From assembly GCA_043228905.1 (NCBI GenBank), contig JBHGNT010000022.1, positions 5,518,001 through 5,582,000 of the forward strand: 64,000 nt of DNA. Reading direction: 5' to 3'. Position 1 is the first letter of the stretch, and every line of letters starts with the position of its first letter. Position numbers and translations under genes: made by a program. The notes beneath the pieces were generated by a model that saw only the letters and a list, made by a program, of their open reading frames with translations, had not been told where the DNA came from and searched no databases. Below, in pieces: positions 1 through 64,000 of this stretch. This DNA is from Azolla caroliniana (taxonomy: Eukaryota > Plantae > Polypodiophyta).

Positions 1-13
1 ACCTTCTCATATG

Positions 14-732
14 TGACAGGAATACACGTTCCCGATGAACAACGCTCGGCCACAACCGAGCCTAGGATCAAACACAGAAAACGGGTAATGAACGCACGAC
101 ACAGTGAAGAGAAGAGTACACAGGATGTTAACGTGGAAAACCCAAACTAGGGAAAAACCACGACAGCCCACAGACTGCAAACTATCACTATATCACAATG
201 TACAATAGTAAAGCACCAAGGCAACGACCTCGGGCTTGCTATCTACGCCACAGGTGGTGGTTACAACAGAGGCAACGACCTCTTCCTCTCTCTCTCTCTC
301 TCTGTACACAGTTACGTGCTCAAATCTTGCACCAACAAGAATGACAACTACTCAACACAAAGTTTGCCCTAAGTCATATTTATATTAGTATGACATTTTG
401 GCTATTTACAAATATAGCCCCAATGGACTCTCAGAAGCATATTTACGAATATGTCCCTTCATCCGGTGAGCACTTCTCACCGGGCCTTCCCCATCCGGCT
501 CTTGCCGGACACTCGTCATCTGGTTCTCACCAGGCCTTCCTTACCGGGTACTCCACATTCGGTTCTCACCGGTTCTTCTGTTGCCGGGTACTCGTCATCC
601 AGTTCTCACTGGGTCTTCCGTTGCCGGGTACTCCACTTCCGGTTCTCACTGGGTCTTCCGTTGCCGGGTACTCCACATCCAGTTTCTCACTGTTCTTCTC
701 ACTTCCCATCCGGAGGGACCTGTTTCCTAACA
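14..732 (-). repeat. Copia A 3' LTR (719 bp) with about 5 units of a 40-bp tandem repeat at 501-690
   Basis: Matches 4255-4582 plus about 18605-18994; PPT immediately internal. Confidence 0.92.
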
Positions 733-742
733 AACACCCCCT

Positions 743-3700
743 TCACTCCTGCATGGGATGTCTTACTAGTCCGACCCGCTTCCGACATGCATCCAGCTTG
801 TCAAGTATCAGTGTTTTGGTCAACATATCTGACCCATTCTCGGTCGTGTGGATCTTCATCAGCGCGAACTCTCGATCTTCTACTCGCTCTCGGATCCAGT
901 GATACCTACGCTGGATGTGCTTTGTCCTAGAGTGATATGTTGCGTTCTTAGCAAGGTGGATCACACTTTGACTGTCACAATAGAGCCGGTATTCATCTTG
1001 CCAGATACTGAGCTCTCCGATGAAGTCCTTCATCCATAGTATTTCCTTGCCGGCTTCCACAACCGCCATGTACTCCGCTTCCGTGGTTGACAACGCAACC
1101 GTCTTCTGCAGCCTCGATTGCCACGAAACGTCTCCCCTGGCATATGTCATTACATACCCGGATGTAGACCGTCTGGTATCCACATCAGCCGACATGTTCG
1201 AATAGGTAAAACCGTCAAGTTGAGGTTTACCGGAGCCGAATCGGAGACACATATCGAAAGTTCCCTTCAAGTACCGGAGTATCCATTTGACCGCGTTCCA
1301 GTGCTCCTTGTCGGGATTGCTCATAAACTGGCTGACCACTCTGATTGCATATCCTATATCCGGTCGGGTACACACCATTGCGTACATTAAGCTCTTGATG
1401 GCAAAGGCATATGGAACCTTCATCATATCACCCTTCTCTGCTTTCGTCTTCGGGCTTTGCTTACTGGATAATCTACAGTTTGCCGGGAGTGTCGATCCGA
1501 CTGATTTCGCTTCTAACATGTTGAACCGTTGAAGCACCTTTGTCACGTATTTCTCATGTGATAGCCACAATTGCTTCGTTGGCCAGTTCCGGATGATATG
1601 CATCCCCAGTGTTTGTCTTGCCGGACCCAAGTCTTTCATCGCGAAAGTTCAGTTGAGAGCCTTCTTCAGCATCCGTATTCTGGCTTGGTTCCATCCGACG
1701 ATCAACATGTCGTCCACGTACAGAAGGAGTATCAGGAAGTCGCCTCCTTCGAACTTCTTCACAAATATGCAGTGATCGGCCTGCGTCTTGTGGTACCCTT
1801 GATCAGTCATGAAGGAGTCGAACTTCCGGTACCATTGTGGGGGAGCCTGCTTCACTCCGTACAAGCTCTTCTTCAACCAGCAAACCAGGTGCTCCTTCCA
1901 TTTCTCCACGAATCCTTCCGGTTGCTGCATGTAGATCATCTCTTCGAGGTCACCGTGAAGGAATGTCGTCTTCACGTCCAATTGCTCTACCTCGAGGTCC
2001 ATGCTTGCCGCTATACTCAGCACCGTCCCGATGGAGGTCATCTTTACTACCAGGGCAAATATCTCGTCGAAGTCCACACCCTTCTTCTGTTGGAACCACT
2101 TCTCCACGATCCTGACTTTGTATCTCGGGGGTTGCCGGCATCTCCCGATTTCAACTTGTACACTCACTTGTTTCGGAGTGCCCGCTTTCCTTTTGGCAAC
2201 TCCACCAATTCGTACGTATGGTTCTCATGCAGGGAATCCATCTCATCCTGCATGGCACTTAACCATTTGCGGTTGTGGGTGTCATCCTTCACTTCTTCGA
2301 AGCTTTCCGGCTCTCCCACATCGGTCAGCAGCGCATGCTCTGCATCCGGAAATCTCCGGGGGGGCCTTCTCTCTCTGAGAGGATATCTCCTTCTTTGGCT
2401 TTCGGCAACCGGCTCCTTTATTTGTTCTTCATCTAAATCCAATTCGGGATCTTGGCCGGTTCCGATTTTAGCTTCCTCTACTTCTTCTTCTGCCTGTTCG
2501 GTATCCTCACCGTAGCCGGCTGGTTCCTCGAGTGTCAACCGGCTCTTAGCCGGGTGTGTCTGAATCTCATTGGAGTTCATTATCTTCTTCTCCAGCTCTT
2601 TCCATGCTCGCGTGGAGCTCTTTGAAAACGGATAACACCTGATCCTTTGTCTTCAACAATGTGGCCCACATCTACCGGTTGTGGTCATCTATGAACGTCA
2701 CAAAGTACTGCGATCCGGCATGTGACTTCGTGTCCACTTGACATACATCAGTATGCACCAATTCCAAGGGTGCATTACGTCTCATCGGTGGCCTCGATCG
2801 GAAGGAGGTCCGGTTTTGTTTACCAACCAGACAATCAGTGCACTTCTCCAAGTGCACGTTCTTCACTGGAATGAGGTTGTCGTCTGCAAGCCTCTTCATC
2901 CCCTTCTCGCTCATGTGACACAGCCTCTTGTGCCACAGCTCACCGGCAGTGTTGGAAGCCATGTTCACTTCTTCCGGGCATAACCAGGCATTCATCAGGT
3001 ACACCGTGTTTACCTTCCGGGCCCGAGCCACAATCAGGCTCCCTTTGCGGAACTTCATAACACCGTTCCGGATGCTACCCGTGTAGCCTTCATCATCTAG
3101 CCGACCGGCTGATATCAGGTTCAGACGAACCTCCGGAACGTGTCAGACATCCTTCACAAGCAGCTCGCATCCGGTTGGTGTTGTCAACCACACGTCTCCT
3201 ATGCCGACAATTCGACATGTACCTTCATTCCCCATCCGGACACAGCTGTGATCATCGGCTGAGGAGGATGAGAAGCATTTCCGGTTTGGGGTAAGGTGGA
3301 ACGACGCTACGGAGTCAACCACCTAGGTCATCTCGTCGCCAGCAAGGTTTAGCTCACTCTCCTCGGTGATGAGCATCAACTATTCTTCACTTGCCGCAAT
3401 TGCGTCTGTTCCCCTCCGGTCTTTACCGTTCCGGTCCGGTGTCCGCTTCGAATCAGTGTCATCGGTTTCCTTGTCTTTTCGCAAGTGCCGACAGTTTTTC
3501 TCGGAGTGTCCCAGCTTGCCGCAATAGAAGCAGGTAGGCCTCCCCCTTGACTTTAACCGTGTCCTCGTCTTCTCCCGGTTCTGGGGACTACGGTTCCGTT
3601 GTCTTCCGCGTTCCGATTCGGTAATGAACGCTTTGGAGTCGGAGTTCGTATCTTTGTCTTTCCAACGCGCCTCCTCATCTAGCAAGCTCGACTTCACTCT

Positions 3701-4223
3701 TGCTAGGGATAACCGTTTCCCTTCTGGCCCGGCGTTGCCCAGAGTGACAACCAACGTCTCCCATCTATCTGGGAGGGAACCGAGCAGGAGCAGTGCTAGT
3801 ACCTCATCAGCGAGAGGTACTTCCAATGATGTTGCCTAGTGGATCAGCCCCTAGAGGCATTCATGTGCTCCGTCATGCTGGAGTCATCTTGGTACCGGAG
3901 TCTTACTAGCTTCCGAAATACCGAAACTTGATTAACAACATTTTTGTTCTGAAACATAATGTCGATCTTCTCCCAAAGCTCATGAGGCTTGCTCTCTTCA
4001 TTGAAGTTGTTGTATAGACTCATGTCGATGAGCACTATATGTACGCCGTTTTCTTCATGTGCATCACCTCCCATATCGTGGCGTCGATTTTGTCCGTTCT
4101 CTTGTCCCCGAACTGAACCGCCAACCAAAGATCTTTAACCACGAGCATGTCCCTCATCTTCGACTTCCACACCGAATAGTTGGAGCCGGTGAGCTTGAAC
4201 ATGCCTCCCAACGAATCGCCCAT
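743..4223 (-). pseudogene. Copia A gag-pol, disrupted
   Basis: Zinc knuckle CFYCGKLGHSEKNC, GAG-pre-integrase WHKRLCH, RT YVDD, RNase H STTEAEY and DMLTK; stops, frameshifts and a deletion near 2597. Confidence 0.92.
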
Positions 4224-4254
4224 TTTCTGTGTCGTTTCGCTTTGATACGCACTT

Positions 4255-4523
4255 TGACAGGAATACACGCTCCTGATGAACAACGCTCGCCCACAACCGA
4301 GCCTAGGATCAAACACAAAAAACGGGTAATGCACGCACGACACAGTGAAGAGAATAGTACACAGGATGTTTACGTGGAAAACCCAAACACGAGAAAAACC
4401 ACGGCAACCCACAAACTGCAAACTATCACTATATCATAATGTACAATAGTAAAGCACCGAGGCAACGACCTCGAGCTTGCTATCTTCTCCACAGGTGGCG
4501 GTTACAACAGACGCAATGACCTC

Positions 4524-4582
<59 letters not shown>
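4255..4582 (-). repeat. Copia A 5' LTR, PBS-proximal part, ending in (CT)28
   Basis: Near-identical to 14-303; broken by the LINE. Confidence 0.9.
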
Positions 4583-4585
<3 letters not shown>

Positions 4586-4848
4586 AAAGCTTTCTATAAG
4601 TTCACTCCGGCCATCGTTTTCTACGTTCTATAGCTCAATGGAGATCTCTTTGAGAGAGCTTTCTAAAGAATGTTCATTTACTGAATTCCGTTACCGTGGT
4701 GAGAAGTTATGAGCATTTTCATCCGCAGCCATCTTTGCCCCACGGTTCCTCAAACGGAAGGTAGATTTTGAAGCCCTAAATCGAGTGAAAGGTACATTCT
4801 CTCTCCTTCCCTCTCTGTCTCTCTTTTCCCGTAGGGTTTGTCCCTACA

Positions 4849-5718
4849 ATGGCAAATACTCGTAAAACCGCCGCAAAGTTCGGGGGTATGATTGATAATG
4901 AGCCGAGATCACCAACAAATCTCGATTCTAATGCAATGGACAAAATGCTTATGAGTCACTTGATTTCTCTTCAAGAAACCATAAACAAGCAAGGTGAAGA
5001 GATTAGGATGTTAATGAAAGAGAATACTAAGCTCCAAAGTGTTGTCATTGAGAATGAAAGTCTTAAACAAGTGGTTGCAAAACTTCAAGAAGAGATTCAA
5101 GAATGTAAAAGAGCTTCTTTTGAAACAAACGAGCGCCTTAACAAGATTGAGTTAAAGGAAGCATTAAAAGAAGAAAAATTGGACACGATGAGGCGGGATG
5201 TAAGTGAGATGAAAAATGTATGTACAACGAAGTCATGGGCCGATGTATGTGGTGGGGATGTGCTATCAAACTCATCTAATATGCATGTGATGCATCAAGA
5301 GAAGAATATAGAAAGCATAGATGTCCGAGAATTGAAAGAACGTGAACGACAATCAAAGAACATTGTCGTCTGTGGGATTAAAGAAGAGAGTATTGAAACA
5401 CCCGCATCCCTTGGAAAGGCCATTGGTGAATTTTTTAGCATGCATTATGGGATGTCAGATGTGAATGTATATGGGGCACACCGAGTTGGGAAACATGGTG
5501 TTACTCGCTCCGGAGAAAGGCCTATTGTATGCACAATGACAGATGATACAAAGCGGCGGATCATACTCGAAAATAGTTGGGTATACCTCAAAGGTACACA
5601 ATGCTTTGTGAGTGAAGATCGTACTATCTCACAACAAAATGCTCATCCTAAAGCATATGAAGAAAGATTTAAAAACAAGGTTAAGGATGTGCCTAAAGAT
5701 GGAAATGTAGGCAAATAG
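4849..5718 (+). CDS. LINE ORF1 (coiled coil followed by an RRM-like region)
   Basis: Open 289-aa frame; heptad-rich N-half; NIVVCGIKE..AHRVGK..RPIV..SED motifs typical of LINE ORF1. Confidence 0.85.
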   Translation: MANTRKTAAKFGGMIDNEPRSPTNLDSNAMDKMLMSHLISLQETINKQGEEIRMLMKENTKLQSVVIENESLKQVVAKLQEEIQECKRASFETNERLNKIELKEALKEEKLDTMRRDVSEMKNVCTTKSWADVCGGDVLSNSSNMHVMHQEKNIESIDVRELKERERQSKNIVVCGIKEESIETPASLGKAIGEFFSMHYGMSDVNVYGAHRVGKHGVTRSGERPIVCTMTDDTKRRIILENSWVYLKGTQCFVSEDRTISQQNAHPKAYEERFKNKVKDVPKDGNVGK

Positions 5719-5724
5719 GGACAC

Positions 5725-6851
5725 GTGATCTATGAGACTAACCCACGCCTTTTACGACTATGCTTTTGGAATTGCAATGGATACCCATGGAATGCAGGAT
5801 TTGGCATAGAGGAGTTCACCGATGACTCGGATATCACACTTCTTGTTGAAACATGGGAGCATGATACTCAAAGGATTCAAGGTTTAGGAAACTATAATGT
5901 ACACTCTTTGATATGGAAGAAAAATCCAAGACAAAGAAGAGGACATGGAGGGGTGGCATGTTTGATTAAGAAGGAAATAGAGAAATATGTGTCAATCATA
6001 AAAAATGATGAAAATAAATGCTACATATGGCTCAAAATAGAAACACCTAATGATTTGCCCACTTTTGTAGTTGGATGTTACATTCCTCATCAAGATTCTA
6101 AGTTTTATGCTTGTTTGGATAAAGATCAACCGTTTGCCAATCTAGAAAATGATATTGCTTATTTCAAATCCAAAGGGGAAGTTATTGTCTTTGGTGACAT
6201 GAATGCTCGTACAAGAAGTTTCCAACTTGATTCACAAGAATCTTTCATGCCACATATCTCAAGGATGCAAGAGGATATGCAAATGTATAACCGCTCTTCT
6301 AGCGATGAAAAAGATCTGGACCAATTTGGGAAGTTACTCCTACAAATGTGCAATAGTACCAGATTGCTTATTGCAAATGGTATTTCCTTATGGCCCAACA
6401 CTAATGGTTTTACATGTAGAAAACACAACGGAAATAGTGTGATTGACTATGTGCTACTTTCCGAAGGTATTTTGGATCGTATACATAAATTCTCACTTGG
6501 TGAATGGACACCGGAATCCGATCATAGGCCTTTATGTATTGATCTCAAATGTATGCATAGGTTTGATTGTGAGAAGGCTATTGAAGATAATAAACAACCG
6601 CACTTGAGCATGAACCTTAAGCGAGCACCCATGTACTCCAAGATGGTTGAGGATATGTTACAAATGACAAAGATACAACATGGTGCCACACTAGAATGCA
6701 AATGGGAAGCTTTCAAGAAAGTCATTCTCTCATGCACAAACAAATGTTTTTCGACCAACCGCACATCTTGGAAATGCACCAAGAAACTTAGGAAAAAATG
6801 GTTTGATAAAGAATGTCATGAAGCTCGAAAGTGCCTTATGGTTTTGGACGT
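5725..6851 (+). CDS. LINE ORF2, 5' part: AP-like endonuclease
   Basis: Motifs WNCNG, LVETW, GGVA, GDMNAR, SVIDY, SDHRP; cut by gypsy B; no AUG before the catalytic motifs. Confidence 0.92.
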
Positions 6852-7631
6852 TGTCGTAGTGTAGGTTGCACACTATGTGGAAATTATATTTTTGTCCCTC
6901 CGGATAGAGAATGGAGTGCTCGGTGAGAACCGGAAGAAAACGGCATACCGGCAAGGAGGAAAACGGCATACCGGCAAGGAAGAGTCGGATAAAGAGACAT
7001 AAATGTAAAAAAAAAAAGGGAAATACTCACTACTGCACAGGGCATGATTCGAACTCTGCACCTCCACGTTGACAAACCCCAACCTTACCATTACATTAAC
7101 TTATCTTAAGTGTTTTAAATATAGATTTAATACGTATAAGACCTTTATTTATGCATACCTTTATTAAAAGGTAAATCGTGTATTTTTTTAATATATGAAA
7201 AAGACGAGACACTAAAAATAACTCATGCACATCTAGCGTGCATGAGCCCTATACTTAGGAAATAAAAAAAGCATCACATGCACATTTAGTGGACATGAAC
7301 ACTTTTTGTAAAAAAAAGCATGAAGCCATGCTTAGCTCTTCCTTCCTTATATAAGGAGGAGAGAAATATATAAAGGGTTGTTGATTATTTGGATTAAGTA
7401 TTAATCAATACAAAAATTATTCGTGGGATTCACGATTTATACATCTACTTCTCTCTTAACACCCTAAGTACCAATTAATATAGTATACTCGTGTGATTCA
7501 CGAGTTTCTTATCTTTCTCTTTGCTATTTACTCATAATTAATCTCTATCTCACGAACTTCTTTCTCCTAGTCTAAGACCTCTGTGGTTCCCACCCGACTC
7601 ACGCAACGATCCGGAGCCGAAAGGCACGACA
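6852..7631 (+). repeat. Gypsy B 5' LTR (780 bp)
   Basis: Near-identical to 15475-16277. Confidence 0.95.
7041..7100 (-). promoter_or_regulatory. Antisense tRNA-like A-box/B-box module in the gypsy B LTR (second copy about 15687-15746)
   Basis: Minus strand reads TAATGTAATGGTAAG ... GGAGGTGCAGAGTTCGAATC. Confidence 0.55.
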
Positions 7632-7635
7632 CAGT

Positions 7636-7652
7636 TGGTGAACCCGACGTGA
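7636..7652 (+). promoter_or_regulatory. PBS complementary to the tRNA-Trp 3' end
   Basis: TGGTGAACCCGACGTGA, 4 bp after the LTR. Confidence 0.85.
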
Positions 7653-7669
7653 AGACGGGTGGCAAGGAG

Positions 7670-8588
7670 ATGGAGGCTCAACAAGCTAACAATATGATGG
7701 CGATGTTCGAACGGATGCTTCAAGAACAACGCACGATGTCGGAGATTTCGGCATCAGTAGAGCGGCTCGTGCAACGCAACGGGCAATTTAATGGTAAGGA
7801 TGTGTCACGATATTTGCAGGACTACAAGGCGGAGATGCTCCGGTGCCGGGCTTCGGAAGGACTGCAAGTGACATCCTTTAACCGGGTGGCGACCGACGGG
7901 CTTCAAGGGAGTATCCACGGGTTGCAACAACAAAATCCGACGTGGGAAGCATTCGAAGAGGCGTTAAAGACCACGTTTGCCATCGAGAACTCCTCCAAGG
8001 CAACGCGGAGGGGATTCGAGGATTGGGTGGAAACGTCAAGTAAGGGGCTGAAGGTCCTCGAAGTGTTTTCGACATTCGAAAGTCGGTTCGGGAGGTTGTC
8101 CGCGAGAGATCAAACTATTCTTGCACCGGACAAAGTCATCATGTTTTTGCGAGCTGTGGACGTCCGGGACCGGAAAGATCTCGCAGTGCTTCTTGAGGAC
8201 ACGACCACCGAAAGCGGCCACACCGAAACATGGGAAAGCGTGCGGGATATCGTCGCGCGGTACACGAAGAGGGGGCAATGGCTTGCCAACGAAGAAAAGA
8301 GGGTTTTGGAACCGATTCCGAAACCGAGAACGGGACTGGAAGACCATCAACCGAGGGCTCGGGAGATTACGGCCGAGAAGGGAGTCGACGCGTCTACGGT
8401 GGAGCAGCTGCTGAAGGAGATCGAGAATCTAAAGATCGCGATGGTGAAGAAGTCGGATGACCGCCCCACAAGCTCCAAATATACGGATCGACGGTGCATA
8501 TGGTGCGATAGCGCCGACCACGATCGGAGGGATTGCGACGACCATAAGGAGGCGCTACAACGGGATCTCATCTACTACGAGGGAAACC
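7670..8588 (+). CDS. Gypsy B gag (5' part of the gag-integrase ORF)
   Basis: FNGKDVSRYL capsid-like start; zinc knuckle CIWCDSADHDRRDC. Confidence 0.88.
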
Positions 8589-11500
8589 TGATGGAAATAA
8601 TCGACACTTTCCAAACTTCACCTCTCGGCCACAACCAAGGAAACACACGAATCGTTGTTGCAGAAAATGGGTAATGCAAAAGTAAATAAGTGGACACACG
8701 ATTTAACGTGGAAAACCCTGTACGGGAAAAAACCACGGGAGTACAAGACTCCGAACCAAAACTATGCACAGAGAAATATACAATGGCGAGCTGCAAGGCG
8801 ACGACCTTGAGCTCGCTGTCCTCGCCACAGGCGGCGGAATTACACAGAGGCGTCGACCTCTTCGTCTCTCACGCTCTATCTCTCTCACGGCTGCTCTCTC
8901 TTCACTCCTCTTGAGTGGAAAAACAGAAAAATGAGTAGCAACATCAAAACTGTTTGCCCTAAGTCATATTTATACACATATGACTTTAGGGCTATTTACA
9001 ACTATAGCCTCAAGGGCCCTTGGCAAACATATTCATAGATATGTCCCCGCATCCGGATCTCTCTCTGCGTACATTCGTCGTCCGGCTCCGAAGTCGGGGT
9101 CTTCATCATCCGGTTCCGAAACCGCAACCGGGCTTGTCGTCATTCATCTCCGGACATCCGACCATCCCATCCGGAGGGACCGTAATCCCAACAAACTCCC
9201 CCTTCACTTCGGCATGGGATGTCTCTCCAATCCGATCCTCTTCCGGCATGCTTCCAGCTTGTCGGGTGTGAGCACCTTGGTCAGCATATCCGACCCGTTC
9301 TCGTCCGTATGGATCTTCGTCAGCACGAACTCCTTGTCTTCTATCCTTTCCCGGATCTAGTGATATCTTCGCTGGATGTGCTTCGTCCGGGAGTGATAGG
9401 CCGCGTTCTTCGCAAGGTGGATTGCACTCTGACTGTCGCAGTAGAGTCGGTACTCCTCCTGCCGGATACCGAGCTCTCTAATGAAGTCCTTCATCCATAT
9501 TATTTCCTTGCCGGCTTCAACAGCCGCCATGTACTCCGCCTCCGTGGTTGACAACGCAACCGTCTTCTGCAGCCTCGACTGCTATGAAACAGCTCCCCTT
9601 GCATACGTCATCACATACCCTGATGTGGACCGGCTGGTATCTGCATCAGCCGACATATCCGAATCGGTGAAGCCGTCGAGTTCGGGCTTACCGGAGCCGA
9701 ATCGGAGGCACACGTTTGCCGTGCCCTTCAGGTATCGGAGTATCCACTTGGCCGCGTTCCAATGCTCTTTGCCGGGATTGCTCATGTACCGGCTCACCAC
9801 TCCGACTGCATATCCTATGTCCGATCGGGTACACACCATTGCGTACATCAAGCTCCCGACGGCAGAGGCATATGGTACTTTCATCATGTCCTCCTTCTCA
9901 GCCTTTGTCTTGGGGCTTTGCTTGCTGGACAACTTGCAGTTTGCCGGGAGGGGTGACCCGACCGGTCTTGCTTCCGACATGTTGAACCGGTGAAGCACCT
10001 TTGTCACGTACTTCTCCTGTGACAGCCACAACTGCTTCTTCTTCCGGTCCCGGATGATGTGCATCCCTAGTATTTGCCTCGCCGGACCCAGGTCCTTCAT
10101 TGAGAAGGTTCGGTGAAGCGCTTTGTTCAGCATCCGTATCTTGACCTGGTCCCGTCCGACGATCAACATGTCGTCCACGTACAGGAGGAGTATTAGAAAG
10201 TCTCCTCCTTCGAACTTCTTCACAAACACGCAATGATCGGACTGCGTTTTGTGGTACCCTTCGTCGGTCATGAAAGAGTCGAACTTCCGGTACCATTGCC
10301 GGGGAGCCTGCTTCAGTCCGTAAAGGCTCTTCTTCAACCGGCATACCAGGTGCTCCTTCCCTTTCTTCTCGAATCCTTCCGGTTGCTGCATGTAGATCTC
10401 TTCTTCGAGGTCACCGTGAAGGAATGCCGTCTTCACTTCCATCTGTTCTACATCGAGGTCCACGCTTGCCGCTATGCTCAGCACCGTCCGGATGGAGGTC
10501 ATCTTCACTACCGGGGCAAATATCTCGTCGAAGTCGACGCCCTTCTTCTGCTGGAACCCCTTCACTACGATCCTGGCTTTGTATCTCGGGGGTTTCCGAC
10601 ATCTCTCGGTTTCAGCTTGAACACCCACTTGTTTCGAAGTGCCCGCTTTCCTTTCGGCAACTCCACAAGTTCATATGTGTGGTTCTCATGCAGGGAATCC
10701 ATCTCCTCCTGCATGGCACTTAACCACCTGCGGCTATGGGTGTCATGCTTCGCTTCTTCAAAGCTCTCCGGCTCCCCCTCGTCGATTAGCAGCACGTGCT
10801 CTGGTTCCGGAAATCTCCGGGGAGCCCTTCTCTCTCTTAGAGGATATCTCCGTTCCGGAGCTTCGGTAACCGGTTCTTCCGATTCTTCTTCATCCGAATC
10901 CATTTCGGGATCGGGGCCGGTTCCGGTATCATTTTCATCTTCTTCGGCCGGTTCTGTTTCTTCACCGTCTTCGGCCGGATCTTCGAGGGTTAACCGGTCC
11001 CTTGCCGGTCGGGATTGCTCCTCGTAGAGTTTATCCTCACCGGTCGACTTGGAGCTCTTCATCTTCTTCTCCGACTCCCAGTCGGCGAGTGTCTTGTTCT
11101 CCATGAAGATGATATCACGACTCCGGAATATCTTCTTGTCGACCGGGTCCCATACTCGGTAGCCGAACTCGTCATCGCCGTAACCGAGGAATATGCATGG
11201 CCGGGTCTTTGGATCTAGCTTTCCTCTCCGGTCCTTTGCCACATGCACGTATGCGAGACACCCGAACACCTTCAGATGCCGGTAGGATACTTCCCTACCG
11301 GTCCACACTCTCTGCGGCGTGTCTCCGTCCAAAGGTACTGAGGGTGATCTGTTTATCACGTATGTCGCCGTTGACATCGCCTCAGCCCAAAACCCCTTGG
11401 GTAATTCCGCATGCGCCAGCATACTCCGGACCCTCTCCATTATGGTCCGGTTCATCCTCTCGGCCAGCCTGTTCAGTTCCGGCGTCTTCGGCACAGTAAA

Positions 11501-13911
11501 CTCGAGCCGGATTCCCTTCGAGCGACAGTACTCCGCGAACTGCCCCCGGTATTCCCCTCCGTTATCCGCTCGTATCGCTTTCAGCTTCTTGCCGGATTCC
11601 CTTTCCACTCTCGCGTGGAGTTCTTTGAAGACGCACAACACTTGGTCCTTTGTCTTCAACGGTGCCGTCCACAGCTTCCGGCTGTGATCATCAATGAATG
11701 TTACGAAGTACTGGGCTCCGCCATGTGACTTCGTTTCTACCTGACACACATCAGTGTGCACCAACTCCAATGGTGCGCTACGTCTCGTCGGTGGCCTTGA
11801 GTGGAAGGAGGTTCGGTTCTGCTTACCGGCCAGGCAATCGGTGCACTTCTCCAGGTGCACATGCTTCACTGGAATAAGGTTGTCTTCTGCAAGCCTCTTC
11901 ATCCCCTTCTCACTCATGTGGCACAGTCTCTTGTGCCACAGCTCACCGGCAGTGTCAGCTGCCACGTTCAGCTCCTCCGGACATAGCCGGGAATTCATCA
12001 GGTACAGTGTGTTGACCTTCCGGGCCCGAGCCACTATCAGGCTCCCTTTGCTGAACTTCATGACACCGTTCCGGATGCTACCCGTGTAGCCTTCATCGTC
12101 TAGCCTCCCGGCCGAAATCAGGTTCAATCGAACCTCCGGAACGTGTCGAACATCCTTCAGCAGCATCTTGCATCCGGTTGATGTCATTAGCCACACGTCT
12201 CCTATGCCGGCAATCCGGCATGTACCTTCATTTCCCATCCGGACACAGCCGTGCTCACCGGCTGTGTAGGATGAGAAGTATTTCTTCTCCGGGGTCAGGT
12301 GGAACGACGCTCCGGAATCGACCACCCAGGTCATCTCTTCACCGGCAAGGTTCAACTCCCTCTCTTCGGTAATGAGCATTATCTCTTCTTCACTTGCCGC
12401 GAGTGCCATCGTTCCTTTCCGGTCCTGCCCTCGCCGATCCGGACCTCTCCGGTCCGTGGCTCCCCGGTATGCACCGTTTCTCTCCTGTGACTTCTTCGAA
12501 TCGGTGTCGTTGGCTTCGTTGTCCTTTCGATAATGCCGACAATTCTTCCGGAAGTGCCCCGGCTTCCCACAGTGGAAGCATGTGGGTCTTCCTCTTGACT
12601 GCGACCGGGTCCCCGACTTCTCCCGTCTTTGCGGACTCCGGTTCCATTGTCTTCCCCGTTCCGATTCGGTAAGCAGCGCCTTCGAGTCGGAGGCCGGTTC
12701 TTTATCTCTCCGACGCGCTTCTTCGTTCAAAATACTTGTCTTTACCGTTTGTAGGGACAAGTTATCTTCCGTGCAGGAGGTGCTGAGAGTCACCACCAAG
12801 TTCTCCCAGCTTTTCGGCAATGTACACATCAGAATGATGGCTTGCATTGCATCCTCCAGCGGGAACTTGATCGCCGCAAGCTGGTTCACGAATCCCATGA
12901 ACGTGCTTACGTGTTCCACCATACTCTCGCCGTCCCGGTACTTGAGGTTCACTATCTTCCTCGTCAGGGAGGTCCGGTTCAACGCATTCTTCCTCTCGTA
13001 GAGGCCCGACAGCTTCCGCCACATCTCATATGCGTTGATGTCGTTCGCCACATGTTGTAGAACGCTCACGTCGACGTATTGCCGAATGGTTGCAACGGCT
13101 TTCCGGTTCAGAAGCCTCCATTCTGACTCAAGTACCCCCTTCGGTATTTCCGACCTGTCAATCGGTTCGTACAGGTCCCGAACAATCAGAAGATCCTCCA
13201 TCTTGATCTTCCAGTCGGCGTAATTCTGCGCATTCAGCACCATCATCCCCGGCTGCCCGCTGCCGCCGCCTTCCATTTTCTGCAGCAGCTCGCTCTGATA
13301 CCAAATTGATGGAAATAATCGACACTTTCCAAACTTCACCTCTCGGCCACAACCAAGGAAACACACGAATCGTTGTTGCAGAAAATGGGTAATGCAAAAG
13401 TAAATAAGTGGACACACGATTTAACGTGGAAAACCCTGTACGGGAAAAAACCACGGGAGTACAAGACTCCGAACCAAAACTATGCACAGAGAAATATACA
13501 ATGGCGAGCTGCAAGGCGACGACCTTGAGCTCGCTGTCCTCGCCACAGGCGGCGGAATTACACAGAGGCGTCGACCTCTTCGTCTCTCACGCTCTATCTC
13601 TCTCACGGCTGCTCTCTCTTCACTCCTCTTGAGTGGAAAAACAGAAAAATGAGTAGCAACATCAAAACTGTTTGCCCTAAGTCATATTTATACACATATG
13701 ACTTTAGGGCTATTTACAACTATAGCCTCAAGGGCCCTTGGCAAACATATTCACAGATATGTCCCCGCATCCGGATCTCTCTCCGGGTACATTCGTCGTC
13801 CGGCTCCGAAGTCGGGGTCTTCATCATCCGGTTCCGAAACCGCAACCGGGCTTGTCGTCATTCATCTCCGGACATCCGACCATCCCATCCGGAGGCACCG
13901 TAATCCCAACA
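8589..13911 (-). mobile_element. Copia C: young full-length Ty1/copia element (5323 bp)
   Basis: 605-bp LTRs at 8589-9193 and 13307-13911 with about 4 differences seen; TSD AAACC; PBS TGGTATCAGAGC at 13292-13303; PPT. Confidence 0.96.
9204..13276 (-). pseudogene. Copia C gag-PR-IN-RT-RH, with one frameshift near 10590 and stops at 9582 and 9357
   Basis: Zinc knuckle, DSGAS, HTDV..DNGGEY..AER, YVDD, STTEAEY. Confidence 0.95.
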
Positions 13912-13916
13912 AAACC

Positions 13917-15487
13917 GGATTCATTCCGAAGACTACTTCACGTCAGAACACATATGCCGAGTGAACGTGATCCGAGAATTCCGGGAAGAAGAATACGAGG
14001 GGGAAACCTTGATGATCGGGAAGATGCTACAAGAGGTCGAGGATTCAACCAATGATAAAGAAAGGAGAGCCGAGATCCGAAGGAAGAAGAGGCAAGTCCA
14101 AAAGTTATTCTTGGAAAACGGTTTAATATGGAGGACGCCGAAAAGACCGGATGGGATACCACTTCGAGTAGTCGGGACGAAAGAGCAACGAAACCGGATA
14201 ATGTCCGAGTTCCACGAATCCGATTGGGCTGGACATCGAGGAACATGGGCAACTTTTGTGAAAATCAAGCAAAGATATTGGTGGAAGAACATGTACAAAG
14301 ATGTCGCGGAGTTCACAGAAAGCTGCGAGAAATGTCAAGTCTACTCCGGGGTCCGACACCGAGATGAGCTGCATCCGACATTCTCACCGACAATCAACTT
14401 CAAGTGGATGGTCGACATTGTAGCTATGCCGACCGGGATTGGACAAAAGAAATACTTGGTGTTAGCTCGAGAAGATCTCACAAACCAAGTTGAAGGTCGA
14501 GCGCTTCGGAGGAAAACGTGTGCCGCGGTGTGCCAATTTCTTTTGGAAGAAGTGTTTTGTAGGTACGGCTGCGTAGGACAAGTGATTGCGGACCGGGGAG
14601 AACTCGACTCGGACAAAGCTAGGGGATTCTTCGCCAAACATGGAGTTCGGTTAACGTTGACAACGGCCTACAATCCGGAGGCCAACGGGAAGATCGAACG
14701 AGGACATAGTCCGATCGTGAAAGCACTTGCGAAGGCATGCGACGGAAGGGTGAAGGATTGGCCACAAATGCTTCCGTATGCACTATGGGCGGATCGGACG
14801 ACGCATAGCTCCGTGACCGGTTACATGCCGGCAGAACTCATGACCGGACAAGCACCGGTAATGCCAACGGAAACCGCAATCGCGACATGGACAATACTAC
14901 CGTGGAAGGAAGAGATGAGCCGGGAAGAACTACTAGCGGTCCGGATACGACAACTGGAGGGAAGACCGAAAGATGTAGCGGAAGCGTCACGCCGACAACA
15001 AGAAGCACGGTTCCGGAACAAAAGCCGGTTTGACACAAAGCACTGACTACGACCGAGGAGGATTGAAGAAGGAGATTGGGTGATCGTCTATGATAGTAGC
15101 TTGGACCATCAACATACAACGATGCGGAAATTCGCGAAAAGGTGGTTCGGGCCGTATGAGGTTCGGAAGGTCTTCGACAACGGGACGTACCGACTGTCCG
15201 AGTTGGATGGAACAATACTACGAGTGCCTATAGCCGGGAAGCGGGTGAAGATTTTCAAGAAGCGGACCGACGACAAACCTTATGTGATCCAAGTCGAGGC
15301 CGACAACGAGGAGCAATTGGACGAAGACCACAATGATGCGGGAAGCGAAGAAAGTGGATTACAACTCATAGTCGACATAAGGGGAGAATCGGAGGAAGCT
15401 TCGGATGAAGACGGATACGAAGAATCAAGAACTTCGGCACATACCGGAGGATGTGCGGGTTTGGAGGGGGCGAGTGTCGTAGTGTAG
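13917..15487 (+). CDS. Gypsy B integrase (HHCC, DDE, GPY/F), in frame with gag; one premature TGA at 15044-15046
   Basis: HESDWAGH..CEKC; VDIV..DRGE..ERGH; WFGPY; acidic tail. Confidence 0.9.
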
Positions 15488-16277
15488 GTTGCACACTATG
15501 TGGAAATTATATTTTTGTCCCTCCGGATAGAGAATGGAGTGCTCGGTGAGAACCGGAAGAAAACGGCATACCGGCAAGGAGGAAAACGGCATACCGGCAA
15601 GGAAGAAAACAACATACCGGCAAGGAAGAGTCGGATAAAGAGACATAAATGTAAAAAAAAAAAGGGAAATACTCACTACTGCACAGGGCGTGATTTGAAC
15701 TCTGCACCTCCACGTTGACAAACCCCAACCTTACCATTACATTAACTTATCTTAAGTGTTTTAAATATAGATTTAATACGTATAAGACCTTTATTTATGC
15801 ATACCTTTATTAAAAGGTAAATCGTGTATTTTTTTAATATATGAAAAAGACGAGACACTAAAAATAACTCATGCACATCTAGCGTGCATGAGCCCTATAC
15901 TTAGGAAATAAAAAAAGCATCACATGCACATTTAGTGGACATGAACACTTTTTGTAAAAAAAAGCATGAAGCCATGCTTAGCTCTTCCTTCCTTATATAA
16001 GGAGGAGAGAAATATATAAAGGGTTGTTGATTATTTGGATTAAGTATTAATCAATACAAAAATTATTCGTGGGATTCACGATTTATACATCTACTTCTCT
16101 CTTAACACCCTAAGTACCAATTAATATAGTATACTCGTGTGATTCACGAGTTTCTTATCTTTCTCTTTGCTATTTACTCATAATTAATCTCTATCTCACG
16201 AACTTCTTTCTCCTAGTCCAAGACCTCTGTGGTTCCCACCCGACTCACGCAACGATCCGGAGCCGAAAGGCACGACA
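15475..16277 (+). repeat. Gypsy B 3' LTR (803 bp)
   Basis: Preceded by PPT GGAGGGGGCGAG; carries one extra 23-bp unit compared with the 5' LTR. Confidence 0.95.
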
Positions 16278-16281
16278 ACGT

Positions 16282-18529
16282 AGTTAAGGATAAAGAGAAT
16301 TACCAAAAGCATTTGCATGAGTATAAAAGGCTTATTCAAAGAAAGAGAAGAATATGGGAAGTTACTCAACAATTTATCCAAACGCAAGAGAAAGCACATG
16401 CATGTGCTAAATTTTGGGGAAATCTAAAGGGAAAACGTGTTGAGAGTTATGGTGACTTAACTCTTCACGACTTGTCTATGCATTGTAAGAATTTATATGA
16501 GTTATCTCTTGCCGGAAAGATGATGTGTTATGGTTCTCTTTCACATATGCCTCCCTTCTTTACAATTGAAGATATATGCATAGGACTTAAGAAATTGGCC
16601 TCTCGAAAGGCAAGCGATCTTCAATGTATAAAGGCTGAAATGCTCAAATGGACGGGAAAGGAAGCACATATATGGATAAGCGATATGTTTAATGATGCAT
16701 TGCAACATGGTATGCCGTACGATTGGACTACAAATTGGATCAAACCTTTACATAAAGGTGGAGATATAAATAATGTAAACAACTATCGAACCATCATGGT
16801 TGGCTCATTAATGGCAAAACTATTTGGATGTATAATGGAATCAAAGATAAGTGTATGGGCTGAAAAAAGTGGTAAGAGAGCTTATGGGCAAGCTGGCTTT
16901 CGGAAACACCATAGCACCATTGATCACCTTATCACCCTTCAAGTATTAATGGAGGAAAGTCGCCTTAGAGGTAAAGGTTTATATTGTTGCTTTGTAGACT
17001 TCAAGAAAGCTTTTGATATGGTACCTTGTGAGCATCTTTGGAGGCGAATGGAAGAACTTGAGGTGCCAAGCGAATATATGCTTGCAATTTCCCGAATTTA
17101 TGAGAAGGTTATATGTTATGTGCGCATGAGAGATAAACTTTCAGATTTTTTCAAAAGCACTATTGGTGTTAAGCAAGGATGCCCACTCTCGCCAACACTA
17201 TTTGGTTTATGCATTGATGAATTGGAAGAAATGGTTACCAAGTTTGCAAAGGAAGAATGTGTTGAAGAAGTTGCCATTGGGAATGTTGTGATTATGCTTT
17301 TGCTATATGCAGATGATGTAGTGCTTTTTGCAAATACTTTAGGAGATGCACAAAAGCTTATGAAGGCATTGGAAAATTTTTGCATGCATACTAAATTAAG
17401 TGTCAATAGCTCTAAAACAAAGATTATGCTTGTGAAGAGCCAAAAACGAGATAAACCATGCATTGTGTACAACAATGAGCCACTTGAATGTGTGGAAAGC
17501 TTCAAATATCTTGGCCTTGAAGTTCCTTCAAATCATAGATGGAATGAATGTGCTACACGCCGCTTAGAGGCGGGCAAGCGAGCATACTATGCATTTGAGA
17601 ACACATGCAATCTTGGAGATATTAAGTGTTGGGTCCTCAAGAAATATCTTTTCGACACTTTGGTGACACCGGTTCTTCTCTATGGGATGGAAGTATGGGG
17701 CGGTAGCATCCCTAAATCTATGTGGAAAGAGTTTGAAAATGTCCAAAAGCATTTTCTTACCAAGTTTCTACAAGTTAAGAAACAAACTCCCTACACCCTC
17801 CTCCTCCTTGAGACGGGATCGCTTCCCATTGAGATCATGGCCATGGAAAGGGTTGTTGAATACATTCTTAAGGTTCAAAAACGTCCCTCACATCGACTTC
17901 CTAGAATTGCGTGGGAAACAAGCAAAAAGATCCAAAAGACACATAAAAGCAAAATTTTGTGTTCCGGTTGGATGCAAGATATAGAAAAATGGTTTGGTAG
18001 ATGGGATGCAAGACACTTGCTTCATGATGCATCATTAGATTCCTCTGTAAATGAGGCATTTTTGCAACGCCAATGTATCATGACATGGGACAAATGTGGA
18101 GGCTCACGCTTCACACATTATACTACACATGTTGCACCTAACTACAAAACCATATTCTTTGCGAAACGGGGAAATTGTACACATCCATACATGTTAGAGC
18201 CCATACCGTTATCTTCCATTCGAACCATTGCTTCCATGCGACTTAGCTCACATGCATTGCGATGTGAAACAGGGCGTTGGGGTACAAGTTATGAGAGTGG
18301 TCAGCTATGCACACTTTGCCCTAAACAAGTTCGTGAGTCTGAGTATCACACTTTGATACAATGCTCTGCCTTTGATCATATTCGACCATGCTTTCCACAT
18401 CTCTTCGATCAAGCCCAATCTTTGCATGAATTCCTCTCACAACCACAATGTGCACTCTCGATTGCAACATTCATTGGTAAAGTTCTTGAACATCGAGAGT
18501 CACTACTCACTTTCACACGTATCACGTGA
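16282..18529 (+). CDS. LINE ORF2, 3' part: reverse transcriptase and C-terminal CCHC-type domain
   Basis: NYRTI, QAGFR, FVDFKKAFD, GVKQGCPLSP, YADD, FKYLG, SSHALRCETGRW, CTLC..H..C. Confidence 0.95.
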
Positions 18530-18604
18530 AATGTAATATTTTTGGTCTCATAGGTCATATTTGACCTCCGAAGACGATAATATAATCTATCTATCTATCT
18601 ATCT

Positions 18605-18994
18605 CTATACACAGTTACGCGCTCAAATCTTGCACCAACAAGAATGACAACTACTCAACACAAAGTTTGCCCTAAGTCATATTTATACTAATATTACTTT
18701 TCGGCTATTTACAAATATAGCCCCAATGGACTCTCAGAAGTATATTTACGAATATGTCCCTTCATCCAATGAGCACTTCGCATCGGGCCTTCACCATCCG
18801 GCTCTTGCCAGGTACTCGTCATCCGGTTCTCACCGGGCCTTCCTTGCCGGGTACTCACATCCGGTTCTCACCGGGTCTTCCGTTGTCGGGTACTCATCAT
18901 CCGGTTCTCACCGGGTCTTCCGTTGCCGGGTACTCCACATCCGGTTTCTCACTGTTCTTCTCACTTCCCATCCGGAGGGACCTGTTTCCTAACA
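18605..18994 (-). repeat. Copia A 5' LTR, outer part (4 units of the 40-bp repeat)
   Basis: Matches about 302-732. Confidence 0.9.
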
Positions 18995-20927
18995 ATATGG
19001 GGTTACCTGAGCCGAATCGGAGGCACACGCTTGAGGTGCCTCTTAGGTACCAAAGTATCCACTTGATTGTTGCCCAATGCCCTCTCCCCGGATTACTCAT
19101 GAACGAGCTAATGATTCCGACCTCATATCCAATGCATGGATTGGTACATACCATCCCGTACATCAGGCTTTCGACTTCTGAGGCATAGGGGAACTTGCTC
19201 ATCTCAGTTTTATGCGTCTTCGTCTTTGGATATTGTCTCCCAAATAGCTTGTTGTTTGTCGACAGTGTCGAGCCGACCAACTTCGGGCTTTCCATGTTGA
19301 ACCTTTGGAGCACCTTTGTCACATACTTCTCTTGTGACAGCCACAATAACCTCTTTGTCTGGTTTCGGAAAATGTGCAACCTTAGGATCTGTCTTGCGGA
19401 ACCCATATCCTTCATTGAGAACAACGTGCTCAAGGCCTTCTTCAACACTCCAATCTTCATATCGTCCCGTCCGACAATCAGCATGCAAGAGGAGGAAAAG
19501 CAAGTCTCCTCCGCCGAACTTCTTCAAAAACATGCAATGGTCAGCTTGCATTTTGTGGTACCCTTGGTTTCCCATAAAGGATTTGAACATCCGATACCAT
19601 TGCCAGGGAGCCTGCTTGAATCCGTAAAGGCCCTTCCTGAACTGGCATACAACGTTCTTCTTCCCCTTCTTGATGTTGATGAATCCTTCGTGTTGCTACA
19701 TGTATATCTCCTCTTCAGGATCACAATGCGGAAATGTCGTCTTCACGTCAAGCTATTCGACTTCAAGGTCCATGTTGGCCACTATGCTCAAGACTGTCCA
19801 GATGGATGTCATCTTCACCACTGAGGCAAAAATTTCATCGAAATCTACACCCTTCTTTTGTTGGAAGCCCTTCACCATGATGCAGGCTTTGTAGCTTGCG
19901 GGACTTCCGCCATCTCCCAGTTTCAGCTTATATACCCACTTGTTTTGGAGTGCCCTCTTTCCTTTCGACAACTCCATCAACTCATACATGTGTTTCTTAT
20001 GCAGGGAGTCCATCTTCTCCTGCATGGCCCTTAGCCACTCTCTATTGTGGGTGTCCCTCCTTGCTTCCTCAAAACTTCTTGGCTCCCCCTCGTTTGTTAA
20101 CAAGACATATTCCTTCTTTGGAAATCTTTGGGGGGCCCTTTTCTCTCTCTAAGGGTATCTCCTTCCTCAGTTTTCCTCAGTTGGCTCGTTAGGTCCTTCC
20201 TCTTCTCCTTCAAATAGTTCGCCATCCGATTCGGAGTTAACTACTTTTTCTTCCTCTTCAGATTCGACTGGATGCCTTCTAGTCGATCTGGCTCCGTATC
20301 CAGCTCCATGCTTGCCTTCGACTGATCCAGCTCTCCTTGTTCTTTAGCCAAACATTCAACTTACGACTCTTCTCCTCCATGAAGACGATGTCTTGGCCCT
20401 AGATCACTTTCTTCTCGGCTAAGTCCCATAGCCGGTATCCGAACTCATCATCGCCGTATCCCAAGAATATGCATGACCAAGTCTTTGGGTCTAATTTTCC
20501 CCTCAGGTCCTTCACCACATGCATGTAGGCAAGAAAACCGAACAACCTCAAATGTTGGTACGTCACATCTTTATCGGTCCCCACCCTTTGTGGAATATCT
20601 TTGTGCAAGTATACTGAGGGTGATCTGTTTATCACGTGGACCGCTCTCATCAACGCCTCAGCCCAAAACATCTTATACAAGATTGCATGTGCAAGCATGC
20701 TCCAAACTCTCTCCATGACTATTCGGTTCATTCTCTCGGCCAACCTATTTAGCTCTAGCGTCTTCGGCATGGTGTATTCGAGCCAGATTCCCTTCGACAA
20801 ACATTACTCTTCGAACTCCCCTTAGTATTTGTCTCCATTATCTACTCGAACCGCTTCATTTTCCGGCCGGTCTCTCTCTCAGCTCTCGCTTGGATCTCCT
20901 TGAATGCCGACAACACCTAGTCCTTGG
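18995..20927 (-). pseudogene. Copia D: old degenerate integrase-RT fragment, host of copia A
   Basis: RT and integrase motifs; reading RFGSGNPI continues into bases 1-13. Confidence 0.88.
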
Positions 20928-22045
20928 TGTTGTCTTTGTCGACGAACATGAAGGGTCAGACATCTTAATCACTAAGTCTTCCTAATAAGAAGATTGTGGT
21001 TTGAGATGGAATGTTTGTCGACTATGATAATTTCGTACCTAGAACATCACATAGATATTACTTGCTCAGACCTGATTAATAAGATTATGGCATTCAATTC
21101 TAATAAACTATTAGCTATAAATATAATATGTGTAATAGAGAACAAATCAAAACATTCGGCATAGTAAGTACTCTAACTACCAAAATGATATTAATAAACC
21201 AAAACAGACCGATGTTGATACAATGCTCTCGACCCCTTTTTATAGGTGACCTAAGAGACTTTTCCAAGATAATACAATTGCCCGTTTGGCAAGAACCTAT
21301 AGTTACACTAACTATTCTATTTTCTAAATTAATCTATTTTGTACTTGGCAAAAATACAATATCGACTGTTATCTTTTCATAGTCGTCTGACTTTGACTTT
21401 GACTTTGTCTGACCCTAACTATGTTGGGAAATCGGTCCCTCCAAATGGGATCCTGATGAGAACCGAATGAGCCAAATCAGACGAGTGTGAGGAAGGAACC
21501 AGACCGGATCAATCCAGAAGGTATCCAGAAATTGGATCAGATGGATACGGAAGGTATTCGGCCAGATCCGGTGTGAACAAGAAGTAGGGACATATTAATA
21601 AACATGTTCCGATGTGACTAGTGAGGTCTTACTTGTAAATAGCCCCAAAGTTATATAAGTATAAATATAATTAGGGAAATAGTAACAATAGTTGTAGTCA
21701 TTATTGTGTGTTGTACGAAGCGTGAGAGAGAGAGAGAGAGAAGTCACCGCCTGTTGGTGAAGATACAAAGCTCGAGGTCATTGCCTCTGAGTCCCTCTTT
21801 TGTAGTATTCCTCTCTTCTATAGTGATTCTGTTCGGAGTCTATGAACTCTCGTGGTTTTGCCTCTTGAGGTTTTCCACGTTAACATGTGGTGTCGTCCCT
21901 TTATCTTGTGAAGTACATTTTTACTTTTTGTTCAATCTTCCATTTATATTGTGGAACTCATTTGTAGCCAAGTACAATTCTCATCAGACTGCTCTTGTCG
22001 ACCTTTACACTTTGGCTTACACTTAGGCTAACCGACCTACTAACA
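20928..22045 (-). repeat. Probable gypsy-type LTR, interrupted by a copia solo LTR
   Basis: TGTTG..CTAACA ends; an inverted related copy lies at 22670-23330; flanks CTTGG and CATGG. Confidence 0.45.
21422..21986 (+). repeat. Copia-family solo LTR, degenerate
   Basis: TGTTGGGAAATCGGTCCCTCC start, CATCA end, family core motifs; decayed TSD AACTA/GACTG. Confidence 0.8.
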
Positions 22046-22669
22046 CATGGCATGCATGTGGGATAGTGTCTTGCATGGTTGAATCCCACACTCAATGTTG
22101 GCAGTTCTCTTCATCTTTGTCAAATTCATACTCATCATTGTGTGGGTCATCCTCCTCCATGTCATCCGCACATCCTCATTTAGGATATATCTAGCAGGGT
22201 AGGTTCTTGTTGTTCCTGATCTGGAGTATTGGTCTGAGCTTGCTGACTTTCTTCGTGATGTGACTGCTCCGTGCGTAGACTCAACTCTACCTCTACACTC
22301 TCTGCCTCTGACTTGAGTCCATGGTTCGCCTCACTAATTCATATAGTGTTTCCAAACTCTTCCGTCGGTTCATGTCATACCAACTCCGTTACTGCGTCCT
22401 CGTTGTCCTCCTATTCGCCTTCGTATTGACGACGTTCCCTTTCATAGGCATCAAGCTCTAGCGCAAGTGTTATTTGTTGGTAGTCGTATTCCTCCAACAA
22501 CATTCTGATTTCTGCTTTGTTGTGAGCTCGCATATGTTGGCCGCCAGCTCATCTTATACCATGGTTATGCTTGCTTCATCCATTTTGAAGAATCCTTGGC
22601 CTTGCTTTTTCTTATTTCCATGGTTGGTTCTTAACAATTGCAATTCCACCACTTGTGCCGACACAAGTA

Positions 22670-23330
22670 AAGGTTCTTGCTGAACAGGCAAGTGTATTAT
22701 CTTGGAAAAGTCTCTCGGGTCGCCTATAAAAAGGGGTAGAGAGCATTGTATCAACATCAGTCTGTTTTGGTTTATTAATATGATTTTGGTAGTTAGAGTA
22801 CTTAATGTGTCGCATGTTTTGATTCATTTTCTATTACATATATTATGTATATCGCTAACAATTGATCCAAATTGAATGCCATAATCAAGTATTAATCAGG
22901 TCTGGGTAGGTAATATCTGTTGGGAAAACAGGTCCCTCCAGGTGGGAGGAGCACAAGCCGAATGGAATGGAGTCAATAGGTAAACTCGGTCGAGGCCGAC
23001 AATCGATTTCTGAAAAATCGACAAATCGACAATGGATCAAAAAGCGACTTGATTATTAGCCGAATCGATCAAAGCTAATTCGGGAGACTATATTTGTAAA
23101 TAGTCTAAATATACCCTTAGTGGGCCATATTTGTAAATAGACCTTAATGTTGTATCAGTATATATACACCTAGGGCTATCATTATGGTTAGAGTATTTTT
23201 GGAGTTGATCATTATAGTTGAATAGTTGCTGACAAGGTTGTTGCCTCTGTAACATGTGTAAGAGTCGGCAAACATTCCATCTCCAACCACAATCTTCTTG
23301 TTAGGATGACTTAGTGATTAAAACGTCCAA
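22670..23330 (+). repeat. LTR fragment inverted relative to 20960-21300, split by a copia LTR fragment (22918 to about 23255)
   Basis: Reverse-complement similarity seen by eye; TGTTGGGAAAACAGGTCCCTCC at 22918. Confidence 0.6.
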
Positions 23331-24279
23331 CCATGCAAAAACATCCTTATATTGGCATAATAACTTTACTAATTCATGAGCATATCCTTAGCTATTCATG
23401 AGCACCATCTTCTGTCTAGTGTCATGCCCTACAAGATTAAGTTCTTCCATTGTTGAAAGTTTTACTCTTTGAGATACTTGCATCTCTTTTTCCATTGCTT
23501 CTTGCTGATTTTACAATTCCTTCAAAGATTTAGTATCTAATTGATGAAGCTGGTCCTCTATTCCAAGATCCTCATTATTGATGTAGTGCTAATAATTTCT
23601 ACTACATCAATTTAGAACAATAGTACAATTCTTGGGTTTTCCTCTAAATATTGCTCGATTTCACTGTCTTCTAAGCTTTCCATCATATTGATCAATTATG
23701 CATACAGAGGCACCAATTTCTTTTTGGTTAATAAATTTTCTTGGGTAGAGACTCTTACTTTTTTCTTGCCTCTTTAGAATGAGATGAAATTTTTCTACCA
23801 ATTTTGCTTGATATTAGCAATTCGAAACCATGGTCGGCCAAGTAGCAATGGGTATGCCACTGGTGCATCTAACTTTAGCACTACTGCCGATATGTGAAAC
23901 TAGTGTCCCCGAATTGATACTTCTAGTCATCAAATTAGCCATATGCTCGTACTAAACTCGTTGTCGCGAAGATGCCCGTGCGTACGTGCTTCACTTGAGC
24001 AGGACCACCGGGGTCTCGAACCGGGGAGGATGTTTGCAAAATTGTCAAAAAGATGACGATCTATATGTAGGAGTTGAGCAAACTTAAAGAAATATGAGAA
24101 AGCACATTTGTTCAGTAATATACATTGGTAGGAGGGAGAAAAATACAGAGATCTCTACTATTTACATGAGGAGAAAGTCACTCTTTATAAAGGCCAAGAT
24201 CTGGCCGTTGGGCTAACTAGCTGTTGAAACTAACTAGCCGTTATAACTTTTAAACATTCTCAACACTCCCCCTCAAGAT

Positions 24280-27200
24280 GGGCGAAAAATATCCACTCAG
24301 ACCATCTTGTCACACAATCTAGTAAGACTTACTGGCCCAAGTCCCTTTGTAAGACAATCTACTACTTGATGTTTAGTAGAAACATGACTCAATTTTAATA
24401 TTCCATTATCAAGCTTTTCCTTGATAAAGAACTTGTCGATTTCGATGTGTTTGGTCCTATCGTGTTGTACCGGATTGTTGGCAATGCTGATTGCTGACTT
24501 ATTGTCACACCACAGCATCATCTGATTTTCTTGATTCACCTTTAGTTCTACTAGGAGAGTTCGCAACCATAACATCTCCGCAACTCCTATAGCAATAGCT
24601 CTATACTCTGCTTCGGCTGTTGACCTTGCTACTACTAACTGTTTCTTACTCTTCCAAGAGATCAGATTGCCTCCAACAAACATGCAGTATCCTGATGTGG
24701 ATTTCCTGTCATCAGAACAACTGGCCCAATCAGAATCACAATAGCCCTCAATGTTAAAATGACCATGTTTTCTGAAGATTAATCCCTTCCCTGGGGCACC
24801 TTTGAGATATCTCAGAATATGGTACACTGCATCCATATGATCTTTCCTCGGATCTTGCATGTAGCGACTTACCACATTTACTACAAATGAGATATCTGGA
24901 CGGGTGTGGGTCAAATAAATCAGCCAACCTACCCATCTTTGATACCTTTCACGATCAACTTTCTCTCCCGCAAGTTGAATTAGCTTGATCTTTTGGTTGA
25001 TTGGAGAAGCTACAAGCCTACAACCCAACATTCCAATTTCTTTGAGAAGATCTAGTACATATTTCCGCTGAGATAGAACAACTCCTTCTGCTCCACGAGC
25101 TACCTCAATTCCAAGAAAGTATCGTAGCAATCCTAGATCCTTCACCTCAAACTCTTTACCCAATTGCATCTTAAGTTGGGCAATTTCTCCTTCATTGTTA
25201 CCCGTGATAATTATATCATCCACATACACAACAAGCAATGTAGTATGCTCCTTGTGTTGTCGAAAGAACACTGTATGGTCTGCATTCGTCTGTTAGTATC
25301 CCATACCCACCATAGCCAGGCTCGAGGAGATTGCTTCAGTCCATAAAGTGATTTCCTAAGTTTGCAAACCTTACCTATTGTTTGAATTGTACCGAAACCT
25401 GGGGGAACATCCATGTAAACTTCCTCCATCAATTCTCCATGAAGGAATGCACTTTTACATCTAATTGATGTAATTTCCAATCCTTATTCACTGCTAAGGA
25501 AATAAGTGTTCTAACAATGCTCATCTTCGCCACAGGTGCAAAAGTCTCATCATAGTCAATGCCATATGTCTGACTATATCCTTTAGCCACCAATCGTGCC
25601 TTGTATCGATCTATTTTTCCCTCTGGGGTCTGTTTTATTGTAAACACCCATTTGCACCCAACTGCCTTCTTTCCTGGTGGTAGTGACACAATCTCCCAAG
25701 TTTTGTTCTTCTCAAGAGCTCCGAGTTCTTCTTGCATGGCTGCTTTCCATTTTGGATCTTCTTTAGCAACCTGCCAACACTTGGGTAAAGTGACAGAGTC
25801 TAATGATGCAATGAATGCTCTATGTGTAGCTGATATGTTAGAATAAGAGATAAACTGAGCAATATCATGAGGAAAACCATAACGATCAGGAGGGACCCCT
25901 GCATTACTGCGAGAGGTCCTCCTATTCTTGATAGGAGAAGGAGAGGAAATCATATGACCTGTGATTTCTAGTTTCAGGAGTTCTGTAGGTATTTCTAAAG
26001 TCGAGGCATGTCGGGACATGGAACTTGATTGCACATGTGGTGCTGAAGACGTGTTCACATTTCTGTCTTTCTACCTCCTCTTCCTTGTATACACCTTTAG
26101 CTCCCCCTCAGCTTGAGTCCCAACACATATAGGCTCCACATCTTCATTTCCTTCTTCTTCTGTACCTCCTACGCTCACTTGTTTCTCAGCTGATGTAGGG
26201 ATCAACAAAGGAATTGATCCTATTTTTAGCAACCTCTCACAATTATCTCCTTCCCTCATATTTTCAGTCTGAATTAAGTCATCAAAGGGTGAAGTTACCC
26301 CTTGTTTATAATATGGCTCTGACTCTCTGAAACGCACATCCATGCTCACAAATAATCTCTTCTCTACTGGACTCCAACAAACATAGCCTTTTTGTGTGGC
26401 AGAGTATCCCACAAATACACATTTTACAGCTTTAGGATCAAGTTTTCCTACAGATGGTCTACTGTCCTTTACAAAACACACACATCCAAACACCTTCAAA
26501 GGAAGGATTCCAAAGTTATTGCCTTGCAACAACTCAGATGGAGACTTCCACTCCAATACTCTAGAGGGCATTCTATTGATCAATGTGGCAGCCGTCAAAA
26601 CGGCCTGTCCCCACAATTGCTTTGGGACATTCATAGAAATCATCATGCTTCTCGTTACCTCTAGAAGATGTCTATTCTTCCTCTCTGCTACTCCATTTTG
26701 TTCTGGTGTATATGGGCATGTAGTTTGATGTTGTATTCCTTGATCTAAGAGGTATGCCCTAAATGTCATGTTAGCATACTCTGTTCCATTATCAGACCTC
26801 AACACTTTTACTACTGCACCATATTGAGTTTGAACTACTCTATGAAAATCTTTAAAACAAGCAAATACTGTTGGGAGACAGGTCCCTCCGGATGGGAAGG
26901 GAGAAGAACTGTGCTGATGAGCAAACTCGGCCGAGGCCGATAGGCCGAGGCCAAAACCGGATGACGAGTACCCGGCTACGGAGAGCCGGATGGTGCAGTC
27001 CCGGTGAGAACCGGATGAGGAGAACCCGGCTATGGAGAGCCGAATGGTGCAGACCTAGTGAGAACCGGATGAGGAGTACCTAGAAACGGAAGACCCGGTG
27101 AGAACCGGATGGCAAGTACCCGGCAAGCGTCGGATGATGCAGGCCCGGTGAGGAGTGCTCACCGGATGAAGAGACATATTCGTAAATATGTTTCTGAGAG

Positions 27201-29534
27201 TCCATCGAGGCTATATTTGTAAATAGCCAAAAAATCGTATCAGTATAAATATGACTTAGGGCAAACTTATTGATTGTGTGTTGTTATTCTTGTTTGCGCA
27301 AGATCAGAGCGTGTAACTATGTACAGAGAGAGAGAGAGAGAGAGAGGAAGAGGTCGTTGCCTCTGTTGTAACCGCCGCTTGTGGCGAAGATAGAAAGCTC
27401 GAGGTTGTTGCCTCGGTGCTTTACTGTTGTACACTATAACATAGTGATAGTTTGCAGCCTGTGGGCTGCCGTGGTTTTTCCCTAGTTTGGGTTTTCCACG
27501 TAAACATCCTGTGTACTCTTCTCTCACTTTTGTGTCGTGCATTCATTCACGTTTTCTGTGTTTGATTCTAAGCTCGGTTGTGGCCAAGCGTTGTTCATAG
27601 GGGAGCGTATACTTCCTGTCAAATACTTCATTCTTTTTTCTCATCAAATATAACCATGTCACACGAGAGAAGCAGTCAATGAAAGAGACAAAATATCGAT
27701 ATCCATTAATAGAACTTGTGGGACATGGTCCCCAAACATTGGAGTGTATTACATCAAATGCATGGGAACTCCTATGACCTGAACTAGCATATGAACTTTT
27801 AGTAAGCTTACCAACTTCACATGCATCACAAACAAGTTTTGTTTTATCCGCCTTTTCAAAAAGGTGTGGATACACCCGACTCAATATGCCATAAGAGGCA
27901 TGTCCCATGCGTTGGTGGTGAAGTATTAACAAGTCCTCATAACCCATTTTAGATCCCCTTACATCTATTCCCTCTACCATAGATGCTAATGCTGAATCTA
28001 GCCCTTCACGATCCAAATACCATAGCCCACTATGCCATGTGCCAGTCCCAAGTCTCCGACCTGTCCCTTTCTCCTGGAATATCACCTTGGGAATATCAAA
28101 AGAAACAACACATTTTAGTTGGTGTATGATAGAACTTATAGATAATAAGTTTACTGGGAAAGAAGGAGCATGCAACACATTAGACAATGTCACAGAGTCG
28201 GTACCTTTTACTGTACCTATACCCACTACAGGTTGTGTAGTACCGTCAGCAATTTGAATGCTTTCTGGCATTGCTAAGTGAGTATACGAGGAGAATTCAC
28301 TAGCATTACCCGTCACATGCCAAGATGCACGAGAATCAATTATCCATTTTGGTGCAGAGGCAAGAGTATTTGTGTTGCTAGTACTTGTGGCCGAATAAGC
28401 ATAGGTGACAGTGTAACCTCTTGACATGAATGAAGTATCATCTGCGGCTCTTTGCTTCCTCCTAAGTATTTCTAAGAGAGCTTGATCCTCTTCGGTGAAC
28501 ACCACCTTAGTTCCTTCCTCTTCTTTTGCGACCATCAAGTTTGCTTGGTAACCTCCTCTTGCACCTCTTCGGCCCCCTTGACCACAACCTCTAGTTTGTC
28601 CACGTCCTCCATATTCTCTCTCCTTAGATGGTTTAGGGCAAGCATTCTTGAAATGACAAGCTTCACCACAATTGTAGCATTTTTTATTTTCACTTCCGCT
28701 TGAATTTGACACCATTAGTGCCGATCGCACCCCTAGAAGTTCGGTAGTGTCAGAGAGCAGCTTCATTCTACTCTCCTCTTGTATCATAGTCGTGATTGCC
28801 TCATCAAGTGTAGGAATTTCAGCCTTGGCTAGAAGAACTGCCCTTCTTTGATCAAATGACGGGTTGAGATGTTTCAAAAATTGCATAGTTCTTCTTTGAG
28901 TAGAAATTTCCTTGCTCTTACACTGAGGATCATTGCACACTATCACAGGCGAGAAATGATCGTATTCTGCCCATAGGCGCTCCAGCTCTATGGCATATTC
29001 CGGAATCATCCTATCTCCCTGGCAAACAACATCTATCTCCTGCTCGATTTGAAATACTCTCATGTTGTTTCCCCTCCCTACATATGTCTTTTGCAATTTC
29101 TCCCATATCTCCTTCACACTTAAAATTCCATCAACTGTTGTGGCGATTGATGAAATCATGGAGTTGAGAAGCCACGTGTACAATGACATCTGCGTAGCTC
29201 TCCATGCTTTCCATTCATTGCTCGTTTTGATAGGAGGTTCTTTCTCTTCTCCCGTAAGGTAGCCGTCAAGGCTTCTCGCTGCCAAGGCACCTATAATCCG
29301 ACATGACCAGCTCAAGTATGTGGCTGGTCCATCGAGTTTGAACTCAACTGGGAGGAGTTCAAGTCGGGGTGGTGGTTGTATTCCTGTCACACCTCCAGAT
29401 GCTACAATCTCAGCCTGTTTGATGTATTTCACCAATGTTTTCACCTCATCTTCGTTCAATTTTGAGAACACATCATCCATCTTGTCAAGTTGGCCTATTT
29501 CTACTTTCCTCTTCTGATTTTTTTCCCAAGTCAC
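24280..29534 (-). pseudogene. Copia E gag-pol
   Basis: LDGPATYLSWS, zinc knuckle, WIIDS, SDNGTEY, YVDD, ARSTAEAEY; frameshifts and a solo-LTR insertion. Confidence 0.92.
26869..27621 (+). repeat. Copia-family solo LTR (753 bp) inside the copia E integrase
   Basis: TG..CA; TSD AATAC; host frame KKNEVF-ACFK is restored on removal. Confidence 0.95.
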
Positions 29535-29640
29535 CTCTCAATCACATAGCAATGTCATCACAAATGAAACAAAAAAAAATCCCCCTTTCCTCTCTTGAAT
29601 GCTAGCACAGTGCTATTCCAATCACTGTCATACTAGTAGA

Positions 29641-29721
29641 AGGGTAGATCTAGGGTTCTGCAGAGGGTAGATCTAGGGTTCTGCAGAGGACAGATCTAGG
29701 GTTTTGCAGAGGGACGGATCT
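29641..29721. repeat. About 23-bp tandem repeat, about 3.5 units, in the copia E 5' UTR
   Basis: AGGGTAGATCTAGGGTTCTGCAG units. Confidence 0.85.
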
Positions 29722-30875
29722 ATGCTCTGATACCATAAAGAAATATGAGAAAGCACATTTGTTCAATAATATACATTGGTAGGAGGGAGAAAAATACAGA
29801 GATCTCTACTATTTACATGAGAAGAAAGTCCCTCCGATCGTCATTTCTCGTCTTATGCTTTCCTTTCCTCATGGTCACCAGCCTCGACTGGGTGTCGCTG
29901 CTCGTCTACTTCGACCTCCGGCTAGGCCGGCTCAACTGCTGTCTGGATTAGTCTCGACCAATCAACATTTGGCTTGGTCGGCCTTCGTCTAGATTTGCAT
30001 TCACACGAGCCGAACTCAGACGATTAACTTCTATCCGTGTCAGTTTCCGTCCGGGTTTCGGTTGGGTCGGGCCCGGTCGATCAGCTCCCGTCTGGGTCGG
30101 CTTTCGTTCAGTTCGGAATACCAACCGCGTCATCTTCCATCCGGATTGTATTCTGGTTCTTCCTTTCTTGCCGCTCTCTAGCTCTTCATCATTTCTCCTT
30201 GTTGGCCACTGCTCCTCCATATGTGTTGGCTTTAACCCTCATCTCCTCGGTATTATGTCTCTGGAACCGGTGTGGAGGGATCCCTTCGTCTGTGGCCATT
30301 CTCCTCATCGCCATTTTGGTCCTTGGATTTCCTGTCATCAATTTCCTATCGTCACCTTCCGTCTCTCCGGTCTCACGTTGACACTCGGGCACAACTACCA
30401 AAGTCTCAAGAACAATTGTGGGGAGAACCTCAACACCATCGGTCACCGTCGACTCATCCATAGACATCTTTCCCTCAATGTTGTTATTTGCATTGACTTC
30501 AATCTTTGCTTCCCTGCCACTCTCCATCTCTTGGGTCTCATGGCGGCTCTCAGATGCAATTGCCCAAGTCTCTAGATCAAGTGTTGGGAAAGTTTCAACA
30601 CGGCCATCCGCCATGGACTCGTCCATAGCCATCTTCGACTCGATGTCATTCCTCATGGCTACCGCCTCAATCACGTCAGCCTCACACTCTTCATATCCCT
30701 TGATCACGCAAGCTTTGCTCATGCTTGCACCTTCATCACTTGATATTTCGGACACAATGTATGTTCCGAAATGCTCGTCCACTCTTAAAGAGGCATTTCC
30801 CGCTCTCGAGTCTCCAGGATTTCTCTTGACCGTCGTTCCTTTGTAAGTTGAGAAGGTGGCTTGTTCCACACCTTC

Positions 30876-31228
30876 TGTTAGGAAACAGGTCCCTCCGGAT
30901 GGGAAGTGACAAGAATAGTACTGATGAGCAAACTCGGTCGAGGCCGACAGGTCGAGGCCGAATCCGGATGTGGAGTACCCGGCTATGGAAGACCCGGTGA
31001 GAACCGGATGACGAGCACCCGGCAAGAGTTGGATGGTGATGGCGCGGTGAGAAGTGCTCACCGGATGAAGGGACATATTCGTAAATATGTTTTCTGAGAG
31101 TCCATCGGGGCTATATTTGTAAATAGCCGAAAAGTCATATTAGTATAAATATGACTTCGCGCAAACTTATGATGATGTTGTAGTGGTTGTTGTCATTCTT
31201 GTTGGTGCAAGATTAGAGCGCAACAATG

Positions 31229-31274
<46 letters not shown>

Positions 31275-34200
31275 CGAAGAGTTCGTATCTCTGTTGTAAT
31301 CGCCGCCTGTGGCAAAGATAGTGAACAAGAGGTCGTTGCCTCTATGTTCATCTATTGTATATTGTTACATAGTGATAGTTAGCAATTAGTGGACTGCCGT
31401 GGTTTTTCCCGTGTTTGGGTTTTCCACGTAAACATCCTGTGTACTCTTCTCTCCATTGTGTCGTGCATTCATTCCCGTTTTCTGTGTTTGATTCTAAGCT
31501 TGGTTGTGGCCAAGCGTTGTTCATCGGGAGCGTGTAGTCCCTGTCAAAGTGGTATCAGAGTGAAACGACACATAAAATGGACGAATCGTTGGGAGGCATG
31601 TTCAAGCTCACCGACTCCAACTATTCGGTGTGGAAGTCGAAGATGAGGGACATGCTCGTGGTTAAAGATCTTTGGTTGCCGGCTCAGTTCGGGGACAAGA
31701 GACCGGACAAAATCGTTGCCACGATATGGGAGGTGATGCACATGAAGACAACGGCGTACATACGGTGCTTCATCGACATGAGTCTATACAACAACTTCAA
31801 TGAAGAGAGCAAGGCTCATGAGCTCTGGGAGAAGATCGGCATTATGTTTCAAAACAAAAATGTTGTTAATTAGGTTTCGGTATTTCAAAAGCTAGTAAGA
31901 CTCTGGTACAAAGATGGCTCCAGCATGATGGAGCACATGAATGCCTTCTAGGGGCTGATCCACCAGGCAACATCATTGGAAGTACCTCTCGCCGACGAGG
32001 TACTAGCACTACTCCTGCTCGGTTCCCTCCCATATAGCTGGGAGACGTTGGTTGTCACTTTGGGCAACGCCGGGCCGGAAGGGAAACGGTTATCCCTAGC
32101 AAGAGTGAAGTCAAGCTTGCTAGATGAGGAGGCGCGTCAGAAAGATAAGGATACGAGCTCTGACTCCAAAGCGCTCCTTACCGAATCGGAACGCGGACGA
32201 CAAAGGAACCGTAGTCCCCAGAACCGGGAGAAGTAGGGGACATGGTCAAAGTCAAGGGGGAGGCCTACCTGCTTCTATTGCGGCAAGCTAGGACACTTCC
32301 AGAAAAACTGTCGGCACTTCCGAAAGGACAAGGAAACCGACGGCACCGATTCGAAGCAGACACCGGATCGAAACGGTAAAGACCGGAGGGGGCCGGACCG
32401 GAAGGGAACGACGGCAATTGCGGCAAGTGAAGAAGAGTTGATGCTCATCACCGATGAGAGTGAGCTAAACCTTGCCGGCGACGAGATGACCTGGGTGGTC
32501 GACTCCGGACCGTCGTTCCACCTTACCCCGGACCGGCAATACTTCTCATCGTACTCAGCCGGTGATCACGGCTATGTCCGGATGGGGAATGAAGGTACAT
32601 GCTGAATTGTCGGCATAGGAGACGTGTGGTTGACAACGCCAACCGTATGCAAGCTGTTGCTGAAGGATGTCTGACACATTCCGGAGGTTCATCTGAACCT
32701 TATATCAGCCGATCGGCTAGATGATGAAGGCTACATGGGTAGCATCCGGAACGGTGTTATGAAGTTCAACAAAGGGAGCCTGATTGTGGCTCGGGCCCGG
32801 AAGGTCAACACGTTGTACTTGATGAATGCCTGGTTATGCCCGCAAGAAGTGAACGTGGCAGCCGACACTGCCGGTGAGCTGTTGCACAAGAGGTTGTGTC
32901 ACATGAGCGAGAAGGGGATGAAGAGGCTTGCAGACGACAACCTCATTCCAGTGAAGAACGTGCACTTGGAGAAGTGCACTGATTGTCTGGCCGGTAAACA
33001 AAACAGGACCTCCTTCGGATCGAGGCCACCGATGAGACTTAATGCACCACTGGAGTTGGTGCATACTGATGTATGTGAAGTGGACACGAAGTCACACGCC
33101 GGATCGTAGTACTTCGTGACGTTCATAGATGACCACAGCCGGAAGTTGTGGGCCACACCGTTGAAGAAGAAGGATCAGGTGTTATTCGTCTTCAAAGAGC
33201 TCCACGCGAGAGTGGAAAAAGAAACCGGCCGAAAGCTGAAGGCGGTTCGAGCAAATAATGGAGGTGAATACCGGGGGCAGTTCAAGGAGTATTGTTGCTC
33301 AAAGGGAATCCGGCTCGAATTTACCGTGCCGAAGACGCCGGAACTAAACAGGCTCGCCGAGAGGATGAACCGGACCATAATGGAGAGGGTCCAGAGTATG
33401 CTGGCGCATGCAAAACTACCCAAGAAGTTTTGGGCTGAGGCACTGTCGACGACGACATATGTGATAAACAGATCAGCCTCAGTATCCTTAGACGGAGACA
33501 CGCTGCAGAGAGTTTGGACATGTAAGGAAGTGTCCTATGGACATCTGAAGGTATTTGGGTGTCTTGCGTATGTGCATGTAGCTAAGGACCAGAGAAGAAA
33601 ACTAGATCCGAAGACCCGGCCATGCATATTCCTCGGTTACGGCGACGATGAGTTCGGCTACCGAGTGTGGGACCTGGTCAACAAGAAGGTATTCCGTAGT
33701 CGAGATATTATCTTCATGGAGGACAAGACGCTCGCCAACTGGGAGTTGGAGAAGAAGATAATGAACTCCGAGTTGACCAGTAAGGATCGATTCTACGATG
33801 AGTAGACCCAACCGGCAACAGACCAGTTAACACTCGAGGAACCAATCGGTTACGGTGAGGATACCGAACTGGCAGAAGAAGAAGCAAAGGAATCTGAAAC
33901 CGGAACCGGGCAAGACCCCGAATCGGATTCGGATGAAGAGCAAATGGAGGAGCTGGTTACCGAAACCCAAAGACGGAGATATCCTCTCAGAGAGAGAAGG
34001 GCCCCCCGGAGATTCCCGGATGCAGAGCATGTGCTGCTAACCGATGAGGGGGAGCCAGAAAGCTTCGAAGCAGCGAAGGATGACACCCACAGCCACAAAT
34101 GGTTAAGTGTCATGCAGGATGAGATGGATTCCTTGCATGAGAACCATACGTACAAATTGGTGGAGTTGCCGAAAGGAAAGCGGGCACTCTGAAACAAGTG

Positions 34201-36030
34201 GGTGTACAAGTTGAAACCGGGAGATGCCGGCAAGCCCCCGAGATACAAAGCCAGGATCGTGGTGAAGGGGTTCCACCAGAAGAAGGGCGTGGAATTCGAT
34301 GAGATATTTGCCCCGGTAGTAAAGATGACCTCCATCCCGATGGTGCTTAGTATAGCGGCAAGCATGGACCTCGAGGTAGAGCAGCTGGACGTGAACACGA
34401 CATTCCTTCACGGTGACCTTGAAGAGGAGATCTACATGCAGCAACCGGAAGGATTCATGGAGAAAGGGAAGGAGCACCTGGTTTGCCGGTTGAAGAAGAG
34501 CCTGTACGGATTGAAGCAGGCTCCCCGACAATGGTACCGGAAGTTCGACTCCTTCATGACCGATCAAGGGTACCACAAGACGCAGGCCGATCACTGCATA
34601 TTTGTGCAGAAGTTCGAAGGAGGCGACTTCCTGATACTCCTTCTGTACGTGGACGACATGTTGATCGTCGAACGGAACCAAGCCACAATACGGATGCTGA
34701 AGAAGGCTCTCAACCGAACTTTCACGATGAAAGACTTGGGTCTGGCAAGACAAATGCTGGGGATGCATATCATCTGGAACCGGCCAACGAAGCAACTGTG
34801 GCTGTCATAGGAGAAATACGTGACAAAGGTGCTTCAGCGGTTCAACATGTTAGAAGCGAAGCCGGTCGGATCGACACTCCTGGCAAACGGCAGATTATCC
34901 GGTAAGCAAAGCCCGAAGATGAAAGCAGAGAAGGCTGATATGATGAAGGTTCCATATGCCTCTGCCGTCAAGAGCTTGATGTACGCAATGGTGTGTACTC
35001 GACTGGATATTGGATACGCAGTCAGGGTGGTGAGCCAGTTTATGAGCAATCCCGGCAAGGAGCACTGGAACGCGGTCAAATGGATACTCCGGTACTTGAA
35101 GGGCACTTCAAATATGTGTCTCCAATTCAGCTCCGGAAAACCTCAACTTGACAATTTTACCGATTCGGATATGTCGGCTGATGTGGATACCAGCCGGTCT
35201 ACATCCGGGTATGTAATGACATATGCAGGAGGAGCTGTTTCGTGGCAGTCGAGGCTGTAGAAGACGGTTGCGTTGTCAACCACGGAGGCGGAGTACATGG
35301 CGGGTGTGGAAGCCTGCAAGGAAATATTATGGATGAAGGACTTCATCGGAGAGCTCGGTATCCGGCAAGATGAATACCGGCTCTATTGCGACAGTCAATG
35401 TGCCATCCACCTGGCTAAGAATGCGGCCTACCATTCCCGGACAAAGCATATCCAGCGAAGGTATCACTAGATCCGAGAAAGAGTAGATGACCAGGAGTTC
35501 GCGCTGACGAAGATCCACACGGCCGAGAACGGGTTAGATATGTTGACCAAAGTACTGATACCCGACAAGCTGGATGCATGCCGGAAGTGAATCAGACTAG
35601 TAAGACATCCCATGCCGGAGTGAAGGGGGAGTTTGTTAGGAAACAGATCCCTCCGGATGGGAAGTGAGAAGAATAGTACTGATGAGCAAACTCGGCCGAG
35701 GCCGATAGGTCGAGGCCGAATCCGGATGTGGAGTACCCGGTTACGGAAGACCCGGTGAGAACCGGATGACGAGTACCCGGCTACAGAAGACCCGGTGAGA
35801 ACTGGATGACGAGCACCCGGCAAGAGCTGGATGGTGAAGGCCCGGTGAGAAGTGCTCACCAGATGAAGGGACAAATTTAGGAAATATGTTTTTTGAGAGT
35901 CCGTCGGGGCTATATTTGTGAATAGCTGCAAAGTCATATTAGTATAAATATGACTTAGGGCAAACTTATGATGATGTTGTAGTGGTTGTTGTCATTCTTG
36001 TTGGTGCAAGATTAGAGTGCAACAGTGTAC

Positions 36031-36061
<31 letters not shown>

Positions 36062-36339
36062 AAGAGACGAAGAGTTCGTATCTCTGTTGTAACCACCGCC
36101 TGTGGCGAAGAAAGTGAACAAGAGGTCGTTGCCTCTGTGTTCATCTATTGTATATTGTTACATAGTGATAGTTAGCAGTTAGTGGACTGCAGTGGTTGTT
36201 CCCGTGTTTGGGTTTTCCACGTAAACATCCTGTGTACTCTTCTCTCCATTGTGTCGTGCATTCATTCCCGTTTTCTGTGTTTGATTCTAAGCTTGGTTGT
36301 GGCTGAGCGTTGTTCATCGGGAGCATGTAGTCCCCGTCA
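30876..36339 (+). mobile_element. Copia F: full-length element with many premature stops
   Basis: LTRs 30876-31546 and 35634-36339; TSD CCTTC; PBS 31550-31560; PPT. Confidence 0.95.
31577..35623 (+). pseudogene. Copia F gag-pol
   Basis: All domains collinear with copia C; multiple TAG and TGA stops. Confidence 0.93.
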
Positions 36340-36344
36340 CCTTC

Positions 36345-37246
36345 TCCCGTGGTACTGTCGTACCAAACGTAGGCCTTCGTATTGGTTGCATCCTTACTCC
36401 ACCTTTGTCGGGAGGTCTCTTCTTCCTTGATCACTATTTGAATCGGTTTTAGTTCCATTATAAGACTTGCACCTTTAAACTCTCATATGCCTCCTTTACG
36501 AAGGCCTCTATGTCGAGAACTGTCGAACCTTCCCTCTTCAAGCTCTCTTCTTTAGGTGGTAGTTTGTAGTCACATCCTGTCCTCCTTTCACTATCCCTCT
36601 TGGGTTCTATTGTTGCCGATGAGAATCTCGTCTTCGTCTTATTGTGTAGTCAACATACTCTTTCCACTTTGGTCCAATCCTCGGTAAGGTCATTTGCACA
36701 GTCATCTTCTTCGAGATTGAGTTCGATGGTCATCCTTTGCCTTTGATCGATCGACTTCACGAACAATAAGACCTTATCCACCCCCACCAATCTTTGTTCC
36801 CGCTCCGAGAGTTGAGCAAAATGATGCTCAATCTCTAGGAACGCGTATATGGCACTTTGTTGGGTCTTTATTGATGATAGCCATTGGTTGAACTCGGGCA
36901 GACCTCGTCCCTTCGGTTTCTTGTATCCGTATGCCTCCAATAGAGCTACCTCAAAGGACATGGATGAGTCGTGAGCTTCTTGAAGCTCTTTCACCTCTTT
37001 GTAGATTGGTTCAGCCACCACCCGACCAAAGAACTCCAGCCTCATAGCTTCGTTCACACCGCTCGAATCCATCTCGGCATTGTAGACTTTTAGAAAATAT
37101 TGGACTTTTGCACCGTTGAAATAGCCAACTCGCTCAACCATGCTCTCGACGACTTGTTGGGCCATATCTCGTCGTTTCCCTTCTCTCGAAAATTCCATCA
37201 TCATCTTTGACATTGTCTCCATGAGATATTCTTCGTCCATCTTCAT
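36345..37246 (-). pseudogene. Gypsy G gag region
   Basis: FNGAKVQYFL..VDKVLLFVKSID, homologous to gypsy B gag. Confidence 0.8.
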
Positions 37247-37682
37247 CCTCCCCTGCCGCTCTTCACATCGGGTTCACCAAAAGATGTCACGAAGATGCGC
37301 GTGAGTGCATGCTTCGCTTGAGTGGGACCACCGGGGTTTGGGACTGGGGAGGACGTTCATGAAATTGTCGAAAAGATGATGATGTGTATGTAGGAGTCGA
37401 AGAAACTAATGTCACACTTGAGAAGATCGAAGATTTTTATACTTGAGAAGAATATAGATGTCAAGAAGAAGAATAAGAACAATATTATATTATTATTGAT
37501 GATGATGATGATGATCTCCAAATTGATCCCCCTCACACAAGCCCAACTAGAGGCTTTTATAGGTTTCTCCATGCTTGTGACATGCACAAAACCATGGGCT
37601 AAAACCATGGTTTTGTGCACACGGTTTTGCTTATGACATACACAAAAGCATGGGCTTATACAAAATCTAAAGCACTTAGTAG

Positions 37683-37737
37683 TAGCTTTAGTGGTAAGCT
37701 AATTGCCTCCTATCTAGGAGGTGCAAGGTTCAAATCT
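37683..37737 (+). promoter_or_regulatory. tRNA-like A-box/B-box module, antisense within the gypsy G LTR
   Basis: TAGCTTTAGTGG ... GGTTCAAATC, with D-arm-like and anticodon-arm-like hairpins. Confidence 0.65.
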
Positions 37738-39001
37738 TATTTGCACCCCTCTATACACACTCAATGCCATTAGGCCCTAGGTTTATTTATTATTGATTTA
37801 TTTTCATTTTTACAAGTATTTGTGAAATGTGTGTGTATCCTCACCTTTTGACTTTTTCTCGCCCTAAACACACCACATCACGACATCGTATCAGCTAGTC
37901 TTAGTCCAAATGGGCACACTTCCCAATCCATAATTCCAAGTCGATCATAGGTCATCTTGTTTATGAAATTTGACTCCTAGCCCACCATCGATGATGCAAT
38001 GCAAGATCTCTTGGCCTCGTATGATGACTTTTATTGAAGGAATCTACTCATCAATAATTGTCGGCCTCTTTATTGGATTAGTAAAATTGACTGTCACCTG
38101 GTCCAACTCCATTTTCGTGATTATGTGTGCGCTATTTTTTTTCGTAAATTGAGCCCACTAATTTTAGTAATCCTACCAAAGATAATGTGATTTGGCAATC
38201 TGCCAAGACTTGCCATGTTTCATCCTCTGTTGGTGATTGTCTCGTTACTTCTTTTGATCGTATTTACGAATTTACTAGTGTGTCATTTAGTTCTTTATTT
38301 TCTTGTAACATTATGGCGACACTGTTCTTATTACCTTTGTCTACCCATTCTTTAGCAGCCTTTCGAAATGATTCATGTATTTCCCACTATGACTGCTTAG
38401 TTTTGCTTCGAGACATAACTTGCTAGACCATTGCGGTTACCATATTTACTATTGGGGCTTTACCTTTTTCCTTTGTCGGACACTGATTTGCATAGTGAGT
38501 GTCTTTTCTGCAGGTATAGCAAATAGGTTCAGTTGGCCCACTGGCCTCCCCTTTTTCATAATACGACTGTCAAACATCTTGTGGCTTTGGTTTGCCTCGG
38601 GCTCGAGAATTATATTTAAACTGCTTGGAATCTTTAGGTTTTCTCTTGTCATCTCGTCGTTCGTCAGTGAATCGACGATTATGTTGTCGATTGTAATCAT
38701 GCCTCCATTGCTCATGAGATCTTCTGTCATCCTGATGTCTTGAGCCTTTGTACAAACATCGATCATTCCTATCATAACAAGGTGAGTAATCACACTCATA
38801 TTTATGATGATTGTCCCTTCTATAGTCATCTTGATGGTCACTTTCCTTTTGATAATCATTGTGCCGTTCATCCCTTCGATAATCATCCCGCTGATTTCAA
38901 TCCGACTAAAAACGATCCTCATATCTCGACCGATTGTCTTCTCGAAACTAGTGCATTTGATGACTTTTGTCATCTATGCAATCGTTATGTGGTTCTATCT
39001 A

Positions 39002-40662
39002 TGTAGAATAGCGGTCGGCCACAACCGAGTAACAAACACTTTATGAAAGAACAAAACAAAAATGGAGGTTCGTACACTTACACAGAAGAGACGACACAAC
39101 ATGTTTACGTGGAAAACCCTAATAGGGAAAAACCATGGGAGCCCACAAACTCTAACTATCACTATACGAGAAAGGAGGTACAACAAGAGACTCAAAGGCA
39201 ATGACCTCCAACTCTATATCTTCGCCAACCGGTGGCTTCACTTCTCTCTCTCTCTCTGTACTACTATGATACAACTAAAAACTACACAACTGTTACACAC
39301 ACAAAGTGGTTGCCCTAAGTCATATTTATACTTATATGACTTTTTGGGATATTTACAATTATAGCCTCAATAGGCTAATCATGAAACATATTTGCAGATA
39401 TGCCCTTCCGGTTCGCACCGGATTCATCTGGATTCACTCGATCCGATTTCCGGGTTTAATTCGGATGTCATTCGGATCCCTTCCGGATCCGGTTCCTTCA
39501 TCTGGTTCATCTGATTCGATCCTCATGATCCTCATCCGGATCCCATCTGAAGGGACCAAAATCCCAACAATCTTCCCCTTCACTCCGGTATGGGATGTCT
39601 TGTTAGTCTGATTTGTCTTCGACACACGTCCAGCTTGTCGGTTGAAAGCACCTTCGTTAGCATATCTGATTCGTTCTCCTCCGTGTGGATCTTCATCAGC
39701 ACGAAGTCTTGATCTTCTACCTTCTCTTAGAGCCAATGGTATCTATGTTGGATGTGTTTCGTCCGGGAATGGTAGGCCACGTTCTTAGCAAGGTGGATGG
39801 CACTATGACTGTCGTAGTAGAGTCGGAATTCCTCCTACCGGATCCCTAGTTGTTCAATAAAGTCCTTTATCTAGGTTATTTCTTGTCTGGCTTCCACAAC
39901 TGCCATGTACTCCATTTCCATTGTCGACAATGCAATGGACTTCTGCAATCTCGACTGCCATGATACGGATCCCCCTTTGTAAGTCATGACATTTGGATGT
40001 AGACCGGCTAGTATCCACATCAGTCGATATATCCGAATCCGTAAATCCATCCAGTAGGGGTTTACTGGAGCCGAATCAAAGGCACATACTCAAGGTGCCT
40101 TTTAAATACCGGAGTATCCAGTTGACCGCGTTCTAGTGCTCTCTTCCCGGATTGCTCATGAATCGGCTGACTACTCCTACAACATAAGCAATATCCGGTC
40201 GGGTGCACACCATAGCATACATCAAGCTTCCGACGACAGAGGCATATGGTATCTTCATCATATGTGACTTCTCTGCCTTCATCCTCGGGCTATGTTTTCC
40301 GGACAACTTGCAATACACCGGCAATGTTGACCCAATTGGCTTTGTGTTCACCATGTTGAACCTCTGAAGCACCTTTGTCACATTCTTCTCTTGTGACAAC
40401 CACAATAGCTTCTTAGACCGGTCCCGGATGATGTGCATCCCTAAATTCTGTCTTGTCGAACCCAAATATTTGATTGAGAAGGTCCAGTTCGGTCCGGTCT
40501 GATGATCAACATGTCATCTACATACAATAGGAGTATCGGGAAGTCACCTCCATCAAATTTCTTCAGACTCTCTTCATTATGGTCCGGTTGATCCGTTCGG
40601 CCAACCCAATCAATTCTGGCGTCTTCGGCATGGTGAATTCGAGCAGGATTCCCTTTAACCGG
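39002..40662 (-). mobile_element. Copia I fragment: 3' LTR (about 39002-39569), RNase H/RT and an integrase remnant
   Basis: LTR, PPT and RNase H motifs; RT joined to integrase by a deletion near 40566. Confidence 0.82.
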
Positions 40663-43600
40663 TGTCGTGAAAAATCCATCACTACCTATGGATCGTGAGG
40701 CAGAACTGCCAGAGGCTTGGACCAGAAGGATTCAATGTTTTTAGCAACGTAAGCGAGAAAGTATTGAAGATAGATAGATGGATGAAGAGAGAGAGAGAGA
40801 TTGAGATAGAGATTGAACCCTTGATACATCACCATTAGGATACATCACCATTAGGATAACTCAGATCTTTGATTAAAGTTTCTTTTTTACTTAACTCCCT
40901 TCCCCCCTTACACATGCCCAACTATAGGCTTTTATGTTGGGAATTTGGTCCCTCCGGATGGGATCCGGAGGAGCTGGATCAGACGAGCAGGATGAAGGAA
41001 CTGGATCCGAAAGGGTTCCGGATGAGACCCGGAAACCGGATCGAGTGAATCTGGATGGATCCAATGCAAACCATATCCAAGGACATATGTATAAATATGT
41101 TTCATAGTGAGACCATCGAGGCTATATTTGTAAATAGTCCAAATGTCATATAAGTATAAATATGACTTAGGGCAATCACTTTATAGAGTGAAAGTGTAGC
41201 GAGATGAGATGTTGTATATTGTTATATACAAAGAGTGAGACAGAGATATAGAGATATAGAACTAGTTTTTTGTTCTAACCGCTGGTTTGGTGAAGACAGA
41301 GCTCGAGGTCGTTGCCTCTGAGTCTCACATTGTATTCCTCCCCTCATAGTCATAGTTGAAGTCTGTGGACCCCCTGGTTTTTCCCATTTAGGGTTTTCCA
41401 CGTTAACACCCTGTGTCATCTTTGTTTTTAAGTTTGTTCTCTTCCATTCGTTGTTTAAGAATCGATTGTGGCTAAGCACTATTTTTCGCACAAACTGGTA
41501 TTAGAGCAATCAAAGGAAATGGAAGAATCATTCGGTAGCATGTTCAAATCACCGGCTCCAACTACCCAGAGTGGAAGTCGAAGATGAGGGAAAAGCTCAT
41601 GGTGAAAGATCTCTCGTTGCCGATATAGTTTGGGGACAAGAAACCAGATAAGATCGATGCCGCAAGATGGGAGGTAATGCACATGAAGACAATGGAATAC
41701 ATCCGGTTCTTCATCAACATGAGCCTATATAACAACTTCAATGAAGAAAGAAAGGCCCATGTGCTTTGGGAAAAAATCGGCACCATGTTGGAGAGTAAAA
41801 ACGTCGTAAATCGGGTTTCCGTATTCCAGAAGTTAGTGAGACTCCGGTATTGTCTTCAATCTGGTATCAGAGCGAACAACATAGGAAATGGAAGAATCAT
41901 TCGGCGGCATGTTCAAGCTCACCGGCTCCAACCACTCAGTGTGGAAGTCGAAGATGAGGGATATGCTGGTGGTTAAAGCTCTGTTCTTGCCGGTTCAGTT
42001 CAGGGACAAGAGACCAGATAAGATCAATGCCATAATGTGGGAGGTGATGCACATGAAGACGACGGCATACATCCGGTGCTTCATTGACATGAGCCTGTAC
42101 AACAACTTTAATGAAGAGAGCAAGGCTCATGAACTCTGGGAGAAGATTGGCATGATGTTCCAAAACAAGAATGTCGTTAATCGGGTTTTGGTATTCCGGA
42201 AGCTAGTGAGGCTTCGGTACCAGGACAACTCCAGTATCGCGGAGCAGATGAATGCCTTCCAGGGGCTAATACATCAAGCAACCTCGTTGGAAGTACCTCT
42301 CGCGGATGAGGTACTCGCATTACTCGTGCTAGGTTCCCTCCCAGATAGCTGGGAGACGTTAGTTCTCACATTGGGCAACGCCGGGCCGGAAGGAAGTCAA
42401 TTGTCCCTAGCAAGGGTAAAATCAACCTTGCTAGATGAAGAAGCTCGCCGGAAGGACCAGGAGTCCGGAACCGATCCGAAGGACTTTGTCATGGAAGATG
42501 ACCATTAGCGAGGAAGAGGCCGGTATCAAAGTCCCCAAAACCGGGACAAATCGGGGACAAGGTTGAAGTCAAGGGGGAGGCCTACTTGCTTCTATTGTGG
42601 GAAGCTAGGGCACTTCCAGAAAAATTGTCGGCATTTCCGAAAAGAAAACGGAACAGATAGTCCTAATTCAAAGAAGGGTTCGGACCGGAAAGGCTCGGAT
42701 CAGAAGGCAACCTCGGCGATCACGACATGTGAAGAAGAACTGATGCTCTTGACCAAGGAGAATGAGTTAAACCTTGTTGGCCATGGCACAGTGTGGGTTG
42801 TCGATTCCGAAGCGTTGTTCCACCTGACACCGGACCAGAAATGTTTCTCATCCTACATAGCCGAAGATCACGGTTGTGTTTGGATGGGGAATGAAGGTAC
42901 ATGCCGAATTGTTGGCATAGGAGATGTGTGGTTGACGACATCAATCGGATGCAAATTGCTGCTGAAAGAAGTTCGACATGTTCCGGAGGTTCGGTTGAAC
43001 CTTATGTCAGCCGGTGGGCTAGATGATGAAGGCTACATGGGTAGCATACGGAACAAACTCATGAAATTCAACAAAGGAAGCCTGATCATGGCTCGAGCCC
43101 GGAAGATCAACACATTGTACCTGATGCATGCTCGGATATGCCGAGAAGAAGTGAACATAGCATCTGACACTGCCGGTGAGTTGTGGCACAAGACATTGTG
43201 CCATATCAGCCAGAAGGGAATGAGAAGATTTGCCGAAGACAACCTCATTCCGGAGGTGCAAGACGTGCATCTTGATAGGTGCACCGATTGCTCGGCCGGC
43301 AAGCAAAACCGAACCTCCTTTTGGTCAAGACCACAGATGAGACAGAATGCACCACTTGAGCTGGTGCATACTGATGTGTGTCAAGTCGACACGAAGTCAC
43401 ATGCCAGATCATAGTACTTCGTGACATTCATAGACGACCACAGCCGGAAGTTGTGGGTCTCACTGTTGGAGACAAAGGATCAAGTGCTATCTGTTTTCAA
43501 GGAGCTCCACGCGAGAGTGGAAAAAGAAACCAGTCGGAAGCCGAAGCATGTTCGAGGAGATAACGGAGGAAAATACCGCGGGTAGTTTGAGGAGTACGGC

Positions 43601-46600
43601 TAGTCGAAGGGAATCTAGCTCGAATTCACCGTGCAAAAGACGTCGGAACTGAATGGGTTGGCCGAATGGATGAACCGGACCATGATGGAGAGACTCCGGA
43701 GCATGTTGGCACATGGAAAGCTACCCAAGACGTTTTGGGTTGAGGCGTTGATGATGGCAGCCTATGAGATAAACAGATCACCCTCAGCACCTTCGTAAGG
43801 AGACTCACCACAAAAAGTATGGACTGGTGAAGATGTATCTTACTAGCATCTGAAGGTGTTTGGATGTCTCGCATATGTGCATGTCGCAAAGGACAAGAGA
43901 GAAAAGCTGGATCCGAAGTCCAGGCCATGCATATTCCCCAGATATGGCGATTATGAGGTCGGTTACCGGGTGTGGGATCTGGTCGACAAGAAGGGGTTCC
44001 GGAATCGGGATATAGTCTTCATGGAAGACATGACCATTGCCGCCTGTGAGTCGGAGAAGAAGGTGATGAACTCTGGATCATCCAATGAAAACCAGCTTGA
44101 GGGCACAAGGAATTACCCGGTTGAAAACTGGATGTTAGCCGGAAGCCGGATGACACTCGAAGAACCAGTCAGATTTAGAACAGAAACCGAATCAACTGAA
44201 GAAGACGACACCGGAACCGGACAAGATCCCGAATCGGATTCAAATGAGGAACAAATGGACGAACCAGTATTCAGAAACCAAGGATGAAGAAAACCTCTCA
44301 GAGAGAGAAGAGCCTTCCAGAGATTTCCGGATGTAGAGCATGTATTGCTGACCGATGAGGGGGAGCTAGAAAGCTTTGAAGAAGCAAAGAAGGACACCTA
44401 CACCTGCAAGTGATTGAGTGCCATGCAGGACGAGATGGATTCCCTGCATGAGAACCACACATATGAAAAGGCGGAGTTGCCGAAAGGAAAGAGGGCACTC
44501 CGGAATAAGTGGGTGTACAAGCTGAAACCAGGAGGCACTGGATATCCACCAAGGTACAAGGCCCGGATCCTAGTGAAGGGTTTCCATGAGAAGAAAGGTG
44601 TGGATTTCAGTGAGATCTTTGCCCCGGTAGTAAAGATGACATCCATCCGGACGGTATTGAGCATGGTGGTAAGCATGGACCTCGATGTAGAGAAACTGGA
44701 TGTCAAGATGGCATGCCTACATGGCGACCTCGAATGAGAGATCTACATGCATGAACTAGAAGGATTTGAGAGAAAAGGGAAGAAGCACTTGGTATGCCAG
44801 CTAATGAAGAGCTTATACGAATTGAAGCAAGCCCCCCGGCAATGGTACTGGAAGTTCGACTCCTTCATGACTGACCAAGGGTACCACAAGACGCAAGTGG
44901 ACCACTATGTGTTTGTGAAGAAATTTGGCGGAGGAGATTTCTTGATATTGCTCCTGTACGTGGATGACATGTTGATCGTCGGACGAGACCAAGTCAAGAT
45001 ACGAATACTGAAGAAGGTCCTAAACCGGACCTTCTCCATGAAAGACTTGGGTCCGGCAAGACAAATCTTAGGGATGCACATCATCTGGGACTGGAAGAAG
45101 AATCTATTGTGGTTGTCACAAGAAAAGTACATGACAAAGGTGCTTCAGCGGTTCAACATGTCGCAAGCAAAACCGGTTGGATCGACACTTCTGGCAAATT
45201 GGAAGTTGTCCGGAAAGCAGAGCCCGAAGACAAAGCCAGAGAAGTCAAATATGACGAAGATACCATATGCCTCTGCCATCGGAAGCTTAATGTACGCAAT
45301 AGTGTGCACCCGGCTGGATATTGCATATGTTGTCGGAGGAGTCTGCCAGTTCATGAGAAAACCATGAAGAGAGCAGTGGAATGCGGTTAGGTGGATACTC
45401 CAGTATCTGAAAGGCACCTCGAGTATGTGCCTCTGATTTGGATCCGGTAAACCCCAATTTGATGGATTCACGGATTCGGATATGTCAGTTGATGTGGATA
45501 CCAACCCGTCTACATCCTGATATGTCATGATTTATTCAGGGGGAGTTATATCATGGCAATCGAGGCTGCAGAAGTCCATTGTACTGTTGACATCGGAAGC
45601 GGAGTACATGGCAGCTATGGAAGCCGGCAAGGAGATAATCTGGATGAAGGAGTTCATCGGAGAGCTAGGGATCCGACAGGAGGAATTCCGGCTCTATTGC
45701 GACAATCAAAGTGCCATCCACCTTGCGAAGAATACGACCTACCATTCTCGAACCAAGCACATCCAAAGGAGATATCACTGGCTCCGGGAGAAGGTAGAAG
45801 ATCAAGACTTCATGTTGACGAAGATCCACACGGAGGAGAACGGATCGGATATGTTGACCAAGGTGCTTTCAACCGACAAGTTGGATGCGTGCCGAAGAGG
45901 GATCAGATTAACGAGAAATCCCGTGCTGGAGAGAAGGGGGAGTTTGTTGGGAATTCGTTCCCTCCGGATGAGAACCAGAGAAGCTGGATCGGATGAGCCG
46001 AATGAAGGAACCGGATCCGGAAGAGACCCGGAAACGAGATCGAGGGAATCTGGATGGATTCGGTGCAAACCGGATCCAAGGACATATGTATAAATATGTT
46101 TCATAGTGAGCCCATCAAGGCTATATTTGTAAATAACCCAAATGTCATATAAGTATAAATATGACTTAGGGCAATCACTTTATAGAGTGAAAGTGTAGTG
46201 AGATGAGATGTTGTATATTGTTGTATATAGAGAGTGAGACAGAGATAGAGAGATATAGAACTAGTTTTCTGTTGTAACCGCCGGTTTGGTGAGGATAGAG
46301 CTCGAGGTCATTGCCTCTGAGTCTCACATTGTATTCCCCTCTCATAGTGATAGTTGGAGTCTGTGGGCTCCCGTAGTTTTTCCCATTTAGGGTTTTCCAC
46401 GTTAACATCCTTTGTCATCTCTGTTTTTTAGTTTTTTCGCTTCCATTCGTTGTTTAAGACTTGGTTGTGGCCGAGCGCTATTTTTCCATGCAAAAACCAT
46501 GGGCTAAACCCACGGGCTAAAACCATGGTTTTGTGCCCACGATTTCTATATGTTTGCTTCTTACAAAATACTGAATATGAAAAGAAAATATACAAACTCT

Positions 46601-46813
46601 AAACCACTCAGTAGTAGCTTCAGTGGTATATAATTTGTCTCCTATCTTGGAGGTGCAAGGTTCAAATTCATATTTACAACACAAAATTTTACAAGGCTTT
46701 AGTCTTGTATTTACAAATGTTTAACTACATATTACACCTTTAGTCGACCTCCAATGAACCGATTGAACCTATAGACGATGTCGTTCATTTCACACTAAGA
46801 AATCTTCAAGACA
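40663..46813 (-). repeat. Trp-type gypsy LTR split by copia J (40663-40934 plus about 46488-46813)
   Basis: TGTCGTGA start and TTCAAGACA end; similar to 37540-37740 and to the reverse complement of 48700-48851; tRNA-like module at 46615-46669. Confidence 0.75.
40935..46488 (+). mobile_element. Copia J: degenerate element with a duplicated PBS-gag start
   Basis: LTRs 40935-41492 and 45945 to about 46488; PBS at 41496 and again at 41862; gag-pol from 41888 to about 45935; right TSD lost. Confidence 0.88.
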
Positions 46814-46815
46814 TC

Positions 46816-47541
46816 ATGCATCGTGATCCACCTATCTAATTGACCCGATCAATTCGTTTGTCCGGTCCGTCCATCCCGATCGGTTCCTTCCATCCGATCC
46901 GGTCCACATCCGATCAGTCTCGTCCTGTCCGGTCTGGTCCTGTCAATCCAGTTCCATCTGGATTCGTCCGGTCCGATCCGGTGTCGTGAAGATTTTCGAC
47001 AATGGTTGATTGGGATGCGAACCGAACCGGCTTGGGATGCGTCGACCAGCGATGGAACCGGCATTTGGCGACCAGCGACTGGCCGACGACGGAATCGGCA
47101 ACCGGTGATTGACCGGTGTCGGCAAACCCGGTTACTGGCATCCGGTGACCTCGGGATGCGGACCGAACCGGGCCACACTGAACGGATGTATCGTGATCCA
47201 CCTATCCGATTGACCCGATCAATTCGTTTGTCCGGTCTGTCCATCCCGACCGGTCCACATCCGATCGGTCTCGTCCTATCCGGTCCAGTCCTGTCTATCC
47301 AGTTCCATCCGGATTCGTCCTGTCCGATCCGGTGTCGTGAAGATTTTCGACAATGGTTGATCGGGATGCGGACCGACCCGGCTCGGGATGCGTCGACCAA
47401 CGACGGAACCGGCATTTGGCAACCAACGTCCGGCCGACGACAGAATCGGCAACCGGCGACTGACCGGTGTCGGCAAACCCGGTTACTGGCATTCGGTGAC
47501 CTCGGGATGTGAACCGAACCGGGCCAGATTGAATGGATGCA
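46816..47541. repeat. Tandem duplication of about 350-370 bp
   Basis: TCGTGATCCACCTAT at 46821 and 47191; ATG(C/T)A at all three junctions. Confidence 0.92.
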
Positions 47542-48851
47542 AATTGGACGGATTGGTTGGGTCGGTTGATCCCGGTTCATGGTGTTTTAAGGATATTTGG
47601 TCCAAAAGCCTAACAGTATTTTGTCATTTAAAAGGGATATAAGCAAGACCTAAACCTTGCACCTCCAAGATAGAAAAGCAATATACTTACCAATAAGCCA
47701 AGTCATGTCCTTAAAGTTATATTTTTATCATTATAGTTTTACTTGAAAATTCTCATATGAGAGCTTAAATGAGTGACATGAGCACCAACCAAATGGCAAA
47801 CATGCATCATGCATTTTATGCATGTCTTGTACCCCACATGCATCATATGCATGGGGGCATCTATAAAAGAGTGGATGAAAAAGAAAAAAAGGGGAGCAAT
47901 GTATGAATCAAGAAATTAAATGTAAGAAATTCGTTATCCAATTGATGTATCAATCTTGTTCTTTAAATCTAAAGTCAGGAGTTCAATCTTAATCTCTGAA
48001 AGGACTACACGCTCCCGAAAACAACGCTCGGCCACAATCGAGTCTAGGATCGAACATAGAAAAACGGGTAATGTATGCATGACACAGTTAAGAGAAGAGT
48101 AGACAGGATGTTTACGTGGAAAACCCAAACACGGGAAAACCACGGCAGTCCACAGACTGCAAACTATCACTATGTTACAATATACAATAGATGAACACAG
48201 AGGCAACGACCTCTTGTTCACTGTCTTCGCCACAAGCGGCGGTTACAACAGAGACAACGTCCTCTTCGTCTCTCACTCTCTCTCTGTACACGGTTGCACT
48301 CAAATCTTGCACCAACAAGAATGACAACAACCCTACACTACACTAAGTTTGCCCTAAGTCATATTTATACTAAAATGACTTTTCGGCTATTTACAAATAT
48401 AGCCCCGATGGACTCTTAGAAACATATTTACGAATATGTCCCTTCATCCGGTCAGCAATCCTCACCGGGCCTGCATCATCTGGCGCTTGTCGAGCACTCG
48501 TCATCTGGTTCTCACCGGGCCTTCACCATCCGGCTCTTGCCGGGCACTCGTCATCCGGTTCTCACCGGGCCTTCCTTGCCGGGTACTCGTCATGCAGTTC
48601 TCACCAGGTCTTCCGTTGCTGGGTACTCCACATACGGTTCTCACCGGGTCTTCACCATCCGACGGGACATGTTTCCTAACAATCTCTCTCAATCTAAAGT
48701 CAAGCGTTCTATTTTATCTCAACCTCTCTCTCTCTTTCAATCTATCTTAAATACTTTCTCGCTAAGGATTGTACAAACTTTGAGTCCTTCTGGTTCAGAA
48801 CCCCGGTGGTTCCGCCTCACGATCCGCGCATAGTGACGGATCTTCACGACA
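47333..48851 (+). repeat. Trp-type gypsy solo LTR (its start is also duplicated at 46982) containing a copia solo LTR
   Basis: TGTCGTGAAG..CTTCACGACA; TSD CCGG; antisense tRNA-like module at 47647-47700. Confidence 0.75.
47997..48681 (-). repeat. Copia-family solo LTR (685 bp)
   Basis: TG..CA; TSD ATCTC. Confidence 0.95.
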
Positions 48852-48884
48852 CCGGTTCCGTCAGATTCGTCTTCATGACATCCA

Positions 48885-51021
48885 TCTTTTCATACCAAGA
48901 TAGTAAAATAGTATCTTTACTATTATTGTTTTATATTGTTTGTGAATAACCACACTCGATTTTGTATATTCCTCACAAATTTCACACGATTGCCGAAAAT
49001 CTTCGCAACATCATTTGGTGAACCTAACGTGAAGAGTGGTAGGGGAGGATGAAGATGGAATTTTCACACGATTGCCGAAAATCTTTGCGACATCATTTGG
49101 TGAACCTAACGTGAAGAGTGGTAGGGGAGGATGAAGATGGATGAGGAAAATCTCATGAAGGCAATGCCAAAGATGATTATGGAATTTTGGAGAGAAGGGA
49201 AAAGACGAGATGTGGGCCAACAAGCCATCGAAAGCATTGTCGAGCGAGTCAGATGTTTCAACGGGGGTGAAGTGCAAAATTTTCTAAAGTTGTACAATGC
49301 CGAGATGAATTCTAGAGGTGTGAATGAAGCAATGATGCTGGAGTACTTTTGTTGAGTGGTGGCCGAAACAATCTACAAAGACATGAAAGAGCTTCAAAAC
49401 CTTCACGATTCGTGGGTGTCCTTCAAAGAAGCTTTACGAGGGGTAAATACGAGTTTGACCAATGGGTGTAATCGACGAAGACCCACCAGAGTGCTATGCC
49501 TGCATTGGTTAAGTTTGTGTCACTTCGCTAAAATCTTAGAGTGGGATCAAGGATTGGTGGGGGCGAGTAAAGTCCTTATGTTCGTAAAGTCTGTTGTTGA
49601 AAGGAAAGGAAGGCATTTGGAATCCAACTTGAAGATGACGATGGATCAAATGGCCTCATCGACAATTGGGCCGAAGATGAAAGATTATGTTGGTGACATG
49701 ACAAGAGGAAGATGGGAATCTTGTCGACATCATCACGACCCATGAGGGAAGATCAAAGAGGAACGGCATGCGACAACGCGCCACCACTAAAGGAAGAGAG
49801 CTCGAAGTGGGGAGATAGGCCTTTGTAAAGGAGGCATATGAGATTGAAAAGGTGCAAGTCAAGGCCAAAGAGAAGCCTAGAATGGAGTTAAAACCGAGGC
49901 AATTGGTGATTAAGGAAGAAGAAACCTCCCAACAAAGGTGGAGTAAGGATACGGCCAATACAAAGGCCTAGGTTTGGTATGACAGTACCACGAGAGAAGG
50001 TGTGGAACAAGCCACCTTCTCGACTTAAGGAAGAACGACGGTCAAGAAAAGGACTGAGACTCGTGAGCAGGAAATGCCACTTTAAGAGTGGACGAGCATT
50101 TCGGAACATATTTTCTAAAAGTCTACAATGCCGAGATGGATTCGAGAGGTGTGAACGAAGTTATGAGGCTGGAGTGCTTTTGTCAGGTGGTGGCTGAACC
50201 GATCTACAAAGAGGTGAAAGATCTTCAAGAAGCTCATGACTCATGGGTGTCCTTCAAGGTAGGTCTATTGGAGGCATACAGATACAAGAAACCAAAGGAA
50301 CGAGGTTTGCGCGAGCTCGACCAATGGCTATCATCAATAAAGACCCATCAAAGTGCCATGTACACATTCCTAGAAATTGAGCATCATTTTGCTCAACTCT
50401 CGGAGCGGGAACAAAGATTGGTGGGAGTGGATAAGGTCTTATTGTTCGTGAAGTCGATCGATCAAAGGAAAAGGACGATCAGCGGACTCAAACTCGAAGA
50501 AGATGACGGTGCAAATGGCCTTACCGAGGATTGGACCAAAGCGGAAAGAGTATGTCGACTACACGATAAGACGAAGACGAGATTCTCATCGGCAACAACA
50601 CAAGCGAAGAGGGATAGTGAAAGGAGGATGGGATGTGACTACCATCTACCACCTAAAGAAGAGAGCTTCAAGAGGGAAGGTTCGTAAAGGAGGCATATGA
50701 GAGTTTAAAGGTACCAAAGATAATCTTATAATGGAACCAAAACCGATTCAATTGGTGATCAAGGAAGAAGAGACCTCCCAACAAAGGTGTAGTAAGGATA
50801 CGGCCAATACGAAGGCCCAGGTTCGGTACGACAGTACCACGGGAGAAGGTGTGGAACAACCACCTTCTTGACTTATGGAGGAACAACGGTCAGGAGAAAG
50901 ACTGGAGACTCGAGAGTGGGAAATGCCACTTTAAGAGTGGACGAGCATTTCGGAACATACGTTGTGTCCAAAATATCGAGTGATGAAGTTGCAAGCATGA
51001 ACAAAGCTTGCGTGATCAAGG
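48885..51021 (+). mobile_element. Trp-primed gypsy fragment: LTR end, duplicated PBS and tandemly repeated degenerate gag
   Basis: TGGTGAACCTAACGTGA at about 49016 and about 49098; gag similar to 36345-37246, present twice. Confidence 0.78.
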
Positions 51022-51890
51022 TGTTGAGAATCGCATGGAATATTGCTTGGCGACAACCGAGGCTTGAACACTTCACTTGGAATGAAACAGAGAAATGAGA
51101 AATGGAGAGTACACAAGGAAATACACATGATGTTTACTTGGAAATCCCTGAATGGGAAAAAACCACGGGAGCCCACAAACTCCAACTATCACTATATGAG
51201 AAAGGTACACTCTGAGCCTCGGAGGCAACGACCTAGAGGTCTGTATCTATGCCAACCGGCGTTTACAATAGAGTATTTCTCTGTATCACACACACACACT
51301 CTCTCTCTCTCTCTCTCTCTCTCTATCGCTCTCTATACAACAGTTACAACAATATGACAACAACCTTATAAAGTGATTGCCCTAAGTCATATTTATACTT
51401 ATATGAACTTAGGGCATTTTACAAATATAGCCTCAATAGGGTTACTCAAAACATATTTACAAATATGTCTTCTCCTCCGGTTCTCACCGGGTCCTCTTTA
51501 TTCATCACCGGATCGCATCCGAAGAGATTGATTTCCCAACAATCTCCCCCTTCACTCCGGCATGGGATGTCTTGTCAGCCCGATCCGCTTTCAGCGCCTG
51601 TCCAACTTGTCGGTCGTCAACACCTTGGTCAACATATCCGGCCCGTTCTCCTCCGTGTGGATCTTTGTTAGCATGAACTCTTGATCTTCTACTTTCTCCC
51701 TGATCCAGTGGTACCTCCGCTGGATATGTTTCGTTTGGGAATGGTAGGCCACGTTCATTGCAAGGTGGATGGCACTTTGACTGTCGCAGTAGAGCCGATA
51801 TTCCTCTTGTTGGATCCATAGCTCTCCGATGAAGTCCTTCATCCAGATTATCTCCTTGCCGGCTTCTACAACTGCCATGTACTCCGCCTC
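51022..51890 (-). mobile_element. Copia 3' fragment: LTR 51022-51541, PPT and RNase H
   Basis: EAEY..DMLTK motifs; cut by gypsy L. Confidence 0.85.
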
Positions 51891-52429
51891 TGTTACCCGG
51901 ACAAAGGGGCAGTCAGTCAAGTGGAGAAGTGTCGGAGCCAGAAATTTCTGAGTCGTAGTCGGATCAATAAAGAGGATCGATGAGGCAGCATTTTGCCAAA
52001 TATAATTAAAAACCGAAAATATAGTTAGTTACAGATTTTGTAATTCTTGCCGTTATGGCAGTATGTTTCTTGATGAGGAAGTCCTTTCGGTTGCCTATAA
52101 AAGGAATCGAAGGCATTGTAAAAACTATTGTTTATTCTAGTAAAATATAAGTTAGTTGTAGGAAATTTCAGTGTGCAATTATTTCTTCTAATCTATTTCC
52201 ATCTTAAGGTAACTATATTACATAAGTAACAATCTCGGTGTATGCATAACATCCATATTATTACAGTAACTTAATAGTCATTCGCCTAACCACAATTCAT
52301 TGATAGAACTTTGGGAAACAATGTTTGACTTATATTGTGTCGACAATATAGTTTATTGTTGGCCGGACAACACAATATAATTTTGGCACGCTCGGTTACA
52401 TCTGCAATTAGCAGAGAACAAGTCGAATG

Positions 52430-55400
52430 GATGTCATTTGGTCCGGATACACTAGTCGGTTGTAAACGTCCTCGTACACGTTCGGTTACAAAGAAAGTAG
52501 AAAAGGATTCTTCTATAGTAATACAACCAGAAACAAGTCAGAGGTGGTCTTCACTTCCTGATTTGTCTGCTAGTTAGTCAGACAAAAATCAGTCGGAAGA
52601 GGTATCATTTTACGATATCTAGAGTTTAAGACAATATGTCTTACCTGTATTCTAAATTTTGGGAGGGAGCTGATGCAGAAGCGCATGTTAGGGACTTCTT
52701 GACAACATGGGAAATAAACCATGGAGCTCAGAGGCTATCGATGGCAGCCGAGGACAAGTAAAAAATTGTTAAGTTTGTTTTGTCATTGGATGGTCAGTCC
52801 GCTAATTGGTTTGCATAGAATGGTTTCAGAGCGTTCGAAACTTTCGAACAGCTAACCAACAAATTTCGGCAATTATTTCATCATCAAATTCCTCAGAAGG
52901 ATTTGATAGCTCAATTTTATGCATTATATCAGGAGCCGCATGAAACGGTGTCATAGTTTGTCATCCGTTTTTAGAATTTACAACTCCGGATTTCCAGGTC
53001 AATTACGGATGACGAATTGAAGGATATATTTCTTGAAGCAATTCATGAACCATTACGAACAACATTAGTGGTGTTCGATTTCCGGAATCAGACAATCGAG
53101 CAAGTGGTTGATAAGGCAATTGCTATGGGTCGAAATCCAAAAAATGTGAGGGGTATGGATATGTCGGTGTTACATCATACCTTGCGAACTCTAGAGGAGT
53201 TGCAGTTTCGACAAGCAGTACAATGTACTAGTTTAAATACGGGGCATTTGTCAATAGAGTGCAGCTTACGAACACATTGCAGAATATGTCACTCTAAAGC
53301 CCATTCAGTGGAATAGTGTGAATATAATCTGTTTAACAAAACAACAGCACTGGTACGACAAAATTTTCTGGAAAATGCGTACCAAGATAATCATAATAGG
53401 TTCAACAATTGGTATCAAGAAGACAACCGACAATATGATTATAGGCAGAGTCAAGATTTTCAGCAAACATAGGGCAATAGTCGTCAACAACCAAAAGGAG
53501 GTCGTTATAAACAGAATCGACCTAATAGCAAAAAGTTCTACAAGCAAAAAGCATCACGACAATTTCAACATGATTCTCAGAGAGATAATCTAGATTCTAA
53601 TGAGAATGGAGGTCACCAATATGAACAAGGTGAAGGTAGCGGAACATTTATTCCTAACTGCTACATTTGCAGGAAGGATGGACAGTATGCAAATCAATGT
53701 CCGTCTAAATTAAAAGGAAAAGCACCCGCCGTTAATATGGTGATACCAGAAATTTAGCAAGTAACTACCAGGAGTAAAACTAAATAATCGGAATGGGAAA
53801 TTCAGGAAGCGATTAGGAAAGCAGCCAGGGAATGGGTGGAGGAAGCAAATAAAAATAATGTGTCCAGAATGTTGTAGGACAATGAGATAAACCAAATTAA
53901 CGATCTTCCCGGAACAACGGTAGTACAGGAACAAGATGAAGCTTGGAAAATCTTGACTGATTACCAAGTATCATTACCTTTGACAGGATTACTCAAATTG
54001 GTTCCACGATTTACGGAGAAAGTGGCAACTCTGATTACCCAAAACGGCACAGAACAAGTAGCTGTTAACTATAGTTAGCTTAGTAATAGTCCGACAATTA
54101 TGGATGAGCAGAATCCGTCCATTAAGGTCATAATTCATGGTAAAGAAATAGATGGTGCTATTGTCGATGGTGGCTCAGGAGTTAATGCAATTAATAACAT
54201 TACTTGTGATAAGCTCGACATTACCAAATGGGAAGCATGTCCATTTTGGTTGAGAATGGCCGATACCGGTACAGTACGGCCAATAGGATTATTGAGGTAA
54301 TTAGATGTCGTGTTAGGTGGTCACACTTTTCAAATATCGACAGTCGTGCTTCATCTGGAGGCTCCTGGAGCATATCCTTTGCTATTAGGATGGCCATGGT
54401 TAAAAACTACTAATGTTAAGCAAAATTGGAATCAGAATTTATTGACATTCCGAAAAGGAAAAACTAAAATCCGTGTGTCAACTTAAAATAAGATTACTAC
54501 AAGTAAGCAATGCTTGCCAATTCATGTAGAGGCCGTGAATATGATGGAAGGACTGGATGAAGTGGAGGAACATTAGTATTTCAATGATAACCCAAAAATT
54601 ATTCCCTTGTCCGAAGTAGATATATTACAAGCTCTGACATCGTACGTGGATCCACAGGAGAGTTTAACACTGGATGAGCAAACAATGAAAGAAATCCGAC
54701 TATAGCAAGAGGCTACCAAAAAGGAATTAAGGGTATCTCAACGAGTTCAGACTTCGGGATTAGAGGAGATAAATTTAGTAGAAGAAGATAACGTGCTTGA
54801 GCCAAAAACAGTTCTGATTGCCAAGGATATGTTGTTGGCTGATAAGCAACGGTTAGTCACTTTACTCAAACAATATAAGGATTTGTTTGCCTGGTCTTTT
54901 GAAGATATGAAAGGGTTAGATCCAACTTTCTGTCAACGCCAAATTAATCTGCATAAAGATGCGAAACCAGTTCAACAACGCAGATATCGTCTAAATCCTA
55001 ATTATGCAGTTAAAGTTAAAGAAGAAATAGATAAACTCTTGAAGGTAGGGTTTATTCGACTTGTTAAAAAAGCTACATGGCTGAGTCCAATTGTAGTTGT
55101 TCTGAAAAAGAATGGAAAAATTTGGGTATGTGTTGACTACCGGAAACTGAATGCAGCAACAGTAATGGATGCATTTCCATTACCATTTACAGATAGTATA
55201 TTGGATGTAGTAGCGGGTCACGAAATGTATAGTTTTCTTGATGGCTTTAGCGGGTATAATCAAGTAAGTATGCATCCGGAAGATCAAGAAAAGACAACTT
55301 TTGTCACGGAATGGGGCATTTTTGTGGCGGTGGTAATGATGTTCAGATTAAAAACAGCTCCAACCACATTCCAAAGGGTCATCCAGGAAATTTTTGCGGA

Positions 55401-57607
55401 GTACATTCTCGCAGTCATGCAAGTTTTCTTGGATGATTTTGCGGTTTATAGTCGGAAATCCGAACACTTTAAACATTTGCAACTATGCTTAGAACGATGT
55501 AAGAAAGGACGACTCAATTTGAATCCGGCAAAATGCACTTTCGGGGTTACAAGTGGAGCATTACTAGGTCACATTGTTGGTCAGGAAGGAATTGCAGTAG
55601 ACCCTGACAAGGTCAAAGCCATATTAGAGGCACCGGCACCAACAAACGCTAAGGGCCTTAGTTGGTTCTTAGGGCAAATTAGATGGCATAGTAGAATGAT
55701 TAGATATCTTGTTGATGTGGCCATTCCCTTACACACGGCGGTGCATAATACACCTTTCCAATGGACAAGTTTGGAGCAGGATGCGTACGATTGCCTCAAG
55801 AAAATGTTGTCTAAAGTTCTAGTGGTTCAACCACCTGATTGGAACAAACCATTCCATGTGTTCGTCGACGCATCGGATGTAGCAATCGGAAGTGCACTCA
55901 TGCAACTATCTGAACCAAGCTGGTATAGACCAGTTTACTACGCTAGTCGGAAACTTTCAATAGCAAAACGGAATTATTCGACGACCGAAGGGGAAGCTTT
56001 ACGAATGATTTACAGTATAAACAAATTTCGACTCTACCTTTTGGGCAAAAACTTTACATTCCATGTCGATCATTCTGCTTTACTCTATTTGGTTTCCAAA
56101 CAGGAATTAATGGGTAAGCTGGCACGATGGACACTATTACTGCAAGAATTTGAATTCGACATTCTACATTGACCAAGAGTACATCATGCAGTTGCTGATT
56201 ATCTTAGCTGACTAGAGTCAGGAGAAGAGGGCATAGGTGTGAAAGATGATTTTCTGGATGGGCAACTCTTTCGGGTGGACATAGTACATGTACACGAATT
56301 AAACGAAGACAGCGAGGATGCTTGGATTTCAGAAATGCCAATTTTTCTTACATCAAGGTTACCACCCAAGCACTTATCAGCAAACGAAAGAAAAAGATTA
56401 GCCGTCCGTAGTTGGAATTTTTGTTTGTTAAATGACACTTGGTATCATAAAGGAGCGGACAGAATTTGGAGAAGGGCAATACGACAATTTGACAAATCGA
56501 TAATTCTCCGAGAAACTCATTGTGGCATTGTAGGACATTATGCAGGTGAAACTACGACACGGAAAATATGGAGCAGTGGTTTATGGTGGCCTATTGTAAT
56601 GAAGGACGTAGTCGACTACTGTCGAAAATGTGATTAATGTCAGTGAATGGGGCAACCTACCGAAAAAGACAGAATGCCTTTGCAACTTGTCTTACCTTTG
56701 GAACCATTCCAGAAATGGGGATTGGATTTTGTCGGCCCATTTAAACCAGCCGCACTACGCACAAGCAATCATAGTCGCCACTAATTACTATACGAAATGG
56801 GCAGAGGCTAAACCCCTAAAAGACAATACGGCAGCCTCAACAGCCAAATTCTTATACAAAAATATATGGTGTCGGTTCGGATGTCCAATAGAATTGGTAA
56901 GCGATCAAGGTACACATTTTATTAATAAAATTGTACATGAGTTATCTACTTATTATGCAGTGGTGCATAAGAAAAGCACTCCGTACTACCTGCAAGCAAA
57001 TGGATTAGCGGAAACGACAAATAAAACACTACAGACAATACTTAAGAAGACAGTTAATGAAAATCGTACAGATTGGGATAAAAAACTCCATAGCGCCTTA
57101 TGGGCATATTTGACTTCATATAAAACATCTATCAAGTGCACGCCTTTTCGCATGGCTTTCGGCTTGGACACCGTAATGCCAATAGAATTCCAAGTTCCGA
57201 CACTCTGAATTCAAGCAACATAAAGGTTAGATGAGCTACAGTCGGAACAAATTCGGAAAGAAGGTTTGTTGATGTTAGAAGAAAGCCAGATACAAGCCAT
57301 GACGGATTTGGATCGGAAGCAACGACAAACGAAAGCATTTGTGGAGGGGCATCGTCGACAAACAGAAAGACAGTTCGAAATCGGAAAACCGGTATTAGTA
57401 TTTCAAACAAAAATGGGATCTATGCCTAGAAAGTTTCGGTTTCGATGGATAGGACCAATCTAGATCGTTCATAGCAAGAATGGGATGTATCACGTTGGCA
57501 CACTATCAGGCGAAATTTTACCGAAATGGGTAAATGGTTTTCGGCTCAAACCTTATCACGGGCCAATGCCGGAAAATCCATTTGCAATAGATTCCGTCGC
57601 AAAGTGA
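52430..57607 (+). pseudogene. Gypsy L gag-PR-RT-RH-IN
   Basis: IVDGGSG, CVDYRKLN, LDGFSGYNQ, FLDD, VDASD, SDQGTHF, NGLAE; many stops. Confidence 0.92.
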
Positions 57608-57766
57608 CGAAAAAAAAAAACTAACTATAGAGTATTCTTGGCAAAAACAACTAACTGTCTGAAGTGGAATCCTAGGGAAGTCTGAGTCAGATTATAAATA
57701 TAGTAAAGGTATTGCATGCACTATAAAAACCAAGTGGTGGAGCCATTATTGCTAAATAGATATTAT

Positions 57767-60700
57767 TGTTGGGAAATTGGTCTCTCCGGAAACCAGATTT
57801 GTAAATATGCAAGTTAGTGAGACTCCGGAGAGCGAACAACACAGAAAATGGAAGAGTCTTTCTGCGGCATGTTCAAGCTCACTGGTTCCAACCACTCAGT
57901 GTAGAAATCGAATATGAGGGATATGCTAGTGGTCAAAGATATTTAGTTGCCGGTTCAATTCGGGGACAAGAGATCGGACAAGTTCGATGCCACAGTGTGG
58001 GAGGTGATGCACATGAAGACGACGGCATACATCCGGTGCTTCATCGACATGAGCTTGTACACCAACTTCAATGAAGAGAGCAAGGCTCATGAACTCTGGG
58101 AGAAGATCGGCATCATGTTCCAGAACAAGAATGCCGTTAATCGGGTTTCGGTATTTCGGAAGCTAGTGAGGCTCCTGTACCAAGACGGCTCTAGTATGGT
58201 GGAGCACATGAATGCCTTCCAGGGGTTGATACACCAAGAAACCTCGTTGGAAGTACCTATCGACGATGAGGTACTTGCTCTACTCCTGCTCGGTTCCCTC
58301 CTAGATAGCTGGGAGACGTTAGTTGTCACGTTGGGCAACGCCAAGCCGGAAGGAAAACAACTATCCCTAGCAAGGGTCCAATAGAGCTTGCGAGATGAGG
58401 AGGCGCGTAAAGACAATGAGGTAATCTCCGACGCCAAAGCCCTTCTTACTGAATCAGAATGTGGAAGACAAAGGAATCGGAGTCCCCAGAACCGGGAAAA
58501 GTCGGGGACACGGTCAAAGTCAAGGGGGAGGCCCACTTGCTTCTATTGCGACAAGACGGGGCACTTCCAGAAGAACTTTAGGCATTTCCGGAAGGACAAG
58601 GGAACCGACAGTACCGATTCGAAGAAGTCACCAGACCGAAACGGTTCGGATTGGTGAGGCCCGGACCGAAAGGGAATGATGGCGATCGTGGCAAGTGAAG
58701 AAGAACTAATGCTTATCACCAAGGAGAGTGAGTTGAACCTTGCCATCGGCGAGACAACATGGGTTGTCAATTCCGGAGCATCGTTCCACCTTACTCCGGA
58801 CCAGAAATGCTTCTCATCCTACACAGCCGGTGAGCACGGCTATCTCCGGATGGGGAATGAAGGGACATGCCAAATTATCGTCATAGGAGATGTGTTGTTG
58901 ACGACATCAACCGGATGCAAGTTGTTGTTGAAGGATGTCCGACACATTCCGGAGGTTCGACTGAACCTGATATCAGCCGGTCGGCTAGATGATGAAGGCT
59001 ATATAGGTAGCATCCGGAACGGTGTCATGAAGTTCTGCAAAGGGAGCTTAATAGTGGCTCAAGCCCAGAAGGTCAACACATTGTACTTGATGAATGCCCG
59101 GATATGCTGGGTAGAAGTGAACGTAGCGTCCAACACTGGCGGTGAGCTGTGGCACAAAAGACTGTGCCACATGAGTGAGATGGGGATGAAGAGGCTTGCT
59201 GAAGACAACCTCATTCTGGTGAAGGACGCGCAACTTGAGAAGTGGACCGACTGCCTGGCTAGCAAGCAAAACCGCAACTCCTTTCGGTCAAGACCACCGA
59301 TGAGATGGAATGGACCACTCGAGTTGGTGCATACCGATGTGTGTCAAGTCGACACGAAGTCACATGCTGGATTGCAATACTTCATGACGTTCATAGATGA
59401 CCACAGCTGGAAGTTGTGGGTCTCACCATTGAAGATGAAGGATCAAGTGTTAACCATCTTCAAGGAGCTCCACGCGAGAGTGGAAAGAGAAACCGGCCGG
59501 ATGTTGAAGGCAGTTCGAGCAGATAATGGAGGAGAATACCGGGGGCAATTCGAGGAGTACTGCCGGTCGAAGGGAATCTGATTCGAGTTTACTGTGCCAA
59601 AGATGCCAGAACTAAATGGGCTAGCCAAAAGGATGAACCGGACCATAATGGAGAGAGTCTAGAGAATGCTCACACATGCCAAGTTATCCAAGACGTTTTG
59701 GGCTGAGGCGCTGACGACGATGACCTATGTGATAAACAGATCACCCTCAGTACCCTTGGACAGAGACTCACCGCAGAAAGTATGGACCGGTAAGGATGTG
59801 TCTTACCAGCATCTGAAGGTGTTCGAGTGTCTCGCATACGTGCATGGAGCGGAGGACAAGAGAGCAAAGCTGGATCCGGAGTCCCGGCCATGTATCTTCC
59901 TTGGATACGGCGATGATGAGTTCAATTACTAGGTGTGGGATCTGGTTGACCAAAAGGTGTTCCGGAGTCGGCACATAGTTTTCATTGAAGACGGGACCAT
60001 TGCCGACTGGGAGTCGGAGAAGAAGGCAACGGACTCCGGATCATTCATTGAAAACCGGCTTGAGGACAAAAGGATATACTTGGTTGAAAACCGGATGTTA
60101 GCCAGTAACTAGATGACACTCGACGAACCGGGCGGATTCGGACAAGAAACCAAACCTACCAAAGCAGAAGAAGAAGACACCGGAACCGGACAAAATCCTG
60201 AATCGGATTTGGATTCAGAACTGACGGAGAAACTGGCAGTCAGAAACCAAGGATGGAGATATCCTTTCCGAGAGAGAAGAGCCCCCAGAAGATTTCCGGA
60301 TGCAGAGCATGTGTTGCTAACCAATGAGGGGGACCCGGAAAACTATGAAGAAGCAAGCGCAGACACCCACAGCCGGAAGTGGTTGAGTGCCATGCAAGAT
60401 GAGATGGATTCCCTGCATGAGAACCACACATACGAATTGGTGCAGTTGCCAAAAGGAAAGAGGGCACTCCGGAACAAGTGGGTGTACAAGCTGAAACCGG
60501 GAGACGCCAGAAATCCACCAAAGTATAAGGCCCGAATCGTGGTGAAGGGCTTCAAGCAGAAGAGAGGAGTGGACTTCGATGAGATCTTTGCCCTGGTAGG
60601 GAAGATTGCATCCATCCAAACAGTATTCGGCCGAGCAGCAAGCATGGACCTCGAGGTAGAGCAACTAGACGTCAAGACGACATTCCTACACGGAGACCTC

Positions 60701-62479
60701 GAAGAAGAGATCTACATGCATAAACCAGAAGGATTTGAGAAGAAAGGGAAGGAGCACCTAGTGTGCCGGCTGAAGAAGAGCCGGTACGGACTGGAGCAAG
60801 CTCCCCGGCAATGGTACTAGAAGTTTAACTCCTTCATGACCAATCAAGGGTACCACAAGACGCAGGCCGATCACTGCGTGTTTGTGAAGAAATTTGATGG
60901 AGGATATTTCTTGATATTGCTCTTGTATGTGGACGACATGTTGATCGTCGGACGAGACCAAGTCAAGATACGGATGCTTAAGAAGGCCCTCAACCAGAGC
61001 TTCTCAATGAAAGACTTGGGTCTGGCAAGATAGATGTTGGGGATGCACATCATCCGGGATAGGTCGAAGAAGAAATTGTGGTTGTCACAGGAAAAGTATG
61101 TGACAAAGGTGCTTCAGCGGTTTAACATGTCAAAATCAAAACCGGCCGGATCGACACTCCCGACAAACTGCAGATTATCCAGTAAGCAAAGCCCGAAGAC
61201 AAAGGCAGAGAAGGTGGATATGATGAAGATTCCATATGCCTCTATAGTCGGGAGTTTGATGTACGCAATGGTGTGTACTCGACCAGATATTGGATACACA
61301 GTCGGAGGGGTGAGTCGACTCATGAACAACCCCGGAAAAGAGCACTGGAATGCGGTAAAATGGTTACTCCGGTACTTGAAGGCCACTTTGAGTATGGGCC
61401 TCCGATTCGGCTCCGGTAAACCCCTCATGGAAGGCTTTACCAATTCAGATATGTCGGTTGATGTGGACACTAGATGGTCAACTTCCAGGTATGTCATGAT
61501 CTATGCAGGGGGAGCCGTTTCGTGGCAATCGAGGTTGCAGAAGACGGTTGCACTATCAACCACGGAGGCGGAGGACATGGCAGTCCTGGAAGCCGGCAAG
61601 GAAATATTATGGATGAAGGACTCCATCGGAGAGCTAGGGATCCGGCAAGAGGAATATCGGCTCTACTGCGACAGTCAAAGTGCCATCCACCTTACAAAGA
61701 ACGCGGCAAACCATTCCACAATGAAGCACATCCAACATAGGTACCACTGGATCCGGGAGCGAGTTGAAGATCGAGAGTTCGTTCTGACGAAGATCCACAT
61801 GGAGGAGAATGGGTCAGATATGCTGACAAAGGTGCTGATACCCGACAAGTTGGACACATGCCGGAAGCGGATCGGACTTACAAGACATCCCATACCGGAG
61901 TGAAGGGGGAGATTGTTGGGAAATCGGTCTCTCCGGATGGGATCAGGTGATGAATAAAGCGGACCCGGTGAGAACCGGAAGAGAGCCAGTGAGAACTGGA
62001 AGAGATCCGAAACCAGATCGATGAACCCGGTGAGAACCATAAGAGAAGACAGATTTGTAAATATGTCTTGAATCAACCCATTGAGGCTATATTTGTAAAT
62101 AGCCCTAAGTTCATATAACTATAAATAGGACTTAGGGCAATCACTTTTGGGTGTGGTAGTAGATTGTGTTGTTGTCATATTGTTGTAACTGTTGTATAGA
62201 GTGAGATGGAGAGAGAGAGAGAGAGATGCAGAGCTATACTCTGTTGTAACCGCCATTGTGTGAAGAAAACATAGCTTGAGGTGATTGCCTCCAAATCTCT
62301 GATTGTACCCCTTCTCTTCATAGTGATAGTTCGGAGTCTGTGTGCTCCCGTGGTTTTTCCCTATTAGGGTTTTCCACGTAAACATCCTGTGTCATTTTTC
62401 TTGTGCACTCTTCTTCTTTCCCATTTCTATGATTCAAGACTCGGTTGGGGCTGAGCGACATTCCGCATATTTCTCATCA
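57767..62479 (+). mobile_element. Copia K: 5' LTR collapsed to about 44 bp; 3' LTR 61914-62479
   Basis: TSD ATTAT (57762-57766, 62480-62484); gag-pol 57848-61903 with stops; PPT. Confidence 0.92.
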
Positions 62480-62524
62480 ATTATTACTTACATTAATAGT
62501 AATTGGTTCTATCCCCTAGGCACC

Positions 62525-64000
62525 ATGCAAAGAGTTATTTCTTTAAAACCTATTCTGTCCTCTTCTGTTTCACCACAGAGACAGAAACAGATTCGTACTG
62601 AACGATTTTCTGCCTATAATCACGATAGCCTTAAGCTTGCGTCATCTCCACCATAGCACTTTAATTTCTTGTCTGAAGACGAAAATATGCCGATTCTTGT
62701 TTCTGATAACTTGCGCTAGTGGCTCGTCAACAAAAATATGCAAGGGTTCAGCCAAGTGGCAGAAGCAGAACCCCATCCTCGTGCTGCAGAACTTTTGCAA
62801 CAGATCGATGTTTCAAAAATCACGAATAAAAAGGTACGCCGAATGTTGAACTTGAGAAGAGAAGGTTTTGATATGGTCTAGGAAATGGACAAAGACATGC
62901 TCAGGTCTTATTTCGGAGAATATTCTCCCTTGGCCAAAGCTTTTCAAACGTAGGGAGGGGAAGATGATTTTTTTCATGAAGTAGCGAAATTTTTGTTGGA
63001 AGTGGGATTTGTCAGTTCTCGATTTTACTGTATGCCCAAGAAAAGGGTCGGGTTCATACTCGCCACATATGAGGGTGAGGTTTTCGACTGGGGGTTGCTG
63101 TTAGCAAAAGCTCTAAGGGAGCTGCTACATGGGTTACAGAAAGGGAAACCAATGAAACAATTATTTGGTCGATGGTTGTAGGTATGGTTTCCAACGCAAG
63201 GGTCGGAAAACTGATCAAAAGAACAAAGGTCGCCCCGACCACAACAAGCATCCTGGCCCCGAAGACAAGTGCAACGAGAGGAGTGGCAGGAAGGAGAATC
63301 CACGCGAGTCGACACCACTCAACTGCAACCTTAACAACAATCGGTATCCTCATGAGTACTAGAGTTGACGCAAAATCAAGAGTCGGCAGCACAACCACAA
63401 CCTAAAAAACAACCCGATCCACTGGCCACAACACATCCAATCTCACAACCACCTCGACCCAATCAGGAGTCAACATATGTCGTAACTAAACAACCAACAC
63501 AAAGAAAGAGTCGAGTAAAACAAAGGGCTCAACGATTTCCACGGACTCAGCAAGAGGAGCCTACGCAGAAGAAACAAAGAACAGACGACCAGGACACAGT
63601 AACCACACAGGTACCTCGTGTCAATCCTAATGACACAACTAGAATTCAGAAAGGGCAGTCGTCAATAACCACGGTCCAAGAAGCAACTAGATTCTCCGTA
63701 ATTCCGCCAACAACACATGTATTGGCAACCATTTTGCAATTTGGAACATCTTATGAATTAGTAGAATGGTTAGCTCATAGGTTACAAGAGGTGTCGGAGA
63801 GAATGGTACAAGAGCACCCGGATCAGATAATGATCCAAAAATCATTAAGTGGAGTTGTTGAGCCGTAGGAGCAACAAGACATCGATCGAATTGGCCAACA
63901 ACGAAGTACAAAGAATAAAGACGAAGCCATCCAGATGCCACCATTGCATGAGGCTCTAGTAGAAGTACCTCGAGAATATGACAAGGCCAGCCAAGCAGCC
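62525..64000 (+). pseudogene. Degenerate extra ORF downstream of gypsy L pol, function unknown
   Basis: Fragmented sense frames (EGEVFDWGLLLAKAL; Q/P/T/K-rich part). Confidence 0.45.

What the first reader, a model, noticed from the sequence alone, without database searches (positions are those of the whole stretch)
37678..37746. Conserved antisense tRNA-like (Pol III A-box/B-box) module in Trp-type gypsy LTRs
Seen: TAGCTTTAGTGGTAAGCT (A-box; stem AGCTT/AAGCT), then hairpin GCCTCCT/AGGAGGT, then GCAAGGTTCAAATC (B-box/T-loop), with tRNA-like spacing of about 32 bp between boxes. The same module occurs at 46615-46669 (+), 47647-47700 (-, B-box degenerate) and 7046-7098 / 15692-15744 (-, GAGTTCRAATC). 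It is always antisense to its element, and the core GGAGGTGCA-x-x-GTT(C/T)RRRT persists even where neighbouring LTR sequence differs strongly, as in gypsy B. Known: A/B boxes recruit TFIIIC and Pol III and can act as chromatin barriers; Cassandra TRIMs carry a 5S-derived Pol III module in their LTRs. Inference: this lineage captured a tRNA or SINE head and may use it as an insulator, an antisense Pol III promoter or a small-RNA source. I do not recall a description of this.
Basis: partly seen in the sequence, partly recalled or inferred. Interest (0 to 1): 0.8.

Follow-up and report, generated by a model that had tools for sequence, protein, structure and literature searches.

The report
tRNA-gene promoter inside bryophyte retrotransposon LTRs
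Many families of a jumping gene, likely from a moss, carry in their end repeats the two promoter boxes of a tRNA gene at exact tRNA spacing, conserved while the DNA between them drifts, and these boxes likely bind the RNA polymerase III factor TFIIIC to keep the element's own promoter open, which has not been tested.

Summary
Real. All five window copies exist (chance 0.01), in U3 of Phygy-like gypsy LTRs (tRNA-Trp PBS, 4-bp NCGN TSD). In 80 related metagenome loci, 26 A/B-box hits lie in 50.7 kb of LTR (shuffles 1.2), 25 of them 53-54 nt long, which is tRNA spacing. A box, variable loop and B box are among the most conserved blocks of U3; the spacer drifts like flanks but keeps its length. 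'Always antisense' fails: of 42 scored elements 17 have antisense, 5 only sense, 20 no module, and some LTRs carry 2-3. Hosts are full gag-pol elements that keep a Pol II TATA box. Best reading: a captured tRNA/SINE-type Pol III promoter kept as a TFIIIC-bound DNA element beside the Pol II promoter; binding and transcription untested. Pairing with the primer tRNA is disfavoured. Closest known: Helenus/Cassandra TRIMs and foamy-virus LTR Pol III cassettes. This scan noted tRNA-like LTR cassettes before in fungal and animal genomes. New variant of a known kind.

The parts
37684..37736 (+). Focal module in the 5' LTR of element B, tRNA positions 8-61 (53 nt), antisense to the element
37684..37694 (+). 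A-box-like word (positions 8-19; A14, T16, G18, G19 near-invariant across 24 antisense modules)
37697..37717 (+). 21-nt spacer (positions 22-42): sequence drifts, length kept
37718..37723 (+). tRNA variable-loop word (positions 43-48), conserved
37728..37736 (+). B box (positions 53-61)
37720..37747 (+). Hairpin enclosing the B box in this copy (z -2.7); strong in 9 of 24 antisense modules, in varying registers
37554..37562 (-). TATA box of the element's own (Pol II-type) promoter, 122 nt from the A box, facing the other way
37285..37885 (-). 5' LTR of element B (TG...CA); TSD TCGT at 37886-37889 and 23958-23961
37262..37279 (-). Primer binding site of element B, Trp type
23962..24084 (-). Remaining end of B's 3' LTR (its U3 with the module is missing)
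46616..46668 (+). Module in LTR C (46488-46812, - strand), antisense
40810..40858 (-). Degenerate sense-strand A/B relic (A-like word duplicated) in the downstream piece of LTR C beyond a nested copia
47647..47700 (-). Module in LTR D (+ strand), antisense, B box broken
47935..47990 (+). Possible degenerate sense A/B relic downstream of D's TATA (47861-47869); seen by eye, not a pattern hit
7046..7098 (-). Module in the 5' LTR of element A (6852-7631), antisense; T11 run 29 nt past the B box; TATA at 7347
15692..15744 (-). Module in the 3' LTR of element A (15475-16277); LTR pair differs by 3 substitutions and one 23-nt indel; TSD ACGT

Best explanation
The module is the skeleton of a tRNA-gene (type 2 Pol III) promoter, kept by selection in the U3 of many Phygy-like gypsy families, and it likely works as a DNA site for TFIIIC that would hold the LTR's own Pol II promoter in open chromatin. 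Shown: tRNA geometry, conservation of the boxes over spacer and flanks, loss of the cloverleaf, position 120-250 nt outside the TATA box, 1-3 copies per LTR in either orientation, presence in full gag-pol elements, absence from other amplified families. Inferred: capture from a tRNA gene or SINE head; TFIIIC binding; a nucleosome-poor or boundary effect at the edge of the LTR. A short Pol III transcript ending at the downstream T run may be made as a by-product. The module is an accessory: families without it also multiply.
For: A loose A/B pattern allowing lengths of 48-55 gave 26 hits in 50,729 nt of LTR regions, 25 of them 53-54 long; 50 local shuffles gave 1.24 (max 4) and 193 kb of pol gave 8. 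The module's conserved skeleton, used as a search pattern, pulled 75 viral loci of which 71 are ARAGORN tRNA genes at that spot. In 8 A-clade LTRs pairwise identity is 0.89 in the B box, 0.71 in the A box, 0.56 in the spacer and 0.57-0.60 in flanks, with gap fraction 0 against 0.08-0.13; module blocks are the top four 9-mers of U3 in the 7-row set. In hundreds of Logan contigs of B-type LTRs (333 in X1, 207 in X13), 11 of 21 spacer positions vary in at least 8% of depth in a DNA run, against 1 of 19 at positions 43-61 (T60C, still consensus) and 0 of 7 at 14-21. Contig depth at the core is 78,000 against 2,000-14,000 in outer U3 (X1). Stems pair no better than shuffles (298/500), so the constraint is on DNA words, not on a fold. 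Sense copies and tandem copies (L024, L026, L043) fit an orientation-tolerant DNA site. T4 runs start 13-32 nt past the B box in 15 of 33 modules against 4-9 in other 20-nt windows outside the module, and are rare inside it. tRNA genes sit in nucleosome-poor DNA and TFIIIC has chromatin-organising roles at ETC sites (PMC11346459, passages).
Against: No binding, chromatin or strand-resolved RNA data. 20 of 42 scored elements lack the module, among them high-coverage, intact-ORF contigs (L021, L022, L036). The B-box C56 is T in L004, L010 and window D, and L010 is a high-coverage contig. Modules were first gathered by motif, so cross-family box conservation is partly built in; the A-clade comparison and reduce but do not remove this, since contigs are laid by likeness to the core. 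Other U3 blocks are conserved too: the CATG-rich/TATA block is as deep, and positions 63-73, outside the B box, rank first in the A clade. The near-fixed A-B distance is tighter than TFIIIC is known to need (own knowledge), which the DNA-site model does not explain well. The focal copy has no near terminator (first T4 at position 126) and only 4 of 33 modules have CAA at -10 to -1. Barrier action of tDNA is documented in yeast and animals (own knowledge; the review PMC11346459 only points to other reviews), not in mosses. Modules are not independent: 8 of 33 come from one clade.
Confidence: 0.45

Rival explanations
1. The useful product is a short Pol III RNA (about 90-100 nt), mostly antisense to U3 of the genomic RNA, ending at the T run, which would tune the element's expression or host silencing, as foamy-virus LTR cassettes make small RNAs.
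For: Both boxes kept at fixed spacing; T4 enriched just downstream and rare inside; A-rich upstream, T-rich downstream in 31 of 33 modules; a hairpin around the B box with z below -1.5 in 9 of 24 antisense modules; foamy-virus precedent with A/B-box mutants (PMC3993851, passages).
Against: No shared fold; hairpins are 8-12 bp in differing registers; mean folding z of whole modules -0.6 against -1.5 for real tRNAs; spacer sequence is free; sense copies would give unrelated RNAs; the skew of antisense modules partly reflects the A-rich start of these LTRs.
Confidence: 0.2
2. A passenger: a SINE head or tRNA fragment inserted into LTRs and spread by amplification and LTR swapping, with no function; the apparent conservation comes from how copies were found.
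For: Patchy on the integrase tree (at least 6 gains or losses, 9 changes with orientation); carried between families inside a swapped LTR piece (L027/L031 against L035); broken boxes in several copies.
Against: All 7 members of family F01 with U3 sequence in hand have it, with boxes far above spacer and flanks; C-to-T decay hits spacer cytosines (6-57% of depth) but not C49 or C56; length kept across integrases only 56-65% identical; no shared SINE body or poly(A) tail seen 3' of the boxes.
Confidence: 0.15
3. A Ty3-like second primer-binding site: the genomic RNA's U3 carries the complement of the D and T arms of the primer tRNA-Trp and pairs with it.
For: Antisense orientation equals PBS orientation; Ty3 uses U3 segments that pair with the T and D arms of its primer (PMC5371799, passages).
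Against: The PBS implies T at primer position 52, but the module has G in 19 of 24 and T in 1; positions 62-73 match the primer at 3.5 of 12 on average; positions 10-13 and 49-52 vary, leaving no long conserved complement; sense copies cannot pair. The full host tRNA-Trp could not be fetched, so its D arm was not compared.
Confidence: 0.07
4. The conserved words are sites for ordinary Pol II factors in the U3 enhancer and resemble tRNA boxes only by ancestry or chance.
For: They lie in U3 next to CATG-rich repeats and the TATA box; conservation extends to 43-48 and, in the A clade, 63-73.
Against: Two words at exactly tRNA distance in both orientations and on both sides of the TATA box, with the tRNA invariants A14, G18, G19, G53-C61.
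Confidence: 0.08
5. A mobile landing pad or decoy for elements that target Pol III promoters.
For: Lead from earlier scan notes on a fungal genome; nested copia insertions occur in LTRs C and D.
Against: The insertions lie about 128 and 297 nt upstream of the A box in C and D, and none in A or B; no shared distance, but n is very small.
Confidence: 0.05

Closest known systems
Helenus TRIMs (TRIMp3; Kojima 2024, PMC10886601; parts 1-4 of 6 of the text and searched passages read, supplements and figures not seen)
   Same: tRNA-derived sequence inside LTRs, conserved around boxes A and B, no working tRNA, no role as primer, proposed origin by SINE2 insertion.
   Different: Helenus are non-coding elements of 311-1263 bp, thought to use the Pol III promoter for themselves; the only plant family is from Selaginella, with 5-bp TSD. 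Here the hosts are about 7-kb gag-pol elements with a TATA box, 4-bp NCGN TSD, and the module mostly points away from the element. The paper expects autonomous partners to use Pol II promoters; it notes other tRNA-like LTRs in Repbase but analysed only those under 1000 bp.
Cassandra TRIMs (PMC10853983, abstract start and passages; PMC10886601)
   Same: Plant LTR element with a captured Pol III internal promoter whose boxes stay conserved.
   Different: 5S-derived (type 1), non-autonomous, replaces the Pol II promoter; here tRNA-type, autonomous host, Pol II promoter kept.
Foamy-virus LTR Pol III miRNA cassettes (PMC3993851, passages)
   Same: Autonomous retroelement with A/B boxes and T terminators in the LTR beside a Pol II promoter.
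   Different: Those make hairpin miRNA precursors shown by experiment; here no conserved hairpin, tRNA geometry, mostly antisense, no transcript shown.
Phygy non-chromovirus Ty3/gypsy clade (Neumann 2019, PMC6317226; passages and supplement rows read)
   Same: tRNA-Trp PBS (81% of Phygy), 4-bp NCGN TSD, polyprotein filling the internal part, bryophyte relatives.
   Different: No LTR-borne tRNA-like module in the passages and supplement rows I saw; elements here are about 7.2 kb against 7.7-10 kb; tree placement with REXdb not tested.
Ty3 bipartite PBS (PMC5371799, passages)
   Same: tRNA-complementary sequence in U3.
   Different: Ty3's segments match its own primer; this module does not match the primer implied by its PBS.

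Membership tests
Type 2 Pol III promoter | A box (positions 8-19) | tested here: met
   T8 20/24, G10 19/24, A14 24/24, T16 23/24; G18-G19 served as anchor
Type 2 Pol III promoter | B box (positions 53-61) | tested here: met
   C56 21/24, A58 23/24, C61 23/24 in antisense modules; 9/9 in sense modules; broken in window D
Type 2 Pol III promoter | tRNA-like A-B distance | tested here: met
   G19-G53 distance 34 in 25 and 35 in 8 of 33; 25 of 26 loose hits 53-54 nt
Type 2 Pol III promoter | Downstream oligo-T terminator and upstream AT/CAA signals | tested here: inconclusive
   T4 at 74-93 in 15 of 33, absent near the focal copy; CAA in 4 of 33; these flanks are weaker in non-flowering plants (PMC13578239, passages)
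Type 2 Pol III promoter | TFIIIC/Pol III occupancy or a discrete transcript | not testable with these tools
   Only contigs were available
tRNA gene | Cloverleaf with paired acceptor, D, anticodon and T stems | tested here: not met
Helenus / TRIMp3 | tRNA-derived sequence in LTR with conserved boxes | tested here: met
Helenus / TRIMp3 | Short non-coding TRIM (311-1263 bp) | tested here: not met
   Module-bearing L002, L003, L028, L032, L043 have open gag (702-732 aa) and pol (1158-1241 aa) frames; RT, RNase H and integrase domains in L002, L028, L043
Helenus / TRIMp3 | Pol III promoter drives the element's RNA | tested here: not met
   Mostly antisense, TATA box kept, T runs near; by anatomy only
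tRNA-derived SINE (inserted copy) | Shared body, 3' tail and target-site duplication | tested here: inconclusive
   No shared body or A tail seen by eye in 70 nt downstream of 33 modules; TSDs not searched systematically; SINEBase not available
Phygy clade (host element) | tRNA-Trp PBS | tested here: met
   One PBS type in 4 window sites and 34 of 80 loci; naming it Trp rests on recall of the plant tRNA end and agrees
Phygy clade (host element) | 4-bp NCGN TSD | tested here: met
   ACGT (A) and TCGT (B)
Phygy clade (host element) | Placement with REXdb Phygy on RT/RH/INT trees | not testable with these tools
   No REXdb sequences; nearest named homologues are from the liverwort Riccia sorocarpa, up to 59% over the full query
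Ty3-type bipartite PBS | U3 segments complementary to the element's own primer tRNA | tested here: not met
   Positions 49-53 and 62-73 tested from the PBS; D arm not testable

The most novel reading that the evidence does not exclude
Autonomous bryophyte gypsy elements have repeatedly taken up tRNA-gene promoters and use host TFIIIC as a portable insulator, placing one to three sites around their Pol II promoter to escape silencing in the TE-dense regions where they land; this would be the first retrotransposon-encoded TFIIIC boundary in plants and would scatter thousands of such sites through the host genome.
Probability: 0.3. Interest if true: 0.8.

Novelty: new variant of a known kind. Interest (0 to 1): 0.52.

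Why it matters
If the boxes are bound, a plant retrotransposon uses Pol III machinery as a cis defence of its promoter without any protein of its own, and TFIIIC-based insulation, little studied in plants, becomes testable in a moss with natural controls: sister families with antisense, sense, tandem, broken or no modules. It also extends tRNA-type LTR promoters from miniature elements to autonomous ones. If the boxes are not bound, it remains a catalogued LTR motif.

Tried and rejected
No whole genome is held, so no genome-wide count. ARAGORN and Rfam gave no tRNA; RF00005 on locus records was not possible. No integrase relatives in viral contigs. A search for the host-type tRNA-Trp 3' half found 0 in viral and prokaryote contigs, so no donor isotype can be named; the triplets at the anticodon position vary widely. 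No RNA holder is listed on record. Runs guessed to be RNA held 7 (X17) and 5 (X19) low-depth contigs over the module, and X18 was judged probably DNA; contigs show no start, end or strand, so I draw nothing from them. A T arm shifted by one base was not significant (p 0.06). Literature: searches found no description of tRNA-type boxes in moss or autonomous plant LTRs; the library lacks most subscription papers, and I did not see the Helenus supplements or Repbase entries, where such LTRs may be listed. The HIV-1 U3 tRNA-like sequence is recalled; one search listed only papers that cite it. One insulator review was not held. Earlier scan notes from this genome concern a different lineage (tRNA end replacing the PPT) and were not used.

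Full report
Setting. The window is a nest of plant retroelements: many copia copies, an L1-type LINE and several gypsy elements with one shared PBS type. Element A (LTRs 6852-7631 and 15475-16277) has TSD ACGT; element B (5' LTR 37885-37285 on the - strand, other end at 23962) has TSD TCGT. A tRNA-Trp PBS with a 4-bp NCGN TSD is the profile of the Phygy clade (PMC6317226, passages and supplement row). The nearest named integrase homologues are from a liverwort. A bryophyte host, likely a moss, is inferred. LTRs C (46488-46812, -) and D (about 47540-47996, +) are cut by copia insertions.

Observation. Each copy lies in U3, about 110-250 nt from the LTR start and antisense to the element; in A, B and D the TATA box lies 120-250 nt away on the other side and faces the other way. 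ARAGORN and Rfam call no tRNA.

Relatives. The integrase of A fetched the best 80 of 161 related metagenome loci, 49-99% identical. A profile from 15 seed modules, iterated, found 29 hits above 20 bits in window and loci, seeds included; the best shuffle score was 9.6. An independent loose pattern made only of A-box and B-box words gave 26 hits in 50,729 nt of LTR regions (19 antisense, 7 sense), 25 of them 53 or 54 nt long; shuffles gave 1.24 and 193 kb of pol gave 8. The conserved skeleton used as a search pattern retrieved 75 viral loci, 71 with an ARAGORN tRNA over the match; this shows tRNA geometry, not a viral origin.

What is conserved. In tRNA numbering, 33 hand-collected modules (24 antisense or unplaced, 9 sense; identical copies entered once) keep A14, T16, G18-G19 (anchor), T20-A21, G43-T47 and G53-C61. 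Acceptor, D, anticodon and T stems pair no better than shuffled partners, and RNAalifold finds no consensus pair on 19 of them. Among 8 A-clade LTRs the B box is 0.89 identical, the A box 0.71, the spacer 0.56 and the flanks 0.57-0.60; the G19-G53 distance changes by at most one base while most flanking 35-nt windows change length. Module blocks are the four best-conserved 9-mers of U3 in the 7-row A-clade set, with positions 65-73 first. Logan contigs of B-type LTRs from coded organisms show the same pattern: depth peaks at the core and at the CATG/TATA block, and variants of at least 8% depth in DNA runs fall on 11 of 21 spacer positions but on 1 of 26 positions in 14-21 and 43-61. Motif-based gathering and likeness-based laying inflate these contrasts to an unknown degree.

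Distribution. I scored by hand the 42 of 80 integrase rows that had enough LTR sequence: 17 have an antisense module, 5 only sense (L037 and L039 are weak calls), 20 none; at least 6 changes of presence are needed on the tree. L024, L026 and L043 carry two antisense modules in U3 and one sense module past the TATA box; L015, L016 and L020 carry one sense module before it; L048 has antisense modules on both sides. Window LTRs C and D hold worn sense relics past the TATA region. In L027 and L031 the module sits in a swapped-in LTR piece of the L043 type, and the native LTR lacks it, so the pol tree tracks LTR history poorly. Module-bearing and module-free families both have open gag and pol frames. 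C56 is mutated in L004, L010 and D.

Transcription signals. T4 runs start at positions 74-93 in 15 of 33 modules, against 4-9 of 32-33 in other 20-nt windows outside the module and 0-2 inside it; the focal copy has none until 126, and CAA is rare. Such flanks are reported to be weaker in non-flowering plants (PMC13578239, passages). A hairpin round the B box is strong in 9 of 24 antisense modules, in different registers (for 8 of 33 modules one D-loop base was left out of the folded 5' segments). No usable RNA data exist here.

Mechanism. Shown: a type 2 promoter skeleton under constraint, without a tRNA fold, accessory, tolerant of orientation and duplication, beside a Pol II promoter. Inferred: TFIIIC binds it. 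tRNA genes lie in nucleosome-poor DNA, and TFIIIC organises chromatin at sites lacking Pol III (PMC11346459, passages). The commonest position, between the host flank and the enhancer/TATA, is where a boundary would help an element that lands in TE nests. I give this 0.45, a functional small RNA 0.2, a passenger 0.15, Pol II factor sites 0.08, primer pairing 0.07 and a landing pad 0.05. Primer pairing was tested from the PBS itself: it implies T52, the module has G52 in 19 of 24, and positions 62-73 match at 3.5 of 12 (model from PMC5371799). The tight A-B distance and the conserved 63-73 block of the A clade remain unexplained.

Comparison. Helenus TRIMs carry tRNA-derived, box-conserved sequence in LTRs, and the paper notes further such LTRs in Repbase that it did not study (PMC10886601). 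Cassandra does the same with 5S. Foamy viruses have working Pol III cassettes in their LTRs. The feature works like these in being a captured Pol III promoter, but it is not a Helenus: the hosts are coding elements with a TATA box and the module mostly points outward. Searches found no description for mosses or autonomous plant elements, within the limits of the library. Earlier scan notes record similar cassettes in fungal and animal LTRs and led me to the Helenus paper.

Verdict. A real, selected feature and a new variant of a known kind; function inferred, not shown. Interest 0.52.

Noticed in passing
window 15437-15454 and 43 of 50 loci with a mapped 3' LTR start: A conserved short hairpin lies just 5' of the PPT across the whole lineage, with or without the module; possibly a plus-strand priming or packaging signal.
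   Followed up: partly
L027 7016-7420, L031 860-1300: Chimeric LTRs: about 115 nt of one family's LTR, a PPT-like word, then another family's LTR start carrying the module.
   Followed up: partly
L001, L003, L004, L010, L032, L047 and window 7034-7044: An 11-nt block just past the B box (positions 63-73) is as conserved as the B box in the A clade; role unexplained.
   Followed up: partly
window 48977-49141: Tandem duplication of the LTR end and PBS of element D (83 bp, 96%).
   Followed up: no
window 46816-47539: Two 370-bp tandem copies (87%) between LTRs C and D, with long open frames on both strands and no Pfam hit.
   Followed up: no
window 4789-6864 and 16217-18529: L1-type LINE with open ORF1, endonuclease and RT frames, split by element A, which itself holds a young copia (LTRs 99.3% identical).
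   Followed up: no
window 7632-15474: Element A keeps gag and integrase but no RT or RNase H region; a copia sits at the break.
   Followed up: no
window 37534-37643: CATG-rich repeats and TATA block shared by many related families, as deep as the module in Logan contigs.
   Followed up: partly
window 52000-57600 and 62500-64000: A second, degraded gypsy lineage with RT, RNase H and integrase; not examined for the tRNA-for-PPT feature noted elsewhere in this genome.
   Followed up: no
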